DNA from: Acidimicrobiia bacterium
Lineage (GTDB): Bacteria; Actinomycetota; Acidimicrobiia; Acidimicrobiales; JANYDT01
Length of the DNA stretch: 64,000 bases
Direction: 5' to 3'
NCBI GenBank assembly: GCA_031418775.1
Contig: JANOJN010000190.1
Location: forward strand, 9,216-73,215
The first letter of the stretch is position 1. The number at the start of each line of letters is the position of its first letter. This document shows, one piece after another, positions 1 to 64,000 of this stretch. The notes under the pieces were generated by a model. The model ran no database searches. It worked only from the letters and a program-made list of their open reading frames with translations, and was not told where the DNA came from. The position numbers and the translations under genes were made by a program.

Positions 1-17
1 ACGCCGACCGACGAGCC

Positions 18-98
18 GTGAGGTCCGACGCAGGAGCGAGGGCTCGGCACGACGAGTTCGACTCGCGTCGTCCTGCCGCTCGGTCGGCCGAGATGAAG
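18..98 (+). pseudogene. Orphan 5' fragment resembling the start of the PNPOx-family gene at 1319..1954
   Basis: ORF 18..266 starts VRSDAGARARHDEFDSRRPAARSAE, compared with MYGAGARALQDEFDSRRLADRLAE in the intact gene. Positions 27..98 and 1355..1426 share 57/72 nt by hand alignment. The similarity ends where the corA 3' end begins. Confidence 0.35.
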
Positions 99-142
99 GT
101 GAGTTCGGCGTTCTGGCCCGGAAGTGCCGCCCGATCGGTGCC

Positions 143-1150
143 TCAGAGCCAGTCGCGCTTGCGGAAGGCGACGTACAGCGAGCCGGACAGCACGACGATC
201 AGCACGATCGCCGCGACCACACCGCTGGTGCGACCGGCGCCCGGATACGGAACGTTCATGCCGTAGAAGCCGGTGACGAGTGTCGGGACGGCGATGATCG
301 CCGCCCAGCTCGTCACCATCTTCATGGACTGGTTCTGGCGGTAGTCACGCAGGCTGAGGTTGGTCTCGACGATCGTGCTGACCAGGTCGCGCAGGGCCTC
401 GGTCGACTCGCTGACCCGGAGGATGTGGTCGTAAACGTCCTGGAAGTAGGGGTAGAGCTCTTCGGGCACGGTGCGGTTCTCGTGTCGCATCAGCGCACTG
501 ACCGCCTCACGCATGGGGACGGCCAGGCGATGGAAACGAACGAGCGCTTGGCGCATCATGAACCATGCGCGCTGCTCGGTCGCGTTGAGCGGCTTACCGG
601 AGAAGATCTGCTCGCTCAGGTCTTCGAAGAACTCGTCGAAGGCCTCGATCGCATTGAAGTACCCGTCGACGACGAGATCAAGGATCCCGTAGAGCAGGAA
701 GCTGACGCCATGCCGAGCGAGGTCCACGGATCGGGCCGCACGCTGACGGGCGGCCTCCATGTCGACCGAGGGCGCAGGGTGGTCATGGTCGTCCGACGGC
801 TTGCGGACCGTGACGAGCCAGCGTTCGCCGACGAAGGCGTCGATCTCGGAACGGACGAGCTGTTTTCGCTCACGGTCGACGTGCACGGCATGGGTGACGA
901 GGAACATGTGGGTGCCGTAGTGGTCGAGCTTGGGCCGCTGATGTTCCCCGAGGACGTCTTCGACGGCGAGCTCATGGAGCCCGAGGCAGGCCGAAACCGC
1001 CTCGAGCTGGGCAGCGTCCGCGTCGGTGATGTCGATCCACACGACCATTCCTGAAGCGAGCGCGGACCCGACATCGTCGAGTGCCGTCTCGGTCCCTTGC
1101 GTGTCAGCACCTGGCACGCCATCGCGGTAGGTCCAGACGCGTGCGGTCAC
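143..1150 (-). CDS. corA: CorA-family Mg2+/Co2+ transporter
   Basis: The C-terminal part of ORF 143..1966 has the YGMNV (GMN) signature and two C-terminal TM helices. GTG at 1150 gives about 336 aa, a typical CorA length. The upstream 270 codons of the ORF look like a high-GC read-through. Confidence 0.85.
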   Translation of the reverse strand: MTARVWTYRDGVPGADTQGTETALDDVGSALASGMVVWIDITDADAAQLEAVSACLGLHELAVEDVLGEHQRPKLDHYGTHMFLVTHAVHVDRERKQLVRSEIDAFVGERWLVTVRKPSDDHDHPAPSVDMEAARQRAARSVDLARHGVSFLLYGILDLVVDGYFNAIEAFDEFFEDLSEQIFSGKPLNATEQRAWFMMRQALVRFHRLAVPMREAVSALMRHENRTVPEELYPYFQDVYDHILRVSESTEALRDLVSTIVETNLSLRDYRQNQSMKMVTSWAAIIAVPTLVTGFYGMNVPYPGAGRTSGVVAAIVLIVVLSGSLYVAFRKRDWL

Positions 1151-1318
1151 TTCGGCGACGTTACGCCCTCTGACACTCGGCCGTGCGACAACTCCCACCA
1201 GCTCTCCCGGCCGTTGAATGTCACGACGCACGTCTGTCAGGGGCTCGGCCGCTGGCAAGCGCAGCGCCGGGAGAGCCTCCCCCGAGCGGCGCCGCGACGT
1301 TCGCCGTACAGTACGCAT

Positions 1319-1954
1319 ATGGCGCTCGATCGGGACCGACCCGGCACGATGTACGGCGCGGGAGCGCGGGCTCTGCAGGACGAGTTCGACTCCCGCCGTC
1401 TGGCCGATCGGCTGGCGGAGGTGACGCTCCACGGCGAACTCGATGCAGGCGACATCGCGCTCGTCGCGGACCAGGCCGCAGTGTGGGTGTCGACCGTCGA
1501 TGCCGACGGTTGGCCCGACGTCTCCTATAAAGGCGGTGAGCCCGGCTTCGTCCGGGTGGTGAGTCCGGTCGAACTGCGCGTACCGATCTTCAACGGGAAC
1601 GGCATGTGGCGGACGTTGGGGAACATCCGCGATAACGGGCGGGTCGCTCTGCTCTTCGTTGACCAGCAGCGTCCGTGGCGGATGCGCGTGCACGGCACCG
1701 GGACCGTGCTCACCGATCACGACTCCGTCGCGGCGTTCACCGAAGCTGAAGCCGTGCTCGTGATCCGAGTTGCCCGCGTGTTCCCGAACTGCGGCCGCTA
1801 CATCCATCAGAACGGCGAGATCTCCGCCTACGTCCCTCGGGCCGGACAGGTCACGCCGATTCCGGACTGGAAACGTCTGCCGGTCCTCAACGAGGTTCTC
1901 CCGGCGAGCGACCCGGCACGCACGGTCGACCCGGCCCAGGACGCCCTCCGATGA
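1319..1954 (+). CDS. Pyridoxamine 5'-phosphate oxidase-family FMN-binding protein
   Basis: ATG at 1319 (alternative 1349) lies in ORF 1097..1954. The segment VWVSTVDADGWPDVSYKGGEPGFVRV...PIFNGNGMWRTLGNI is typical of PNPOx-like split-barrel proteins. The stop overlaps the next start (ATGA). Confidence 0.75.
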   Translation: MALDRDRPGTMYGAGARALQDEFDSRRLADRLAEVTLHGELDAGDIALVADQAAVWVSTVDADGWPDVSYKGGEPGFVRVVSPVELRVPIFNGNGMWRTLGNIRDNGRVALLFVDQQRPWRMRVHGTGTVLTDHDSVAAFTEAEAVLVIRVARVFPNCGRYIHQNGEISAYVPRAGQVTPIPDWKRLPVLNEVLPASDPARTVDPAQDALR

Positions 1955-3033
1955 CCGGCACCCCATCCACCGAACACCAGGCGGTGGTCACCAACGGCCA
2001 CGGCGGGATCCGGCTCGAGACGGTGTCGCTCCGGCGACCCGGTGCGGGCGAGGTGGAACTCGAACTCGTTGCCTCCGTGGTGTGCCACACCGACCTCGAC
2101 TCGCTCACGTTGGGCCGCGAGCTCGTCGTGGGGCACGAGGGTGCCGGGATCGTGCGACACGTCGGCGAAGGAGTCGACCTCGACGTGGGAACGCGAGCGG
2201 TTCTCAACTGGGCGATGCCGTGCGGTCAGTGCTTCCAGTGCTCCGAGGGGCGACAGAACATCTGCGAGAAGCGTGACCATGGCGACCATCTGTCCACCAC
2301 GACGCGTCTCGGTGACCACTACGTCCCGCGCTCGTTCTCGCTGGGCAGATGAGCACCGGCACCGTGGTCCCGGCCTCAGCGGTGGTTCCGATCGATGTCG
2401 AGATCCCCTTCACGTCGGCGTGCATCGTCGGGTGTGGGGTGATGACCGGGTACGGTTCGGTCGTCAACGCGGCCAGGGTCACGCCGGGGAGCCCATGGTC
2501 GTGCTCGGGTGCTGTGGTGTGGGCCTCAACGTCGTGCAGGCCGGGGTCCTCGCAGGTGCGAGTTCGGTGATCGCCGTGGATCGTTCCGTCAGCCGGCTCC
2601 GCATGGCCGCGACGTTCGGTGCCACCACATGCATCCATGTCGCCGACGGCACGATTGACGACGCGTGCTCCAGGTGCGTGCGCTGTGTGGCGGGCGCTGC
2701 GCCGACTATGCCTTCGAGTGCACCGGTGTGCCTCAACTCGCCATGGCCCCGTTGGCCTTCGTCCGCGATGCCGGAATCGCCGTGCAGGTGAGCGGGAACG
2801 AGACATCCGCGATGGTCGACCTTCGCCTGTTCGAGTGGGACAAGACGTACATCAACCCGCTGTACGGGCAGTGTCGTCCGAGCATCGACATTCCGAAGAT
2901 CCTGCATCTCTATGCCACGGGCCGCCTTCGCCTCGACGAGCTCGCCGTGGAGCGCTTCTCGCTTCGCGACGCAGCAGTGGCCATCGCTGCCGTGCGTGCC
3001 GGCGAGGTGACGAAGGCGGTGCTCGAGCTGTGA
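1951..3033 (+). pseudogene. Zinc-dependent alcohol dehydrogenase, disrupted by three frameshifts
   Basis: ADH motifs are spread over three reading frames. 1951..2352 carries GHEGAG and CGQCFQC. 2349..~2490 carries GCGVMTGYG. ~2490..~2660 carries the VVLGCCGVGLNVVQ..VIAVD Rossmann segment. 2665..3033 carries ADYAFECTG and the C-terminus. This implies 1-nt indels near 2345, 2488 and 2662. Confidence 0.8.
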
Positions 3034-3454
3034 CGTCGGTGCTGTTCGAGGCGAGCGCCGGTCGTGAACTGCTTCCCGGGGTTCGTCATGCGACGGTGCG
3101 GAGCGACGCACTCGGGCACCGGGCCGACCTTTCCACCGTGCATGTCCCCGGCACCGTCCCTGCGGCGATGGTCCTCGGGCTCCAACGCTTCGGCCACGCC
3201 CCGCTCGACGCATCGATCGATGACCGCGATCTGCAACACTGTTGTGCGCAACGAAAGGGCTTCCGCAGCTCGCCCTCGACTGCGGGATCGACGATTTACT
3301 GATCGAGGACAACCGCCGCCTGCACGATGAGCTCACGGCCGGTGGCGTGGCCCACAGCTACGACGAGTCCGAGGGCGCTCACGAGTGGCCGTACTGGCAG
3401 CGTCGGCTTCCCGTTGCGCTGCGCTTCTTCGCTGATCGGCTCAACTCTCAATGA
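3030..3454 (+). pseudogene. Esterase (putative-esterase family) remnant with internal deletion and frame change
   Basis: GTG at 3030 overlaps the ADH stop. The N-terminal piece reads ATVRSDALGHRADLSTVHVPG. ORF 3242..3454, in another frame, gives the family C-terminus LDCGIDDLLIEDNRRLHDEL..GAHEWPYWQRRL. The total is only about 140 aa, and the GxSxG nucleophile segment is missing. Confidence 0.55.
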
Positions 3455-3638
3455 TCACAGCATCGACATCACAGGGGGGTTTGGACTCTTGACCTTTTGG
3501 ATACGTTGGTAAGAAGAAGTTCGCAGAAGCGGAGCGCCTCGTCGATGATTCGACGACTACGTTGCTGTCGGCGTCGACTTTCACGTACGTCGATTCTCCG
3601 TTCGCCGGCGTTCAACAGAGTGATCGGCAGACCAACAG

Positions 3639-5783
3639 ATGCGCAAGAACAAACGCTCACAGGACGAGGAAGTCGATACGTTTGACCTCGATCAGGTTGG
3701 CTCGTGGGTGCTCGACGCGCTTCCACGTGCCGTGGTCGTGTCGGACCTCAATGGACGGATTGTCGGTTGGAACAGCCGAGCGGAAATCACGTTCGGTCGA
3801 AGTCGGACGGAGGTGCTCGGGTCGGCCTACGACACGATCGTCTCGAAAGAGAATCGGGCGCGGGCTCAGGCGCTGAGGGCGCTGGTGCTCAGCGGAGATC
3901 GCTGGAGCGGAGAGTCAGTCGTGCAGCTGGCCGACGGCACCACGAGACACCTGTTCTCGTTTCTCGCACCGCTGCGCGATAGCGCCGGTCAGGTGATCGG
4001 CGTGGTGAGCGCCGCTGAGGACCTGAGTGAGCAGCGGGCGCTCAAGAAGCAGGCAACTGACCTTGCTGACCACCTCGTGCTCGCCCTCGTAGCAGGACAG
4101 CTCGGAACCTGGAGATGGGACCTGCGTACCGGGGAAACGACGTGGGATCACGTCGCCGAGGCCTTGTTCGGGTTCGAACCGGGAGGTTTCGACGGCACGT
4201 ACGACACATGGGTATCGCTCCTGCATCCCGAGGACCGCGAGGCGACGCTCGCCAGCGTCGCAGACGCAATCGCCAACAAGGCCAGCTACGAGGTCTCCCA
4301 CCGGGTGGTTTGGCCGGACGGAAGTGTGCACTGGCTGCGGGGACGCGGCCAGGTGACGCTCGACGGGGACGGTCGGGTGACCGGCAGCATTGGTTGCGTA
4401 GGTGACGACACCACACGCAGGACGAACGAGATCGACGCGGAGCGTCGTACCGTTGAGGCCGAGCAGCGGGCGATATCGGAGAGGGTGCAGCGCGAGCGCA
4501 TCGAATTCCTCAGCGCGCTGAATGATGCCGCGCTGAGCGCGACCGACCACCGCGAGCTCATGCGTGCGACAGCAGCCGCGGCGGTGCCGCGGCTTGGCGA
4601 CTGGTGCGCTGTCTCCTACCTCACGCACCCCGGCATGCCACCGGAGACCGAGATCGTGCATTCCGACCCCGCACGAGTCGATTGGGCGCGCGAGTTGCAG
4701 TTGCGCTACCCGTACGACCCCGACGCGACGTCGGGTGTTGCTGCGGTGATGCGTACCGGCATCACTGAGCACGTCGAGCTCTTGACTTCCGAGCTGATCG
4801 ATCGCGCGCTCGAAGGCTCCTCCTATTCGGACATCGACGAGCTCCGCAAGGTGATCACCGACCTGGGAATCACCAGTGCCATCACCGTGCCTCTGGTGAC
4901 CCGCCACGGTGTGGTCGGTGCCATCCAGTTCGTCACTGCGGAGTCGCGCCGTCGATATGGCGCTGACGACGTTGCGCTTGCCGAGGCTGCCGCGGGTCGA
5001 ATTGCGGATGCGATCAACAACGCGTGGATGAGCGACCACCAACACGACGTTTCCGCGAAGCTGCAGGCGGCGCTCTTGCCGGCGACGCTCCCTGCGATCG
5101 AGGGCCTCGAGGTTGCGGTCCGCTACCGGGCGGGTGCGAGTATGGCCGTGGGGGGAGACTTCTACGACGTGTTCCGGCTCGGCCCGAACCGATGGGCCCT
5201 GGCGATCGGCGACGTGTGCGGCACTGGACCGGACGCTGCCTCCGTCACGGGGAAGGCCCGTCACACGATCCGCGCCGCTGCGACGCACGGTGTTGCGGCG
5301 CCCGACGTCATGGAATGGCTGAACGACGCGATCATCGCCGGGGAACAAGGTCTGTTCTGCACGGCCGTGTACGGGACGCTCGATCGGCTCGATGGAGGAC
5401 GCTGGCGCCTGACGACCATCAGTGCAGGCCATCCGCTCCCCGTGCTGCGCACTGCCGGAGGGTCTGTGGATCATGTCGGGGTCCCGGGAACGCTCCTCGG
5501 CGTTCTCCCCGAGCTCGAGGTGACACCGACCGAGACGATCCTCGGCGGCGGTGACACCATCGTGCTCTACACCGACGGAATCACCGATGTCCGACCCCCG
5601 TTCGCTCTTGATGAAGCCGAGCTCCTCGAGCTCGTTCGAAAGTCCTGCGATGGTGCCACCGACGCCGACGCGATGGCGTCGAACTTGATCGCAGAGATTG
5701 AGAAAGTGCTCCCGATCCACGAACGCAACGATGACCTCGCGATCGTGGTCCTCAGAGTCGCCGGCGTCGCAACCGGAGCGTGA
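3639..5783 (+). CDS. PAS-PAS-GAF sensor fused to a PP2C/SpoIIE-type serine phosphatase
   Basis: 714-aa ORF with two PAS-like segments (VVVSDLNGRIVGWN; WRWDLRTGETTWD..HPEDRE) and a GAF-like middle. The C-terminal PP2C motifs GGDFYDV and GDVCGTGPDAAS are present. Confidence 0.85.
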   Translation: MRKNKRSQDEEVDTFDLDQVGSWVLDALPRAVVVSDLNGRIVGWNSRAEITFGRSRTEVLGSAYDTIVSKENRARAQALRALVLSGDRWSGESVVQLADGTTRHLFSFLAPLRDSAGQVIGVVSAAEDLSEQRALKKQATDLADHLVLALVAGQLGTWRWDLRTGETTWDHVAEALFGFEPGGFDGTYDTWVSLLHPEDREATLASVADAIANKASYEVSHRVVWPDGSVHWLRGRGQVTLDGDGRVTGSIGCVGDDTTRRTNEIDAERRTVEAEQRAISERVQRERIEFLSALNDAALSATDHRELMRATAAAAVPRLGDWCAVSYLTHPGMPPETEIVHSDPARVDWARELQLRYPYDPDATSGVAAVMRTGITEHVELLTSELIDRALEGSSYSDIDELRKVITDLGITSAITVPLVTRHGVVGAIQFVTAESRRRYGADDVALAEAAAGRIADAINNAWMSDHQHDVSAKLQAALLPATLPAIEGLEVAVRYRAGASMAVGGDFYDVFRLGPNRWALAIGDVCGTGPDAASVTGKARHTIRAAATHGVAAPDVMEWLNDAIIAGEQGLFCTAVYGTLDRLDGGRWRLTTISAGHPLPVLRTAGGSVDHVGVPGTLLGVLPELEVTPTETILGGGDTIVLYTDGITDVRPPFALDEAELLELVRKSCDGATDADAMASNLIAEIEKVLPIHERNDDLAIVVLRVAGVATGA

Positions 5784-5995
5784 TGGCTGGCCGGCGGAGC
5801 GGCCGCCACGCGGACGCGACCAATCAATTCCGTGGTTTGACGAGCGGTTCCGCGGGTACTGGTCATGGAACGGACGCATCGTTTCATGAACAAAGGACAC
5901 GACATGGTTTACCGCCCGAGAACGAATCTGGACACGCACTACGACCGGAGCGCTATCGGCAGCGCGAAAGGTGACCCGACGGCGAGGACAGAGCG

Positions 5996-7330
5996 ATGAC
6001 CACCGAGATGGTCCCGCCCCCGGCTCCGCTCGCCGTGCGCGTCGCCGAGTTGGACCGCCACGTCCGAGCGCGCGACATCGTTTGGATTAGGGAGCAGCAC
6101 GCTGCGGGTTCACTCGCCTGGCTTGAGCCGCATCTGGGACCGACCGGGTTCACTGCGCTCGGTTCCGCCATCGGGGCCGGAGACCTGGACCTCGTGAGCC
6201 GCCACCTCTCCGCCTTGGGCGACGCCACCACTGTGCTCGACGAGCCGGTCGCCGCATCGACTGTTGGCGCGAAAGTCATTGGTGATCCGCTGAGCAGTGC
6301 CCTCGATGATCCGACGCTCATCGTTTCTCGTCACGGCGCCGTCCTTCCGGCGGCTGCCGTTCGACGTGAGCGGAACACGCTCGTCGTCACGGCCATCGTC
6401 CTCACACTGCTCGCTGTCGGAGTCGTCGCGTTCCTCTTGCTGCGCAACAGTGACGACAAGACTGCGGACACATCGATCGCAACGGAGACGATCGCTCCTG
6501 AAACGGCGGCGGCAACCACAATTCTCACGCCGGCGCCGATCGTGTCGGAGGCGCCGCTGACCACTGGCGCGATGACCACGCCTACCGTCCCTGCGACTGT
6601 GCCGCCGAGCGCCACCGTCATCGCAACCATCGCCCCGCCGAAGGTTGTCGCTCCCGCGCCGGTGGTCACGGTACCGTTGCAGGATGCCGTGAGCACGGCG
6701 TCACGTTCTGCGACCTTCGGGCCGTATCTCGCCATGGTCGACGCCGCCGGGCTGACGAACGAACTGCGGACGATGAAGAACGTGACGTTCCTCGTCCCGA
6801 CCGAGAGCGCATTCGCAGCGTTGCCGACAGACGTGCAGGTCGCCCTCCGGTCACCGTCGAACCGTATCGTATTGGCCCGTATCGTCCGCTACGGAGTGCT
6901 CACCCAGAGTCGCGCGGCTGCGCAGTTGACGCCAGGCGACTACACGACGGTCGAAGGTTCGGCGGTGAACGTAAAGCTTCTGAATGGCACCGTGAGAATC
7001 AACGACGCCACCATCACCGGCCCAGATGTCAAGGTCGTGAACGGTGTACTACACGCCGTGGATCGGCTCCTTGTCCCGGCGTCGGTCGACCTCAACGCGC
7101 TTGTCCCGAGGGCGGCACCACCGACCGCGGCGCCGGCACGCGTGACCACGGTTGCTCCCACTAGCCCGGCGTCCCCGGTGCCTACCCCGGCGCCGGCCAC
7201 GACCGTTGCGCCCGTGGTGACACCGAGCACGGTGGCGGCAACAACACCGGCCCCCACATCACCGCCGGCGACGAGCGCGCCGACGACCCGGGCGCCGACC
7301 ACCGGGGCGCCAACCACGACGGTCGCCTGA
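5996..7330 (+). CDS. Membrane-anchored fasciclin (FAS1) domain protein with Pro/Thr/Ala-rich linkers
   Basis: GAGGA lies 8 nt upstream of the ATG. The protein has a soluble N-terminal domain of about 125 aa and one TM helix (LVVTAIVLTLLAVGVVAFLLL). The FAS1 hallmarks TFLVPTESAFAALP and VNGVLHAVDRLLVP are present, followed by a PT-rich tail. Confidence 0.8.
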   Translation: MTTEMVPPPAPLAVRVAELDRHVRARDIVWIREQHAAGSLAWLEPHLGPTGFTALGSAIGAGDLDLVSRHLSALGDATTVLDEPVAASTVGAKVIGDPLSSALDDPTLIVSRHGAVLPAAAVRRERNTLVVTAIVLTLLAVGVVAFLLLRNSDDKTADTSIATETIAPETAAATTILTPAPIVSEAPLTTGAMTTPTVPATVPPSATVIATIAPPKVVAPAPVVTVPLQDAVSTASRSATFGPYLAMVDAAGLTNELRTMKNVTFLVPTESAFAALPTDVQVALRSPSNRIVLARIVRYGVLTQSRAAAQLTPGDYTTVEGSAVNVKLLNGTVRINDATITGPDVKVVNGVLHAVDRLLVPASVDLNALVPRAAPPTAAPARVTTVAPTSPASPVPTPAPATTVAPVVTPSTVAATTPAPTSPPATSAPTTRAPTTGAPTTTVA

Positions 7331-7355
7331 CCCACGGTCCGTAGTGCCGACTGCT

Positions 7356-7396
7356 CGGCCATCCATGGGAGTTCCTCGCCTATGGATGGATGGCCG
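7356..7396. terminator. Hairpin between the convergent fasciclin and acyl-CoA synthetase genes
   Basis: CGGCCATCCAT (7356..7366) pairs with ATGGATGGCCG (7386..7396), an 11-bp stem with a 19-nt loop. It lies in a 165-nt convergent spacer. No U-tract is present. Confidence 0.35.
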
Positions 7397-7418
7397 GTCG
7401 GCTGGATGGCCGGTCGGC
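7387..7418. repeat. Tandem 16-bp direct repeat (TGGATGGCCGGTCGGC x2)
   Basis: Exact tandem copies at 7387..7402 and 7403..7418. They overlap the right arm of the hairpin. Confidence 0.6.
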
Positions 7419-7495
7419 GACGGTCACGCCCGGTCTCTTCCGGATCGAGCGGCTGAGATCGGGCCGGGGTCGTTGATCGCGGCGCCGGGTTAGGG

Positions 7496-9037
7496 CTACA
7501 CGAGCTTGGACTGGTGGCCTTCCCAGTACTTGTCGCGCAATAGGCGCTTGTAGAGCTTGCCGGTGGGGTGGCGTGGCAACTCGGCCTGGAAGTCGACCGA
7601 ACGCGGGCACTTGATGTCCGACAGTTGTGATCGGCAGAACGCCATGAGTTCCCGAGCAAGTTCCGGTCCGGCGTCGGCCATGTTCACCGGTTGCACGACT
7701 GCCTTCACCTCTTCACCGAAGTCCTCGTTGGGGACGCCGAACACGGCAACGTCGGCCACCTTCGGGTGCATCGTGAGCACGTTCTCCGCCTCCTGCGGGT
7801 AGATATTCACGCCTCCCGAAATGATCATGTTCGCTTTGCGGTCGGTGAGGAATAGGTAGCCGTCGGCGTCGACGTAGCCGATGTCGCCGAGCGTTGACCA
7901 GCCCTTCGGATGACGGCTCGACGCGGTCTTTTCCGGGTCGTTGTGATACTCGAACGTGCCGCCACCGCCGAAGTAGATCGTGCCCGGCTCACCGACCGGG
8001 AGCTCGTTGCCCTCCTCGTCGCAGATGTGCAGCTCGTTGGCAAGAGCTCGGCCGACGCTGCCCGGCTTCTTCAGCCACTCATCGCTCTTGATCATGGTGG
8101 AGCCGTTGCCCTCGGTGCCGGCGTAGTACTCGAACAGCACCGGGCCCCACCACTCGATCATCTGCTGCTTCACCGGCACCGGGCATGGTGCCGCGGCATG
8201 GATCGCCACCTCCATACTCGACACGTCATACTTCGCCCGGACCGCGGCTTCGAGCTTGAGCATGCGGACGAACATCGTGGGAACCCACTGGCTGTGGGTC
8301 ACCTTGTAGCGGTCGATCAGCGCGAGCGCCTGTTCCGCATCGAAGTGCTCCATCACGACCACCGTGACGCCGACCCGGAAGCAGTCCATGCAGTGACGCA
8401 GCGGGGCTGCGTGGTAAAGCGGTGCAGGGGAGAGGTACACGCTGTTCTCGGTCATGCCGTAGAAGCCGCGCAGCGTTGCCTCGAGGCTCGGACCCTCACC
8501 CAAGGGGGCAAGGCTCAGGTTCACCTTCACCCCTTTCGGGCGGCCGGTCGTCCCTGAGCTGTAGAGCATGGTGAAGCCTTCGGCCTCATCCGCGATCGGG
8601 GTCGACGGGAGCTGGGCGACGGACGTTTCGAGGGACTCGTAGCCGTCGATCGTGCCGTCGACCATCGTGAACAGTGTGACCTTCGAGGCCAGGGGTCGCA
8701 GTTCCGCAGCGAGCTCAGACATCTCCTTCGACGTGAAGAACGCCTTCGCCCCACAGTCGTTCACGATGTACTCGGCCTCGCCGAGCGTGAGTCGACTGGA
8801 GATCGCGGTGTAGCGAAGGCCGGCGCGCTGCGCGGCCCAGCAGATCCGGAAGTACCACGCGTTGTTCTCCATGAGCAGGGCGACCGAGTCGCCCTGCTCG
8901 ATTCCGACCGATCGCATGAGGTGAGCGATCCGGTTGGAGTCCTCCTCGAGATGGCGATAGGTGATCGTCTCGCCCGACGTCGCCATGACGTAGGCGGGCT
9001 TGTCGGGCGTGGCTGCGGCGTGTTGTCCTAGGTGCAC
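7496..9037 (-). CDS. AMP-forming acyl-CoA synthetase (FadD-like)
   Basis: 513-aa ORF with the adenylate-forming motifs YSSGTTGRPKGV and GDIGYVDADGYLFLTDRKANMIISGGVNIYP. Confidence 0.9.
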   Translation of the reverse strand: MHLGQHAAATPDKPAYVMATSGETITYRHLEEDSNRIAHLMRSVGIEQGDSVALLMENNAWYFRICWAAQRAGLRYTAISSRLTLGEAEYIVNDCGAKAFFTSKEMSELAAELRPLASKVTLFTMVDGTIDGYESLETSVAQLPSTPIADEAEGFTMLYSSGTTGRPKGVKVNLSLAPLGEGPSLEATLRGFYGMTENSVYLSPAPLYHAAPLRHCMDCFRVGVTVVVMEHFDAEQALALIDRYKVTHSQWVPTMFVRMLKLEAAVRAKYDVSSMEVAIHAAAPCPVPVKQQMIEWWGPVLFEYYAGTEGNGSTMIKSDEWLKKPGSVGRALANELHICDEEGNELPVGEPGTIYFGGGGTFEYHNDPEKTASSRHPKGWSTLGDIGYVDADGYLFLTDRKANMIISGGVNIYPQEAENVLTMHPKVADVAVFGVPNEDFGEEVKAVVQPVNMADAGPELARELMAFCRSQLSDIKCPRSVDFQAELPRHPTGKLYKRLLRDKYWEGHQSKLV

Positions 9038-9076
9038 GGCGCAGGATCGTAGGCCGAGGAGGCGAAATATGCCCGA

Positions 9077-9349
9077 TCAGATGCTTTCGAAGATCTCGAT
9101 GCGCGGGGGTCCGGCCACGCCCGCCTTCTCCATGCCTGCCTTCAACCCGGGATCGTTGGCGAACGCTTCCGCCTGTGCCACCGTTGGGAAATCGTGGAGG
9201 ACGAAGACGTCGTTGGCATTGTCCGGTGCCCGCATCACCTTCTTCGCCGTGCATCCGTGCTGCAGTCGCAGCGGCTCGAGCTCGTTATAGACGACATGCC
9301 ACGCGGCGAAGTCGGCGACGGGATGACGGACGGCGATGGTTGCGCTCAT
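9077..9349 (-). CDS. Small conserved hypothetical protein (possible dimeric alpha/beta-barrel fold)
   Basis: ATG at 9349 has GGAG just upstream. The 90-aa protein reads MSATIAVRHPVADFAAWHVVYNELEPLRLQHG...FPTVAQAEAFANDPGLKAGMEKAGV. The fold assignment is a guess. Confidence 0.5.
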   Translation of the reverse strand: MSATIAVRHPVADFAAWHVVYNELEPLRLQHGCTAKKVMRAPDNANDVFVLHDFPTVAQAEAFANDPGLKAGMEKAGVAGPPRIEIFESI

Positions 9350-9569
9350 GAGAGGGCTCCTTCTGACATGGGGCGTAGTGCCTCCGCCGCTCAGTCTGGA
9401 CCTCGCCGGCCCGAGAGTCGAGCGAAGAGTGTCTGAACGGGGGTGTCTCACAAGATTCAAGTCAAACGTTCTGCAGCGACGGATGCATCATGCGCAGAGC
9501 TTCTTGAGTTGAGAAGCAAAAGAGCCTTTCCGCATGTGAGGGTTGGCCGTACCGTGGATCACCATCACA

Positions 9570-9610
9570 AAGGAGAACGCATGAGAACGCAAGAGCGCAC
9601 CGGCTCGTGA
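9570..9610 (+). promoter_or_regulatory. Strong SD plus 9-codon upstream ORF overlapping the nitroreductase GTG
   Basis: AAGGAG (9570..9575) sits 5 nt before ATG 9581. The uORF encodes MRTQERTGS. Its stop TGA (9608..9610) overlaps GTG 9607 (GTGA). Confidence 0.35.
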
Positions 9611-10233
9611 GCACGTCCATATCGAGTTCAGCGGCGGGTCGCCTCGACATGACCCTGGGCGAGGCGATCTACTCGCTTCGGGCTATCCGTCGTCACCGGC
9701 CAGACCCGATTCCCGGTGAAGACATCACGGCGATCCTCGACGCCGCGATTCAGGCCCCCAACGGTGCGAACCTGCAGTTCTGGCACTTCCTGGTCGTCAC
9801 TGACGAGGGACTCCGCGCCGAGTTCGCAAAGCTCTTCAAGGAAGCCTGGTGGGCGAAACGCCACGAGTCCGGGTGGTACCGGCCAGAGGAATTACCCGAC
9901 GTCTACAAGGCACCGATGCGTCTCGCGGAAGAGATCGGAAACTCACCCGCCCTCATCTTCGTGTGTACGACGGTGAAGGGCCCGGAAGCGGCGAACGCAA
10001 TCATCCCATCGGTCCAGAACCTGCTCCTTGCGGCGCGTTGTCTGGGTGTTGGCGGAACCATCACCACCTTGCACCCTGGCGTCGAAGAACGCGTTCACGC
10101 GCTTTTCGGTATTCCCGAAATGGCCCAGATCGTCTACTGCGTGCCACTCGGATATCCGCAAGGAAACTTCGGGCCCGTGTCCCGTAAACCTCTCGACGCT
10201 GTCAGCTCAACGAACCGATGGGGCAATCACTAG
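9607..10233 (+). CDS. Nitroreductase-family protein
   Basis: The sequence IRRHRPDPIPGEDITAILDAAIQAPNGANLQFWHFLVV is typical of FMN nitroreductases. The start is either GTG 9607 (coupled to the uORF) or ATG 9649. Confidence 0.8.
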   Translation: MSTSISSSAAGRLDMTLGEAIYSLRAIRRHRPDPIPGEDITAILDAAIQAPNGANLQFWHFLVVTDEGLRAEFAKLFKEAWWAKRHESGWYRPEELPDVYKAPMRLAEEIGNSPALIFVCTTVKGPEAANAIIPSVQNLLLAARCLGVGGTITTLHPGVEERVHALFGIPEMAQIVYCVPLGYPQGNFGPVSRKPLDAVSSTNRWGNH

Positions 10234-10442
10234 TGGTGGAACGCGCCGTTTCTCCGTCACTGCAAGTCGAAGCACCCATTACTAGCAATCCCGTAGGGCT
10301 GTGCTGATCGATCCGCGATACCTTCACAAGCAGATCGCCTGGGTCGTCGGCAACGGCCCAGGCGAGCCCCGCGTTGCCGGCCGGAACGCCACCGACGGAG
10401 GCCGCTCGGTCACGGTGGCTTGGTCACCAAACTGGCTCGGCG

Positions 10443-11570
10443 TCAGTGACGCGTGAAGACCTCGAGCTGGGCCGACTTGATTGCCGCGGTCTGGCCCTGG
10501 ACGAGCAGGAACAGCGCCTCGCGGGCAAGCCGCTGCGCCTGATGGTCCCGGACGATGCCTCGCCCGCCACCCTGGGCCAGCAGGGCGGCGCTGCACCGGA
10601 GCGCAAACGCTGATGCCTCCGCTCGGGCGTTGGCCATCGCCGCGCCCGGTGCGGCGTCGTCAAGGGACGCCCGCCGGTGGGTGAGTTTGTCGGCGAGTGC
10701 GTCACCGTGATCACCGAGCAGGGTCAGGCATCGCCGGGCGAGGCCGAGTGCGAGCGATCCGTTGGTGCGGAGCCCGGTGGCGTCACGCACCATCCACTCC
10801 CGGAGGGGTTCGATGACCGTCAGGCGGTCATCGGGGACGAAGTGATCCTCGAAGTGCACGGTCACGGTCGACGAAGCGTTGACGGCGGCGAGTTCGAGCC
10901 GGTCGACGCGAAGCGTCGGCCCGATAGCGGCATCGATAAGCGTCCAGACGATGGTCTGTGGATCGTCTCGTCGAAGCGCCGCGGTGTGGACACGGTGAAT
11001 CCGCTCCCATCCCGTGACCCAGGGCGCGGAGCCGTTCAGCAGCCAGCCACCCGTCGTTTGCGAGGCTGACAGAACGGGAGGACCGGGTCGGCGCAGATGG
11101 GCGAAGGCAACACCCAGCCGGAGTTCACCCGAGGCCGTTGCGGCCGCGGTGCCGTCGGCGACAAGGTGATCGGCGTGAGCGACGACGCTGCTGGCACCGA
11201 GGTGCTGCAGCCAGACGAATGCTGTGGTGAGGCAGCCGCCGCTCAGAATCTCGATGATCTCCAACAGTTGCGTCGGTAGGAGGCCGAGGCCGCCGACTTG
11301 CCCAGGCATGGCGGCGCCGTACAGGCCGAGTGAGGCGAGGGCGTCAAGGTTGTTCTGCGGGAGGACAGTCGAGGCGTCGGTGTCGAGGGCGCCCGGGAAC
11401 AGCACGTCGTCGGCCAGGGCTCGGGTCCTTTCGATGATGGTGCGGGGACTTCCGGTGGCGGCCACACCCCAGTGTTGCCGTTCCTGCCGGGCACGTGCGA
11501 TCACTTGCGCTGCGGCCGAACGAAAATGATTCAGCGAGTCGAGCCCGGCCAACGGCGTCGCCCCTGGCAT
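10443..11570 (-). CDS. Acyl-CoA dehydrogenase-family protein (5' end uncertain)
   Basis: 375-aa ORF with ACAD-like segments (LTTAFVWLQHLGA; C-terminal helical domain). The first ~13 codons overlap a HAL-gene-like fragment on the other strand, so GTG 11465 is an alternative start. Confidence 0.7.
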   Translation of the reverse strand: MPGATPLAGLDSLNHFRSAAAQVIARARQERQHWGVAATGSPRTIIERTRALADDVLFPGALDTDASTVLPQNNLDALASLGLYGAAMPGQVGGLGLLPTQLLEIIEILSGGCLTTAFVWLQHLGASSVVAHADHLVADGTAAATASGELRLGVAFAHLRRPGPPVLSASQTTGGWLLNGSAPWVTGWERIHRVHTAALRRDDPQTIVWTLIDAAIGPTLRVDRLELAAVNASSTVTVHFEDHFVPDDRLTVIEPLREWMVRDATGLRTNGSLALGLARRCLTLLGDHGDALADKLTHRRASLDDAAPGAAMANARAEASAFALRCSAALLAQGGGRGIVRDHQAQRLAREALFLLVQGQTAAIKSAQLEVFTRH

Positions 11571-11593
11571 CGGTATGCGCGCTGATCAGATGC
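11531..11593 (+). repeat. Copy of an internal segment of the HAL-like gene (matches 13183..13245)
   Basis: 55/63 nt are identical by hand alignment, including an exact 24-mer TCGGTATGCGCGCTGATCAGATGC (11570..11593 = 13221..13244). Weaker similarity continues for about 35 nt. Confidence 0.7.
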
Positions 11594-11659
11594 GCTCGCC
11601 GGGAACGGCTGCTGCATTCGCCGTCCGCTCAGACGGCAGCACTCCGCGAACGAGCAGCA

Positions 11660-12823
11660 CTAGTAACTGCGCGGAAGGCCCAGGACGGTCTGGGCAAGAT
11701 AGTTGAGCGTCATCTCTGGCTCACGGGGGCGATGCGCATGATGCGGGCCTCGCGCCAGTAACGCTCGACGTGGTACTCCACTGCGTAGCCCAGTCCTCCG
11801 TGGGTTTGCATGGCCCGGTCGGCGGCTTCGTACCCGGCTTCGGCGGCGAGGTACTTGGCGAGGTTTGCTTCTTCGCCGCAGGGGAGTCCGTTGTCATAGC
11901 GCCAGCCCGCGACCAGGGTCATCTGCCAAGCAGCCCGTAAGCGCGCATAGGCATCGGCGAGTGGATGGCTGATCGCCTGGTTGGCGCCGATGGGACGTCC
12001 GAACACTTCGCGTTGCTTTGCGTAGTCGACCGCCCGACGAAGCGCTGCCTCGCCTATCCCGATGGCCTCGGCGGCAATGAGCACACGCTCGGGATTGAGG
12101 CCCGAGAGGATGTGGTGGAAGCCCTTCCCCTCCTCGCCGACCATTCGCCAGGCCTCCACCGGCAGGTCGTCATAGAAGGTCTCGCACGTGGCGACGGCAT
12201 TGCGGCCGGTCTTGGGGATCGGGCGGATGGTCACATGAGCGGGGTCGAGATCGGCGAGGAACAGGGTCAGACCGCCGAAAGCGGTCGTGGTTGGGCGCCT
12301 CGGCCGTGCGGACAAGAAGGAGTACGACCTCGGACTCCAATGCCTTCGAAGTCCAGATCTTCTGTCCGGAGATCCGCCAGTTGTCGCCGTCGCGGACGGC
12401 TTTGGTCGTGATCCGGGATGTATCGGTACCGGCATTGGGCTCGGTGACACCGAAGGCGACGTGGAGATCACCCGCGGCGGCGCGGGTGAGATAGGTCTGC
12501 TTGAGCCGCTCATTGCCGAACTTCACGACCGGCTCGAGACCGAACACCGTGAGATGCAGGGCCGTGCAGCCGTTCATCGCCGCGCCGGACGCGGCGACCT
12601 CCCGCATCATGACGGCCGCGTCGCTGATGCCGCGACCACCGCCCCCGTACTCGTGGGGGATGGCCATGCCCACCCAGCCGCCTTCGGCCATCGCCCGGTA
12701 GAACTCCCACGGGAAGCGGTGTTCCTGATCGCACGCCGACCAGTACTCGTCGGGGAAGCCCTTGCAGACGTTTCGAACGCCTTGCGCGATCAGGCCCTGA
12801 TCCTCGCTTTCGGTGAAGTCCAT
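11660..12823 (-). pseudogene. Acyl-CoA dehydrogenase with two frameshifts
   Basis: The N-terminal part is ORF 12170..12823, good up to LLLVRTAEAP. The middle is ORF 11710..12513 from TTAFGGLTLFLADLD onward. The last 17 codons (TLNYLAQTVLGLPRSY*) are in a third frame ending at TAG 11660..11662. Indels lie near 12290 and 11713. Confidence 0.8.
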
Positions 12824-12830
12824 CGGAGTA

Positions 12831-12971
12831 TCAGGCCGGTGACGGACAGGAGACGAAGGTGGCCGCGCCTGCGAGAGTGCCGAGGTGCCGCTGGATGTCG
12901 TTGGGCGTGAACAGGTCGATGCAGTACATGGCGAGATCTTGAGGCATGGAGCCGACGCAGAGCAAGGTCAT
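12831..12971 (-). other. 46-codon coding-like ORF or gene remnant upstream of the ACAD pseudogene
   Basis: The ORF encodes MTLLCVGSMPQDLAMYCIDLFTPNDIQRHLGTLAGAATFVSCPSPA. Third-position G/C is high, as in real genes here. Its stop lies 5 nt before the ACAD start. The longer ORF 12831..13505 is antisense to the HAL gene. Confidence 0.25.
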
Positions 12972-12992
12972 CTCGTTGCCGAGCGGACCGCG

Positions 12993-13010
12993 GACGACTC
13001 CGCAGTCGTC
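12993..13010. promoter_or_regulatory. Inverted repeat GACGACT-N4-AGTCGTC upstream of the HAL-like gene
   Basis: 7-bp arms at 12993..12999 and 13004..13010, ending 33 nt before ATG 13044. It lies in the divergent spacer. Confidence 0.25.
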
Positions 13011-13043
13011 TCTGCGGCCCGACGTTCGTGCTGAACTGAGGCC

Positions 13044-14588
13044 ATGACTGACCTCGTGGTCCTCGACGGCGCCACCCTGACCCCGAGTTCCCTTCGAAGC
13101 ATCGCGGCGGGGGCGTCGGTCTCGCTGGCGACTGGATCGGTCAAGCGCATGGCGGCCGGGCGACGGATCGTCGATCGCTACCTCAGCGAGTCGATCCCGG
13201 CCTACGGCCTGACCACGGGCCTCGGTATGCGCGCTGATCAGATGCTCACGGCCGAGGAGGCAGCCGAGTTCTCGTACCGGATGGTTCGCGGTCGAGCGCA
13301 GGCCGTCGGTCCGCTGTTGACCCCGGAGGAGGTGCGAGCGGTGATGGCCGTTCGGCTCAACACCATGCTGAGCGGCGCGTCCGGGGCCAGCGCGGAAATC
13401 GCCCCTGCACTGCTCTCCGCCCTCAACCGCGGGTTCATCCCCGCCATGCCCCGGATTGGCTCCATCGGAACTGGTGACCTGGTCGCCATGGCCGCCCTTG
13501 CTCATGCCTTGATCGGCGAAGGAGAGGCGCTCGTCGGGGGGCTGCGGGTGGCCGCCGCCGACGGGCTCGCAGCGGCGGTGATGCGTCCGGTGAAGCTGCT
13601 ACCCAAGGACGGGACCGTGCTCTGCAACAACACGGCGTTCTCCACGGCTCTTGCCGCGTTGGCGTCAGTGGCGGCACGCACGACGTTGGTGTCGATGCAG
13701 ATTGCCGGCGCCCTCTCGCTCGAAGGATTCGTCGGCAACCTCTCGCCGTTCGCGTCGGCCTCGCTTCGCGCCCGCCCGCAGCCCGGGCAGGTCGAAGCGG
13801 GTGATCAGTTGCGTCGGCTCCTCGGTGACGGTCCTCTTGGTCTGCTCGGCGCCGGACGAAGGCTGCAGGACCCGCTTTCGTTTCGTTGCATGGCCCAGGT
13901 GCACGGCGCCGCGTTCGCCGCGCTCGCTGACCTGGACGAGGAGCTCGCCGTCGACCTCAACTCCTCGCCCGACAATCCTGTCGTGATCACCAGCGAGGGC
14001 GTGTGTGTGAGCACGGGCAACTTCCATCTGCCCCGGCTGACGCAGACCCTCGATGGGTTGGCCCGGGCGCTGGCGTGGTGCGCGACCGACTCCGTGTCGA
14101 GGGTTCAGCGCCTCATGCATCAACCACACAGCGGGCTCCCGCCGTTGCTCTCGTCGGATCGACCCGACACTGCCGGGTTCGGCCCGCTGCTCAAACCGAT
14201 GGAGGCATTGCGCGCCGAGATCGTGCACCTGTCCGCTCCTGTGCCAGTGCTCGCCTCACACAACGCCGACGGTGTCGAGGACTCGGCGACGTTCGCCGCG
14301 CTCGCCGCAGCGAAGCTCGCCGACCTGGTCGGGAAGCTCGACCTGCTGGTGGCGTTCGAGCTGGTGGCCGCGTGTCAGGCAATCGACCTCCGCTCCGGAG
14401 GCCGGAGTGACGTGGAGCCAGCGATCGCCCCGTCGCTCGTGCCCGTCTACACCGCGGTGAGGGAACGCTCTCGCTTCATCGCCGAGGATCGGCCGATCGG
14501 GCGCGAGATCGAAGCGATTGCGGCGTTCGTGTCGAGCGGCCAGCTCACTGAAGCCGCCGGTCTGGCGAGCCCCGACTCAGACGCCTAG
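13044..14588 (+). CDS. Histidine/aromatic amino-acid ammonia-lyase family protein with a non-canonical MIO position
   Basis: 514-aa ORF that aligns along its length to HAL (AYGLTTGLG, LCNNTA, LQDPLSFRC, TGNFH, VED). At the Ala-Ser-Gly position it reads GSIG-T-GDL, i.e. Gly142-Thr143-Gly144 at 13467..13475. Confidence 0.85.
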   Translation: MTDLVVLDGATLTPSSLRSIAAGASVSLATGSVKRMAAGRRIVDRYLSESIPAYGLTTGLGMRADQMLTAEEAAEFSYRMVRGRAQAVGPLLTPEEVRAVMAVRLNTMLSGASGASAEIAPALLSALNRGFIPAMPRIGSIGTGDLVAMAALAHALIGEGEALVGGLRVAAADGLAAAVMRPVKLLPKDGTVLCNNTAFSTALAALASVAARTTLVSMQIAGALSLEGFVGNLSPFASASLRARPQPGQVEAGDQLRRLLGDGPLGLLGAGRRLQDPLSFRCMAQVHGAAFAALADLDEELAVDLNSSPDNPVVITSEGVCVSTGNFHLPRLTQTLDGLARALAWCATDSVSRVQRLMHQPHSGLPPLLSSDRPDTAGFGPLLKPMEALRAEIVHLSAPVPVLASHNADGVEDSATFAALAAAKLADLVGKLDLLVAFELVAACQAIDLRSGGRSDVEPAIAPSLVPVYTAVRERSRFIAEDRPIGREIEAIAAFVSSGQLTEAAGLASPDSDA

Positions 14589-15586
14589 GCGTAGCGCAGC
14601 GATTGGCCGATCCCCATCGCGGTGGCTTTGTCCAGCATCGCCGCGCCGAGTGCGATGTCGGAGAGCGAGAGGCCGCGGTGCCAGAACAGGATGCGCTCGT
14701 CGTCGCGTTCGCGCCCGGTGCGGCTTCCGGCAACGATCTGGCCCAGTTCTGCGTGGACACCCTCCTCGGACAGCAATCCGGCGTTGATATGTGGACGTAG
14801 TGCCCCGAACTCTCCAGCACGGAACTGGCCGAGATCGTCGACCACGATTTTGTCCATGACCGAGGTCATGCTCAGTTCCAGGGCACTCACCGTGCCGTAG
14901 GGGATGACCAAGACGCCCGGGCGCACCCACGCCGTGCGAAACAACTCCTCGCGCTCTTCCAGTCGCGACGCCTCCACCATGATGTCGGCACCTTCCAGGC
15001 ACAACTTCCAATCCGTCGTCACCGTCACTTCTTTCCCCAGGTCGTGCGAGAGCTTGGCGGCGAACGCATCGCGGCTCTCCGGCCGCCGTGAATGCACGCG
15101 GATCTCGTCGAAGTCGAACAACCGGTCGAGCAACCGGACGTTCCAGTACGACGTGCCGCGTGCACCGATGTGGCCGAGGATCTTCGAGTCGGCCCGGGCG
15201 AGATGGAGCGCCCCGAGCGCGGTGAGCGCGCCCGTCCGCATGTCGGTGATGGCGGTGGCATCGATTATCGCCCGGGGCATCCCGGTGTGCGGATCGAAGA
15301 GATTGAGCAGCGCCATCTCCGAAGGAAGGCCGAGCTTGTAGTTGTCGACGTAGTCACCGACGATCTTCACTCCGGCCATGTCGAGCGGGGCCACATAGCC
15401 CCGCAGCACGTTGAAGTGACCACGTATCTCCGGGCTGGGGCGGAGGTGCACCCGAGGTTCGATCACCGCCTGGCCGTTGCCCTGAGCGAGCAGCCCGCCT
15501 TCGACGGCATCGAGGATCTCCTGGTCGGTCATCGCCAGTCGTTCGACGTCGAGACCGTTGAGGTACGTGAGATGGATTTCAGCCAC
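14585..15586 (-). CDS. Ornithine cyclodeaminase/mu-crystallin family protein
   Basis: 333-aa ORF with a GTG start. It carries the Rossmann segment ILGHIGARGTSYWNVRLL and an OCD-like N-terminal region. Its stop overlaps the HAL stop in the palindrome CTAG. Confidence 0.85.
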   Translation of the reverse strand: MAEIHLTYLNGLDVERLAMTDQEILDAVEGGLLAQGNGQAVIEPRVHLRPSPEIRGHFNVLRGYVAPLDMAGVKIVGDYVDNYKLGLPSEMALLNLFDPHTGMPRAIIDATAITDMRTGALTALGALHLARADSKILGHIGARGTSYWNVRLLDRLFDFDEIRVHSRRPESRDAFAAKLSHDLGKEVTVTTDWKLCLEGADIMVEASRLEEREELFRTAWVRPGVLVIPYGTVSALELSMTSVMDKIVVDDLGQFRAGEFGALRPHINAGLLSEEGVHAELGQIVAGSRTGRERDDERILFWHRGLSLSDIALGAAMLDKATAMGIGQSLRYA

Positions 15587-15626
15587 AACGGAATGTAGCC
15601 CGGCGAAACCACGCCAAGATCGTATC

Positions 15627-15654
15627 TTGACAGTAAGTACTGTCAGTGTAAGGA
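15627..15654 (+). promoter_or_regulatory. Candidate promoter with embedded palindromic operator (TGACAGTA-ag-TACTGTCA)
   Basis: TTGACA is at 15627..15632, followed by 16 nt and then TAAGGA at 15649..15654. A perfect 8-bp-arm inverted repeat spans 15628..15645. ATG 15662 is only ~7 nt past the -10 element, implying a near-leaderless mRNA. Confidence 0.5.
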
Positions 15655-15661
15655 TCTAGTC

Positions 15662-16618
15662 ATGTCGACGACAGCGGCTGCGGGTACCCGAAGTGGACGT
15701 GCCGGCGCACTCCGTCGTCGCACCGTTTCCATTCACGGCCATGAAGTCACCTACCGGATGGCCGGCGACGGACCGGTCATCGTGCCGATCCACGGCATAG
15801 CCGGCAGCTCGACGACCTGGCGGGGCGTACTCCCGGCGCTGGCCGAGCACTACACCGTCGTCGCTCCCGACCTGCTCGGGCACGGCCACTCGGCGAAACC
15901 TCGCGGTGACTACTCACTCGGCGCCTACGCGAGCGGCGTCCGCGACCTCCTTGCCGTGCTCGGGCTCGAGCGGGCCACGGTGATCGGCCACTCGCTCGGT
16001 GGTGGCGTCGCCATGCAGTTCGCGTACCAATTCCCTGAACGCGTCGAGCGACTGGTACTCGTTGCCTCGGGTGGTCTCGGTAGGGAGGTCAGCCCAATCC
16101 TTCGGGCCGTGACCTTGCCGGGCGCTGAATACGTGGTCCCCGTGCTGCTCCATCGGAAGGTCCGTGAAGCGGGGGAGTGGCTCGGCTGGTTGCCCCGCCG
16201 GCTTGGCTGGAAGCCCGATGACTCACTGGCCGAGGTGTGGAAGGGCTACACCACATTGACGGATCGGGCCGGCCAGCAGGCGTTCATCCATACGGTCCGT
16301 TCGGTGATCGATATCGCCGGTCAGCGGGTAAGTGCGCACGATCGGCTGTACCTGGCGGAGGCGTTGCCGACGCTCATCGTTTGGGGGGACAGTGACCGCA
16401 TCATCCCGGTGAGCCACGCCCATCTCGCGGCCGAGTCCATGCCGGGGGCGCGGCTGGAGATCCTCGAAGGTGCCGGCCACTTCCTTCCGTGGCGCGACAC
16501 GGAACGCTTCCTCGACGTCCTGCTGGACTTCCTCGCCACCACCACGCCGACCCACGTTCCGGAAGAACGCTGGCGCGAACTCCTGGCCAACGCGCCGCCG
16601 GACGACCAGGCCGAGTAG
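15662..16618 (+). CDS. Alpha/beta hydrolase
   Basis: 318-aa ORF with the HGIAGSS oxyanion region, the GHSLGG nucleophile elbow and a C-terminal GAGHF histidine motif. Confidence 0.85.
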   Translation: MSTTAAAGTRSGRAGALRRRTVSIHGHEVTYRMAGDGPVIVPIHGIAGSSTTWRGVLPALAEHYTVVAPDLLGHGHSAKPRGDYSLGAYASGVRDLLAVLGLERATVIGHSLGGGVAMQFAYQFPERVERLVLVASGGLGREVSPILRAVTLPGAEYVVPVLLHRKVREAGEWLGWLPRRLGWKPDDSLAEVWKGYTTLTDRAGQQAFIHTVRSVIDIAGQRVSAHDRLYLAEALPTLIVWGDSDRIIPVSHAHLAAESMPGARLEILEGAGHFLPWRDTERFLDVLLDFLATTTPTHVPEERWRELLANAPPDDQAE

Positions 16619-16769
16619 ACCGGACCCGGGTTGTCCCGCGGTAGCCGGTCGGTCTTCCGAGAACTATGCGCGCGGACCAACGCCCATCGCGACAGTGCTC
16701 AGCGGGTGTTTTGGGCCCGCTCCTCCGCGAAGCTCACGACGACCAAGTACGCAAGGCTCCGTTGACGGG

Positions 16770-17282
16770 TCAATCCCGGTGCTTTCCCTTTTCGTTTCCG
16801 CGACCCTTCGATCCCTTGCCGCTGCGGTTGCCCTTGTCGCCTCTGGCGTCCTCGTTCTCGTCTTCGTCCTGATCATCGTCGTGGCGCTTCAGGGTGGTTG
16901 AGGTTGCGCTGACCTGTGGCTTCGTTGTAACGGTCGTCGTCACCATGGTCGTTGGGCCGCCAAGGGTCGTTTTCGGGGCGAGGGTCGTGGTCGGACGATG
17001 CGGTTTTCCGCAATCGCTCTTCGCCGCCTTCGCCCGCTCACCCTTTGGCCGCGACGACACGTATTCACCGTGATTCCGCGCGTTCTCGCACGTGATGACC
17101 CGTCGTGGGACTGAGGTGCTGGTGGACGGCCTGATCGTGGTCGTCGCGTCAGTCGGGGCCGCAGGAACCACGACAACGGCGACGATCGAGGTCGAAGTCG
17201 GCGTCTGCGCGTGCGCTGATCCGCTGACGCCGAAGACGAGAGCGAAAGCGGCGATCGGTGCGAGAAAGCGGGTTGCGTTCAA
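16770..17282 (-). CDS. Secreted hypothetical protein with Thr-rich linkers and a mixed-charge tail
   Basis: The TTG start at 17282 is preceded by GGAGGAG plus 6 nt. The signal peptide FLAPIAAFALVFGVSGSAHA-Q is present. The core is bracketed by two Cys (ITCENARNHGEYVSS..AKSDCGKPH). The tail reads DDDQDEDENED followed by KG/RG-rich sequence. Confidence 0.55.
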   Translation of the reverse strand: MNATRFLAPIAAFALVFGVSGSAHAQTPTSTSIVAVVVVPAAPTDATTTIRPSTSTSVPRRVITCENARNHGEYVSSRPKGERAKAAKSDCGKPHRPTTTLAPKTTLGGPTTMVTTTVTTKPQVSATSTTLKRHDDDQDEDENEDARGDKGNRSGKGSKGRGNEKGKHRD

Positions 17283-17426
17283 GGTGGTCTCCTCCGGGGC
17301 GACGTCTACCGCGAGCACGATCACGTCCGTGATCGATGAACTCGCAGAGTGAACGTCGGCTCGCGATGTGAGGAGAATGTGAGCGACCTGTGTGCCGATT
17401 ATTTGGAGCACCCAGCGGGCGGCAGG

Positions 17427-17930
17427 TCAGCGACTGTTCTTGGCGTGCTTCTCGACGAAGTTCAAGATGGCGATGTGCTTCTCGGTGTCGCGTTCCATCA
17501 GGTCGACGAGAAGGCCCCAGAGCGTCGTGTCTTCGACATCGCGGAGCGTCTTCTTCAGCGCCTTCAGTTCCCGGGCGTCGTCCTTCTCGTTCTCCAGCAG
17601 ACGATGAGCGACGTCGACAATCGCCGTTGCGTTCGACGACCGGAAGTCCATTCGTGGAACCACCGGTTTGTCGGCGGACAGCTCGGCTTCGCTCTTGAGC
17701 GAAGCCGCCAGCTCGTTGAACATCCGGTGGTGGCGCTTCTCGTCCTCGATCAGCAGATTCACCAGATACCCGAGCGCCGCTGACTGTGTTCCTTTCGCCG
17801 CTTCGACGTACTCCTCGAGCAGGCCACGCTCCTTCGCCACATGGGACGTGAGCGTGGCGTAAAGATCGCGCTCCCACACGCTTCCACTGTGGAGGACATC
17901 TTGCTGTTCACCGACCGTAGGGTTGTTCAT
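17427..17930 (-). CDS. Ferritin-like/rubrerythrin-like four-helix protein (hypothetical)
   Basis: 167-aa ORF, helical and rich in Glu/His, with motifs EDEKRHH and ERDTEKH. The function assignment is tentative. Confidence 0.55.
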   Translation of the reverse strand: MNNPTVGEQQDVLHSGSVWERDLYATLTSHVAKERGLLEEYVEAAKGTQSAALGYLVNLLIEDEKRHHRMFNELAASLKSEAELSADKPVVPRMDFRSSNATAIVDVAHRLLENEKDDARELKALKKTLRDVEDTTLWGLLVDLMERDTEKHIAILNFVEKHAKNSR

Positions 17931-18033
17931 GGGTGGAGCGTACGGACTGCGTCGTTACGGAGGACAGGGCCTTTCGTCCCGTCAGGAGCATGACACCCGG
18001 TCCGGTCCGGGGCACTCCCGTAGGCTCGCGACT

Positions 18034-18657
18034 GTGAACACCGCGACATGGGCCGCGATCGGGATCGCTGTTGTCGGGGCCGTCGCGAACTGGTGGTCAC
18101 GGCTTCGTCACGACGACCGGGTCGAGGCCTGGAGCAAGCCGCTCGTCACGATCGCCATGATCGCCGCGGCGGTTACGATTGACGCATCCCCGTCCTCCGC
18201 TCGGGTGTGGTTCACGCTCGGTCTCGTCGCCTGTCTGCTGGGTGACGTGGCCCTGCTTCCGGCAGTCGACAGGTTCATCGTGGGTCTCGGGGCGTTCTGG
18301 GTCGGTCACGCCATCTTCTTTATCGGGGCGCTGACGATCGGGGTGCACCGTACGTGGACCGTCGTGCCTGTCGTCGTGCTGTCGCTGGGAGTAGGGGTCT
18401 TCGCCGGTCCGCGGATCGTCCGGGGGAGCGGCTCACTCGCGCCGGCGGTCGGGCTCTACCTCGCGGTGATCGTCGTGATGGCTGTCCTGGTCGGGGCGAC
18501 TGGTCGGATCGCTGGCATGGTTGGTGCAATGGCGTTCGTCGTTTCCGACGCCGTGCTCGGCTGGAACCGGTTCGTCCGGGAGGAACGGTGGGCAAACGTG
18601 ACGATCATGGTGACGTATCACCTTGCTCTCGGCGGGTTGGTGCTGACCCTGCTCTGA
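18034..18657 (+). CDS. YhhN-family (lysoplasmalogenase-like) membrane protein
   Basis: GTG at 18034. The protein is polytopic and hydrophobic, with YhhN-like motifs LLGDVALL, FWVGHAIFF and VVSDAVLGW. Confidence 0.75.
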   Translation: MNTATWAAIGIAVVGAVANWWSRLRHDDRVEAWSKPLVTIAMIAAAVTIDASPSSARVWFTLGLVACLLGDVALLPAVDRFIVGLGAFWVGHAIFFIGALTIGVHRTWTVVPVVVLSLGVGVFAGPRIVRGSGSLAPAVGLYLAVIVVMAVLVGATGRIAGMVGAMAFVVSDAVLGWNRFVREERWANVTIMVTYHLALGGLVLTLL

Positions 18658-18704
18658 AGTCACGCTGACGAGGACAGGAGAGGTGCCGGCCCGTCGCCGG
18701 AGGG

Positions 18705-19271
18705 TCAGTACGTGTCAGTTGGTTCGTCGACGAGATGCGTCTTCGGGATGGTCCGCAACCCGCCGGAGAGAAGCTCGGCCATGGCGGGCACAGGGTCGGA
18801 GTCTTGGAAGAACGAGCTGTTGGTGAAATCGGGCTCGCCGCTCGTGGGATCGTTTGCCCACCAGGACGCTTCGAGGGCGATCCCGTTCGGATCGCTGAAG
18901 TAGATCGATCGCATCAGCCCGTGATCGACCACGTCGGTCACCTCGGAACCGGCGCCGAGGAGACGTTCGCGCAACGCCAGCAGCGCCGCCTCATCGGGAA
19001 GGTCCATCGAGAGATGGTCGAACTGGCCGGCGCGGGCATCGAAGACGCCGGCGGGTTTGGCCAGCTCGTTCGTGTGCTGCCCCCGGTACTCGAAGAAGGC
19101 AACGGAGCTCTTCGGACCGAACGAGAAGAAGTAGTGCCGGAACGTGTCGGTGCCGATCGTGGCGACCAGCGGCGCGCCGAGGGCACCGTGCCAGAACCGC
19201 ACCGTCGCGTCCATGTCGTTGGTAATCAAGGCAAGATGATTGAGCCCCTGCCATGGAACGTTCTGCTTCAT
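18705..19271 (-). CDS. VOC (glyoxalase/bleomycin-resistance/dioxygenase) family protein
   Basis: ATG at 19271 in ORF 18705..19865. The 188-aa protein has LNHLALITNDMDATVRFW and FDHLSMDLPDEAAL, typical of VOC folds. Confidence 0.8.
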   Translation of the reverse strand: MKQNVPWQGLNHLALITNDMDATVRFWHGALGAPLVATIGTDTFRHYFFSFGPKSSVAFFEYRGQHTNELAKPAGVFDARAGQFDHLSMDLPDEAALLALRERLLGAGSEVTDVVDHGLMRSIYFSDPNGIALEASWWANDPTSGEPDFTNSSFFQDSDPVPAMAELLSGGLRTIPKTHLVDEPTDTY

Positions 19272-19330
19272 GATCGATCCTCGGTCGTCGTTGATGTCGA
19301 CAGCCAGTATGGACCTGTTTCTCCCCTCTA

Positions 19331-20401
19331 CTAGGCGGCCGCGGCAACGGTGAACGTGGTCCCGACGGCATTGGGGACGTAGGCGTCGGGGAGCGCCGTC
19401 GCGAGGCGCACCTGGGCCCGCCAGCCGGTGCAATGGGCCGGCACAACATGGCTGGGCTGCATCTCGGTAAGTGCACGTACCGTCGGCTCGATGATTGGCT
19501 CGAAAGCCGGACCGGTGAGGTGGAATCCTCCCAGGAGTCCGTGGAGACGGTCCACGCCCGTCAGTCGCATGGCATGGCGGGCGATGTTGACCGCCCCGGC
19601 GTGGCCGCAACCGGTCAGCACCACGAGGCCCTTGCCACGCACGTTCACCACCATGGCCTGGTCGTCGAGAATCAGCGGGTCCGGTGCCCACCGGCCGCGG
19701 TGGAGGGCCTCGTGAAACGGCATGCCCGTCTCGAAATCCGTGGTGCGGTCGACCTCTCCGGTGATGAGGACGCTGCCGTCGAGAAGAGCGGAGGGCTCGC
19801 GTCGTTCGATGATTTGGAAGCCCTCGCCCTCGAGCGAGCTGCGCTTGAGCACCGGGAGTTCCCATGGAGCCTGCCCAGGGAAAGCGGCGCGGCGCGGCGT
19901 CCAGACGCCGGGGTGCAGGGTGAGCGGGATGCCCGCCCGCTTGCGGAGCCGGGCAAGACCGAGGAAGCCACCGGCGTGGTCGAAGTGGCCGTGACTCAAT
20001 ACCACGGCCGCGATATCACCGACCTGCACGTCGAGACGTTCCATGTTCGCGGCCATGCCGTCGGGCGACACTCCTGTGTCGAAGAGCAACGTGTGCGTCC
20101 GTGCGCCGCGCCGCACCGTGACCAAGGCGGAGAATCCGTGCTCGGCGACCAGGCCGGGAACAGTCACACCACCCTCGAACTGTTCCGCGGGGACGCGCGG
20201 TGTGCGGCCCATAGCCGCGCGGGTCGCCGGCCCCATGTCGGTCATCAGCCCGTCATAGCTGTTGTCGACGAGCGTGACGATCCGGATCTCGTCGACGGGC
20301 TCGAGGTGAATCGGATCGACGGCCGCCCCCTCGGTCTGTTGGGGCATCGCGTGCGCGGCCTCATGGGCGTGATCGTGTCCGTCGTGGTCACCTGCGCACA
20401 T
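19331..20401 (-). CDS. MBL-fold metallo-hydrolase with a Cys/His-rich N-terminal extension
   Basis: HGHFDHAGG metal motif. ATG 20401 has GAGG 6 nt upstream. The N-terminus reads MCAGDHDGHDHAHEAAHA. ATG 20347 is an alternative start. Confidence 0.8.
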   Translation of the reverse strand: MCAGDHDGHDHAHEAAHAMPQQTEGAAVDPIHLEPVDEIRIVTLVDNSYDGLMTDMGPATRAAMGRTPRVPAEQFEGGVTVPGLVAEHGFSALVTVRRGARTHTLLFDTGVSPDGMAANMERLDVQVGDIAAVVLSHGHFDHAGGFLGLARLRKRAGIPLTLHPGVWTPRRAAFPGQAPWELPVLKRSSLEGEGFQIIERREPSALLDGSVLITGEVDRTTDFETGMPFHEALHRGRWAPDPLILDDQAMVVNVRGKGLVVLTGCGHAGAVNIARHAMRLTGVDRLHGLLGGFHLTGPAFEPIIEPTVRALTEMQPSHVVPAHCTGWRAQVRLATALPDAYVPNAVGTTFTVAAAA

Positions 20402-20513
20402 CGCGCACCTCATTCTTGGATGTTCGGGCCATGGCAGGCGGCACCGGATCGCCCCCGGACCACATTCGCACCGCAGCGTCCGCCGGATCAATCCCGCGTA
20501 CTGCGGTTTCGTT

Positions 20514-20599
20514 GGGAGAGTGTGCGCTGGGTCGCTCCTGGAGCGACCCAGCGCAACAACCTCTGCGGGTCGCCCGGCTAGCTGCGCGCCGCGGCTTCC
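20514..20599. repeat. Left copy (E1) of an ~87-nt direct repeat flanking the ABC-MFS-TCS block
   Basis: It aligns to 28205..28292 with 73 identities over 89 columns by hand, including an exact 21-mer GGTCGCTCCTGGAGCGACCCA. It contains a perfect 15-bp-arm palindrome at 20524..20554. On the minus strand it retains ..EAAARS* resembling the oxidoreductase C-terminus. Confidence 0.75.
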
Positions 20600-20602
20600 G
20601 CC

Positions 20603-23164
20603 TCAGGTGGCTATTGCGGTCAGGATGTTGATGCGGGCGGCGCGTCGAGCAGGCACGATTGCCGCGCCGATCCCGGCGATTGTCGCGATCAGAGCGATGG
20701 TGATGAGTGAACCGGTCGGGACGATGAGCCGGTCCCGTCCACCTACCGGAGCGGCGTGGACCATGGTCCACGCCAGGAACGTGCCGAGGAGGAGTCCAAG
20801 TGCGGTTCCGAACAGGGCGATGATCCCGGATTCCCCGCGGACGCTGGTGCGGACCTGGGCGCGGCTCATACCGACGGCGCGCAACAGTCCGAGCTCACGC
20901 TTGCGTTCGTGGATCGAAAGCCCGAGCGTGTTGACAATCCCGAGGATCGCGATGAACACCGCGAGGCCGAGGAGTGCGTACATGAGGGCGAGGACGGTGT
21001 CGAGCTCACCGTTCTGCTGCTCGATGAAGGCATCGGTGGTGAGCACCTTTGCGGTCGGGTATGTAGCGGCGGCGCGCTCGACGACGCTGGTGTCGTCAGC
21101 GCTGACGTAGATCCGCGAGTCGAGTCGTTCAGGGAGGTTCGCTTCGACAGCCGCAAGGCCGACGAACTGGTCCCCAACCGTGTCGGCGGCCCGGTCATAG
21201 ATGGCTCTGACGGTGAACGTGACGGTTCCCGTGGGGAAGGTGATGGCCCGGGTGTCGCCGAGGCGCACTGCGTGGGGTCCGGTTCCGCGGGTGACAGCGA
21301 TGCCGTCGGGACCGAGTCGGGTGAGGTCGCCGTCGACCTGGCCGAGGTCGAACATCGCGTTGATAGTGCCGACGTCGTAGGCGTTGAGAAACCCGGGGGT
21401 TCCATCGGTCTCGATGGCCGAAATTCTTTGCTCGGTCACGAGGTTCACGCCAGGCTGGGTGGTGAGGCCGGCAGCGACGTTGGGGGTGAGGCCGGTGCTG
21501 GCGTCGATCGCGCCGGAGTCGACGATCACGTTGCCTCGGAAGTCATCGCGAAACGCTCCTGCCCCGGAAGACTTCACCGACGCCGCAAAGATCGCCAGAA
21601 AGCTGACGAGGGCAACTCCGATCATGAGCGACGACGCCGTGCGAGCGGTCCGCTTCGGATTGCGCATCGCGTTCTGGCGTGCGATCGCACCGGCGGTGCC
21701 CCGCAGGCGAGCGATCGGCGTGCCGAGGAAAGCGGCGAGCGGACGGGCAAGGACCGGGCCCAGCACGGAGACGGCGACGAGCAGCGCGACGGCGCCGACT
21801 CCGACAGTCGTGATGTTGGCGGCGCTGCGACCGACGAGCAGGATCGCGCCAGCGGCAACTGTGGTCAGGGTGCCTCCGACGATACGTGACCCTGACACGG
21901 CAGAGCGGTCCTTCGCAACGTCGCGCAGCGCGGCGATCGGGGCAACACGTGACGCTCGCCGGGCCGGGAGAACGGCCGCAGCCAAGGTGATGACGACACC
22001 GAGGATGATGGAGCCGAGCACGGTCGCCATGGTGATCTGCAGCGTGTCGAGCGGAATGTCCACCCCGAATGCGCTGAGAAGCGCACGCAGGCCCTTGGCG
22101 ACGCCGACTCCCGCGAGCAGACCGACTGCCGACGCCAGCAGTCCCGTCACCGCGGCCTCAGCCAGGATGGCAAGTCGAACCTGGCGGCCGGTCGCCCCGA
22201 CTGCGCGTAACAGCGCCATCTCTCGGGTCCGTTGGGACACGATGATCGAGAACGTGTTGTTGATGATGAACGCACCGACGAACAAGGCGATGAGAGCGAA
22301 CATGGTGAGGAACACACCGAACTGGCTGATGTCCTTGCCGATGTCGTTCTGGTGCTCCGCGGTCAGCACAGCACCGGCGATCACTTCGGTCCCGGTACCC
22401 ACGACCGGAGCGAGTCGAGCGACAAGGGTGTCTTGGTCGACGCCATCTCGGGCGGTCACCGCGATCGCGTCGACCTGGCCGGGCTTGTTGAGCACCGCCT
22501 CGGCGGTCACATCGTCGAACAGCACCACGGACAGCCCACCTGGGGTATCGACCTCACCGAAACGCGTGATGCCGACAACGGTGGCCTCGTGTGGGTCGCC
22601 TGCTGTGAGCACGGTCGTGCGGTCGCCGACGTCGAGCTTCGCCACTTCGGCGGAATGCTTGTCGATGGCGATCTCGATGGGCTCGGTCGAGGAAGTCAAC
22701 CACCACGGCGCGAACTGCCACCACTTCGCCTTTGAGTGCAGCGGCGCGCGCCCGGAAACGATGGTGAAGGGGTTGAGTGCGGGGACTGTCACCCAATTCA
22801 TCCCGAGGACACCGGTTTGCGCGGTGCCCACTGCTTTGCCGCCATGGTCGAGGATCTGGGCGTAGCCGGAGACTTCCACGCTGGCCTGGTCAACGCCGTC
22901 GATACTGCGAACGGTGTCGAGGAGTTCAGCGTTGATCGGCCGACTGCTCTCTCCGTAGCCACGCTCGAGCGGGCTGGCCGCCCGGATGTATGCGTCCGTA
23001 CCTTTGTCCGCTTTCGCGAGCAGGGAGTCGAAGGTGCCACGGATGGTGTCAGTGAGGATGAGGGTCCCCGAGAGGAACGCGACCCCGAGGATGACCGCGA
23101 ACGACGTGGCGAGGAGCCGCATCTTGTTGGCGGCGAGCTGCTTGACGGTGAGCTTGGCAATCAT
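20603..23164 (-). CDS. MacB/FtsX-type ABC transporter permease (double FtsX domain)
   Basis: 853-aa ORF with two FtsX-type modules. Each has a large extracytoplasmic loop and an ER(T/K)RE(M/L)..LRAVG motif (QRTREMALLRAVG; ERKRELGLLRAVG). Confidence 0.9.
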   Translation of the reverse strand: MIAKLTVKQLAANKMRLLATSFAVILGVAFLSGTLILTDTIRGTFDSLLAKADKGTDAYIRAASPLERGYGESSRPINAELLDTVRSIDGVDQASVEVSGYAQILDHGGKAVGTAQTGVLGMNWVTVPALNPFTIVSGRAPLHSKAKWWQFAPWWLTSSTEPIEIAIDKHSAEVAKLDVGDRTTVLTAGDPHEATVVGITRFGEVDTPGGLSVVLFDDVTAEAVLNKPGQVDAIAVTARDGVDQDTLVARLAPVVGTGTEVIAGAVLTAEHQNDIGKDISQFGVFLTMFALIALFVGAFIINNTFSIIVSQRTREMALLRAVGATGRQVRLAILAEAAVTGLLASAVGLLAGVGVAKGLRALLSAFGVDIPLDTLQITMATVLGSIILGVVITLAAAVLPARRASRVAPIAALRDVAKDRSAVSGSRIVGGTLTTVAAGAILLVGRSAANITTVGVGAVALLVAVSVLGPVLARPLAAFLGTPIARLRGTAGAIARQNAMRNPKRTARTASSLMIGVALVSFLAIFAASVKSSGAGAFRDDFRGNVIVDSGAIDASTGLTPNVAAGLTTQPGVNLVTEQRISAIETDGTPGFLNAYDVGTINAMFDLGQVDGDLTRLGPDGIAVTRGTGPHAVRLGDTRAITFPTGTVTFTVRAIYDRAADTVGDQFVGLAAVEANLPERLDSRIYVSADDTSVVERAAATYPTAKVLTTDAFIEQQNGELDTVLALMYALLGLAVFIAILGIVNTLGLSIHERKRELGLLRAVGMSRAQVRTSVRGESGIIALFGTALGLLLGTFLAWTMVHAAPVGGRDRLIVPTGSLITIALIATIAGIGAAIVPARRAARINILTAIAT

Positions 23165-23182
23165 GGTGGTGTCGTCTTTCGA

Positions 23183-24496
23183 TCAGGTGGGTTGGATGAG
23201 CGCGGGCGCCGAGTCGGGCCGTGCGTCGACGGTGGTGGGAGACGCTGCGCTCGAACCAGCTCGGTCGGTGCGCAGGGAGGTGAGGCGAGGGCCTTGGATA
23301 GCCGCCGCACAGATCAAGGCGGTGAGACCACCGAGGGCGAACGGCACCCGAGCCGAGGTGGCCTGGATGATCCATCCGATGAGCAGGGCGCCGAGTGGTG
23401 TGGTCCCGAACAGGGCCATCTGGTGCAGGGCCATGACCCGTCCTTGCATCGCCGGTTCGGTGGCCTGTTGGAGCACAACTGTGGTCACCGACTGGAACGA
23501 CGCTGAGGCGAAACCGAGGACGACGCTCATGGCGACGAACGGCCAGAAACCAGGAGCGACGGACAGCGCGAGACACGACACGGCGAAGCCTGCCAGCGAA
23601 AGCGCCAGTGTCCGACGCGGGTGCGGCTTGACCCCGGCGATGTAGATGCCACCCACGATCGAGCCGATCGCGCTGACACTCATCGCGATGCCCACCGATC
23701 CCGCACCCCGGTGGAACCCGAAGCGCACCATCGACGGGAACGTGGTGGGAAAGTTGTAGGCGACGGTGCCCACGACGCTCATGACGAGCAACGGTCGAGC
23801 GACATCGCGGTGGGTGCGTACGTACTCGAAGCCTTCGCGGAGCTTTCCCTTCGCGCTCCCGATGGCCGGCCGATGCACGAGTTCAGATGAGCGCAGCGCG
23901 AGCAACGCCCCGATGACGACGACGTACGACGCGGCGTTCACGATGAAACAGGCTTCGACACCGACGGTCGCGATCAGTGCTCCGGCAAGTGCGGGACCGA
24001 TGAGGCGTGAAACCGAGGCAATCGTGCTGTTGGTCGCGACCGCACTGGGGAGCAGTTGCGGTCCCACGAGTTCGTACAGAATCGCTTGCATCGCCGGTCG
24101 TTCGACTGCCAAGGCGATGCCGAACACGAGGGTCAGGGTGTAGATCCACCAGATCGTGATGTGGTCCGACAGAGCGACGGCGGCGAACGTCGCGGCGAGC
24201 AGACCGGACACCGCTGACGTGACGACGAGGATGCGACGGTTGTCGAACCTGTCGACCAGCACGCCGGCGGGGGCGCCGAGAAGCAGCAGGGGAAGGAACT
24301 GCAAGGCCATCGTGACGCCGAGCCGGTCGCTGCGGTTCGTCAACTCCAACACGAGCCAGGTGACGGCGAGGGCATGCGTCCACGACCCGATGCTCGAAAT
24401 CGTCTGGCCGACGAAGTACATCCGGAAGTTCCGGTTGCCGAAGGCCGCCAAACGACGGCCCGAGTCCGTCGTCTTCATCTCGTGTGGCGTCGCCAT
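23183..24496 (-). CDS. MFS transporter (EntS/Mef-like efflux type)
   Basis: 437-aa ORF with about 12 predicted TM segments. N-terminal NRNFRMYFVGQTISSIGSW and LVDRFDNRRIL are typical of this MFS subfamily. It sits between the ABC ATPase and the permease. Confidence 0.85.
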   Translation of the reverse strand: MATPHEMKTTDSGRRLAAFGNRNFRMYFVGQTISSIGSWTHALAVTWLVLELTNRSDRLGVTMALQFLPLLLLGAPAGVLVDRFDNRRILVVTSAVSGLLAATFAAVALSDHITIWWIYTLTLVFGIALAVERPAMQAILYELVGPQLLPSAVATNSTIASVSRLIGPALAGALIATVGVEACFIVNAASYVVVIGALLALRSSELVHRPAIGSAKGKLREGFEYVRTHRDVARPLLVMSVVGTVAYNFPTTFPSMVRFGFHRGAGSVGIAMSVSAIGSIVGGIYIAGVKPHPRRTLALSLAGFAVSCLALSVAPGFWPFVAMSVVLGFASASFQSVTTVVLQQATEPAMQGRVMALHQMALFGTTPLGALLIGWIIQATSARVPFALGGLTALICAAAIQGPRLTSLRTDRAGSSAASPTTVDARPDSAPALIQPT

Positions 24497-24502
24497 GATG
24501 GC

Positions 24503-25276
24503 TCAGCTCCCGGCCTGCTTGAAGAAGTCGAGGACGATGGCGGCGGTCGGATCGACGAGATCGCCAACGATCCGGCCGTCGGCCAGGAACACGGCCCGAT
24601 CGGCGTAGGCAGCGGCGGTCGGGTCGTGGGTGACCATCACCACGGTCTGGTCGAGCTCGCGAACGGCGTTGCGCAGGAACGTGAGGATCTCGGCTCCGGC
24701 GTGGGAATCGAGGTTGCCGGTGGGCTCGTCGGCGAAGATGATCTCGGGTCGCGAGGCCAGGGCGCGAGCGACGGCGACGCGCTGTTGTTGCCCTCCGGAC
24801 AACTCCGACGGACGGTGCGTCAACCGGGTGCGCAACCCGACCGTGTCGATGATGTGGTCGAGCCAGGCCGGGTCGGGTTTGCGTCCGGCGAGTGACATCG
24901 GAAGGGTCATGTTCTCCAATGCGTTCAATGTGGGGATCAGGTTGAACGACTGGAAGACGAAGCCGATCCGGTCACGACGAAGCCGAGTGAGCTCGGCGTC
25001 GTGCAGCGTTGCGAGGTCGATGTCCCCGATGCGAATCGAACCCGAAGTCACGGTGTCGAGCCCGGCGAGGCAGTGCAGGAGGGTCGACTTCCCTGATCCG
25101 GATGGTCCCATCAGGGCCGTGAACCGGCCGGCGTCGAAGCCGACCGTGACACCGTCGAGGGCGTTGACGACGGCGTCATGGGCGCCGTAGATCTTCGTCA
25201 CATCGACAGCGCGGGCGACGATGCGACGTTGTCCGGGGGGAGAAACGGGTGGGGTAAGGGTTGTTGTAGTGGTCAT
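24503..25276 (-). CDS. ABC transporter ATP-binding protein
   Basis: ATG at 25276. Walker A is GPSGSGKST, the signature is LSGGQQQRVAVARAL and Walker B is IIFADEPTGNLD. Confidence 0.9.
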   Translation of the reverse strand: MTTTTTLTPPVSPPGQRRIVARAVDVTKIYGAHDAVVNALDGVTVGFDAGRFTALMGPSGSGKSTLLHCLAGLDTVTSGSIRIGDIDLATLHDAELTRLRRDRIGFVFQSFNLIPTLNALENMTLPMSLAGRKPDPAWLDHIIDTVGLRTRLTHRPSELSGGQQQRVAVARALASRPEIIFADEPTGNLDSHAGAEILTFLRNAVRELDQTVVMVTHDPTAAAYADRAVFLADGRIVGDLVDPTAAIVLDFFKQAGS

Positions 25277-25406
25277 GCCAACCACGATGCGCCCCGGAGT
25301 CGGGCTGGCACATCGGGCCTGGGGCGTTCGCTCGAGCCGACAGATTGAACTCTGTGCGCCCACTCTCGCCCGGCAGGCGCATGACGTTCTCATCCTGTAG
25401 ACCGAT

Positions 25407-27506
25407 GTGCCTCTTGCCGGCAGGGTCTACGGTCAATCGATGAGGTTCGATCGCATCGTTCGTCGCGATCTGCGCGCTCACGCCTGGGACTACGCGCTCG
25501 CCGGTTCGATGGTCGCCGTCGCTCTGGTCGCTCTCGTCACGCGGATTGATGTCCAAGACGCCGATGCCCATCTCTTCGGGCCCGACAACTGGGTTGGTTG
25601 GGTCGTGACAATCGCCGTGTGCGTAACGCTCGTCGGGCGGCGACGCTGGCCGCTACGGGCGCTCGCATCAGCTCTCATCCTGATACTCCCGATCGAGTTC
25701 TCCCACCAGCGCGACACCGTGGCGTTTTTCGCCGTTCTGATCGCCCTCTACAGCGTCGCTGCATACCTGCCACTGCGACTGGCCGTGCGAGGCCTTGCGC
25801 AGATGGCGGCCTTCTACGTTGTCCTCGTTGCCACCGGCACCATCCTGCTGACGGCGGTTCCCCTGCTCGGGTTGTCGCTCCTGACCGTGGCGTTCGCATC
25901 CGGTCTTGCCGTCCACCGCAAACGAGCGAGCGACCACCGCGCCTCAGAGATCGCCATCGAACGAGCAGCAGCGGCGATCGAGACCGCCGAAGTGGTGGCC
26001 GCCGACGAACGCCTTCGCATGGCCCAGGAGCTCCACGACGTGGTCGCGCACTCGCTGAGTGTCATCGCCGTGCAAGCGGGGATCGGTGCGCACCTCATCG
26101 ACCGTCGACCGACCGAGGCGGCCCGGTCGCTCGATGCAATCCGATGCACTTGTGACAGCACCGGGGTCGAACTCGACCGATTGGTTGGAATCCTGCGAAC
26201 CGGCACAGTCTCGGACTCGACGACGGCTCCGTCCGTTGCGACGATCGCAACACTCGTCGATCAGAGCCGCAGCACCGATCTCGCCGTCACCCTGAACATC
26301 GATGGCGAACTGGCAACCGTCCCCGCCGGGGTATCGCTTGCCGCGTACCGAATCGTGCAAGAGGCACTCACCAACATCGTTCGCCATGCCGGAAGTCCGG
26401 TCGCCGCGACGGTGACCATCAAGGCGACGGACGACCACATCGGTCTGACCGTAGATGACAACGGTCGTGGCGTCACGGTCCACGAGGCCGCCACCCACGG
26501 CGGGGGGAACGGACTCGTAGGAATGCGAGAACGAGCTCACATGTACGGCGGCGACGTCCACGCGGGACCGAGGCCCGGTGGTGGGTTTCGGGTGAGAGCC
26601 ACACTCGACACCCGGACCGGAATCAGCCCCATACAACCGACCTATCAAGCGACGGCTCTCCCGGTCGACCTCGAGCCGAACCCCGATCGTCGACGACTCT
26701 CCCCGCCGACCTGGGACGCAGCACTGGCGATACTGATGGCGGCGATAGCAATCCTCGAAGTGATCGCGTCCCATCCGACACCCGGCGGACCGGACTTCAT
26801 GCCGAACGATGTCTGGGCGTTGTCGCTCCGTCTCGGATGCGCCGCGACGCTCGCGTTCCGGCGAAGATACCCGACGGTTTCGTACGCCTTTGCCTGGGTT
26901 CTCGGTCTTGTGTTGATCATCGGCGACTACCAGTTCGGGGTCCTCACGTTGGTGCTGCTGATCGGGCTGTATTCGGTTACTGCCCATGCCACGCCTCCGC
27001 GAGTCATCAGTGCGGCGGTAGGGACAGTTGCCGGAATCACGATCGTTGCCCTGTCGAAACCGCCCGACCTGAGCGCCAGTGGAGCGGTCTGGGCGAGCGT
27101 GTTCTTCGCCGGGTCGGCCGTCACCGGGCATGTCATGCGACGCGACCGGAGTCGACGAGCCACCGAACTGAACGAACGGCAGATCGACGCCGCAGCACGC
27201 ACCCGACACTCGCATCTCGTCCTGACGAACGAGCGGCTCCGCATCGCTGACGAACTTCGCACCGTCCTCACCCGGTCCATAGACACGATCGCTCGCCACG
27301 CCGAAACCGGCTCGCGTCTTGTCGACAGCGACATCGACGTAACTGGCGATGCCCTTCGCGCCATCTCGACGATCAGTCGCGATGCGCTCAATGACCTCCG
27401 ACGGTTGCTCACGCACCTCCGCAACCCGACGGAGGGGTCGAACTATTCACCGATCTCGTCCACGCTCGAGACGGTCGGCGGCAACACCGCTGGCGTTCCG
27501 CGATGA
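25407..27506 (+). CDS. NarL-partner (HisKA_3) sensor histidine kinase with a duplicated His-less C-terminal sensor/DHp module
   Basis: 699 aa. Module 1 has a TM sensor, the H-box AQELHDVVAHS (His210, 26034..26036) and an HATPase (EALTNIVRHAG, DDNGRGV, GNGLVGMRERA). Module 2 (residues ~430-699) repeats the TM sensor (FRRRYP, GLYSVTAH) and the DHp helix ERLRIADELRTVLTRS, but has no His and no ATPase. ATG 25440 is an alternative start. Confidence 0.85.
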   Translation: MPLAGRVYGQSMRFDRIVRRDLRAHAWDYALAGSMVAVALVALVTRIDVQDADAHLFGPDNWVGWVVTIAVCVTLVGRRRWPLRALASALILILPIEFSHQRDTVAFFAVLIALYSVAAYLPLRLAVRGLAQMAAFYVVLVATGTILLTAVPLLGLSLLTVAFASGLAVHRKRASDHRASEIAIERAAAAIETAEVVAADERLRMAQELHDVVAHSLSVIAVQAGIGAHLIDRRPTEAARSLDAIRCTCDSTGVELDRLVGILRTGTVSDSTTAPSVATIATLVDQSRSTDLAVTLNIDGELATVPAGVSLAAYRIVQEALTNIVRHAGSPVAATVTIKATDDHIGLTVDDNGRGVTVHEAATHGGGNGLVGMRERAHMYGGDVHAGPRPGGGFRVRATLDTRTGISPIQPTYQATALPVDLEPNPDRRRLSPPTWDAALAILMAAIAILEVIASHPTPGGPDFMPNDVWALSLRLGCAATLAFRRRYPTVSYAFAWVLGLVLIIGDYQFGVLTLVLLIGLYSVTAHATPPRVISAAVGTVAGITIVALSKPPDLSASGAVWASVFFAGSAVTGHVMRRDRSRRATELNERQIDAAARTRHSHLVLTNERLRIADELRTVLTRSIDTIARHAETGSRLVDSDIDVTGDALRAISTISRDALNDLRRLLTHLRNPTEGSNYSPISSTLETVGGNTAGVPR

Positions 27507-28174
27507 CTCCGTCGATCCGAGTGCTCGTCGCTGACGATCAAGCGCTCGTACGACGCGGGTTCCTCGCGCTGCTCCGGGCCGAGGACGGCATCGAGGTCGT
27601 CGGCGAAGCGGCCAACGGCTACGAAGCGGTCAAGCTGGCCAAACGCGAGCGGCCGGACGTGATCCTGATGGACATCCGCATGCCCGAGATGGACGGACTC
27701 GAAGCCACGCGAGTGATCACGGCGGACCCAACGCTGAATGCGGTACGCATCCTCATCCTGACCACCTTCGACCTCGACGCCTACGTCCACGAAGCACTTC
27801 GGGCCGGTGCCTCCGGCTTCCTGCTCAAGGACACACTCCCGCCCGAACTGCTTGCAGCAGTTCGGGTCGTCGCCGCCGGAGAAGCGCTCCTGGCCCCCAG
27901 CATCACCCGCCGGTTGATCGAAGACTTCGTTCGACGACCAATGGCGACGGCTAACGACTCACGACTCGGACAGCTGACCGCGCGCGAACGCGAAGTGCTC
28001 GCAGCCGTCGCCAGAGGACTCTCCAACGCCGAACTTGCCGACGAACTCTTCATGAGCCATGCAACGGCCAAGACTCATGTCAGCCACCTGCTCACCAAGT
28101 TCAGCGCCCGCGACCGGGCCCAACTGGTCGTCGCCGCCTACGAAACCGGTCTGGTCTCGCCCGGGCAAACCTGA
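27503..28174 (+). CDS. NarL/LuxR-family response regulator
   Basis: The start overlaps the kinase stop (ATGA). The receiver domain has VLVADDQ and DVILMDIRMPEMDG. The C-terminal LuxR HTH reads LTAREREVLAAVARGLSNAELADELFMSHATAKTHVSHLL. Confidence 0.9.
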   Translation: MTPSIRVLVADDQALVRRGFLALLRAEDGIEVVGEAANGYEAVKLAKRERPDVILMDIRMPEMDGLEATRVITADPTLNAVRILILTTFDLDAYVHEALRAGASGFLLKDTLPPELLAAVRVVAAGEALLAPSITRRLIEDFVRRPMATANDSRLGQLTAREREVLAAVARGLSNAELADELFMSHATAKTHVSHLLTKFSARDRAQLVVAAYETGLVSPGQT

Positions 28175-28204
28175 CGACACACTGTCACCAACTTGTCCGA
28201 GCGA

Positions 28205-28292
28205 GGGAAGAGTGTGCGTTCGGTCGCTCCTGGAGCGACCCAGGCACCAATCTCGGCGCGGGTTTCGGGGCTAGCCGCGCGCCGCCGCTTCC
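28205..28292. repeat. Right copy (E2) of the direct repeat; includes the 3' end and terminator-like hairpin of the oxidoreductase gene
   Basis: See E1. The hairpin GGTCGCTCC-t-GGAGCGACC is at 28222..28240. Positions 28271..28292 encode the last residues (WEAAARG*) of the Gfo/Idh/MocA gene. Confidence 0.75.
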
Positions 28293-29254
28293 CATTCGGT
28301 GAGGAAGCGCATGAGCTGAAACGAATCGTCGAGGCGCGGGCTCGGACGCTCGGCCTCCAGTCGGCCGGCGGCGATGTTGGCCTCGACCATGCGCACCTGA
28401 TGATCGAACGCATCAAGCGGATCCGTCACGACGATGGTCTGCGCGTCGCCGTCGAAGGGCCGCCAAATGAACGAGTTGTCGCCACGTCCGGGGAGCCAAG
28501 GATTGGTGAGAAATGTGAGGGTTCCGTCGGTTCCCTGCACTTCGAACCGCGAGGTGTTGCCGTACGTCTCGGCGGTGTGGATCGTGGCGAGAATTCCGCC
28601 GTCGAAACGAACGGTTGCCGCCGTCTCGCACATGCTTCCGTCAGCCTCTGACACCGTGCCCAGCGCCGTGAGCTCACACCGAGCGAAGGCTCCATCACCG
28701 CCGATCGCATCCATCACCAGTTGCACGAGCGACGCCGGGTAGCACCCGAGGTTGTAGATCGCGCCCCGCCCTTCGGGATTGACGAGATGGGCGATGTTTG
28801 CGGCGTAGCTCGCATGGACTGCCTTCAGTGTGCCGAGGCGCCCGTCGCGGAGCACGTCGACGAAGCGGGCGATCACCGGGTGCGCGAGGTACATCAGACC
28901 CTCGACGAAGAACACGGAGTCCCGCACGGACGCAAGCAATGCGTTCGCCTGCTCCATCGACACCGTGAGCGACTTCTCCGAGAGGACGGCCTTGCCCGCG
29001 GCAGCGGCGAGGATCGTCGCCTCGTGGTGGACGTGGTTCGGCGTCCCGACATAAACGACGTCGACGTCAGGAGCGGCGAGAGCTTCTTCGAGACTCCTCG
29101 CGGCACGGGCAATGCCATGTCGAACGCGGAATGCTTCGAGACGCTTCGGGTCCCGTCCGACTACGAGCGTGGCGATGGAGCCGGGGCTTGCCTCGATCGC
29201 CTTCGCCATCGTGTCGGAGATGAAACTGGTCCCGAGGATTGCCCACCGCAGCAC
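28271..29254 (-). CDS. Gfo/Idh/MocA-family oxidoreductase
   Basis: GTG at 29254 has AAGGA upstream. The N-terminal Rossmann segment LRWAILGTSFIS and the VLSEKSL motif are present. It is about 327 aa within ORF 28271..29749. Confidence 0.8.
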   Translation of the reverse strand: MLRWAILGTSFISDTMAKAIEASPGSIATLVVGRDPKRLEAFRVRHGIARAARSLEEALAAPDVDVVYVGTPNHVHHEATILAAAAGKAVLSEKSLTVSMEQANALLASVRDSVFFVEGLMYLAHPVIARFVDVLRDGRLGTLKAVHASYAANIAHLVNPEGRGAIYNLGCYPASLVQLVMDAIGGDGAFARCELTALGTVSEADGSMCETAATVRFDGGILATIHTAETYGNTSRFEVQGTDGTLTFLTNPWLPGRGDNSFIWRPFDGDAQTIVVTDPLDAFDHQVRMVEANIAAGRLEAERPSPRLDDSFQLMRFLTEWEAAARG

Positions 29255-29299
29255 AGCGTCATCCTTGCACGCCACCTCTAGGGAAAGAAGGTCTGCGGC

Positions 29300-30007
29300 A
29301 TGTTGATGGTCAACGGTGTGTCGTCCGTTGTCGACGAGTATGGGTCGGTGCGCCACGCTGCCCGCCACCGGTCTCGGGTCGCCGCCCGGCGATGTCTGCT
29401 GACCGCGACCGCGGGATTCTTCGCATTGCTGCCTCCGGGTCACGCGGAGGCGGCAGTTCCCGGATCGGCGCTCACCTTGGCAAGGCGCACCTGTTCCGTT
29501 CCCGTAACCGACTCGGCCGGGCCGTGGAAGGCCGGGAGTCGACGTCTCGTCGCGGCGATCGCGTGGAGTGACGGATCGCCGCGGGCGTGCCTCGTCGTCA
29601 TGCGGGTCGGGACCACCACATCGACGGTGGTCGCGACGATGGTGATCGATGCCGGATTCTCGGAGCGATACGACGAGCGCTACTCGCCCGGAATCCGCCC
29701 TGACGTGCTCCGCTTCCCCGACGGCACAATCGGTGTGGTGGTCGACCATACGGCGATGAACGAGTCGGGTGGTGGCGGAACTGAAACGACACTGTGGCGG
29801 CTCAAGGGCACCACGCTCACTAACGCCTTCTCCGCCGTGCTCAACGGCGCCCGGACGATCAACGAAGCGGTCGAGTCACCGTGCCCACCCGACCCGCCGC
29901 TTCGACTCAGCTCGACGAACGAAGTAGTACGACTGCACGTGACCGACTGCGCGAATGGCATCTCGACGCTGCAGACGTTCCGTCTCGATGGCACCCGGTT
30001 CCGCTGA
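29300..30007 (+). CDS. Hypothetical secreted protein
   Basis: 235-aa ORF with a signal-like N-terminus RRCLLTATAGFFALLPPGHAEA. I recognise no motif. Confidence 0.45.
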   Translation: MLMVNGVSSVVDEYGSVRHAARHRSRVAARRCLLTATAGFFALLPPGHAEAAVPGSALTLARRTCSVPVTDSAGPWKAGSRRLVAAIAWSDGSPRACLVVMRVGTTTSTVVATMVIDAGFSERYDERYSPGIRPDVLRFPDGTIGVVVDHTAMNESGGGGTETTLWRLKGTTLTNAFSAVLNGARTINEAVESPCPPDPPLRLSSTNEVVRLHVTDCANGISTLQTFRLDGTRFR

Positions 30008-30043
30008 CCCACGCAGCCGTAGCGTCGCACGACCACATGGTGG

Positions 30044-30370
30044 TCAGTGGCGGGCCAGCGCGTCCAAGATGTTGAGCTTGGCGGCGCGTCCGGCGGGTCG
30101 GATAGAAGCGACGATCTCGGCGACAACGGCGAGCACCACGACCACGATCAGCGTGGTGACCGGAATGGTGAAGGACCTCAGACCTTCGTCGCGCAACGAG
30201 ATGATCACGGCATAGCCGAGAAGGATGCCGATCACGATGCCCTGGGCGGTGCCGAGCAACGCGGTGATGACCGACTCTCAGCGCACGGAGGACCGGACCT
30301 GCGACCGGAGCGCCCCAACGGCTCGAAGAAGACCGAGCTCGCGGGTTCGTTCGTAGACCGAGAGGCTCAT
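30044..30370 (-). pseudogene. 3'-terminal remnant of a second FtsX-type ABC permease with an in-frame stop
   Basis: The minus strand reads MSLSVYERTRELGLLRAVGALRSQVRSSVR*ESVITALLGTAQG...AKLNILDALARH. TGA at 30278..30280 sits where Trp or Gly is expected. The upstream ~700 codons of the gene are absent. Confidence 0.7.
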
Positions 30371-30460
30371 GTTGAAACGTCACCGATCGTCTTCGGGTCA
30401 ACGAGGGACAGGGCGCTGGCTTTCGTCCTGTCCTCGACGTTCCCGTACCCGAGCTGGAGG

Positions 30461-31264
30461 CTGCTGGCACTCCCGACCTCGGGTAGCGCGTTCAGCTTTG
30501 CTCTTGTCACGCTGAACCGACCTGACCTGCTCAACGCTATCGACGGCACCCTGCTCGACGACCTGGATGCCGCTCTCGATGAGATCGAGGCGTCGGGAGA
30601 GGTCCGGGCAGTGATCATCACAGGGGCCGGTCGGGCGTTCTGTGCGGGCGCGGATCTGAGCGGTACGGGGACGGCGTGGACGAAACCGTCACGTACCCCA
30701 CTCAAGACGTCATACGACGGTCAGGTGCGGCTCGCTGACCAGATGACGCGCCTCTACGAGCTCTCGGTCCCGGTCATCGCTGCCGTCAACGGAGCAGCGG
30801 TCGGGGGTGGCCTGGCGTACGCCCTGCATTGTGATGTACGCATATCTTCCGAGTCGGCTCGGTTCGGATCGGCCTTCATCACTGCTGGCTTCTCGTCGCT
30901 CGACATGGGCACGAGTTACCTGCTGCCGAAGATCGTCGGTGCCGGACGGGCGCGCGAGATGATGCTCAGCGGTCGGATCATCGATGCGACCGAGGCCTAC
31001 CGGATCGGCCTCGTGCAGGAGGTCGTGCCCCAGCCGAACCTTCTCGACGCCGCCCTCGCTGTCGCGAGACGGATCGCCGCCAACAACGAGTTCGGCGTGT
31101 GGCAGACCAAGCTCGGGCTCAACGTCGCCCTCGACGCGCCGAGCCTTCGCCATGCCAAGGAGATCGAGAACCGCACCCAAATCCTCGCCGTGCAGACGGG
31201 CAACCCGAAAGAGGCCGGGCTGGCGCGACGGGAACGGCGCGCTCCCGACTTCGACCGGATGTAG
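30461..31264 (+). CDS. Enoyl-CoA hydratase/isomerase (crotonase) family; 5' end unresolved, possibly truncated
   Basis: LVTLNRPDLLNAI, AVIITGAGRAFCAGADL and PVIAAVNGAAVGGG are crotonase hallmarks. There is no in-frame ATG/GTG/TTG between the FtsX remnant and the LNRP segment. 30461 is only a CTG codon placeholder. Confidence 0.6.
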   Translation: MLALPTSGSAFSFALVTLNRPDLLNAIDGTLLDDLDAALDEIEASGEVRAVIITGAGRAFCAGADLSGTGTAWTKPSRTPLKTSYDGQVRLADQMTRLYELSVPVIAAVNGAAVGGGLAYALHCDVRISSESARFGSAFITAGFSSLDMGTSYLLPKIVGAGRAREMMLSGRIIDATEAYRIGLVQEVVPQPNLLDAALAVARRIAANNEFGVWQTKLGLNVALDAPSLRHAKEIENRTQILAVQTGNPKEAGLARRERRAPDFDRM

Positions 31265-31300
31265 CCAGCCGGCTTTCGAACTGTCTTGTGACTCGCGGGA

Positions 31301-31588
31301 CTAGCGAACCAGCGCCCAGACGCCGGTCACTGCGGCGAAACAGCCGAACACACCGAGTGCACGTCGCCATGGGTTGACACCCCGCACGACCTCGTCCATC
31401 GCCCACCAGGCAAGCGCGCCGACGGCGACCCAGTCGAGCGCTGTCCGTAGAGCACCCGCGGGATCGAGCACGCGGCGGGTCAGCGCGACGGCGAGATACA
31501 GGACCAGCGCCACGTTCGGGAACTGGGCAATGACGATCTGCCCGGTCTGCCGCGACCGGAACATCCACTCGTACGCTCGACGAACCAT
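31301..31588 (-). CDS. Small hypothetical membrane protein
   Basis: 95-aa ORF with three hydrophobic segments. It starts 12 nt after the GGDEF gene stop. Confidence 0.5.
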   Translation of the reverse strand: MVRRAYEWMFRSRQTGQIVIAQFPNVALVLYLAVALTRRVLDPAGALRTALDWVAVGALAWWAMDEVVRGVNPWRRALGVFGCFAAVTGVWALVR

Positions 31589-31600
31589 CGTGCCGATGGT

Positions 31601-33400
31601 CTACTCCGCTTCCGCTCCCCGTGGGTCGCTCGACTGCCTGGTCGCAATGGTCGCCGGGACGCCAGAGGCTCCAGACACGCGGACGTGCAGTTCGTACGAC
31701 GTGTCTGCGCCGGGCCGCAGATCGATCGTCGGCTCGATCTCGAGAACGAATTCGTCGGACTCCAGCCAGGCGGACATCCGCTCGATCCATGTCCGTGCGA
31801 TCGGCTCGGTGGCGCGGCGGCGACGCTCCCGTTCGTCCGCCGCGAGGGGGCCGGCGATGGCGGCCGGTCCAGTCACGACTGGACGGTTGTTCTTCTGACT
31901 AGCGACGACGACCCGGTTCTTGCCCAACTCCTTGGCTTCGTACATCGCGAGATCAGCGTCGAAGAGCATGGCCTCCGCGGAGGCGGCCGCGTTGAACAGG
32001 GCGAGACCGACGCTGGCAGTCACGTGCAACACCTCTGAACCTTCGCCCGCGGTTACTGCGCCGATCGTTGCGATCACGGCATCGGCGACGGCGAGGGCCT
32101 GGTCGAGTGCGGAGTTCGGGATGATGACGGCAAACTCGTCGCCACCGAACCGGGCCACGATGTCGGTGTCTCGGAGGCGGGTCCTCAGGGCGGACGCGAC
32201 GTTACGGAGGAGCGCGTCGCCCTCGGTGTGCCCCAACGTGTCGTTCACCCGTTTGAAGCCGTCGAGATCCAGCATGAGCAGCGCCCCACCGTGCCCGTAG
32301 CGTTCAGCGAGTGCGACGTGGCGCGCGAACTCCCGCCCAAAGCCCCGGCGGTTCAGGAGTCCGGTCAGCGGGTCATGGTTCGCCTGGAAGTGGAGCTGTG
32401 ACTCAAGCCGCTCGCGATCGGTCACGTCGAGCACATGGACCAGGACGAATTCCGGTTGATCATGAGCGTCGCGGATGAGGCTCTGGCGAAGCTCGACCCA
32501 ACGCTCCTCCTCGTCGATGCCGTTGCTTCGTCGCCGCGTCTGGGCGGGGGCCGCTGCACCTGCGAACACCGACTTGAGTGTCTCCCTCAGATCCTCGGCG
32601 TCGTCGGGATGGACGATGTCGACCAGTGGCCGGTGCCGAGTCTGCTCGGACCCGAAGATTCCGACGTACGCGTCATTGGCCATGACGACAACCCCATTGC
32701 GGTCGACGAGCGCGGTGCCGATCGGAGCCGATTCGAACATCGATTGGAAACGGTTCTCTGTGGAGATCAGGGCATCCTCCACCTTGTGAAGCCGCTCGAC
32801 CGATCGAACGAGCGCGAGCCCGATGGCCGCGCCGACCATGAGAAGAACGATGCCGTGACCGACGTCGGCGGTGCCGTACTTCGTCTCATCGAGCAACAGG
32901 ACCGGAACATCGAACACCGCACCGATCCCGATGAGCACGGTCGCCATCTGGGCTCGGTTCCCGCGGACGGCGACGGAGATCACCGAAAGCAGGACGGTTG
33001 CCGAAAGCAACGTGTTCGACGCGTGGACGCTGTGTCGGAGGAGAGCGATCGCACAGAGATGGGCCAACGCAGGAAGCACCTCGCACCACTGCGGAAGGCG
33101 CTGCCACTGCACGCGCCGGGCGGCAACGACGGTGACAGTGATCAACGCGGCGGCAAGAACTGCGGTGTGGTGATCGAACGATCCGCGGCTGAGCACGACG
33201 ATGAGGACGGGGAGGTAGACGACCCCCAGCACGAACGCGGCCAGGGTGGTCCGCGTAAGCGCCGGTCCGTTCGCCACGGACGACGCGGCTTTGCGGAGAC
33301 GAGGAAAGCGTCGCGAGGCCGAGCGCAGTGACGACTGACGAGGGTGGCGGATGGACATCTTGCAGCCGTTCGGTCGGTGGGGGTCGACTGACTTCTTCAT
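31601..33400 (-). CDS. Membrane-bound PAS-GGDEF diguanylate cyclase with a truncated EAL-like tail
   Basis: ATG at 33400 has GGAAGG upstream. The protein has a multi-TM N-terminus and a PAS segment. RFGGDEFAVII is present, with an RDTD I-site five residues upstream. The last ~55 aa (WLESDEFVLEIEPTIDLRPG..SYELHVRV) resemble only the start of an EAL domain. Confidence 0.85.
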   Translation of the reverse strand: MKKSVDPHRPNGCKMSIRHPRQSSLRSASRRFPRLRKAASSVANGPALTRTTLAAFVLGVVYLPVLIVVLSRGSFDHHTAVLAAALITVTVVAARRVQWQRLPQWCEVLPALAHLCAIALLRHSVHASNTLLSATVLLSVISVAVRGNRAQMATVLIGIGAVFDVPVLLLDETKYGTADVGHGIVLLMVGAAIGLALVRSVERLHKVEDALISTENRFQSMFESAPIGTALVDRNGVVVMANDAYVGIFGSEQTRHRPLVDIVHPDDAEDLRETLKSVFAGAAAPAQTRRRSNGIDEEERWVELRQSLIRDAHDQPEFVLVHVLDVTDRERLESQLHFQANHDPLTGLLNRRGFGREFARHVALAERYGHGGALLMLDLDGFKRVNDTLGHTEGDALLRNVASALRTRLRDTDIVARFGGDEFAVIIPNSALDQALAVADAVIATIGAVTAGEGSEVLHVTASVGLALFNAAASAEAMLFDADLAMYEAKELGKNRVVVASQKNNRPVVTGPAAIAGPLAADERERRRRATEPIARTWIERMSAWLESDEFVLEIEPTIDLRPGADTSYELHVRVSGASGVPATIATRQSSDPRGAEAE

Positions 33401-33437
33401 CGGCCTTCCGCTGGGCAACTTGAGCTAGCGAGCAACC

Positions 33438-34331
33438 GTGTCACCGCGGGTGTTCCTCCCGCCACCCAGACGCGCGAAGCTCTCTTCAGGGTGGTCGTTC
33501 CTTTCGTATCGGGGTGGGGACGACCGTTCGGGAACCAGCGGCGGTGCCGGAGACGTCGGACGTCAGGTGAAACGAGCTCGGGAAACCACCCCTTCCTCCG
33601 GCACCCGTCGGGGGAAGGCCCGAACTCGGCTGCACGGCACCCTGCTGTTGATGGTCGCTGCCGTGCCGGGCTTCGTCGTCATCGTGTCGGCATGGCCGAC
33701 GTGGGCCACACCGCCGCCCGGTCCAACGATCGCCATCCGACCGTCACCCGAGGATGATCGTCCCTCCATCAACCTGTTCGAGACCGACGAGTTCAACACC
33801 GCAAAGCTCTGTGCCGAGGGCATCGTCATCACCAAAGACCACCGGTCGCGAAGCTGCAGGCTCGGGCGCTCGCGCCAACTTGACGTCTCGACCACGTTCG
33901 GCGGTGTCACGCCCACCCTGTTTGCGACGCGTTCGAGTTACGACTCCGACGGCGGCTACGGCCTGCGCGAAGAGGTGCTGATCCTCGACGAGAAGGGCCG
34001 TGCGCTCCACAGCCTTGTCCAATGGCGCCACGACGTGTTCGACCAGCACAGCGCCACGCTCCGGCGACGGTTCCGGTTCGTGAACATCGATCGTCGCGAG
34101 GACGACGAGATATGTGTCCAGACCACGACAGCGGCTGGACCCGGGCGGTTCGACGATTCACCGGTCTTCCGGCCGTCCGAGCGGTGGACGGGGTACGACG
34201 CGTTCACCTGGGGCAACGGCAGATTCGTCCGGGCGGAATCCCTTGACGGCGGTTGCCCGACGCGCGGGTATCAACTCTTCGTGCCGATGCCCCTGACCGA
34301 TGACCCCGTCCATCGCAGCCGTGACCGCTGA
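33438..34331 (+). CDS. Hypothetical membrane-anchored or secreted protein
   Basis: 297-aa ORF with a basic N-terminus and then the TM/signal segment LLLMVAAVPGFVVIVSAW. I recognise no motif, and the start is uncertain. Confidence 0.45.
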   Translation: MSPRVFLPPPRRAKLSSGWSFLSYRGGDDRSGTSGGAGDVGRQVKRARETTPSSGTRRGKARTRLHGTLLLMVAAVPGFVVIVSAWPTWATPPPGPTIAIRPSPEDDRPSINLFETDEFNTAKLCAEGIVITKDHRSRSCRLGRSRQLDVSTTFGGVTPTLFATRSSYDSDGGYGLREEVLILDEKGRALHSLVQWRHDVFDQHSATLRRRFRFVNIDRREDDEICVQTTTAAGPGRFDDSPVFRPSERWTGYDAFTWGNGRFVRAESLDGGCPTRGYQLFVPMPLTDDPVHRSRDR

Positions 34332-34390
34332 CGCGCGCAGCCGAGACACTCGGTTCGGGTTGGTCGTCGACCCCGCATACGCTCGTAACG

Positions 34391-34711
34391 ATGTCCGAAC
34401 AGCAACTCGAACTGGGCGATCTGAGCGATCTACGAAACGGTCAGCTTCGGGTCTTCCCGGAGCTTGGCGAACACGGCATCGTGATCTGTCGCGTGGCCGG
34501 GGAACTCCATGCGGTGACCGACAACTGCTCACATCGCGACGCCAAGCTTTCCGAAGGACGCCTCCGTGGACCCCTGCTCACCTGCCCGCTCCACGGAGCC
34601 CAATTCGACGTACGCACCGGAGCTCATCAGGGTCCACCGGCGTCGGTGCCGATCGCCTGTTTCCCGGTGACCGAGCACAACGGCATCGCTTCGGTGGAAC
34701 TCGACGGTTGA
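34391..34711 (+). CDS. Rieske [2Fe-2S] ferredoxin
   Basis: 106 aa, with CSHRD ... CPLHGAQF cluster ligands. Confidence 0.8.
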   Translation: MSEQQLELGDLSDLRNGQLRVFPELGEHGIVICRVAGELHAVTDNCSHRDAKLSEGRLRGPLLTCPLHGAQFDVRTGAHQGPPASVPIACFPVTEHNGIASVELDG

Positions 34712-34735
34712 AGCCCGGTCGGACTGCCCGCGGCG

Positions 34736-35596
34736 TTAGGGGGTCCGGGCCAGGGCGAGCACGCGGCGCATGGCGTCGGCGCTGACACGTGCGGCGTGGT
34801 CCGCCTGACCGGCCCAGAGCTCAGCCGAGCAGACCTCCACACCGATGGGTGCCGTGGAGCCGATCGAGTCGAGGATCCGGACGATCTCGACGAGAGCGAA
34901 CTCGCCCTCGCCCGGGGGGACGCGATTGGTGAGACAGTCCTGTAGGTAGTCGGGGTGTTGCGGAGCGATCGTGCCGTCGTTCCACTGTGTGGCGAACACC
35001 TTGTCGCCGGGTAGATGGCGGAGGTCGTCGAGGTTGTTCGTCGAACGAGTGAAGTGCCATGAGTCGACGCAGAAGCCTCCGTTGGCGCGGTCTGCGTCGG
35101 TCACGATCCGAAGGGCGGTGGCGGCGTCGCCGATGTTGGTCATGCTCGGCACCCATTCGAGTCCGACGAGCAGGCCGTGCTCGGCCGCCCGGTCGCAGAG
35201 CGCCCCGAAACCCTCGGCCGCCCGGTCGAGCGGGCCGTTTGCGTCGCCGATCACCTGCACGTAGCGACATCCCCAGTGCGCCGCCATGTCGTATGCCAAC
35301 GCCTCCTGGCGACGCCAAGCCTCATCGTCGTCGGGCACAGCCCAACCGCGCAGCGTCTCGATGTTCGCCACCACGAGTCCGGTCGCCTCGAGCGCCTCGT
35401 CGACCCGTTCCAGTTCGGCCGGCTGCTCACGCAGCACCGCCCACGCTCCCAGGTAGAGGCCGATGGCCGCATATCCGGCGGCCGCGGCCGCGTGAACCTT
35501 GGTGACGGTGTCGTCGACCCGGGGCCTGCTGAAGTGGTCCCACACGAGATCCGAGGGACCGAGATCGCGGGCGGTTCGGCGCAGGGTGGGATCCAT
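34736..35596 (-). CDS. Sugar phosphate isomerase/epimerase (xylose isomerase-like TIM barrel) family
   Basis: ATG at 35596 gives 286 aa. The pattern AAGYAAIGLY...VQVIGD...GLEWVP...DSWHF is typical of AP-endonuclease-2/TIM-barrel proteins. Confidence 0.75.
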   Translation of the reverse strand: MDPTLRRTARDLGPSDLVWDHFSRPRVDDTVTKVHAAAAAGYAAIGLYLGAWAVLREQPAELERVDEALEATGLVVANIETLRGWAVPDDDEAWRRQEALAYDMAAHWGCRYVQVIGDANGPLDRAAEGFGALCDRAAEHGLLVGLEWVPSMTNIGDAATALRIVTDADRANGGFCVDSWHFTRSTNNLDDLRHLPGDKVFATQWNDGTIAPQHPDYLQDCLTNRVPPGEGEFALVEIVRILDSIGSTAPIGVEVCSAELWAGQADHAARVSADAMRRVLALARTP

Positions 35597-35620
35597 GATG
35601 CGCAGTCTCGTGTAAGGGTC

Positions 35621-35733
35621 TCGCCGATCTCCACTCCGCCGCCGGTAGTCCGGCCGATCCCCGCTCCGCCGCCGGTAATCCGACCGATCCCCGCTCCGCT
35701 GCCGGTGGTCTGGCCGTTCTCCACTCCGCGACC
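35621..35733. repeat. 30-bp imperfect tandem repeat, about 3.8 copies, in a divergent promoter region
   Basis: Units lie at 35621, 35651, 35681 and 35711 (partial). The consensus is CGGCCGATCCCCGCTCCGCCGCCGGTAATC, with 83-87% identity between neighbouring units. The array fills 113 of the 150 nt between the starts at 35596 (-) and 35747 (+). Confidence 0.85.
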
Positions 35734-35746
35734 TAGGTTTAGGCCC

Positions 35747-37159
35747 ATGACCGATGTACGTGACGTCGCTGCCGCCCCCGTCGCTGCTCCCGGAACCGCG
35801 CGCGCCCCGGGTCCGTCTCTCCATGATCAGTTGCTCGACGACCCGACCCGGCCGCCGTGGCCCCTTCTAGAGCAATCCCCGGTGTTCCTGGGTGACGCCG
35901 AGATCCCGTTCACCAATTACACGTCGCCCGACTACGCCGCCGCCGAGTACGACCACATGTGGTCCAAGACGTGGCAGTGGGCGTGCCATGTCGACCACAT
36001 CCCGGAGTCGGGTGACTACTACGTCTACGACGTCGGGCCGCACTCCGCGTTGATCGTCCGGACGACCGACGGCACGATCAAGGCGTACTACAACGCCTGC
36101 ATGCACCGCGGCACGCAGTTGCGCAGCCCCGGCACCTGTGGCTTCGCCAACCAATTGAAGTGTCCCTTCCATGGGTGGACCTGGTCGCTCGAAGGTGACC
36201 TTATCGAGATACCCGACCGCTGGGATTTCCCACACGTGACCGACGAGTCACACCGTCTGCCGCAGTTACCGGTTGACGTGTTCGCCGGCTTCGTCTGGGT
36301 GAACTTCGATGCGAACGCGGCGCCGTTGTCGGACTACCTCGGGGTGCTGCCTTCGCATTTTTCCGAGTTCGACATCGGTGCCCGCTACATCGAGACGCAC
36401 GTGCGCAAGCGTCTTCCCTGCAATTGGAAGGCTGCGGCCGAAGCCTTCCTCGAGGCGTACCACGTGCGCGAAACGCACGCGAGCGGCCAGCTCGGTGACG
36501 AGGTCACCACCCAGTACGACGTGTTCGCGCCGAACATCAGCCGATTCGTGCACACCACCGGTCTTGACAGCCCGCAGCGTCCGGCGCTGAGGACCGAGCA
36601 GCAGATCCTCGCCCACCTCACCCGCAACTTGCGCCACGGGATGGACCCACTGGTGTTGCCCGAAGGTATGCGCGCTCGTGATTTCTACGCCGGCCTCGTG
36701 CGGCGTGACATGAGCACGAAGTACGGGCGCGATTTCAGTCACGTGAGCGAGTCGATCACCCTCGACTCGATCGAGTACTTCACCTTTCCGAACGCCTTTT
36801 TCTTCCCCGGTCTGTCGTTGGGGATGGTCTACCGGTTCCGTCCCGACCCGACCTCGATCGATTCCAGCTACTTCGACCTGCTGATGATGCGACCCCGTCC
36901 GCTCGACGGTGAGACACCACCTCCACCGTCGGTGATCGAGCTCGACGTCGATGACAGCTACACCACTGCCAAAGGCCTCGGCGGACTCGGCCGGGTCTAC
37001 GACGAGGACACGGCGAACATGGCCGCCCAGACCCGTGGCTTCCGGTCGAGCCGCAAGGGTTCCCAGACGCTCGGGAACTATCAGGAGGTACGCGCCCGCC
37101 ATCTCCAGCAGCGGGTTCGTGAGTACCTCACGGCCGGCGGGTACGAACCGGCGGACTGA
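35747..37159 (+). CDS. Rieske non-heme iron oxygenase, alpha (catalytic) subunit
   Basis: ATG at 35747 in ORF 35177..37159 gives 470 aa. The Rieske motif is CMHRG..CPFHGW and the mononuclear Fe motif is EAYHVRETH. Confidence 0.85.
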   Translation: MTDVRDVAAAPVAAPGTARAPGPSLHDQLLDDPTRPPWPLLEQSPVFLGDAEIPFTNYTSPDYAAAEYDHMWSKTWQWACHVDHIPESGDYYVYDVGPHSALIVRTTDGTIKAYYNACMHRGTQLRSPGTCGFANQLKCPFHGWTWSLEGDLIEIPDRWDFPHVTDESHRLPQLPVDVFAGFVWVNFDANAAPLSDYLGVLPSHFSEFDIGARYIETHVRKRLPCNWKAAAEAFLEAYHVRETHASGQLGDEVTTQYDVFAPNISRFVHTTGLDSPQRPALRTEQQILAHLTRNLRHGMDPLVLPEGMRARDFYAGLVRRDMSTKYGRDFSHVSESITLDSIEYFTFPNAFFFPGLSLGMVYRFRPDPTSIDSSYFDLLMMRPRPLDGETPPPPSVIELDVDDSYTTAKGLGGLGRVYDEDTANMAAQTRGFRSSRKGSQTLGNYQEVRARHLQQRVREYLTAGGYEPAD

Positions 37160-37172
37160 GCCCCCGAGGGTG

Positions 37173-37655
37173 TCAGCCCCAGATCGGGTCGGGCGAGTCG
37201 CCGCGTCCGCTCGGCACGTACGTGCCGGACATTGTGGGTGCCATCGGCGCCGCCGTCGACCAGTCGTTGCGCAGTGTGCGGTGGGCGATCTTCCATGCGC
37301 CGTCACGCGCCTCGAACCTGTCGATGTAGCGACCGACGAAGGTGTGCAGCCGTCGTCCTTCAGCGGCCTCCTCCACGTGGGTGGCGTGCACGTAGGTCTC
37401 CACCAGTGCGTTGTCGCCGCCCTGGTCGATGGTGGTGTTGCTGATCCGGTGCTGGGTGGCGACGAACTTCTTGCGCAGCGAGGGGAGCGCGTACTCGACG
37501 AAAGCTTCGATCGCCATGGGTTGGGGGCCGTAGTCGACGAGGATCGCGCCGGGGTGGAACGCGGCGGCGACGGATGGTGCATGGAGACGGTCGATACCCC
37601 GGCAGTAACTGCGGAGGGAGTCCTCGATGCTGGCGCGGGTGACGGGATCGGTCAT
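37173..37655 (-). CDS. NTF2-like (SnoaL_4-type) protein
   Basis: 160 aa. It contains LRSYCRGIDRLH..., HRISNTTID...YVHATH and RYIDRFEARDGAWKIAHR, typical of the SnoaL-like/NTF2 fold. Confidence 0.7.
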   Translation of the reverse strand: MTDPVTRASIEDSLRSYCRGIDRLHAPSVAAAFHPGAILVDYGPQPMAIEAFVEYALPSLRKKFVATQHRISNTTIDQGGDNALVETYVHATHVEEAAEGRRLHTFVGRYIDRFEARDGAWKIAHRTLRNDWSTAAPMAPTMSGTYVPSGRGDSPDPIWG

Positions 37656-37665
37656 GGGCGGGAGA

Positions 37666-38748
37666 CTAGTCGCGGAGCCGCGGCATGACCTTCGTGGCGA
37701 TGTCGGTGAGCACCTGCTCTTTCACGTCGAGCGGCGGGAGCACCATGAGCTGGGAGAGACCGGCGGTTTCCAATGCGCGCAGACGATCGGCGATCTGGTC
37801 AGCGGTGCCGACGAGGCAGGTGGATTCGATGAGCTCCTTCGTGATGAATCGCTCCTCTTCGGGGAGCACCCAGCAGTTGTGACCCTGGTGCACCCGAAGG
37901 TGGACCCTCGATGGGTCGGTGTCGGCGAGCATGGCGACGTAGTCGTCCCAGAAGCTGAAGCGGCCCGGTGCGTCCGGTGATCCCGCCTCGCGCCACTGCT
38001 CATAGCTGTAGTGAAGCCCGGCGATGGCAAAGGCGCCGACGCCGGCTCGGACCCGATCGCTGTCGACCGACTCGCCCTCATCGAGGACGAAGACGGTCGT
38101 AAGCGTGCAGGTGAAGTAATTCTCGGGGGTGATCGTGCGGCCGACCGATGTCGCTGCGGCCGAGAGCCGACCCCAGACGCGCTTGACCGCCGAGGGATGG
38201 GGTGGCACCGACATGACCAGGCCGTCGCCATGGGTCGCCGCCAGCGCCATAGCCCGAGGGCCGAAGCCCGAGATGTAGAGGGGGATGCGATGGATGAAGT
38301 CGACGAAGCCCTGGGTGGGCATGAGGTGGCGGACCGGAGCGGTCCTCCCGCGCCAGGTCAGGGGGGCTTCCTCGCCGCTGAGGAGCGGACGGAGTGATTC
38401 GATGTACGCCTCGAATTCGGCGATCGGCATGGGGCGATGGCCCATCACCCGCATTGCGGTGTTGCCGGTTCCGATGCCGCAGAACACCCGACCCGGGGCG
38501 ATGGCGTTGATCGTTGCATGCGCTGCGGCCGTGACCGGAGCGGAGCGTGTTCCGGCGACGGCAACTCCGGTCCCGATGCGGATTCGAGTGGTGCGCGCCG
38601 CGGCGAGTGCCATCGTGGCGTACACGTCGGACCAGATCATTTGGCTATCGGCAAACCAGAGATCGTCGAAGCCGAGCTCCTCGGCGAGCACGGCGTAGTC
38701 GATGTCGGTGATCTGGCTGGCCAGACAGACGCCGAGTTGCATGGTCAT
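37666..38748 (-). CDS. LLM-class (luciferase-like) flavin/F420-dependent oxidoreductase
   Basis: 360 aa. It has an LLM-like N-terminus (LAEELGFDDLWFADSQ) and a TIM-barrel pattern. Its start overlaps the upstream gene stop (ATGA). Confidence 0.85.
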   Translation of the reverse strand: MTMQLGVCLASQITDIDYAVLAEELGFDDLWFADSQMIWSDVYATMALAAARTTRIRIGTGVAVAGTRSAPVTAAAHATINAIAPGRVFCGIGTGNTAMRVMGHRPMPIAEFEAYIESLRPLLSGEEAPLTWRGRTAPVRHLMPTQGFVDFIHRIPLYISGFGPRAMALAATHGDGLVMSVPPHPSAVKRVWGRLSAAATSVGRTITPENYFTCTLTTVFVLDEGESVDSDRVRAGVGAFAIAGLHYSYEQWREAGSPDAPGRFSFWDDYVAMLADTDPSRVHLRVHQGHNCWVLPEEERFITKELIESTCLVGTADQIADRLRALETAGLSQLMVLPPLDVKEQVLTDIATKVMPRLRD

Positions 38749-40274
38749 GGTCGAGGCTCCGATTCGTTCGGTGGGGTGTTGAGGAGGTCGGCCGCAGTGG
38801 CTCGGAGGCGACCGAGTTGGATCTTGTCGCCGTTCGCGCTCGGGGTCGTGGGGAACGCATCAAGCCGGATGATCCGCAGCGGGATCTTGTAGACGGCCAG
38901 CACATTGCGAAGCGCGCTGATCATCGACTCTTCCGACATCGTCGGGTCGCCGGTCACGAAGGCGACCGGCCGTGCGCCGTCGGGCCGTTCCACGGCGACC
39001 ACCTGCGCCCCGGTGACCCCGTCGAACTCGACCAACGCACTTTCGATCTCGGCCGGGGCGACGAGGAAGCCGCCGAGGCGGATCGAGTCACCGAGTCGCG
39101 AAAGGTAGGTGAACGTATGGTCGTCGTCCTCGTGAGCGGCATCACCCGTGCGGAACCACCCGTCGGTGAATGCCCGCCCGGTGAGGTCGGTGTCGATCCG
39201 GTCGCCTCCTTCGGCGAGATAGCCCTCGAACATGCTCGGACCCCGAAGCTGGAGTTCGCCGTCGACGATGCGGAACGCTGCCGCTTCGCTGACCAGCGCG
39301 CCACCGGCGCGCTCGCGATCGGCCACCGCTGATGTGGGCGAGCGGTGTGCGAACAACGCCTGCACCTCGCTCATCCCGTAAAGGCCCGCAAGCGTGCAAC
39401 CACGCTCCTGCGCCCGAGCGGTGATCCCGTCGAGACTCGAGTTGAAGCGCGCGTACCCACCCATGCGAATGGTCGACAGGTCGACTTCGGTGCCGAGCAG
39501 TCGGTGGAACATGTCGTCGCTCCCGTTCACGACGGTGATCCGTTCACGCTCGATGAGCCCACCCGTGACGGTCGGATCGAAGCGATCGGTAAGGACGATG
39601 CGGCAGTTCGCCGCTAGTGCGGCTGTGAAGCTCGACAATCCGAAGGTGCCGCACAACGGCATCACGATCAGTGCCGTATCGCTCTCGTCGTATCCGAACG
39701 AACGGGTGGCGTTCCAGCCGTGGTGGGCGATCGACGCCTGCGTGTGGCGCACCAGCTTCGGCCGGCTCGTCGTCCCCGAGGTGGTGAAGACGACGAACGG
39801 ATCACCCGATCGGGCCTCGTCGAGCAGCCCACCGTTCCCCGTTGCCTCCGTGGCGATGGAGCGAAGGGCGTCGACCGACCGGACGGTGAACGCAGCGCCG
39901 GAGCGCTCGATCACGTCGCCTGCTTCGGCTTCGGTAAAGCGGGTGTTCACCGAGACGAGGACCAGACGTGCAGCCGCGCAGGCGGCAAGCAGCCAGAGAT
40001 AGGTCGGCCCGTTCGGCAACTGCACGGCAACCCGGTCGCCTGGAGCGAGTCCCGAGGACCGCAGCGCGGCTGCCAGTCGGCGACCATCCCGGCCGACCTC
40101 GCGGGCCGAAGTCCTCGTCGCGTCCGGGAGGACGATCGCGGAGGTCGAGGCGTCGAAGAGGTCGAGCACTCGCACGACCTGATCCTGCCATTCCGGATCG
40201 GTGGACGAGGCATCCCACATGGGCGGTTCACCGGCCCGATCGGCCGAGAAATTGGCTGTGTGGGATGTCCGCAT
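38745..40274 (-). CDS. AMP-dependent synthetase/ligase (adenylate-forming enzyme)
   Basis: 509 aa with FTTSGTTSRPKLV and GWFRTGDAAHEDDDHTFTYLSRLGDSIRLGG motifs. Confidence 0.85.
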   Translation of the reverse strand: MRTSHTANFSADRAGEPPMWDASSTDPEWQDQVVRVLDLFDASTSAIVLPDATRTSAREVGRDGRRLAAALRSSGLAPGDRVAVQLPNGPTYLWLLAACAAARLVLVSVNTRFTEAEAGDVIERSGAAFTVRSVDALRSIATEATGNGGLLDEARSGDPFVVFTTSGTTSRPKLVRHTQASIAHHGWNATRSFGYDESDTALIVMPLCGTFGLSSFTAALAANCRIVLTDRFDPTVTGGLIERERITVVNGSDDMFHRLLGTEVDLSTIRMGGYARFNSSLDGITARAQERGCTLAGLYGMSEVQALFAHRSPTSAVADRERAGGALVSEAAAFRIVDGELQLRGPSMFEGYLAEGGDRIDTDLTGRAFTDGWFRTGDAAHEDDDHTFTYLSRLGDSIRLGGFLVAPAEIESALVEFDGVTGAQVVAVERPDGARPVAFVTGDPTMSEESMISALRNVLAVYKIPLRIIRLDAFPTTPSANGDKIQLGRLRATAADLLNTPPNESEPRP

Positions 40275-40333
40275 GGGCTAACTGGGATGGGAGGCGCCCC
40301 CAACGGCCCGCACCCCGAGCGAGCGTCGGCCGG

Positions 40334-40840
40334 TCAGCCGGTGGCGGCCTGTGCTCCGGCTGTCGTCGCAGCCGCGGTGATGAGCGCGTCGAGCCGGTCG
40401 GCGCTCTGCTCCTCCAAGGCCGAACAAGCCGCGAGTTCGGCGATGACGCGGTCGTCGGTTGTCCGGGCGGCGATGTTGCGCCACGCCTGCGCACCCTGAC
40501 GCTCGGCGTTGGCCTGCACCCGCAGCTGATCCCACACGTCCATGCCGCTGAAGGCCTCGTAGTAGGTCTGCTTCGCCCCTGGAAGAGGAGCGACGAGAGT
40601 CTCACGCAACGCCTCGTCGAGCGAGAACACCGATTCGACTCGGTCGGCGATCTCGTCCTCGCTCGCCGCGCACAACAACAACACGTCGGCATGCGCCGGC
40701 AGCATGGCCGCCCATTCCCGGTAGCGATCGGCCGCGCCGCGCTCCAGCAGGGCGAGGAACCTCGGCATGATCGATGGAGGAACCTGGCCGATAAAGGGGG
40801 CGAGGAGCTGTCCGAAGTTCGGTATCTGTAGCTGGGCCAT
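40334..40840 (-). CDS. Hypothetical helical protein
   Basis: ATG at 40840 gives 168 aa. It has repeated acidic helices (ERGAADRY, EDEIADRV, ERQGAQAW, EEQSADRL) and no His ligands. The function is unknown. Confidence 0.45.
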   Translation of the reverse strand: MAQLQIPNFGQLLAPFIGQVPPSIMPRFLALLERGAADRYREWAAMLPAHADVLLLCAASEDEIADRVESVFSLDEALRETLVAPLPGAKQTYYEAFSGMDVWDQLRVQANAERQGAQAWRNIAARTTDDRVIAELAACSALEEQSADRLDALITAAATTAGAQAATG

Positions 40841-40922
40841 GTGGCACGGTACCTGCTCGGGCAGATGGACCGTCAACCGCAGCCCGGACGCGAAACGACC
40901 CCGCCGAGGCGAGGTCGTGGTT

Positions 40923-40943
40923 GCCCGGACGTTGTGCCCGGGC
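40923..40943 (-). terminator. Candidate rpsT terminator hairpin
   Basis: GCCCGG (40923..40928) pairs with CCGGGC (40938..40943), 19 nt downstream of the rpsT stop. A second imperfect hairpin lies at 40895..40918. No U-tract is present. Confidence 0.3.
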
Positions 40944-40961
40944 GGAAGGCGACGAGTGAAC

Positions 40962-41234
40962 TCAGTCGGCCCGGAGCGCAGCGATGCGGTGCATCAGCTT
41001 CGACTTGCGGTTCGCCGCCTGGTTCTTGTGGATGACGCCCTTGGTGGCAGCCTTGTCGATTCGCTTGATGGCGAGGCGAAGGGCATCGGCGCTGGCGTCG
41101 GAAGCCGGATCCTCGGTCGCGATGCGGACGGCGGTCTTGACGCGCGTCTTCAACTCGCTCCGGACCGCTTTGTTGCGGTCCTGGCGCTTGGCGTTGGTGA
41201 GAATGCGCTTCTTCTGGCTCTTGATGTTCGCCAC
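40962..41234 (-). CDS. rpsT: 30S ribosomal protein S20
   Basis: GTG start. The N-terminus reads [30 protein letters not shown]. The protein is 90 aa. Confidence 0.9.
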
Positions 41235-41429
41235 AGTGTGTCCCGAGGGTGAGAGACCGTTGCCGGTCGGATGAAACGAAACGGACGACGGAAGCATCTC
41301 CGGCGTTCCAAACAGCCGGGAAAGGCTAGCAGCACCGACCCGTCACGCCGAACCTCGGGGCGCAACCTTGTTGACCAGCCCCACCGGTAGGCTCGTCGGC
41401 CCACGAGTAACCCAGGACGTACCTTTCCG

Positions 41430-41486
41430 ATGGACCGTTCCACGATCCGCAATATCTCTCTGCTCAATCGCGGCGGTAGCCGGTGA
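41430..41486 (+). promoter_or_regulatory. 18-codon upstream ORF created by a duplicated lepA 5' end; its stop overlaps the lepA ATG
   Basis: 41429..41458 and 41485..41514 are identical at 29/30 nt. The uORF encodes [18 protein letters not shown], and LepA starts [17 protein letters not shown] 41484..41486 overlaps ATG 41486 (TGATG). Confidence 0.4.
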
Positions 41487-43282
41487 TGGACCGTTCCACG
41501 ATCCGCAACATCTCGATCATTGCCCACATCGACCATGGCAAGTCCACGCTCTCCGACCGCATCCTGGAGCTCACCGGCGCCGTCGAGAAGCGAGACATGC
41601 GGGCGCAGTACCTCGACTCGATGGACATCGAGCGGGAGCGGGGCATCACCATCAAGGCCCAAAACGTCCGGGTGGGCTGGAAATCGAACGACGTCGACCA
41701 CACGATCCACCTGATCGACACCCCTGGCCATGTCGACTTCGGCTACGAGGTTTCCCGATCGCTCGCCGCCTGTGAGGGTGTCGTTCTCGTCGTCGACGCC
41801 GCCCAAGGCATCGAGGCCCAGACTCTCGCCAACTGCTACCTGGCCCTCGAGAGCGACCTCGAGATCGTCGCGTGCCTCAACAAGATCGACCTCCCGGCCG
41901 CTGACCCGGACCGCTACGCCGCCGAGATCGAGAAGGTGCTCGGTATTCCGGCCGACACGATCCTGCGCATCAGCGCCAAGACCGGTGAGGGCGTTCCGGC
42001 CCTGCTCGATGCCGTCTGCCAGCGCATTCCTGCACCCGGCGGTGACCCGGCGGCGCCCCTGCAGGCGCTCATCTTCGATTCGTATTACGACTCGTACCGT
42101 GGCGTCGTCAGCGCTGTGCGGGTGAAGAACGGCCGTCTGCGCACCGGCGATCAGCTCTTTTACATGAATGCACGAGGCCGCCACGACGCCGAGGAGATCG
42201 GTGTCCGCACTCCGTCGAACAAGCCGATCGACACGCTCGGACCGGGCGAGGTCGGCTACCTCATCACCGGCATCAAAGACGTCGCCGAGGCGCGATCCGG
42301 CGAGACGGTCACCCATTGGGGTAAGCAGGCGACCGAAGCATTAGAGGGTTACAAGCAGCCCAAGCCGATGGTGTTCTGCGGCCTCTACCCGATCGACGGT
42401 GACGACTTCCCCCTGCTCCGTGACTCGCTGGAGAAGCTCAAGCTCAACGACGCGTCAATCTCGTACGAACCGGAATCCTCCGGTGCTCTCGGGTTCGGGT
42501 TCCGGTGCGGCTACCTCGGACTGCTCCACATGGAGATCGTCCGCGAGCGGCTCGAGCGCGAGTTCAACCTCGCGCTGATCGCCACTGCCCCCTCGGTCGC
42601 CTATCAGGTCACCACCACCTCAGGCGAGGTGATCCAGGTCGATGCGCCGTCATCGATGCCGCCGGTGAACATGATCGAGAAGATCGAGGAGCCGTTCTTC
42701 CGGGCGTCGATCCTCACCCCGACGGACTACACGGGCACGATCATGGAGCTCTGCCAGCACCGCCGTGGCGAGATGGTCAAGATGGACTACATCTCCGCCG
42801 AGCGCGTCGAGATGGTCTACCGGATCCCGCTGTCCGAGGTCGTCGTCGACTTCTTCGACTCCCTCAAGAGCCGTACGAAGGGCTACGCCTCGCTCGACTA
42901 CGAGCCCGATTCGTATCGGGAGTCGCAGCTCGTCAAGCTCGACATCCTTCTCAACGGTGAGCCCGTCGACGCGTTTTCCTCGATCATCCACCGGGCGAAG
43001 GCGGAGGACTTCGGCCGCAAGATGTGCGCCAAGTTGCGCGAACTCATCCCGCGTCAGATGTTCGACGTGCCGATCCAGGCGGCGATCGGCGGACGGATCG
43101 TCGCCCGTGAGACCGTCAAGGCTCGTCGTAAGGACGTTCTCGCCAAGTGCTACGGCGGCGACATCAGCCGCAAGCGCAAACTGCTCGAAAAGCAGAAGGA
43201 AGGCAAGAAGAAGATGAAGTCGATCGGGCGGGTCGAGGTGCCCCAGGAAGCGTTCATCAGCGCGCTGAAGTTGGACGACTGA
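41486..43282 (+). CDS. lepA: Elongation factor 4 (LepA)
   Basis: It has the motifs [25 protein letters not shown] and NKIDL, plus the LepA C-terminal domain. GTG 41483 is an alternative start. Confidence 0.95.
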
Positions 43283-43354
43283 CCATTCCTCTTCCGTGTC
43301 GCGGTCGGACGCTGCTTTCGTATCTCGGGACGACAGTGCGCGTAGGTTGAAGAC

Positions 43355-43756
43355 ATGGCAACGATCCCGCAGGAAATCGAACAAGCGCAGTACATCTCGC
43401 TGTCGACGTTTCGACGCAATGGGACCGCCGTGGCGACAGCCGTCTGGTTCGCGACCGACGGCGGCAAGATCTACCTCTACAGCGCCCTCGATGCCGGGAA
43501 GATGAAGCGGGTACGGGCGACCGCAAGGGTCACCGTCGTTTCGTGTGATGTGAAGGGCAAGGTAACCGCGGGCGCCGTGCCGTTGGCGGGGAGCGCCGTC
43601 GAACTGCCGGCTGAGCGCGGATCCTTCGTCCATGGCCTGCTCAATCGCAAGTACGGCTGGAAGAAGCATGCGATGGAGTTCTTCATGGTGATCCCGGAGA
43701 AGCTCCGCATTCGCAAGGCGAGCCAAGACGGGTTCGTCGAGATCACCCTCGATTGA
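43355..43756 (+). CDS. PPOX-class probable F420-dependent enzyme (PNPOx fold)
   Basis: 133 aa. The sequence YISLSTFRRNGTAVATAVWFATDGGKIYLYSALDAGKMKRV is typical of this class. Confidence 0.8.
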   Translation: MATIPQEIEQAQYISLSTFRRNGTAVATAVWFATDGGKIYLYSALDAGKMKRVRATARVTVVSCDVKGKVTAGAVPLAGSAVELPAERGSFVHGLLNRKYGWKKHAMEFFMVIPEKLRIRKASQDGFVEITLD

Positions 43757-43828
43757 GGCTTACGACCCGCTGACAATCGTTCGCCTTTGCCGGCGGTCGA
43801 GCGACTCCCGACGGGTCGCTTGCGGCAA

Positions 43829-43894
43829 AACGCCTCCCAGCGTCGTTGGGAGGCGTTCTGCCCCCAGATATGGGGGCAACCTCTCTCCCAACGA
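43829..43894. repeat. Structured intergenic repeat, copy A (hairpin plus conserved 35-nt tail)
   Basis: The hairpin AACGCCTCCCA-gcgtcgt-TGGGAGGCGTT is at 43829..43857. The tail GCCCCCAGATATGGGGGCAACCTCTCTCCCAACGA is at 43860..43894. On the minus strand the hairpin is followed by TTTT, so it could terminate the SPFH gene. Confidence 0.7.
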
Positions 43895-43908
43895 CGGGGA
43901 TGGCGGGT

Positions 43909-44946
43909 TTACGGCACCGTGGTGGGGGTTGCCGTGACCGTCGCTGCTGCTGCGGCTTCGGCGGTGGCCGTGGAAACCGGGCTTGGGCTGCCGACGTTGT
44001 TCGTCGGGGTCAGGAAGACGTTCGGGCTGGCTCCCTGGGGGAGGAAGTAGACCTGGTTGCCGTTCTTGTAAACCGCTTCGATCTGACGGAGTTGGATGAG
44101 CCCCGGGGTGAGCGACTCGGCGATCAGACGGTTCGCGGATGCTTCGCCGTCTGCAGCGATCTTCTTGGCGTCGGCCTGGCCCTTGGCTTCGATCCTCGAC
44201 TGCTCCGCACGCTTCTCCGAGACGAGACGATTCGTTTCGGCCTCGGTCTCCTTTTGCTTGCGCTCGATGGCGACACGCTGGGCGGCCGCCTCGGCGCCGA
44301 TCGAGGCGTTGACCTGCTCTTGGATGTTCTCGGGGAGGTAGATCTCACGGATGTCGACCGTGGCGACGTCGATGCCTTCCTTTTCGAACTTCTCCTTCAG
44401 CGCCGAGAACACCCGACTCTGGATCTCGCCGCGCTTGGTGGTGATGGCGTCCTTAGCGTTGTAGGCACCGAACACGTCACGCATCGTCGAACGCACGGCT
44501 GGGCGAACGATGCGCTCGCGAATGTCGACCTCGTCCCTGATGGTGCGGAAGAGGTTGACGGCCTCGGCCTTGTTGAGTCGGTAGTTGATGGTCACATCGA
44601 CGTTCATCCGGGCGCCTTCGAGCGAAGCCACTTCGATCGAGTCGTCGCCGGTGCGGTCACCTTCGCCGCCGGCGCGAATCATCGATGTCTGCTGCAGACG
44701 AGTCGAATAGACTTTCACCTTGCCGCCGACGGGCGAGATGAGGTGCCAGCCCGGGTTCAGGGTTCCCTGCACCTTGCCACGAACGATCTCGACGCCGATT
44801 TCGTTCGCATCCACGGAGACGAACGAGCGGCTGAGCAGGTTGACGCCGGCCAGCACGACGACGACACCGCCGATCAGAAAACCGAGGCGTCGTGGTTTGG
44901 GGAACTTGGGGAGCTGGCTGGGGTCGATCTTGAAACCTTGTGACAT
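43909..44946 (-). CDS. SPFH/Band 7 (prohibitin/HflC-like) membrane protein
   Basis: ATG at 44946. It has an N-terminal TM helix, an SPFH core (VDVTINYRL.., DVATVDIREIYLPENIQ), an Ala/Glu-rich coiled coil and a Thr/Ala-rich tail. Confidence 0.85.
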   Translation of the reverse strand: MSQGFKIDPSQLPKFPKPRRLGFLIGGVVVVLAGVNLLSRSFVSVDANEIGVEIVRGKVQGTLNPGWHLISPVGGKVKVYSTRLQQTSMIRAGGEGDRTGDDSIEVASLEGARMNVDVTINYRLNKAEAVNLFRTIRDEVDIRERIVRPAVRSTMRDVFGAYNAKDAITTKRGEIQSRVFSALKEKFEKEGIDVATVDIREIYLPENIQEQVNASIGAEAAAQRVAIERKQKETEAETNRLVSEKRAEQSRIEAKGQADAKKIAADGEASANRLIAESLTPGLIQLRQIEAVYKNGNQVYFLPQGASPNVFLTPTNNVGSPSPVSTATAEAAAAATVTATPTTVP

Positions 44947-44980
44947 GTCCGTCCTCTCGGGAGCGCGGCAACGGGGGGAT

Positions 44981-45001
44981 TGTTGCAACTAGATGTTGCA
45001 A
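44981..45001. promoter_or_regulatory. Two TGTTGCAA boxes (palindromic TTGCAA cores) in the SPFH/TetR divergent spacer
   Basis: Boxes lie at 44981..44988 and 44994..45001, 13 bp apart centre to centre. They sit between the starts at 44946 (-) and 45012 (+). Confidence 0.4.
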
Positions 45002-45011
45002 TATAGACTCT

Positions 45012-45812
45012 GTGGCTGTGGTTCGCAACCAAGAGAGCTCCCGGGCGCCGAAACGACCGAAGCACCACCTGCGGGCCGCGGTGCTCGCCGCGGGTCACGA
45101 ACTCCTCATCGAGCGGGGGCTGGAGGGTGGCGCCACGAGCGTCCCGCTCCATGCGGCGATCGATCGTGCCGCTGACAACCTGGGTGAGCGGGTCACTCCG
45201 GCCTCGGTCTACGGGCGCATCTGGGAGTCACAGTCTTCGTTCCAGCAGGACGTGCTTCTCGCCGCCGCGCGGGGATATCCGGACGGGGAAGAGGCGCCGA
45301 CCGCCGATGCCGCGTTCGGCGTGATCGCCGCGGCCGACCGCTCCACGCCGGCGGCCCGTAAGGCGGCGCTCGACGAGGTGTGGTGCGTCGCCGGCGCCGT
45401 CCACGTCGGAGTCCTCGAAGCGTCGCGGAGTTGGCAGCTCTGGGTCGGGGTGTGGGCGCTGACCGTCTCTACCCCCTCGACCGCCGACGACGAGGTGCTC
45501 GGCCCGGCCCTTCGCCAAGGCGACGAGTCGGCGACCGGGGCGTTGCGCGACCTGCTCTCCGCGGTCATCGACTCGCTGGGGTTCCGCGCCCGCCCACCCT
45601 TCACCGTGGACGACTTCGCCGTCGCCGTCGCCTGCTTGGCCGAGGGTTTCGCGTTGCGTGAACGATTTGGGGTGGAGCGGCGTCAGGTGACGCTTCCGAT
45701 CGGCAGCGACGCGAGGTCGTGGACACCCTTCGCCGCTGCTCTCCGCGCCCTCGCCGCCCAGTACCTCGAACCGATCCCGCGGTGGAAGCCCACAGCGTTG
45801 AGAGCGGGGTAG
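45012..45812 (+). CDS. TetR-like transcriptional regulator (atypical HTH region)
   Basis: GTG at 45012 (or 45018). LRAAVLAAGHELLIERG...VTPASVYGRIWESQSSFQQDVLLAAAR resembles a TetR N-terminal domain with an insertion. The C-terminal helical ligand domain is not conserved. Confidence 0.5.
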   Translation: MAVVRNQESSRAPKRPKHHLRAAVLAAGHELLIERGLEGGATSVPLHAAIDRAADNLGERVTPASVYGRIWESQSSFQQDVLLAAARGYPDGEEAPTADAAFGVIAAADRSTPAARKAALDEVWCVAGAVHVGVLEASRSWQLWVGVWALTVSTPSTADDEVLGPALRQGDESATGALRDLLSAVIDSLGFRARPPFTVDDFAVAVACLAEGFALRERFGVERRQVTLPIGSDARSWTPFAAALRALAAQYLEPIPRWKPTALRAG

Positions 45813-45886
45813 CTCCCCTGCCTGTCCGGCGCCAGCGTTACTCGCTCGGCTCGTCTGCTGGCAACACGGCTGACGCGAGCGCGCTG

Positions 45887-45984
45887 GGGAGAGAGGTTGC
45901 CCCAACATCTAGGGGCTATTCACCTCCCAGCGACGTTGGGAGGTGAATAGCCCCCATATATGGGGGCAACCTCTCTCCCAACGA
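45887..45984. repeat. Structured intergenic repeat, copy B, with an extra inverted left arm (MITE/REP-like)
   Basis: 45919..45984 aligns to copy A at 56/66 nt. The inner hairpin has 18-bp arms at 45912..45929 and 45937..45954. An outer 17-nt inverted repeat GGGAGAGAGGTTGCCCC (45887..45903) pairs with 45963..45979. Confidence 0.7.
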
Positions 45985-46022
45985 ACCGGGCCGGTCGGGG
46001 CTCCCGTGGCTACGCTCGGAGC

Positions 46023-46943
46023 GTGGCCGTCGTTGTCGTTGTGGGAAGTGCGAACGTCGATCTGGTCGTCCGCGCTTCGCGCCATCCAGTGCCGGGGGAG
46101 ACGCTGCTCGGTACCGGCTTCGCCACCCACGCCGGTGGCAAGGGGGCGAACCAGGCGGTCGCGGCGGCCCGAGCGGGGGCCCGCACTGCGCTGATCGGTC
46201 GGATGGGCCCTGACGGTGGCGCCGACTTCCTTCGGAGCGCATTGACCGCCGCCGGGGTCGACATCTCTGCCGTCGGCACGTGCCGTCACGATCCGACCGG
46301 CACCGCGGTCATCACGGTGGCCGACTCCGGTGAGAACACCATCGTGGTGGTGCCCGGCGCGAACGCGATGCTGCGGCCGGTGCATATCGACGATGCCGTC
46401 GAGGACGGGTTGTTCGACGACGTGCGCGTCGCGATGGCCCAGCTCGAAGTGCCCCTCGAGGTCGTCCGCCACGGATTCGAGGTCGCCAGGAGGCGCGGCG
46501 CGATGACCATGCTGAACGCCGCTCCGATGACCGAGCTGCCACCCGGATTGCTCGCGGTCACCGACGTGCTGGTGGTGAACGAAACGGAGCTCCAACAGCT
46601 CACGGGGTCGTCGTCGGCATCCTTCGACGATGCCCGCTGGGGAGCGCTGGGCGCGGTGTCGTCGGTCGTACTGACGCTGGGCGGCGATGGGGCGATCGTG
46701 CTCCGGCGCAATCAAGCTCCTGTGAAGACACCTGGGCACGAGGTCGACGTGGTCGACACGACCGCCGCCGGCGACACCTTCTGCGGCTATCTCGCTGCCT
46801 CGCTCGCCGACGGCGAGAGCGTGGACGACGCCGTCATCCGGGCGAATGCGGCCGCTGCTCTGGCGTGTACAAAGGCCGGCGCCCAGCCGTCGATCCCGAC
46901 CGCCGACGAGGTGCGAGCACTCCTGGCCCGGAATCGTCCGTGA
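46023..46943 (+). CDS. rbsK: Ribokinase
   Basis: GTG at 46023. It has VVGSANVDL, GGKGANQAVAAAR and DTTAAGDTFCG (PfkB/ribokinase signatures). Confidence 0.85.
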   Translation: MAVVVVVGSANVDLVVRASRHPVPGETLLGTGFATHAGGKGANQAVAAARAGARTALIGRMGPDGGADFLRSALTAAGVDISAVGTCRHDPTGTAVITVADSGENTIVVVPGANAMLRPVHIDDAVEDGLFDDVRVAMAQLEVPLEVVRHGFEVARRRGAMTMLNAAPMTELPPGLLAVTDVLVVNETELQQLTGSSSASFDDARWGALGAVSSVVLTLGGDGAIVLRRNQAPVKTPGHEVDVVDTTAAGDTFCGYLAASLADGESVDDAVIRANAAAALACTKAGAQPSIPTADEVRALLARNRP

Positions 46944-47875
46944 TCCTCGGGGCGGTGCTGCGTTCCTTCGAGGGTCTCCTCTCGGGGTCCGTTTCCGCCG
47001 CCGCTCCGATCCTGCTGGCAGCACTTGGTGGTATGTACACCTACCATGCCGGCATCTTCAACATCGCCATGGAGGCGATGATGCTCGCCGGTGCGTTCGG
47101 GGCGGTGGTCGCCGCGCACGGTTCGCAGAACTGGTTCGTCGGCGTGCTCGGTGCGGTGGCGGCCGCCGGTGTTCTTGCCGCGATCTTCGCGTTGTTCGTC
47201 CTCGTGCTTCGGACCGACGAGTTCGTCACGGGAATCGCCCTCAACCTCGCGACGGTGGGGGCCACGACTTTTCTCCTTCGGCGCATCTACAAGAAGGCGG
47301 GCGCGTTCTCCGGCACGGCGGACAAGCCCATCCCGGCGATGCCGAAGATCCGCGTTCCTCTTCTGGGAGACGTCCCTGTGCTGCGATCCGTCACCGCCGG
47401 TCACACGGTCGTCGAGTGGATGATCCCGTTGCTCATCGCCGGATCGGTGGTGCTGGTGTTCCGCACGCGATTCGGCCTGCGGCTCCGCTCGGCCGGTTGG
47501 AACCCTGCGTCGCTCGAGGCCAGTGGCGTGTCGACGAGACGGGTGCGGGCGCAATCGCTGGTGCTCTGCGCGGTGTTCTGCGGGCTCGCCGGCGCGTTCC
47601 TCTCAATCGGCTATCTCCAGCTTTTCGGGGAGAACATGTCGAACGGCCGCGGATGGATCTCGCTCGCCGCGATCGTCCTCGTCCAGGGCTCGCCGCTGGG
47701 CATCGCCGCGCTCTCGCTGCTGTTCGGCTTCGCCGCGTCGGTGGGGCTGAAGGCGCAGAGCATCGATGTGCCGCCCCAGTTCACCGAGATGCTTCCGTAC
47801 ATGGCCACGCTCATCGCGTTGTACGTGTACTCCCGGCGTCGACGTATCCGGCCGACGGTCACCCCGGTCGGCTGA
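46940..47875 (+). CDS. ABC transporter permease (BMP/nucleoside-type system)
   Basis: The GTG overlaps the rbsK stop (GTGA). The protein is polytopic and belongs to the family paired with BMP-type binding proteins. Confidence 0.8.
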   Translation: MILGAVLRSFEGLLSGSVSAAAPILLAALGGMYTYHAGIFNIAMEAMMLAGAFGAVVAAHGSQNWFVGVLGAVAAAGVLAAIFALFVLVLRTDEFVTGIALNLATVGATTFLLRRIYKKAGAFSGTADKPIPAMPKIRVPLLGDVPVLRSVTAGHTVVEWMIPLLIAGSVVLVFRTRFGLRLRSAGWNPASLEASGVSTRRVRAQSLVLCAVFCGLAGAFLSIGYLQLFGENMSNGRGWISLAAIVLVQGSPLGIAALSLLFGFAASVGLKAQSIDVPPQFTEMLPYMATLIALYVYSRRRRIRPTVTPVG

Positions 47876-47918
47876 GCCCGAGCTCCATCGGTGCTTGTCG
47901 AGCGCCCCGGACTGTGGT

Positions 47919-47957
47919 TGACTCATTCTGAGTCATCTGGCAACTCATGTTGAGTCG
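47919..47957. promoter_or_regulatory. Two adjacent ACTCA-N3-TGAGT palindromes upstream of the binding-protein gene
   Basis: TGACTCAttcTGAGTCA is at 47919..47935 and cAACTCAtgtTGAGTcg is at 47941..47957. GGAGG at 47966..47970 precedes ATG 47978. Confidence 0.45.
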
Positions 47958-47977
47958 TCACACCCGGAGGTTTCGCC

Positions 47978-49132
47978 ATGCGTTCGTTCTCGCCCCCATC
48001 GACCGGTGCCCGCGTCCGCCGGTTCACACCCCGTCTCGGTCTGCTCGCGGTCGTCTCGACGCTGCTGGTCGTCCCCGGTCTCGGCGCCTGCAGCAGCGAC
48101 AAGGCGGCCGACACCACCGCGGCCGCGGCCCCCACTGCAGTGGGGGCCGCGGATACCGCCGCTGTGGCCGCGCCGACAGCAGTCGATCTGACGGCGATGA
48201 AGGGCAAGAAGGTCGTCTACCTCATCAACGGTGCGCTCGGCGACAAGGGCTTCTACGACTCCGGTCAGCAGGGGATGGATGCGCTGAAGGCGGCCGGTGC
48301 GCGGACCCGCACGCTCGAGGCCAACTTCGATGCGTCGAAGTACCAGAACCTCGTCGACGCGGCGTTCGAGGATGCCGACGTCGTCTTCGCCATCGCCTAC
48401 GGGTTCGAGGACGCGCTCAAGGCGGCAGCAAGGGCGCACCCCGACACACCCGTCGTCAACCTCGATTTCGACATCGTCGATGCCGACGGCAACGTCACCA
48501 GCGTGGACTTCGTCGAAGAGGAGTCGGCCTTCCTCGCCGGTGCCGCCGCGGCGCTGGCCACGACGGACACCTCGATCGCCGGGATCAACCCAGACAAGAA
48601 GATCGGTGTGGTGGGCGGCGACACCGATCCGGTCACCACGTCGTTCATGTTCGCCTACGAAAACGGTGCGAAGTCGATCGACCCGGCGATCGCCGTCGAG
48701 CGCAAGACGCTCGGCGGAGCGTGGGACGACCAGGCGAAGGGCAAGCAGGCGGCCGAGCAGCTCTACGACTCGGGCAACGACGTCGTGTTCCAGGTCGCTG
48801 CTGCCGCCGGCCTCGGCGTACTGCAGGCGGCCAACGATCGAAAGCTCTTTGCCATCGGGGTCGACGCGAATCAGAACGACCTCTACCCGGGACATGTGTT
48901 CGCCAGTGACATCAAGAACGTTGGCGGGGCGATCGAACGGGTGGCAACGTCGATCGGCGACGGTTCCTACAAGAAGGGCGCTGTGCTGACGTCGGGCATC
49001 AAGGACGGCGGCGTCGACCTCGACCTGACGGCCACCACGAAGGTCCTCCCGGCCGTCGTCGAGGTCCGCATCGCAGCGCTTCGCCAGCAGATCATCGACG
49101 GAACGCTCCAGGTCGAGCGCTACAAGCCCTAA
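47978..49132 (+). CDS. BMP-family ABC substrate-binding lipoprotein (nucleoside/sugar type)
   Basis: Signal peptide with the lipobox LGAC. BMP-like segments include VYLINGALGDKGFYD and FAIGVDANQ. Confidence 0.85.
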   Translation: MRSFSPPSTGARVRRFTPRLGLLAVVSTLLVVPGLGACSSDKAADTTAAAAPTAVGAADTAAVAAPTAVDLTAMKGKKVVYLINGALGDKGFYDSGQQGMDALKAAGARTRTLEANFDASKYQNLVDAAFEDADVVFAIAYGFEDALKAAARAHPDTPVVNLDFDIVDADGNVTSVDFVEEESAFLAGAAAALATTDTSIAGINPDKKIGVVGGDTDPVTTSFMFAYENGAKSIDPAIAVERKTLGGAWDDQAKGKQAAEQLYDSGNDVVFQVAAAAGLGVLQAANDRKLFAIGVDANQNDLYPGHVFASDIKNVGGAIERVATSIGDGSYKKGAVLTSGIKDGGVDLDLTATTKVLPAVVEVRIAALRQQIIDGTLQVERYKP

Positions 49133-49158
49133 GGAGTCCCGAATCGCAGACTGCTGCC

Positions 49159-49271
49159 GAATCCGCGGCCGGATTCCGCCGTGGCGGCGTCCTCGTCGTT
49201 GCGGTCGGACAAGGCAGGCGCTTCCTCCTGCGTCCTTGCCACAACGAAATCCGACTCGCGAATTCCGCGAG
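49159..49271 (+). other. Intercistronic hairpins after the binding-protein gene
   Basis: GAATCCG-cggc-CGGATTC is at 49159..49176 and CTCGCG-aattc-CGCGAG is at 49255..49271. Both lie in the 186-nt gap before the ATPase gene. Confidence 0.3.
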
Positions 49272-49318
49272 CTGCTTACGACTCGGGACACCTGCGCGGT
49301 TCTCCGGCGTGCCAGGCT

Positions 49319-50896
49319 GTGGGCGTGGTGGTCGTCTCCTTCGTCGGCGTCACGAAGGTGTACCCGCCCGCAGTTCGAGCGCTCGACGACGTCACCGTCG
49401 ACATCGACGGCGGGGAGATCCATGCGTTCGTCGGCGAGAACGGCGCCGGAAAGTCGACCCTGATGAAGGTGCTCAACGGCGAGATCCGTCCCGACGCCGG
49501 ACGGGTCGAGGTGTTCAGCTCGCCCGTGTCGTACCGGTCCGCAAACGACGCGATGGCCGACGGCATCGGCATGGTGCACCAGGAGATCCTTCTCGTCGAC
49601 CAGCTCACGGTCTGGGAGAACGTCGTCCTCGGCCACGAACCGACCACCCGCTTCGGTCTGGTCGATCGTGATCGAGCTCGCCGTGAGGTCGCCACGACCA
49701 TTGCCGGCGCCGGTCTCGCTCTCGAACCCGATGCGATCGTAGGCACACTTACTGTTGGGGCGAGGCAGAAGGTCGAGATCGCCAAGCTCCTGCACCGCAA
49801 GGTGCGACTCCTGATACTCGACGAACCGACGGCCGTTCTCACGCCGCAGGAGATCCCCGAGCTTTTCACCGAGCTCCGTCAGCTCCGAGATGACGGGCGC
49901 ACGGTCTGTTTCATCTCCCACCACCTCGATGAGGTCATCGACCTCGCCGATCGCATCACGGTTCTTCGCGACGGCGCGCACATCGCCACGCTGACGGCCT
50001 CCGCGACCAGTGTCTCGGAACTGGCCCGCCTCATGGTGGAACGCGACGTGTTGTTGACCTCACAGCGCACACCACTCCAGCGCGGTGCTCCGGTTCTTCG
50101 GGTCCGCGGTCTAAAGGCAGACATCACCGGCTCGAGCAGCAAGCTCGGGCCGATCGACCTCGTCGTGCATGAACGGGAGGTTCTCGGTGTTGCCGGGGTC
50201 GAAGGTAACGGTCAGCACGATCTGGTCGAAGCGCTCGTCGGTGTCGTCCCTTGCGCGGCTGCCGAACTCGGTGTCGGCGAGGTCGACCTCCGACCGTTGT
50301 CGATCCTTGATCGGCGACGGTACCTCGCGTTCGTTCCGTCGGATCGTCGGACCCAGGGCGGCGCGCTGACGGCGCCGATCGTCGACAACGTGGCCATGAC
50401 CCACCATCGCCTCACCCCGGGCTTCTCGGCGATGCGCGGGTGGCTCTTCAACCGCGCTCGGGCCAAGGCGCTCGCGTCGGACATCCGTGATCGTTTGGAC
50501 ATCGCGTCGAGCTCCGTCGAGGCGCCTCTCGGCTCGCTGTCGGGCGGCAGTCAGCAGAAGGTCGTGCTCGGTCGCGAGATGTCCATCGACCGTCCGCTCG
50601 TCGTCCTCGACCAGCCGACGCGCGGGGTCGACGTGGGGTCGATCGAGGAGATTCACCGAAGCATCCTCGGCCTCCGCGCCGGAGGCCGGGCCGTCCTCGT
50701 CGTGTCGGCCGACCTCGACGAGTTGCTGCGCCTCTGCGACCGCATCGTCGTGATGTTCCGCGGGCGGCTCGTGCTCGACATCGACGCCGATGACGCCACC
50801 CTCGAACTGCTCGGTCGGGCGATGCTCGAAGGCATCGATGCCCGCACGGCGCCACGACCGACACTGCTCTCGGTCCCGAAGATGTCGTCGCCATGA
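49319..50896 (+). CDS. ABC transporter ATP-binding protein with duplicated ATPase domains
   Basis: GTG at 49319 (or 49325/49328). The first Walker A is GENGAGKSTL and there is a second nucleotide-binding half (LSGGSQQKV). It is about 525 aa. Confidence 0.9.
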   Translation: MGVVVVSFVGVTKVYPPAVRALDDVTVDIDGGEIHAFVGENGAGKSTLMKVLNGEIRPDAGRVEVFSSPVSYRSANDAMADGIGMVHQEILLVDQLTVWENVVLGHEPTTRFGLVDRDRARREVATTIAGAGLALEPDAIVGTLTVGARQKVEIAKLLHRKVRLLILDEPTAVLTPQEIPELFTELRQLRDDGRTVCFISHHLDEVIDLADRITVLRDGAHIATLTASATSVSELARLMVERDVLLTSQRTPLQRGAPVLRVRGLKADITGSSSKLGPIDLVVHEREVLGVAGVEGNGQHDLVEALVGVVPCAAAELGVGEVDLRPLSILDRRRYLAFVPSDRRTQGGALTAPIVDNVAMTHHRLTPGFSAMRGWLFNRARAKALASDIRDRLDIASSSVEAPLGSLSGGSQQKVVLGREMSIDRPLVVLDQPTRGVDVGSIEEIHRSILGLRAGGRAVLVVSADLDELLRLCDRIVVMFRGRLVLDIDADDATLELLGRAMLEGIDARTAPRPTLLSVPKMSSP

Positions 50897-51948
50897 GCGT
50901 GGACCGCAGTTGGAGGACGGCGCTCGTCGGCGTCGTTGTCTCCCTGCTCCTCGGCGCGCTCCTCGCCGCCGTTCTGGGCTACGCCGTCTTCGATATGTTC
51001 AGCGCGCTGTGGCGCTCGGCCGTCGTCAAGCCCGGCCGCTTCGAGGCAACGCTCGCGAACGCCGTTCCGCTCCTGCTCACCGGATTATCCGCGGCGATCG
51101 CGTTTGCGGCGGGACCGGTGAACCTTGGCCAGCCCGGCCAGGTCCTCGTCGGTGCGCTCTTCGCCGTGACCGGTGGTCTGTACCTTGACCTCCCTTCGTT
51201 ACTCCAGGTGCCGGTGCTCCTGGCACTCGGCGGGCTCGGCGGAGCCTTCTGGGCCGGCATCGCGGCGTTCACGAAACGCCGCTTCGGCATGGACGAGTTC
51301 ATCGTGACGCTGATGCTCAACGAGATCGGGCGGCTGCTGACCGATTGGTGCATCTCCTCCCCGCTGCAGGATCCGAAGGCCGGGTCGGTCACCACGCGGG
51401 CGGTGAACTCAAGCGGGTGGATCAGCCGCTGGGGGAGTGTCTCGGTCGGGCTGACGGTCGCCGCGGTCTGCGGTGTGGTGGTCCGACGCTTCATCGTGGG
51501 GTACGAGTGGCGGATGATGGGCCAGGCGCCGATGTTCGCCCGGCTGGGTGGCGTTCGCAACGACGTGAATACGACGGCCGTGCTGCTCTTCACCGGCGCA
51601 CTCGCCGGTTTCGCCGGGGCCATCCTCCTCCTTGCCGGTCCGCACCGATTCGTGAAAGGGCTCGGTGGGAACTACGGATGGGACGGGGTGATGGTCGCCG
51701 TCGTCGCCGTGAACGCGCTCCTCGGCTGCCTGCTCTATGCCCTCCTTTTCTCCGGGCTGCAGATCGGCTCGATCGGCATGGAGTTGGCTGCCGACGTGCC
51801 GTCGGAATACGTCCAGATCCTTCAGGCCATCGTGGTATTGGTCACGGTGGCCGTCCGCGGATTCCTCGCGTCGAAGGTTCGGGCGTGGCGGGCGAGGCGT
51901 CGTGCCCGTCGACCACGACCCCAGCCCGACGCCTCGCTGCGTCCGTAG
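50893..51948 (+). CDS. ABC transporter permease (second membrane component)
   Basis: The ATG overlaps the ATPase stop (ATGA). The 351-aa protein is polytopic. Confidence 0.85.
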   Translation: MSVDRSWRTALVGVVVSLLLGALLAAVLGYAVFDMFSALWRSAVVKPGRFEATLANAVPLLLTGLSAAIAFAAGPVNLGQPGQVLVGALFAVTGGLYLDLPSLLQVPVLLALGGLGGAFWAGIAAFTKRRFGMDEFIVTLMLNEIGRLLTDWCISSPLQDPKAGSVTTRAVNSSGWISRWGSVSVGLTVAAVCGVVVRRFIVGYEWRMMGQAPMFARLGGVRNDVNTTAVLLFTGALAGFAGAILLLAGPHRFVKGLGGNYGWDGVMVAVVAVNALLGCLLYALLFSGLQIGSIGMELAADVPSEYVQILQAIVVLVTVAVRGFLASKVRAWRARRRARRPRPQPDASLRP

Positions 51949-51956
51949 CGCCGGAG

Positions 51957-53420
51957 ATGGGCCAACCTGGTCGGGTGCTTTCGACCGCGCCGGTGATCAT
52001 GTGGTTCCGCCGCGATCTGCGCCTCGCCGACCAGCCGGCACTCGGCGCCGCGGTCGAACGGGCCCGAGCGACCGACGGAAGCGTCCTGCCTCTCTTCGTC
52101 CTCGATCCACGGCTCGGATCGGTGAGCGGACAGAACCGGCTGGCTTTTCTCTACCGGGCGCTCCGTTCGCTGCAGGCCGATGGCGTCCCGCTGGTCGTGC
52201 GCCTCGGGGAACCGGAACGGGAGCTCCCCGCCTTTGCCGCCGAGCTCGGCGCATCGCACGTGTATGTCACGGCGGACTTCGGCGTGTACGGGGATGACCG
52301 GGACCGGCGGGTGGGAGATGCCCTGCGCCGCTCCGGCGTTTCGTTCGAGCCGGTCGAATCGAACTACGTGATCCCCCCTGGGGTCGTCCGCAAGGGAGAC
52401 GACACACCGTTCAAGGTCTTCACCCCGTTCAAGCGGGTCTGGGAGACCCTCGCCGACTCCGTCCGTCCGGCCGGCCGCATCGATCCCCACCTGGTGCCGT
52501 GGTGGCGCGACACCGTCAGCGAGGAGATCCCCGCGGACCCGGCCGGAGCGAGCGGGTTCCTTCCGGAGGTAAGTGAGACGGCGGCTCACGAACGGCTCCA
52601 CCGGTTCCTTGCCGGCCCGGTCGACGACTACGCCGACACTCGCAACATCCCCGGCGCCGACGCCACAAGCCGCCTGTCGGCTGATTTGAAGTTCGGGCTC
52701 CTGCATCCCCGCCAGATCTTGCCGAGTCTCCGGTCACGTGGACCGGGTGCCGATGTCTTCCGATCCGAGCTGTGTTGGCGTGAGTTCTATGCCGATGTGC
52801 TCTGGCACCGCCCGGAAACAGCCCGCCGGTCCCTGATCACCGCAATGGACGAGATCCGGGTCGACGAGGGCCCGTTGGCGGACGAGCGCTTCGATGCCTG
52901 GCGTCTCGGACGCACCGGATACCCGTTCATCGACGCCGGGATGCGCCAGCTCCTCCGCGAGGGGTGGATGCACAACCGAGTTCGTATGGCCGCGGCCTCG
53001 TTCCTGGTCAAGGACCTCCACCTCGACTGGCGACGCGGCGCACGATGGTTCATGGACCAACTGGTTGACGGGGACCTCGCGTCGAACCAGCACGGGTGGC
53101 AGTGGACGGCCGGCACCGGCACGGACGCCTCCCCGTATTACCGGGTGTTCAACCCGATCCTGCAGGGGAAGAAGTTCGATCCCGACGGTGACTACATCCG
53201 GCGATACGTGCCGGAGCTCCGCGACGTGTCGAACCGTTTCATCCACGAGCCATGGCTGGCTCCGTCGACCACCGCCGCGCTCTTCGACGCCGAGATGACG
53301 GTGAGGACGGACAGCTACCCGCCGCCCATCGTCGACCACTTCGCCGAGCGGCTCGACGCCCTGGCCCGGTATGAGGAGATCCGCTCCGCCGACGGGTCCC
53401 GGATCGGTGACGCCCGGTAA
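51957..53420 (+). CDS. phr: Deoxyribodipyrimidine photolyase
   Basis: ATG at 51957 (alternative GTG 51975). It has IMWFRRDLRLADQPAL, TGYPFIDAGMRQL..GWMHNRVRM and NQHGWQWTAGTG, the photolyase/cryptochrome hallmarks. Confidence 0.85.
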   Translation: MGQPGRVLSTAPVIMWFRRDLRLADQPALGAAVERARATDGSVLPLFVLDPRLGSVSGQNRLAFLYRALRSLQADGVPLVVRLGEPERELPAFAAELGASHVYVTADFGVYGDDRDRRVGDALRRSGVSFEPVESNYVIPPGVVRKGDDTPFKVFTPFKRVWETLADSVRPAGRIDPHLVPWWRDTVSEEIPADPAGASGFLPEVSETAAHERLHRFLAGPVDDYADTRNIPGADATSRLSADLKFGLLHPRQILPSLRSRGPGADVFRSELCWREFYADVLWHRPETARRSLITAMDEIRVDEGPLADERFDAWRLGRTGYPFIDAGMRQLLREGWMHNRVRMAAASFLVKDLHLDWRRGARWFMDQLVDGDLASNQHGWQWTAGTGTDASPYYRVFNPILQGKKFDPDGDYIRRYVPELRDVSNRFIHEPWLAPSTTAALFDAEMTVRTDSYPPPIVDHFAERLDALARYEEIRSADGSRIGDAR

Positions 53421-53448
53421 GCGCGGCCGGATCGCTACGCTCTCGAAC

Positions 53449-54579
53449 GTGGACAAGGAACGCAGTGGCCCGTCCGCCCCGGACAACGCCGACGGCGCAC
53501 AAGCCGACAACTCGGCGACTCTGAACCCACGACGGGCCTCGGTGCTCAACCGGGTCGTCGCCGAACACATCGAGACCGGGCAGCCGGTCGGTTCCGGCCA
53601 CCTTGCCGGCGCCGACGGCCTCGACGTCTCGTCGGCGACCATCCGCAGCGAGATGAGCGCCCTCGAACGCGACGGTTTCCTCACCCACCCTCACACGTCG
53701 GCCGGACGCATCCCGACCGACCGGGGCTATCGGTTCTTCGTCGAGACGCTCCCTGTCCCGAGCCTCGCCGAGCCCAAGGTCATGCAGGTCCGTCAGTTCT
53801 TCGAAGGCGCGCGTGGCGAGCTCGAACAGCTCCTGACGGAGACCTCCCGACTGCTCTCGGGCCTCACCGACTACGCCGCCGTCGTGATTGCGCCCGCCGG
53901 GGACGCCGCCACGATCCGCTCGATCCAGCTCGTCTCGCTCGGGTCCGGGCCGAACCTGGGCGACGACGGCACCGGCGTTGTCGAGTCGACCAACGTGCTG
54001 GTCATGGTCGTGCTCGCGAATGGAGCCGTCGAGAAGGTGCAGACGCTGTTTCGCGGCAGTGTGCACGACGCCCACCTCGCCGCCGCCAGCGCCCACCTCG
54101 CGGGGCAGGCGGTCGGCCGGGCGTTCGACCACAGCTTCGGTTCCGCCATGCTCCGGGCATCGGACGAACGGGTGCAGGTGATCTGTGACGCCGCGGTCAC
54201 CGCGATGAAGCCTCTCGCGTCGCATCCCGACGCCGACGGCGTGTTCGTCGGTGGGGCGGCCCGCATGGCCGGCGCGTTCGACGCGGTGTCCACGATCCGC
54301 CAGGTCCTCACCGTGCTGGAGGAGCAGTACGTCGTCGTGAACCTGTTGCGGGAGGCCGTCGAACGCAGTCAGCGGATCTCTATCGGTGCGGAACACGGGG
54401 CCGACCTGGCCTTCGAATCGCTGCTGTCGTGCTCCGTCGTTGCCGCGCCCTATCTCGTGGATGGGCAGCAGGTCGGCACGATCGGTGTTCTCGGCCCCAC
54501 CCGTATGGACTACGCGCGGGCCAGGGCGGCGGTCTCCGAAGTCAGTGCACGATTGAGTGCTCGGTTGACCGAACACTGA
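53449..54579 (+). CDS. hrcA: Heat-inducible transcription repressor HrcA
   Basis: GTG at 53449. It has GQPVGSGHL and ATIRSEMSALERDGFLTHPHTSAGRIPTDRGYRFFVE. Confidence 0.85.
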   Translation: MDKERSGPSAPDNADGAQADNSATLNPRRASVLNRVVAEHIETGQPVGSGHLAGADGLDVSSATIRSEMSALERDGFLTHPHTSAGRIPTDRGYRFFVETLPVPSLAEPKVMQVRQFFEGARGELEQLLTETSRLLSGLTDYAAVVIAPAGDAATIRSIQLVSLGSGPNLGDDGTGVVESTNVLVMVVLANGAVEKVQTLFRGSVHDAHLAAASAHLAGQAVGRAFDHSFGSAMLRASDERVQVICDAAVTAMKPLASHPDADGVFVGGAARMAGAFDAVSTIRQVLTVLEEQYVVVNLLREAVERSQRISIGAEHGADLAFESLLSCSVVAAPYLVDGQQVGTIGVLGPTRMDYARARAAVSEVSARLSARLTEH

Positions 54580-54699
54580 CCGACAGGGTCGTTCGGGCAC
54601 TTCCGGGCACCCGTGCACCGGTTCATCACGGATTGCCGCGAGAATGGTCTGCCCGTTCCACCACGTTGCCCGCTTCCTGACGACTGAGCACTCCCGCCC

Positions 54700-55848
54700 A
54701 TGGCCACGACCAACACCGATTTCTACGAACTGCTGGGCGTGTCCCGGACGGCGTCCGATGACGAGATCAAGAAGGCATACCGCTCTCGCGCTCGCGAGTT
54801 GCACCCCGACGCGAATCCCGACGACCCGGCCGCGGAGGAGCAGTTCAAGCAGCTCGCGTTGGCCTACGAGGTCCTGAAGGACCCGGAAAAGCGAGCCCGT
54901 TACGACCAGTTCGGCATCGATGGTCTCCGCTCCGGCGGTGGCGGGGGAGCGGGGGATCCGTTCGGCTTCGGGTCGGGCGGGCTCAACGACCTGTTCGAGG
55001 CGTTCTTCAGCGGTTCCGGGAATTCGTTCGGCGGCGGGGGACGACGTGGGCCGTCGGGTCCGCCGCGTGGCGGCGACGCCGAAACCGCATCGTCGCTCAC
55101 CTTCGAAGAAGCCGTGTTCGGGGTCACCACCGAGGTGACCCTGCGGCTCCCGGTGGCCTGCGACACCTGCGCGGCGAGCGGTGCCGCGCCAGGGACGTCC
55201 TCGTCGAAGTGCACCCAGTGCGACGGGACCGGTGAGGTCCGCCGTGTGAGGCAGTCACTCATCGGTCAGATGGTGACCACCAGCGCCTGTGGGCGATGCG
55301 GCGGCACCGGTCAGACGATCGAGACGCCCTGTCCGACGTGTCGCGGCGAGGGACGGCGCACCGAGCAGCGGACCTTCCCGGTCGGGGTTCCGGCAGGCGT
55401 CGATGACGGCACCACCCTGCGGCTCTCGGGCCGTGGACCGGCGGGTCCGCGGGGCGGACCGAACGGCGATCTCTTCGTCCATCTCCGGGTCGAGCCCCAT
55501 CCCCGCTTCTCGCGAAACGGTGTGGATCTCGTCGAGCAGCTCGAAGTGCCAGTCACCCAAGCGGCCTTGGGCGTGCATCTGGCCTACGAGACCCTCGATG
55601 GGGTCGAAGACCTCGTCATCGCCGCCGGCACCCAGACGGGTCGGGTCTACCGACTGCGCGAACGAGGGGTTCCGGTCGTCAACGGACGGGGGCGCGGCGA
55701 CTTGTTGGTGCAGGTGATCGTGAGCACTCCCACGCAGCTGACCAAGGAGCAGGACGAATTGCTTCGGACCCTGGCGGAGATGCGGGACGAGCCGGTCGCC
55801 CCGCCCGATCGGAGCCTGCTCGGCAAGATCCGGTCCAAGTTCCGGTAA
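54700..55848 (+). CDS. dnaJ: Chaperone DnaJ
   Basis: It has a J-domain with HPD, a Gly-rich linker and four CxxCxGxG zinc-finger repeats. Confidence 0.95.
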
Positions 55849-56606
55849 TGCCCGGAGCTGCGAACTCGCGTTCTCCGGGAGGACCCGCTGAGGCTGACGC
55901 GCGAGCGCACCTCGTCGTCGATCGCGCTTCGCTCGCGGGTCCCGGGGTCGCCCGATTGACGCTCGCCAGGGAAACCCACCACCATTGCGCCCGGGTGCTC
56001 CGTCTCCGAACCGGGGACACGGTCACCCTGACGGACGGGTGGGGCCGTTGGGTGGAAGCGGTCCTGGCCGCGTCGTTCGGAGACACCGGCGACGTGACGC
56101 TTTCTGGAGCAGTGCGGGAGGAGGCGGGTCCGCCCGACGTCGGTATCGCCTTCTCGCTGACCAAGGGCGAAAAACCCGAGATGGTCGTCCAGAAGCTGAC
56201 TGAGCTCGGCGTGCGACGGATCATTCCGGTCCGGTCGGTCCGATCGATCGTCAAGTGGGACGACGGCAAGGCCGACCGCAACGCCTCCCGGCTCGCCCTG
56301 ATCGCCCGCTCGGCATTGGAGCAGAGCCGTGGAGCATGGCTGCCGATCATCGAACCGGCGATCACGGTCGAGTCGCTGGCACAGCGTCCCGGGGTCGTGC
56401 GGGCCGACCGTGGGGGACGCGAACTCCGCCTGGAGGATGCCATTGTGGCGATCGGGCCCGAAGGTGGATGGGATTTCTCCGAGCGGGATCTGCTGCCCGA
56501 GGCCGTTGGGCTGCCGGGCTCGGTGTTGCGTGCCGAGACCGCGGCGATCGTGGCCGGAGCGCTTCTTGTCGCCCTCCATGCCGCGGTCGCACGACGACGT
56601 GACTGA
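55848..56606 (+). CDS. rsmE: 16S rRNA (uracil1498-N3)-methyltransferase RsmE
   Basis: The start overlaps the dnaJ stop (TAATG). It has IAIGPEGGW and a C-terminal RAETAA motif. Confidence 0.85.
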   Translation: MPGAANSRSPGGPAEADARAHLVVDRASLAGPGVARLTLARETHHHCARVLRLRTGDTVTLTDGWGRWVEAVLAASFGDTGDVTLSGAVREEAGPPDVGIAFSLTKGEKPEMVVQKLTELGVRRIIPVRSVRSIVKWDDGKADRNASRLALIARSALEQSRGAWLPIIEPAITVESLAQRPGVVRADRGGRELRLEDAIVAIGPEGGWDFSERDLLPEAVGLPGSVLRAETAAIVAGALLVALHAAVARRRD

Positions 56607-56721
56607 GGCGGACTACCCAGGTGTGAAAGAAATCCGCTGCCACGTGGCGGGCAATCCCCCATAGCGTGCGTCACCTGCGCTACCCTGTTAAATGCACGCA
56701 GCGCGCGTAAGCGACGGCCGA

Positions 56722-56733
56722 CTCACCGGTGAG
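56722..56733. promoter_or_regulatory. Perfect 12-bp palindrome CTCACCGGTGAG upstream of the BldD-like gene
   Basis: It lies in the 237-nt lower-GC spacer. A second inverted repeat, GTACA-N9-TGTAC, is at 56768..56786. Both are candidate autoregulatory sites. Confidence 0.3.
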
Positions 56734-56843
56734 GCCCGGACTTTCTCACGGAGCGTGTCTTTTCGGGGTACATCTGTTCGGTGTACAGCGAAAAGTTACG
56801 AGAGTTCCGACCGCCCCAACGGTCATGACACTGAGGGACACCG

Positions 56844-57362
56844 ATGGACGATGAATTAGGCGTTGACGCCAACTACACGCGCCAGGTCGGGCTTCGCCTT
56901 CGTGGCGTCCGGCGATCGCAGCGCCTGTCGCTCCACGACGTGGAGGTGTCCTCGGAAAAGGAGTTCAAGGCGTCGGTGTTGGGCGCCTACGAGCGCGGTG
57001 AGCGGGCAATCTCCGTGCCCCGTCTCCAGCGGCTCGCCCGGTTTTATGGCGTTCCGGTCGATCATCTCCTGCCGGTTATCGACCTCACGACGGCCACCGG
57101 GTCGGCGGATGGCGCGGACGAGCGCCGTGCTCCCACCCGTGGTATCACGATCGACCTGATCCAGCTCGAAGCGATGTCGGGTCAGGAAGCCGCACTCTTG
57201 GCGCGCTATGTCACCATGATCCGGGCCCAGCGCTCCGATCCCGCCGGGTCGGGCATGACGATCCGCCGGGAGGATCTCAACCCGCTCGCGGCGCTCCTCG
57301 AGACCGATCTCGAAACCGTGAAATCGCGAATGTCGGCGCTCGGCGCCGAACTTGTCCACTGA
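56844..57362 (+). CDS. bldD: BldD-like XRE-family developmental regulator (c-di-GMP-binding signature present)
   Basis: GAGGGA lies 5 nt upstream. The N-terminus matches BldD closely (LSLHDVE..SVLGAYERGERAISVPRLQRLARFYGVPVDHLLP). The C-terminal domain has RSD-X8-RRED (57231..57275), fitting the RXD-X8-RXXD motif. Confidence 0.8.
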   Translation: MDDELGVDANYTRQVGLRLRGVRRSQRLSLHDVEVSSEKEFKASVLGAYERGERAISVPRLQRLARFYGVPVDHLLPVIDLTTATGSADGADERRAPTRGITIDLIQLEAMSGQEAALLARYVTMIRAQRSDPAGSGMTIRREDLNPLAALLETDLETVKSRMSALGAELVH

Positions 57363-57412
57363 TCGATCCGAGTAGCCCAGCTTCGTTTCGCCACGCGCTG
57401 CTCGGCGCGTAT

Positions 57413-58486
57413 GTGCACATACCTTTTTGCGCCCATCGGTGCGATTACTGCTCGTTCTCGGTCTTCACGGACCGGAATCATCTCCACCGTGGCTATGTCG
57501 AGGCGCTCCTACGTGAGATCGCTTCCGCCGCCGCGAACGGCGCAGTCTTTCAGAGCGTGTTCATCGGGGGCGGGACGCCGTCGCTGATCGACGCACCGCT
57601 CCTCGCCGAGGTACTCCGGGCGCTGCCGACGAGTGACGGCGCCGAGGTGACGGTCGAGTCCAACCCCGACGATGTCACCGAAGCGTGGGTCTCCGCTCTG
57701 CGCGACGCCGGAATGACCCGTCTGTCGCTGGGCGTGCAGTCGACGGTCGATCACGTGTTGGCCTCGCTCAACCGTCGTCACGACCGGGCCAACGTGGCGA
57801 CCGCGGTCGCGGCTGTCCAGCGTGTCGGCGTGCCGTCGTTGAACGTCGACCTGATCTACGGCGCGGTCGGGGAGTCGTTGGACGACTGGCGCCAATCGGT
57901 GGACGAGGTGATCTCCTGGGGCACCACGCACGTCTCGGCGTATGCGTTGACGGTGGAGGGTGGTACCGCGCTGGCGGCCGACCCGGCACGCGCACCGGAT
58001 GAGGACGATCAGGCCGACAAATACGAGCTCGCTTCGGAACTTCTCGGCGCCGCCGGTTTCGCCAACTACGAGGTGTCGAACTGGGCGCGTCCGAGGTTCG
58101 AGTGCGCCCACAACTGGACGTACTGGAGGCAGGGCTCCTATCTCGGCTTCGGTTGCGCCGCCCATTCTCACGTCGACGGACACCGGTGGTGGAACGTGCG
58201 GACACCGGACCGCTACATCGAGAAGGTCGGTTCCGACGAGTCGCCGGTCTCAGCTTCAGAGCGACTCGACCCGGCGGCTCGTGCGCTGGAAGCGCTGCAG
58301 CTCTCGCTCCGCACCCGCGAAGGCGTGCCGATCGGCTCGTTCTCCGACGCCGACCTCGGAGGTCTCGTGACCGGTGGTCTGGTGGAGGTTCAGGATTCGA
58401 CGGCACGGCTTTCCGTGCGCGGACGGCTCCTCGCCAACGCGGTCACCCATCTTCTGCGCGTCCCCGGATCTACTGACGACGGCTGA
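57413..58486 (+). CDS. hemW: Radical SAM heme chaperone HemW (HemN-like)
   Basis: HIPFCAHRCDYCSF carries the CxxxCxxC motif. The start is uncertain: GTG 57413 leaves only four residues before the motif, and no other canonical start exists upstream in frame. Confidence 0.8.
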   Translation: MHIPFCAHRCDYCSFSVFTDRNHLHRGYVEALLREIASAAANGAVFQSVFIGGGTPSLIDAPLLAEVLRALPTSDGAEVTVESNPDDVTEAWVSALRDAGMTRLSLGVQSTVDHVLASLNRRHDRANVATAVAAVQRVGVPSLNVDLIYGAVGESLDDWRQSVDEVISWGTTHVSAYALTVEGGTALAADPARAPDEDDQADKYELASELLGAAGFANYEVSNWARPRFECAHNWTYWRQGSYLGFGCAAHSHVDGHRWWNVRTPDRYIEKVGSDESPVSASERLDPAARALEALQLSLRTREGVPIGSFSDADLGGLVTGGLVEVQDSTARLSVRGRLLANAVTHLLRVPGSTDDG

Positions 58487-58497
58487 CCGCCTCACCG

Positions 58498-59661
58498 TCA
58501 CGTCGCGCTCGGACCTATCATACGCGTGCTTAGTAAAGCCCGATTGACCTTGCCTGAAGACGTTCGGGGGAGCGGTCCGTCGAGCATGACGAGCGCTCGC
58601 GGGGCGCAGTATCCGGCAAGCGAGTCGCGCACCACGGAGCGCACCTCGTCAAGGGACGGCGTCGTCGTGCCGGCGGCGACGAACAGCGTGACCCGCTGAC
58701 CCCACTCAGGGTCCGGCTGCCCGGCGACCGCCGCCTCGAGGTCGGCGAACGCCGAGCGAAGCACGCGCTCTACCGCGTCGGGCCATACCTTCTCCCCACC
58801 CGTGACGATCACATCGCCGCGTCGCCCGAGTACCTCGAGTCGTCCATCCGTACGGAAGCGTCCGGCGTCGTTGGTGGCGAAACGTCCCTCGCCATCCTTC
58901 GGGTCGAATCCCTCCGGCGTGGCGACACCATCAGCGGATCGGTACGAGCGCAACAGCATCGGAGCATCGATCAGGATCTCGCCGTCGTCTCCGAGGGTGA
59001 TTGCGACTCCTTCCAACGCGAAGCCGTCGTAGACGACGCCGGAGCCGGTCTCGGTCATACCGTACGTGCGCACACAATTGTCCGGGAGGGCTTCGGGCAT
59101 GGCCGAACCCCCGACGAGAATCGTCTGCCACCCGTCCGTGTCGACGCGCTGCAACGCCGTGACGACCAGCGAGGTGCGGGTGTGACCGGTGGAGCGGGCC
59201 GCGTTCACGACCTCAGGATCGAATCGATCGACGATCGTGAGCGGAGTGCCGTTCGCAAGTGCCCGCGTGACGACCGAGAGCCCGCCGATATGGGCGACCG
59301 GGAGGGTGGCGAGCCATCGGTCCGTCGCCGGATCGATGGCGAGTCGGGCGTTCGTCGCCGTGGCTGATGCAGTGACCGCGTTGTGGGTCAGGACCACGCC
59401 CTTCGGCTCACCGGTCGTCCCCGACGTGGCGACGACGAGCGCGTCACCGTCGAGCACCGGGACGCCATCGTCGCGGCTCGAGCGGCCGGACGAATCGACG
59501 ACCACCTCGGGGCGGAGCACGTCGAGCAACGCTGCCTTGGCCGGTCCGGCGAGGCGCGGGTCGATCGGAAGCACCGCGTCGCCATCGTCCCAGCACCTGC
59601 GGAGCTCCTCCACGAACGCATTCCCCGGTGGCAGGTCGAGGGCGACCAGTCGTCGGGTCAT
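58498..59661 (-). CDS. menE: o-Succinylbenzoate-CoA ligase
   Basis: 387-aa adenylate-forming enzyme (TSGTTGEPKGV) of the short MenE type, located within a men gene cluster. Confidence 0.75.
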   Translation of the reverse strand: MTRRLVALDLPPGNAFVEELRRCWDDGDAVLPIDPRLAGPAKAALLDVLRPEVVVDSSGRSSRDDGVPVLDGDALVVATSGTTGEPKGVVLTHNAVTASATATNARLAIDPATDRWLATLPVAHIGGLSVVTRALANGTPLTIVDRFDPEVVNAARSTGHTRTSLVVTALQRVDTDGWQTILVGGSAMPEALPDNCVRTYGMTETGSGVVYDGFALEGVAITLGDDGEILIDAPMLLRSYRSADGVATPEGFDPKDGEGRFATNDAGRFRTDGRLEVLGRRGDVIVTGGEKVWPDAVERVLRSAFADLEAAVAGQPDPEWGQRVTLFVAAGTTTPSLDEVRSVVRDSLAGYCAPRALVMLDGPLPRTSSGKVNRALLSTRMIGPSAT

Positions 59662-59682
59662 CGTGTGGCTTTCACTCGGCGC

Positions 59683-60090
59683 TCAACCGATCGCGCTGAC
59701 GACGGCGAGCGCAGCGAGGGCGATGTTGCGCACGATGGTCTCGGTGCTGATCGGACGCTCGTCGAGCGCACCGAAGCATCGGCACATCGGCGCCTGTCCC
59801 TGACGAAGCGTCCGTGCCATGGCCACGGTGAACGCCCCGAGCAGCATCACTGAACCGATCGCCGCAACACGCCGCACAACCGAGATCAGCAGACCGACGA
59901 CGAGGCCGACAGAGAGGGCGAGCTCGACGATAGGCAGCAGCCGGGCGACGACTCGAGCGAGCGATGCCGGCACGCCGAGCGAACGGGCGGCCGTTGTCGT
60001 CCCGACGACGTCGCGTGCCTTTGCCGTTCCCGACACGGCGAAGACCCCGGCGAGCACGATCGAGGCGACGACGATGACCGCGAAACGCAC
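59683..60090 (-). CDS. MauE/DoxX-family membrane protein
   Basis: 135 aa with four hydrophobic segments. The pattern LAGVFAVSGTAKAR..., GAFTVAMARTL and the CRCFG motif are typical of MauE-like proteins. Confidence 0.6.
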   Translation of the reverse strand: MRFAVIVVASIVLAGVFAVSGTAKARDVVGTTTAARSLGVPASLARVVARLLPIVELALSVGLVVGLLISVVRRVAAIGSVMLLGAFTVAMARTLRQGQAPMCRCFGALDERPISTETIVRNIALAALAVVSAIG

Positions 60091-60225
60091 GCTCCCAAGC
60101 TATTGCCCGGCGGCGCTCCTCCGTCATCGCGGCCAACCGGTACGGTTGGAGGTGTGGCTGGACCCATCTCCACTCCCGTCGCGGCTCCGGGCCCGTCGTC
60201 CTCTCCGCCTGCGCACCCAACGGGT

Positions 60226-61101
60226 ATGCAGGCGTGGCTCATCGGCGCGCGAGTCCGGACGCTGCCGGCCGCAGTGGTGCCCGTGCTCGTCGGCACCGCG
60301 GTAGCGATCGCGCAACGTCCGAACGGTGCATCGTGGAGCGCACCCCGGGCCGGGCTTGCGCTCGTCGTGTCTCTCGCGCTCCAGGTGGGCGTGAACTATG
60401 CCAACGACTACTCCGACGGTGTTCGCGGCACCGATGACGCACGGGTGGGGCCGCTGCGGCTCGTCGGGTCGGGCGCGAAGTCCGCGGCGGCCGTGAAGCG
60501 GGCGGCATTCGCCGCACTCGGAGCGGCCGCCGTTGCCGGACTCGTCCTCGCTGCGCTCACCTCGTGGTGGCTGATCGCCGTCGGACTCGCCGCCATCGCC
60601 GCGGCGTGGGGCTACACGGGCGGCCCACGGCCTTACGGGTACGCCGGGCTGGGAGAGGTGTTCGTCTTCGTGTTCTTTGGCATCGTTGCCGTCGCCGGCT
60701 CGGCCTTCGTGCAGTACGAGGAGCTTACGGCCGCGGCCTTCGTCGCCGCGTTCCCGGTCGGGCTTCTTGCCACGGCCCTGCTGGTCACGAACAACTTGCG
60801 CGACATCCCCGGTGACCGCGTTGTCGGCAAGGACACCCTCGCGGTACGCCTCGGCGACGGCCGCACACGGGTGTTCTTCGTCATGCTCGTCGGGGGAGCG
60901 TTCGCGGCGATCGCGCTGCTGGCGGTGGTGCTGGGCCGTCCGGCCACGCTGGTCGGTCTGCTTGCCGCCCCACTGGCGATCGCTCCCGTGAAGGCTGTGC
61001 GCGGCGGGTCACTCGGACGCGACCTGATCGCCGTGCTCGGCGCCACGGGCAAGCTGCAGTTGGCCGTTGGTGTCCTTCTCACGTGCGGGATCCTGCGGTG
61101 A
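60226..61101 (+). CDS. menA: 1,4-dihydroxy-2-naphthoate polyprenyltransferase
   Basis: ATG at 60226. It has RTLPAAVVPVLVGTA and the NYANDYSDGVRGTD UbiA-type motif. Confidence 0.85.
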   Translation: MQAWLIGARVRTLPAAVVPVLVGTAVAIAQRPNGASWSAPRAGLALVVSLALQVGVNYANDYSDGVRGTDDARVGPLRLVGSGAKSAAAVKRAAFAALGAAAVAGLVLAALTSWWLIAVGLAAIAAAWGYTGGPRPYGYAGLGEVFVFVFFGIVAVAGSAFVQYEELTAAAFVAAFPVGLLATALLVTNNLRDIPGDRVVGKDTLAVRLGDGRTRVFFVMLVGGAFAAIALLAVVLGRPATLVGLLAAPLAIAPVKAVRGGSLGRDLIAVLGATGKLQLAVGVLLTCGILR

Positions 61102-61249
61102 GCGCCGCGCCCGCGGTCGGGAACGCGTGATCCAACGCGATCGGCGCATCGCCCATCCCGATGATGCGCTTCGTCGGCTGGCCCGCACCGGACGCCCGGC
61201 GCTCGGGCAGACGACCGATCCCGGGAAGAAGCCGAAGCCGCCTTCGGCG

Positions 61250-62911
61250 ATGCGCCAGTTCAACGTCGCGGCGATCGCCGTGCTGGCCGTGTGCACGGCG
61301 ATCGCTCTTGCACCGTTCGTCATCCCGCAGCACGAACTCACGGTCTCGGGACTGCGCTCCGGTTCCGATCTCAATGCCGCGGGAGTGAAGAAGCTCGAGG
61401 CGGTCATCGCGGTCACGCCGTCGACCGCGGTCGAACGCCTCGACGTGCGTCTCGACGGCGAGACGGTTCCGATCGTCCGTAATAGCCGGTCGGCGGTGTG
61501 GACGCCACCGGCCGACCTCCCCGACGGAGAGCACCGACTGGTCATTCGTTCCGGCGCATCGGTGCTCTGGCGGGGACCCGCCCGGCGCGAGATCAGGTTC
61601 GTCGTCGACCGCTCCCGTCCGGAACTGAAGGTTCGCAGCGAGTCGAACGTCGATGGGCAGGCACTCGTTCTCTCGGGGACGACAGAGCCAGGTGTCACCC
61701 TTCGCGTGAACGGGGTTGTCGTGCCGGTCAAGGCAAGCGGGCCGCAGAAGGGAGCGTTCCGGGCGACGTTTCGTAAGGCGCCGGTGGGGACGGTCGAGAT
61801 CGTCGCCGTCGACGACGCCAACAACCGCAGCCGTCGGCTCGTCCGCACCGGCGTGGAGAAACCGAAGATGCGTGGTGTGCACGTGACCCCGCGCGGATGG
61901 CGGATCGCGTCCGTGCGAAATCCCGTGTTTCGCATGATCGAGTCGAAGCAGATCAACACGGTGATGCTCACGCTCAAGGACGAGGCCGGGGGCTTGGCCT
62001 ATCGCTCCGCGGTGCCGAAGGCCATCGAGATCGGTGCCAGCCAGGACCTCATCGATCCGCGGAAGGTGATCGATGAGCTTCACGCGCGTGGTGTGCGCGT
62101 CGTCGGTCGCATCGTCTGCTTCCGCGATCCGCTGTTCGTCGCCGATGCGGTTCGGAGCGGGAACCTCGACCGGGTGGTCACCGACGCGACCGGCCTACCC
62201 TTCGTCGGCAGCGATGGGGTCTTCGCCAACGCGGTCAATCCGGAGGCGCAGCGCTATGTGCTCGACATCATCGCCGAGGCGGCGAGCATGGGGTTCGACG
62301 ACCTGATTCTCGACGAGGTTCGACGTCCGGGTGGGGAGCCGACATCGATGGTGCTCGCTGGTCTGCGCCCGGACCTCCGTGGTCTCGACAGCCAACTGGT
62401 CTCGTTTCTCCGGCGAGCGGGGGAACAGCTGCGCGGGCTCAACGTCGGCTTCGGAGTCACGGTGCTCGGCGCGTCGATCAACGACCCCAAGGCCTACGGG
62501 CAGAGCGCCGCGAAATTCGCACCGCTCGTCGATTACCTGTCGCCGAAGCTCTTCCCGTCGCGGTTCGCTCCGGGATCCTTTGGGATCGAGAGCCCGGCAG
62601 AGCGTCCGCATGCCTTGGTCGCCGAGGCGGTGAAGGTGGTGTTCCGTCAGGTGGCGAACACCGATGCCGCAGTCCTGCCGTGGCTGCAGGACTTCTCCGA
62701 GGGCCGCCCGAATGGGCCTGAAGACGTGAGGGCCCAGATCGATGCCGTCGATCAGCTCGGGATCGGGCGGTGGATGCTTGTCGACCCGAAGATGTCGTAC
62801 AACACCGGTGGCATCCCGTTCCGGGCGGAGTCGGTGATGCGCAACCAGACACCGACCTCGGGGCCGACAACCACCGCCGTCCCTGCGCCCGACGACACCG
62901 TCACTCCCTGA
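61250..62911 (+). CDS. Membrane-anchored putative glycoside-hydrolase-like (TIM-barrel) protein
   Basis: ATG at 61250 (alternative GTG 61127). It has an N-terminal TM helix and Ig-like repeats, then MRGVHVT...INTVMLTLKDEAG..VGRIVCFRD..FDDLILDEVR, resembling the uncharacterised GH-like family. The assignment is tentative. Confidence 0.55.
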   Translation: MRQFNVAAIAVLAVCTAIALAPFVIPQHELTVSGLRSGSDLNAAGVKKLEAVIAVTPSTAVERLDVRLDGETVPIVRNSRSAVWTPPADLPDGEHRLVIRSGASVLWRGPARREIRFVVDRSRPELKVRSESNVDGQALVLSGTTEPGVTLRVNGVVVPVKASGPQKGAFRATFRKAPVGTVEIVAVDDANNRSRRLVRTGVEKPKMRGVHVTPRGWRIASVRNPVFRMIESKQINTVMLTLKDEAGGLAYRSAVPKAIEIGASQDLIDPRKVIDELHARGVRVVGRIVCFRDPLFVADAVRSGNLDRVVTDATGLPFVGSDGVFANAVNPEAQRYVLDIIAEAASMGFDDLILDEVRRPGGEPTSMVLAGLRPDLRGLDSQLVSFLRRAGEQLRGLNVGFGVTVLGASINDPKAYGQSAAKFAPLVDYLSPKLFPSRFAPGSFGIESPAERPHALVAEAVKVVFRQVANTDAAVLPWLQDFSEGRPNGPEDVRAQIDAVDQLGIGRWMLVDPKMSYNTGGIPFRAESVMRNQTPTSGPTTTAVPAPDDTVTP

Positions 62912-63668
62912 GGCGCGTGCGGCCTCGGTGGAGCGCGTCCGCAAACGCCTCCGGCTGCTCGAGGTGACACGCATGGCCGGCACCAACGATGTGCTCGTGA
63001 ACCGCGTTCGGCAGGGCGGCGGCGAGGCCGCGGCCAAGCGCGGTGAACTTGGTGTCGAGCTCGCCGGTGATGACCACCGTGGGCATCGTGAGCTCTCCGA
63101 GACGGTCCCACAGCGGTGTCTGGGTGCCGGTGCCGCAGGAGCGCAGTGAGGAGGCGAGGCCCTCGGCGGTGTTGCGGAGCCGCTCGGCCCGGTCATCTTC
63201 GCCGAGGGTGAGGGTCGCGAACAGTGGCTGACTGGTCCACCGGTCGAGGAACCGCGTGGTCCCGTCACGCAGGATTTCGTCGGCGAGAGCTTCGTCCGAG
63301 GCGACCCGACTCGCCCGCTCCGCGGCGTCGTCGATCCCGGCGGTGGTGGAGACGAGCACGAGCCCGGCGACGAGATCCGGACGCGCCAGGGCGAGGTGGA
63401 GCAGGACGCGTCCGCCCAGGGAGTACCCGATCCACCAGGCCGGATGCCCGTCGAGGAGGGGCGCCGTGCGATCGGCGACGAAGGCTGCTGCTTCGTCCAG
63501 GTCGGCGGGGCGTTCGCTCGCGGCGGAGCCGTGCCCGGGGAGATCCGGGGCGAGGATCGTCTCGCCGAGCGCCCGCTCGACGGTGGCCCACGACCGTCCC
63601 GTCTGGGTGAAGCCGTGCAGCGCGACCAGTGTTGCTTGCGACTCGGGCGGGTATAGCGCCGTAGGCAT
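62901..63668 (-). CDS. menH: SHCHC synthase (alpha/beta hydrolase MenH)
   Basis: ATG at 63668. It has LVALHGFTQTGRSW, the GYSLGG nucleophile and a C-terminal GAGH motif. The men context supports the call. Confidence 0.75.
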   Translation of the reverse strand: MPTALYPPESQATLVALHGFTQTGRSWATVERALGETILAPDLPGHGSAASERPADLDEAAAFVADRTAPLLDGHPAWWIGYSLGGRVLLHLALARPDLVAGLVLVSTTAGIDDAAERASRVASDEALADEILRDGTTRFLDRWTSQPLFATLTLGEDDRAERLRNTAEGLASSLRSCGTGTQTPLWDRLGELTMPTVVITGELDTKFTALGRGLAAALPNAVHEHIVGAGHACHLEQPEAFADALHRGRTRLRE

Positions 63669-63706
63669 GCTCGGCGGTAGCGGCGTAGGCACGGCATGAT
63701 CGTTGC

Positions 63707-64000
63707 ATGTCGTCGGACCCATCGTTCGCTCCCACCGCAGCTGACCTGCAGGCGACGTTCTGCGCGATGTTGGTCGACGAGTGGGTCCGCGCCGGTGTCC
63801 GTGACGCCGTCGTCAGTCCGGGCTCGCGTTCGACGCCCCTGGCCCTCGCCATCGCCGCCGACTCGCGGATCCGTCTCACCGTCGTGCTCGACGAACGGAG
63901 CGGTTCGTTCCGGGCGCTCGGACTCGCTCGGGCGACGGGCCGGCCGAGCGTGCTGCTGTGCACCAGCGGCACTGCCGCGGTGGAGTACCACGCGGCTGTC
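63707..64000 (+). CDS. menD: SEPHCHC synthase MenD, 5' part (runs off the window)
   Basis: My translation from ATG 63707 gives MSSDPSFAPTAADLQATFCAMLVDEWVRAGVRDAVVSPGSRSTPLALA...LLCTSGTAAVEYHAAV, a ThDP-enzyme N-terminus typical of MenD. There is no stop before the window end. Confidence 0.85.
   Translation, partial: MSSDPSFAPTAADLQATFCAMLVDEWVRAGVRDAVVSPGSRSTPLALAIAADSRIRLTVVLDERSGSFRALGLARATGRPSVLLCTSGTAAVEYHAAV

Follow-up and report, generated by a model that had tools for sequence, protein, structure and literature searches.

The window, a 64,000-nt stretch of an Acidimicrobiia genome (referred to below as W), contains a five-gene transport and signalling block set between a Gfo/Idh/MocA oxidoreductase gene and the gene of an MBL-fold hydrolase. 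The block is bounded by two related repeats, E1 and E2. We call the E2 side of the block the left junction and the permease/E1 side the right junction. The features on which the argument depends are the following:

19331 to 20401, minus strand: MBL-fold hydrolase, 356 aa, the downstream neighbour; 100% identical to P0001
20514 to 20599, minus strand: E1, the distal repeat copy, also present in the independent contigs L152 and L136
20523 to 20555: near-perfect 33-nt palindrome (16-nt arms) in E1, seen in the sequence as a hairpin between the permease and MBL genes
20592 to 20598, minus strand: 7-nt microhomology GAAGCCG, joining the module end (permease TGA + GGCG) to the ghost of the oxidoreductase tail
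20603 to 23164, minus strand: FtsX/MacB-type ABC permease, 853 aa, the module's last gene (Pfam FtsX)
23183 to 24496, minus strand: MFS_3 transporter, 437 aa (Pfam)
24503 to 25276, minus strand: ABC ATPase (Pfam), 257 aa as called in identical contigs; the open reading frame runs on to 25393
25440 to 27506, plus strand: histidine kinase, 688 aa, with a duplicated sensor/DHp arrangement (DUF7134-HisKA_3-HATPase_c-DUF7134-HisKA_3)
27503 to 28174, plus strand: LuxR/NarL-type response regulator, 223 aa, the module's first gene on the E2 side (Pfam)
28175 to 28204: 30-nt filler between module and E2, conserved in W, L001, L002 and L003
28205 to 28292, minus strand: E2, the proximal repeat copy, where the oxidoreductase and response-regulator genes converge
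28271 to 29254, minus strand: Gfo/Idh/MocA oxidoreductase, 327 aa (Pfam, homologues)

All five block genes have Pfam assignments (FtsX, MFS_3, ABC_tran, HisKA_3/HATPase_c and Response_reg/GerE). Homologues of the permease, 77–85% identical, lie within the same five-gene module in other contexts, and the double histidine-kinase architecture is kept in L153–L155. The first-pass annotation had described the block as an insertion devoid of mobility genes, and this description holds: a scan of 40 open reading frames from across the window, with every block gene and both flanks among them, found no integrase or transposase, and the insert ends, which are the stop codons of the response regulator and the permease, share no terminal inverted repeats. 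A foreign composition signature did not materialize, as neither GC content nor GC3 shows a discontinuity between block and flanks.

E1 and E2 are genuine direct repeats, identical at 71 of 85 positions (84%) from GGAAGC to CACACTCT, with 82% column identity when wider 131-nt windows are aligned by MAFFT. They share an exact core, as had been noted, and its length needs correction from 21 nt to 22: the longest exact match is the 22-mer GGTCGCTCCTGGAGCGACCCAG. Local BLAST of one flank against the other recovers a 35-nt core (E=6e-11) and a 24-nt coding tail (E=2e-4), and the 19-nt hairpin core is found at two sites in 64 kb, E1 and E2 only, against 0.14 expected (none of 100 shuffles reached two). 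E2 carries the true 3′ end of the oxidoreductase gene (..WEAAARG*, stop at 28271–28273), then a spacer and an imperfect palindrome (core 28222–28240), and is read through by fourteen independent contigs. Right at the permease stop, E1 keeps the predicted ghost of the same coding end: approximately the last 7 codons and a stop (20578–20580), reading ..EAAARS* and beginning within the permease stop codon, followed by spacer, palindrome and ..CACACTCTCCC. The repeat was correctly described as target sequence, the oxidoreductase tail plus its hairpin. E1 is no assembly artefact, since contigs L152, L136 and L147, all independent and from other samples, carry the permease-E1-MBL sequence in identical arrangement; among the relatives compared, it occurs in the window's own species only. 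Nor is it a simple in-situ copy of the resident E2, because the outer-arm segment has diverged in E1 (11 of 17 columns match E2, six differ) and is invariant among four E2 orthologues (16/16 identical).

The predicted empty site is real. In L004 the oxidoreductase gene is next to the MBL gene, with one copy of the repeat; the single 84-nt copy (L004 10963–11046) aligns to both 28292–28209 and 20599–20514 of the window. E1, leader and MBL gene are collinear with L004 at 86.9% identity over 1.9 kb, and this collinearity with the empty-site allele includes the MBL leader (~110 nt, 20402–20513). Relative to L004 the block is an insertion, as had been proposed. We leave the gain/loss polarity unset because L004 is no clean outgroup. 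More distant MBL homologues (85% and 79% identity) were considered as evidence of polarity and set aside, their contexts being unrelated and unable to polarize the event. Identities between genomes are uneven: the 3′ half of the histidine-kinase gene is 99.8% identical between W and L001, adjacent genes 91–93%, and the MBL gene of L002, which has the block, is 95% identical to that of the empty L004 but 89% to that of W. These strains recombine heavily.

One reading of the empty site reverses the order, making the block ancestral at this locus throughout the clade and the L004 arrangement a secondary, precise deletion in which E1 and E2 recombined. Only the polarity is at issue here, any origin of E1 would be compatible with it, and the reading seems to us a serious possibility, though doubtful. 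L004 nests within the block-bearing genomes: its MBL gene is 95% identical to that of the occupied L002 versus 89% to that of W, and its ECH gene is no farther from W than are the ECH genes of other genomes. Such nesting is nevertheless weak evidence where gene-by-gene relationships are mosaic. Moreover, the 22-nt longest exact stretch is a poor RecA substrate, and L002, the genome closest to L004 at the MBL gene, has no E1 with which to recombine.

Comparison with other genomes separates the history of the module from that of the repeats. In L153, L154 and L155, homology to the module (76–81% at the nucleotide level) has its two limits exactly at the stops of the response regulator (28175) and the permease (20603), and the neighbouring genes are different in each; those in L155 encode TrbL, an AAA_10 ATPase, Toprim and a TraG/T4SS coupling protein, with DUF4389 after the permease. 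These alignments show the block to be a portable module that travels between Acidimicrobiia genomes. Neither a hairpin nor flanking repeats were found at the module junctions of L153, L154, L155 and L002 (four junction pairs), and sequence resembling the repeat is absent from 22 kb of the L155 element and from the vicinity of the module in L153 and L154. W, L001, L002 and L003 have homologous left junctions, and because this E2-side junction is the same in all four, we attribute it to one ancestral insertion. The 30-nt filler, which finds no homology in L153–L155, marks this shared ancestral junction. The right junctions differ. In L002 the permease is followed by DUF4389 (75% identical to that of L155), ~250 nt, and the MBL gene from about position -25, with neither E1 nor the native MBL leader. 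This right end is a single observation, as the contigs of L001 and L003 stop before the right junction. A candidate degenerate E1 after the L002 permease was rejected, there being no flank-to-flank similarity and GAAGCCG being native to the module in L154. A nearby PAS-GGDEF indel has no flanking repeats; therefore long repeats are no general feature of indels here.

These observations bear on the earlier proposal that the insertion itself duplicated 87 nt of target, and they do not support it: the left junction is shared, L002 has DUF4389 and ~250 nt in place of E1, the three other contexts show no repeats, and the left edge of E1 coincides with a microhomology. On that proposal, staggered breaks 87 nt apart would have been filled in, or a template switch would have occurred, and L002 would have lost its copy later. 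One copy at the empty site and two around the insert is the formal signature of such an event, and duplications of 71–244 bp by IS1549 of Mycobacterium smegmatis provide a precedent for the length. We nonetheless consider a true long target-site duplication highly improbable, given a block with no transposase and no terminal inverted repeats, copies that are just 84% identical, four other junction pairs in which the module lies without duplications, and a genome, L002, that shares the left junction yet has the ancestral permease-DUF4389 linkage and no repeat.

The right joint of W is where its two apparent parents meet. BLAST breakpoints overlap at 20592–20599, the match to L002 ending at 20592 and that to L004 starting at 20599, and the 7-nt GAAGCCG in this interval is native to both partners. 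Downstream of the permease, L002 reads TGACGCGAAGCCGACC and L154 reads TGAGCCGAAGTCGCG; the oxidoreductase tails of L004 and L002 read TGGGAAGCCGCG.

We propose that the repeats were most likely left behind by ordinary recombination, as a scar, rather than by a new mobile element. The specific account that we favour, at somewhat better than an even chance, invokes two events reconstructed from the alignments: insertion of the module, then joining of E1 and the MBL leader to it by illegitimate or homology-facilitated recombination. The block would be a laterally transferred cargo module, comprising in full a response regulator, a double histidine kinase, an ABC ATPase, an MFS transporter, an FtsX permease and a DUF4389 protein, which in an ancestor would have landed directly 3′ of the palindromic, terminator-like hairpin behind the oxidoreductase gene. 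The chromosomal target, made up of the oxidoreductase gene's last 24 nt, the spacer and the hairpin, would then be present twice, as the two repeats, with E2 the resident copy. In the second event E1 and the native MBL leader would have been attached to the distal end of the module, the joint forming through GAAGCCG just past the permease stop and inside the oxidoreductase tail, with removal of DUF4389. The most economical route would have a related strain supply an unoccupied allele (oxidoreductase, hairpin, MBL gene), which would recombine with the occupied one through two crossovers, a homologous one within the MBL gene or close to it and an illegitimate one at the microhomology. Such a combination is the pattern of homology-facilitated illegitimate recombination (HFIR). 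We infer the order of the two events and the source of the E1 copy. On the homologous anchor side, gene-by-gene comparison of the relatives gave no recombination breakpoint or donor allele, and sliding-window identity between W and L002 shows no breakpoint close to the permease end. As to function, it is possible that E1 restores a terminator and native leader ahead of the MBL gene, and the repeats could permit rare RecA-mediated loss of the block.

The microhomology does not separate HFIR from the trimming of a longer duplication, because the same joint would result if a larger element later lost internal sequence. The block could also be what remains of a decayed integrative element. A larger element, for instance a conjugative one of the L155 type, might have integrated at the oxidoreductase tail and hairpin, either site-specifically or, by way of a copy of the segment that it had captured, through a single crossover of the Campbell type, leaving the duplicated segment as attL and attR. 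Independent deletions would have followed, that in W running from just past the permease stop to the attR edge and that in L002 from a point past DUF4389 across attR and the MBL leader. We judge this history to be rather unlikely. A gene 3′ end and an inverted-repeat core with an exact 22-mer have the classic look of an att site, the module is cargo of a conjugative element in L155, and the joint fits an internal deletion equally well. The outcome would also agree with the definition of CIMEs, elements that have lost their integration and transfer genes yet retain attL and attR (PMC6323972). Against this, three events are called for (one integration and two independent deletions) versus two in the account that we favour; the 22 kb of the L155 element and the surroundings of the module in L153 and L154 contain nothing like the repeat; the window's scanned reading frames include no integrase; and the outer arm of E1 differs strongly from its counterpart in E2, a segment that does not vary among four genomes.

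The palindrome itself deserves separate consideration. A 101-nt segment containing it in E1 is predicted to fold very stably (-57.4 kcal/mol, z -4.3), and Rfam has no family for it or for the window's other palindromes, generic long-hairpin matches falling far under gathering scores. Two other long nested palindromes lie at 43819–43894 and 45880–45984 and share the 12-mer CTCTCCCAACGA with E1; this 12-mer has three matches versus 0.49 expected, a number attained by 2 of 100 shuffles. Breakpoints gather at both edges of the palindrome: those of the module insertion, of an AhpC insertion and a deletion in L151 (the latter with the microhomology CGAGA at its joint), and of the junction in contig L134. 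This last contig provides a third left-hand context, sharing the palindrome alone and not the rest of the unit; its gene X, represented by a 27-aa peptide padded with X residues, gave no protein sharing words when searched. An apparent inverted E1 spacer in L151 was rejected, as this sequence is orthologous to what lies downstream of the second FtsX gene.

The third context in L134, the clustering of junctions at the palindrome edges and the 12-mer shared with the nested palindromes would all suit a dispersed REP- or MITE-like family, whose presence at both block ends would be incidental or the result of REP-mediated rearrangement. We regard this as very unlikely. The repeat unit reaches 45 nt past the palindrome, into the oxidoreductase coding tail and spacer, an extension for which dispersal of an element cannot account. 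A profile search returned no third copy in the window or the other compared loci, and a pattern scan of 80 relatives' loci placed the hairpin motif solely downstream of the oxidoreductase. Chance accounts for the 43 metagenome-contig matches to the motif, which come without E1/E2 homology or any flanking gene, and a viral-contig match reached merely E=0.6 against the E profile. Finally, the 12-mer is not conserved in L004.

Still, a pure chance-scar model leaves the clustering unexplained, and the clustering gives a hint that breakage may be promoted or directed by the hairpin itself. More speculatively, a recombinase whose gene lies elsewhere might act in trans on the ~50-nt palindrome as its recombination site. 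The spot would then be a cassette-like exchange point lacking its own integrase, somewhat in the manner of Xer-exploiting elements or attC sites; we think this quite unlikely. Under the same improbable reading, cargoes (a module of five to six genes, the AhpC gene and gene X) would have been swapped at nucleotide-precise positions at either palindrome edge. Independent breakpoints clustering at the edges of one palindrome are the one aspect of this locus from which something new might come.

If the two-event account is right, the locus shows, for an uncultured population of Acidimicrobiia, how an efflux/sensing module borne by conjugation turns into a chromosomal islet, and how later recombination between occupied and empty alleles can yield att-like direct repeats with no integrase involved. 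It also carries a caution for island-finding methods, since direct repeats at a gene 3′ end are not proof of site-specific integration.

Among known systems, transposons and insertion sequences differ from the block in having a transposase and terminal inverted repeats, whereas its five tightly packed genes are all concerned with transport or signalling; a duplication at every insertion is likewise missing from four other junction pairs. Integron cassette arrays combine an integrase and attI with single-ORF attC cassettes, and here there is no integrase and the insert is a five-gene module on two strands. With REP/BIME and MITE-like repeats the locus has in common a GC-rich, near-perfect palindrome in an intergenic, terminator-like position and rearrangement junctions at its edges; in contrast, two copies were found in the DNA compared, and the repeated unit is not the palindrome, since it includes unique coding sequence outside it. 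The actinomycete integrative elements pSAM2 and SLP1 have long att identity segments that overlap gene 3′ ends; elements of this type target tRNA genes and encode their own integrase. They resemble the present case in phylum, in having a repeat of the same length class (tens to ~100 nt) and in its position at a gene 3′ end, and differ in that neither a tRNA-gene target nor an integrase of its own is seen here.

ICE remnants flanked by att sites are known, as in Streptococcus thermophilus, where one such site is the fda 3′ end. As in CIMEs, the cargo here has no integrase or transfer genes and is bounded at both ends by direct repeats (71/85 positions, 22-mer core) that combine a gene 3′ end with an inverted-repeat core. 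In contrast to CIMEs, whose att sequence accompanies the element everywhere, these repeats are absent where the module occurs in other genomes (L153, L154, L155, L002). No cognate integrase or ICE using the site was found among the window's reading frames or in 22 kb of the L155 element, and the copies are 84% identical, the distal one starting at a microhomology joint and not at a defined att boundary.

A further parallel is HFIR, known from Acinetobacter baylyi, Streptococcus pneumoniae and Pseudomonas stutzeri, with joints of 3–10 bp (PMC6382021). Here too, one side, from E1 on through the MBL gene, follows a homologous allele, that of L004, collinearly, and the other is a novel joint whose 7-nt microhomology, GAAGCCG, lies within that range and occurs in both parental sequences. 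The present case differs from those described in being deduced from comparative sequence alone, in an uncultured Acidimicrobiia lineage; in that the imported DNA would be an allele of the recipient's own neighbourhood; and in its by-product, which would be a direct repeat around a resident island in place of the gain of a foreign gene.

The transporter and sensor genes between E1, the distal repeat copy (20514-20599), and E2, the proximal copy (28205-28292), form a portable, mobile cargo module that is inserted at a real, polymorphic site. The block comprises the following genes:

20603-23164, minus strand: FtsX permease, 853 aa
23183-24496, minus strand: MFS_3 transporter
24503-25276, minus strand: ABC ATPase
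25440-27506, plus strand: unusual histidine kinase, 688 aa
27503-28174, plus strand: LuxR-type response regulator

The domain architecture of the histidine kinase is duplicated (DUF7134-HisKA_3-HATPase_c, then DUF7134-HisKA_3 without a second ATPase domain), and this layout is kept in all module copies, at 645-701 aa in L153-L155.

The direct repeats noted in the first-pass annotation are real, with matches at 71/85 positions and an exact 22-mer in common. On the oxidoreductase strand, E2 (28292..28205) reads GGAAGCGGCGGCGCGCGGCTAG, a spacer and CTGGGTCGCTCCAGGAGCGACC..GCACACTCTTCC, and contains the true stop of the Gfo/Idh/MocA oxidoreductase gene (327 aa); E1 (20599..20514) reads GGAAGCCGCGGCGCGCAGCTAG, a spacer and CTGGGTCGCTCCAGGAGCGACCCAGCGCACACTCTCCC, and starts inside the stop codon (TGA) of the permease. 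A 19-nt core has two sites only in 64 kb, E1 and E2, against 0.14 expected, and flank-versus-flank local BLAST recovers the core at E=6e-11 and the coding tail at E=2e-4. E1 is also present in three independent assemblies (L152, L136, L147) and E2 in fourteen contigs. Of eight metagenome contigs carrying the window's MBL-fold hydrolase, seven terminate within E1. Less likely origins of the repeats are a genuine target-site duplication of 87 nt and dispersal of a REP-like element: the repeat has 45 nt of unique sequence beyond the palindrome, and no further copies were found in the window or in the relatives' loci searched.

With the oxidoreductase as query, Acidimicrobiia MAGs were recovered at 81-91% identity, the gene lying on the plus strand in these loci. 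The block follows the oxidoreductase in L001, L002 and L003. The empty site that had been predicted exists in L004, where the MBL gene comes directly after the oxidoreductase with one copy of the repeated segment: L004 10963-11046 aligns with window 28292..28209 and also with 20599..20514. For the MBL gene, identity is 95% for occupied L002 against empty L004 and 89% to the window. Within the block, window 26300-27503 (the 3′ half of the histidine-kinase gene) is 99.8% identical to L001 and adjacent genes are 91-93% identical (response-regulator gene 93.5%, oxidoreductase 91%); judged from these identities, the stretch appears to be a recent recombination tract within the module, and the population is strongly recombining.

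Permease homologues with 77-85% identity also occur in L153, L154 and L155. In these three additional contexts nucleotide homology to the module (76-81%) begins and ends precisely at the response-regulator and permease stops, and the neighbouring genes change from one context to the next. An RHH/PemK toxin-antitoxin pair lies upstream in L154. In L155 TrbL, AAA_10 ATPase and Toprim genes border the module at one end and NYN and TraG/T4SS coupling-protein genes at the other, which places it within a conjugative element. A DUF4389 gene follows the permease in both L155 and L002 (75% nucleotide identity). The palindrome was not found in L153, L154 or L155, and is therefore part of the chromosomal target rather than of the module. 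Since direct repeats flank the module in none of these contexts, nor in L002, long flanking repeats are no regular product of its insertion.

The left junction, about 30 nt from ..CACACTCTCC to the response-regulator stop, is homologous in the window, L001, L002 and L003, and we therefore attribute these copies to one common insertion event. The right junction is not the same in all genomes. L002 has DUF4389 and then about 250 nt after the permease, homology to the window resuming only about 25 nt before the MBL start, and both E1 and the native MBL leader of about 90 nt are missing. In the window, GGCG and GAAGCCG come after the permease stop, then the remaining oxidoreductase tail, the spacer, the palindrome and the native MBL leader, and from the oxidoreductase tail to the leader the arrangement is collinear with L004. 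The 7-mer GAAGCCG is native both downstream of the permease (TGACGCGAAGCCGACC in L002, TGAGCCGAAGTCGCG in L154) and in the oxidoreductase tail (TGGGAAGCCGCG in L004 and L002), and the alignment of the window to L002 ends at 20592 and that to L004 begins at 20599. We infer from this that the left edge of E1 is a microhomology joint, which explains the ghost of a coding end directly after the permease stop.

Compared segment by segment, E1 resembles another allele of the target more than it does a recent copy made in situ. A 17-column outer-arm segment is identical (16/16) across E2 of the window, L001, L002 and L003, and E1 matches only 11/17 columns; the stem-loop part of E1 matches L003 E2 at 38/38 positions and the window's own E2 at 35/38. 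Its tail and first spacer match E2 copies at 27-28/33 and L004 at 27/33 ungapped; by eye, one insertion and one deletion would make them noticeably closer to L004, which is suggestive only.

The E1 palindrome is near-perfect over 33 nt (101-nt fold, -57.4 kcal/mol, z -4.3); that of E2 is imperfect (z -1.5) and the L004 version degenerate (z 0.1). The hairpin has no U-tract, a simple terminator scan made no call and an Rfam search gave no family match; its place after the oxidoreductase and, for E2, between convergent genes suggests a putative factor-independent terminator. In L134 (1-140; ERZ28573559 scaffold_69052) the palindrome and MBL gene have a different left flank: 95 nt of unmatched sequence, joined about 12 nt left of the palindrome, with an ORF ending ..FEKMHPAP*, a peptide not found in the window, the relatives' loci compared or the protein database. 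This flank may be a strain variant, a third palindrome copy or a chimeric scaffold. L151 has lost the oxidoreductase by a deletion whose CGAGA microhomology joint lies at the palindrome's left edge, and an AhpC/TSA-like gene on the opposite strand (1-900) is inserted immediately right of it, within 1-2 nt of the module's insertion position at the right edge. The same gene follows the oxidoreductase in L005 (5453-6349), where the palindrome and MBL gene are missing. The L134, L151 and module junctions make both palindrome edges recurrent breakpoints. These may reflect palindrome-stimulated breakage or survivorship, few positions being available between terminator and promoter; a trans-acting site-specific system has a low probability. 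These otherwise unexplained features, with the contig ends inside E1, leave some room for a true recombination site at the palindrome, an improbable reading but a considerably more interesting one.

Several other features of the window were recorded. Remnants of a second ABC ATPase/FtsX permease pair lie at 30044-30498 (minus strand), in the interval that separates enoyl-CoA hydratase from the oxidoreductase. L001 (1427-4468), L002, L003 and L005 have both genes of the pair intact, and in the window deletions of about 2.6 kb and 0.44 kb left pseudogene fragments that a 405-aa ECH ORF call overruns. Within 31601-34354, which has no flanking repeats, a PAS-GGDEF gene (31601-33418) is missing from L004 and L002, and the next ORF (33438-34331) is also extra relative to L002. 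A nested multi-hairpin element is present at 43819-43894 and again at 45880-45984, on either side of a divergent Band_7/SPFH gene and an ORF without annotation; the two copies are 83% identical, and their first stems differ by compensatory changes. The copy at 45880-45984 is a near-perfect hairpin of about 105 nt (z about -10), its 17-nt inverted ends reading GGGAGAGAGGTTGCCCC, and both share the 12-mer CTCTCCCAACGA with E1; Rfam has no matching family, and the element may be MITE- or REP-like. In the pair 11531-11619 and 13183-13271, 89 nt near acyl-CoA dehydrogenase genes are 78% identical to the 5′ part of an aromatic amino-acid lyase gene and may be a fragment of it. A 30-nt repeat occurs four times in tandem at 35618-35737, within the N-terminal extension that precedes the first Pfam domain of a Rieske oxygenase ORF, and a 30-nt direct repeat (41429-41458 and 41485-41514; 97% identical, 56-nt spacing) straddles the lepA start.

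We propose two events. A six-gene module would first have inserted immediately 3′ of the hairpin, about 90 nt of target being lost, a state kept in L002. The lineage of the window would then have recombined with an unoccupied allele, by one homologous crossover within the MBL gene or close to it and one illegitimate crossover at GAAGCCG, so that a second copy of the oxidoreductase tail, hairpin and MBL leader took the place of DUF4389 and the old junction. The repeats are best read as a secondary recombination scar. The earlier interpretation is partly supported: a block inserted at a real site and repeats derived from the target hold, and the repeats as footprint of the insertion mechanism are not supported. 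The main rival is a decayed, att-flanked, CIME-like element (defined in PMC6323972), in which a larger element would have integrated, duplicating the segment, and two independent deletions would have trimmed it. This model accounts equally well for the microhomology, but it requires one extra event, the module's other contexts give it no support, and no integrase is present among the ORFs scanned across the window. The proposed exchange with an unoccupied allele follows the scheme of homology-facilitated illegitimate recombination, in which joints use 3-10 bp (PMC6382021), and we regard the case as one more example of processes already known.
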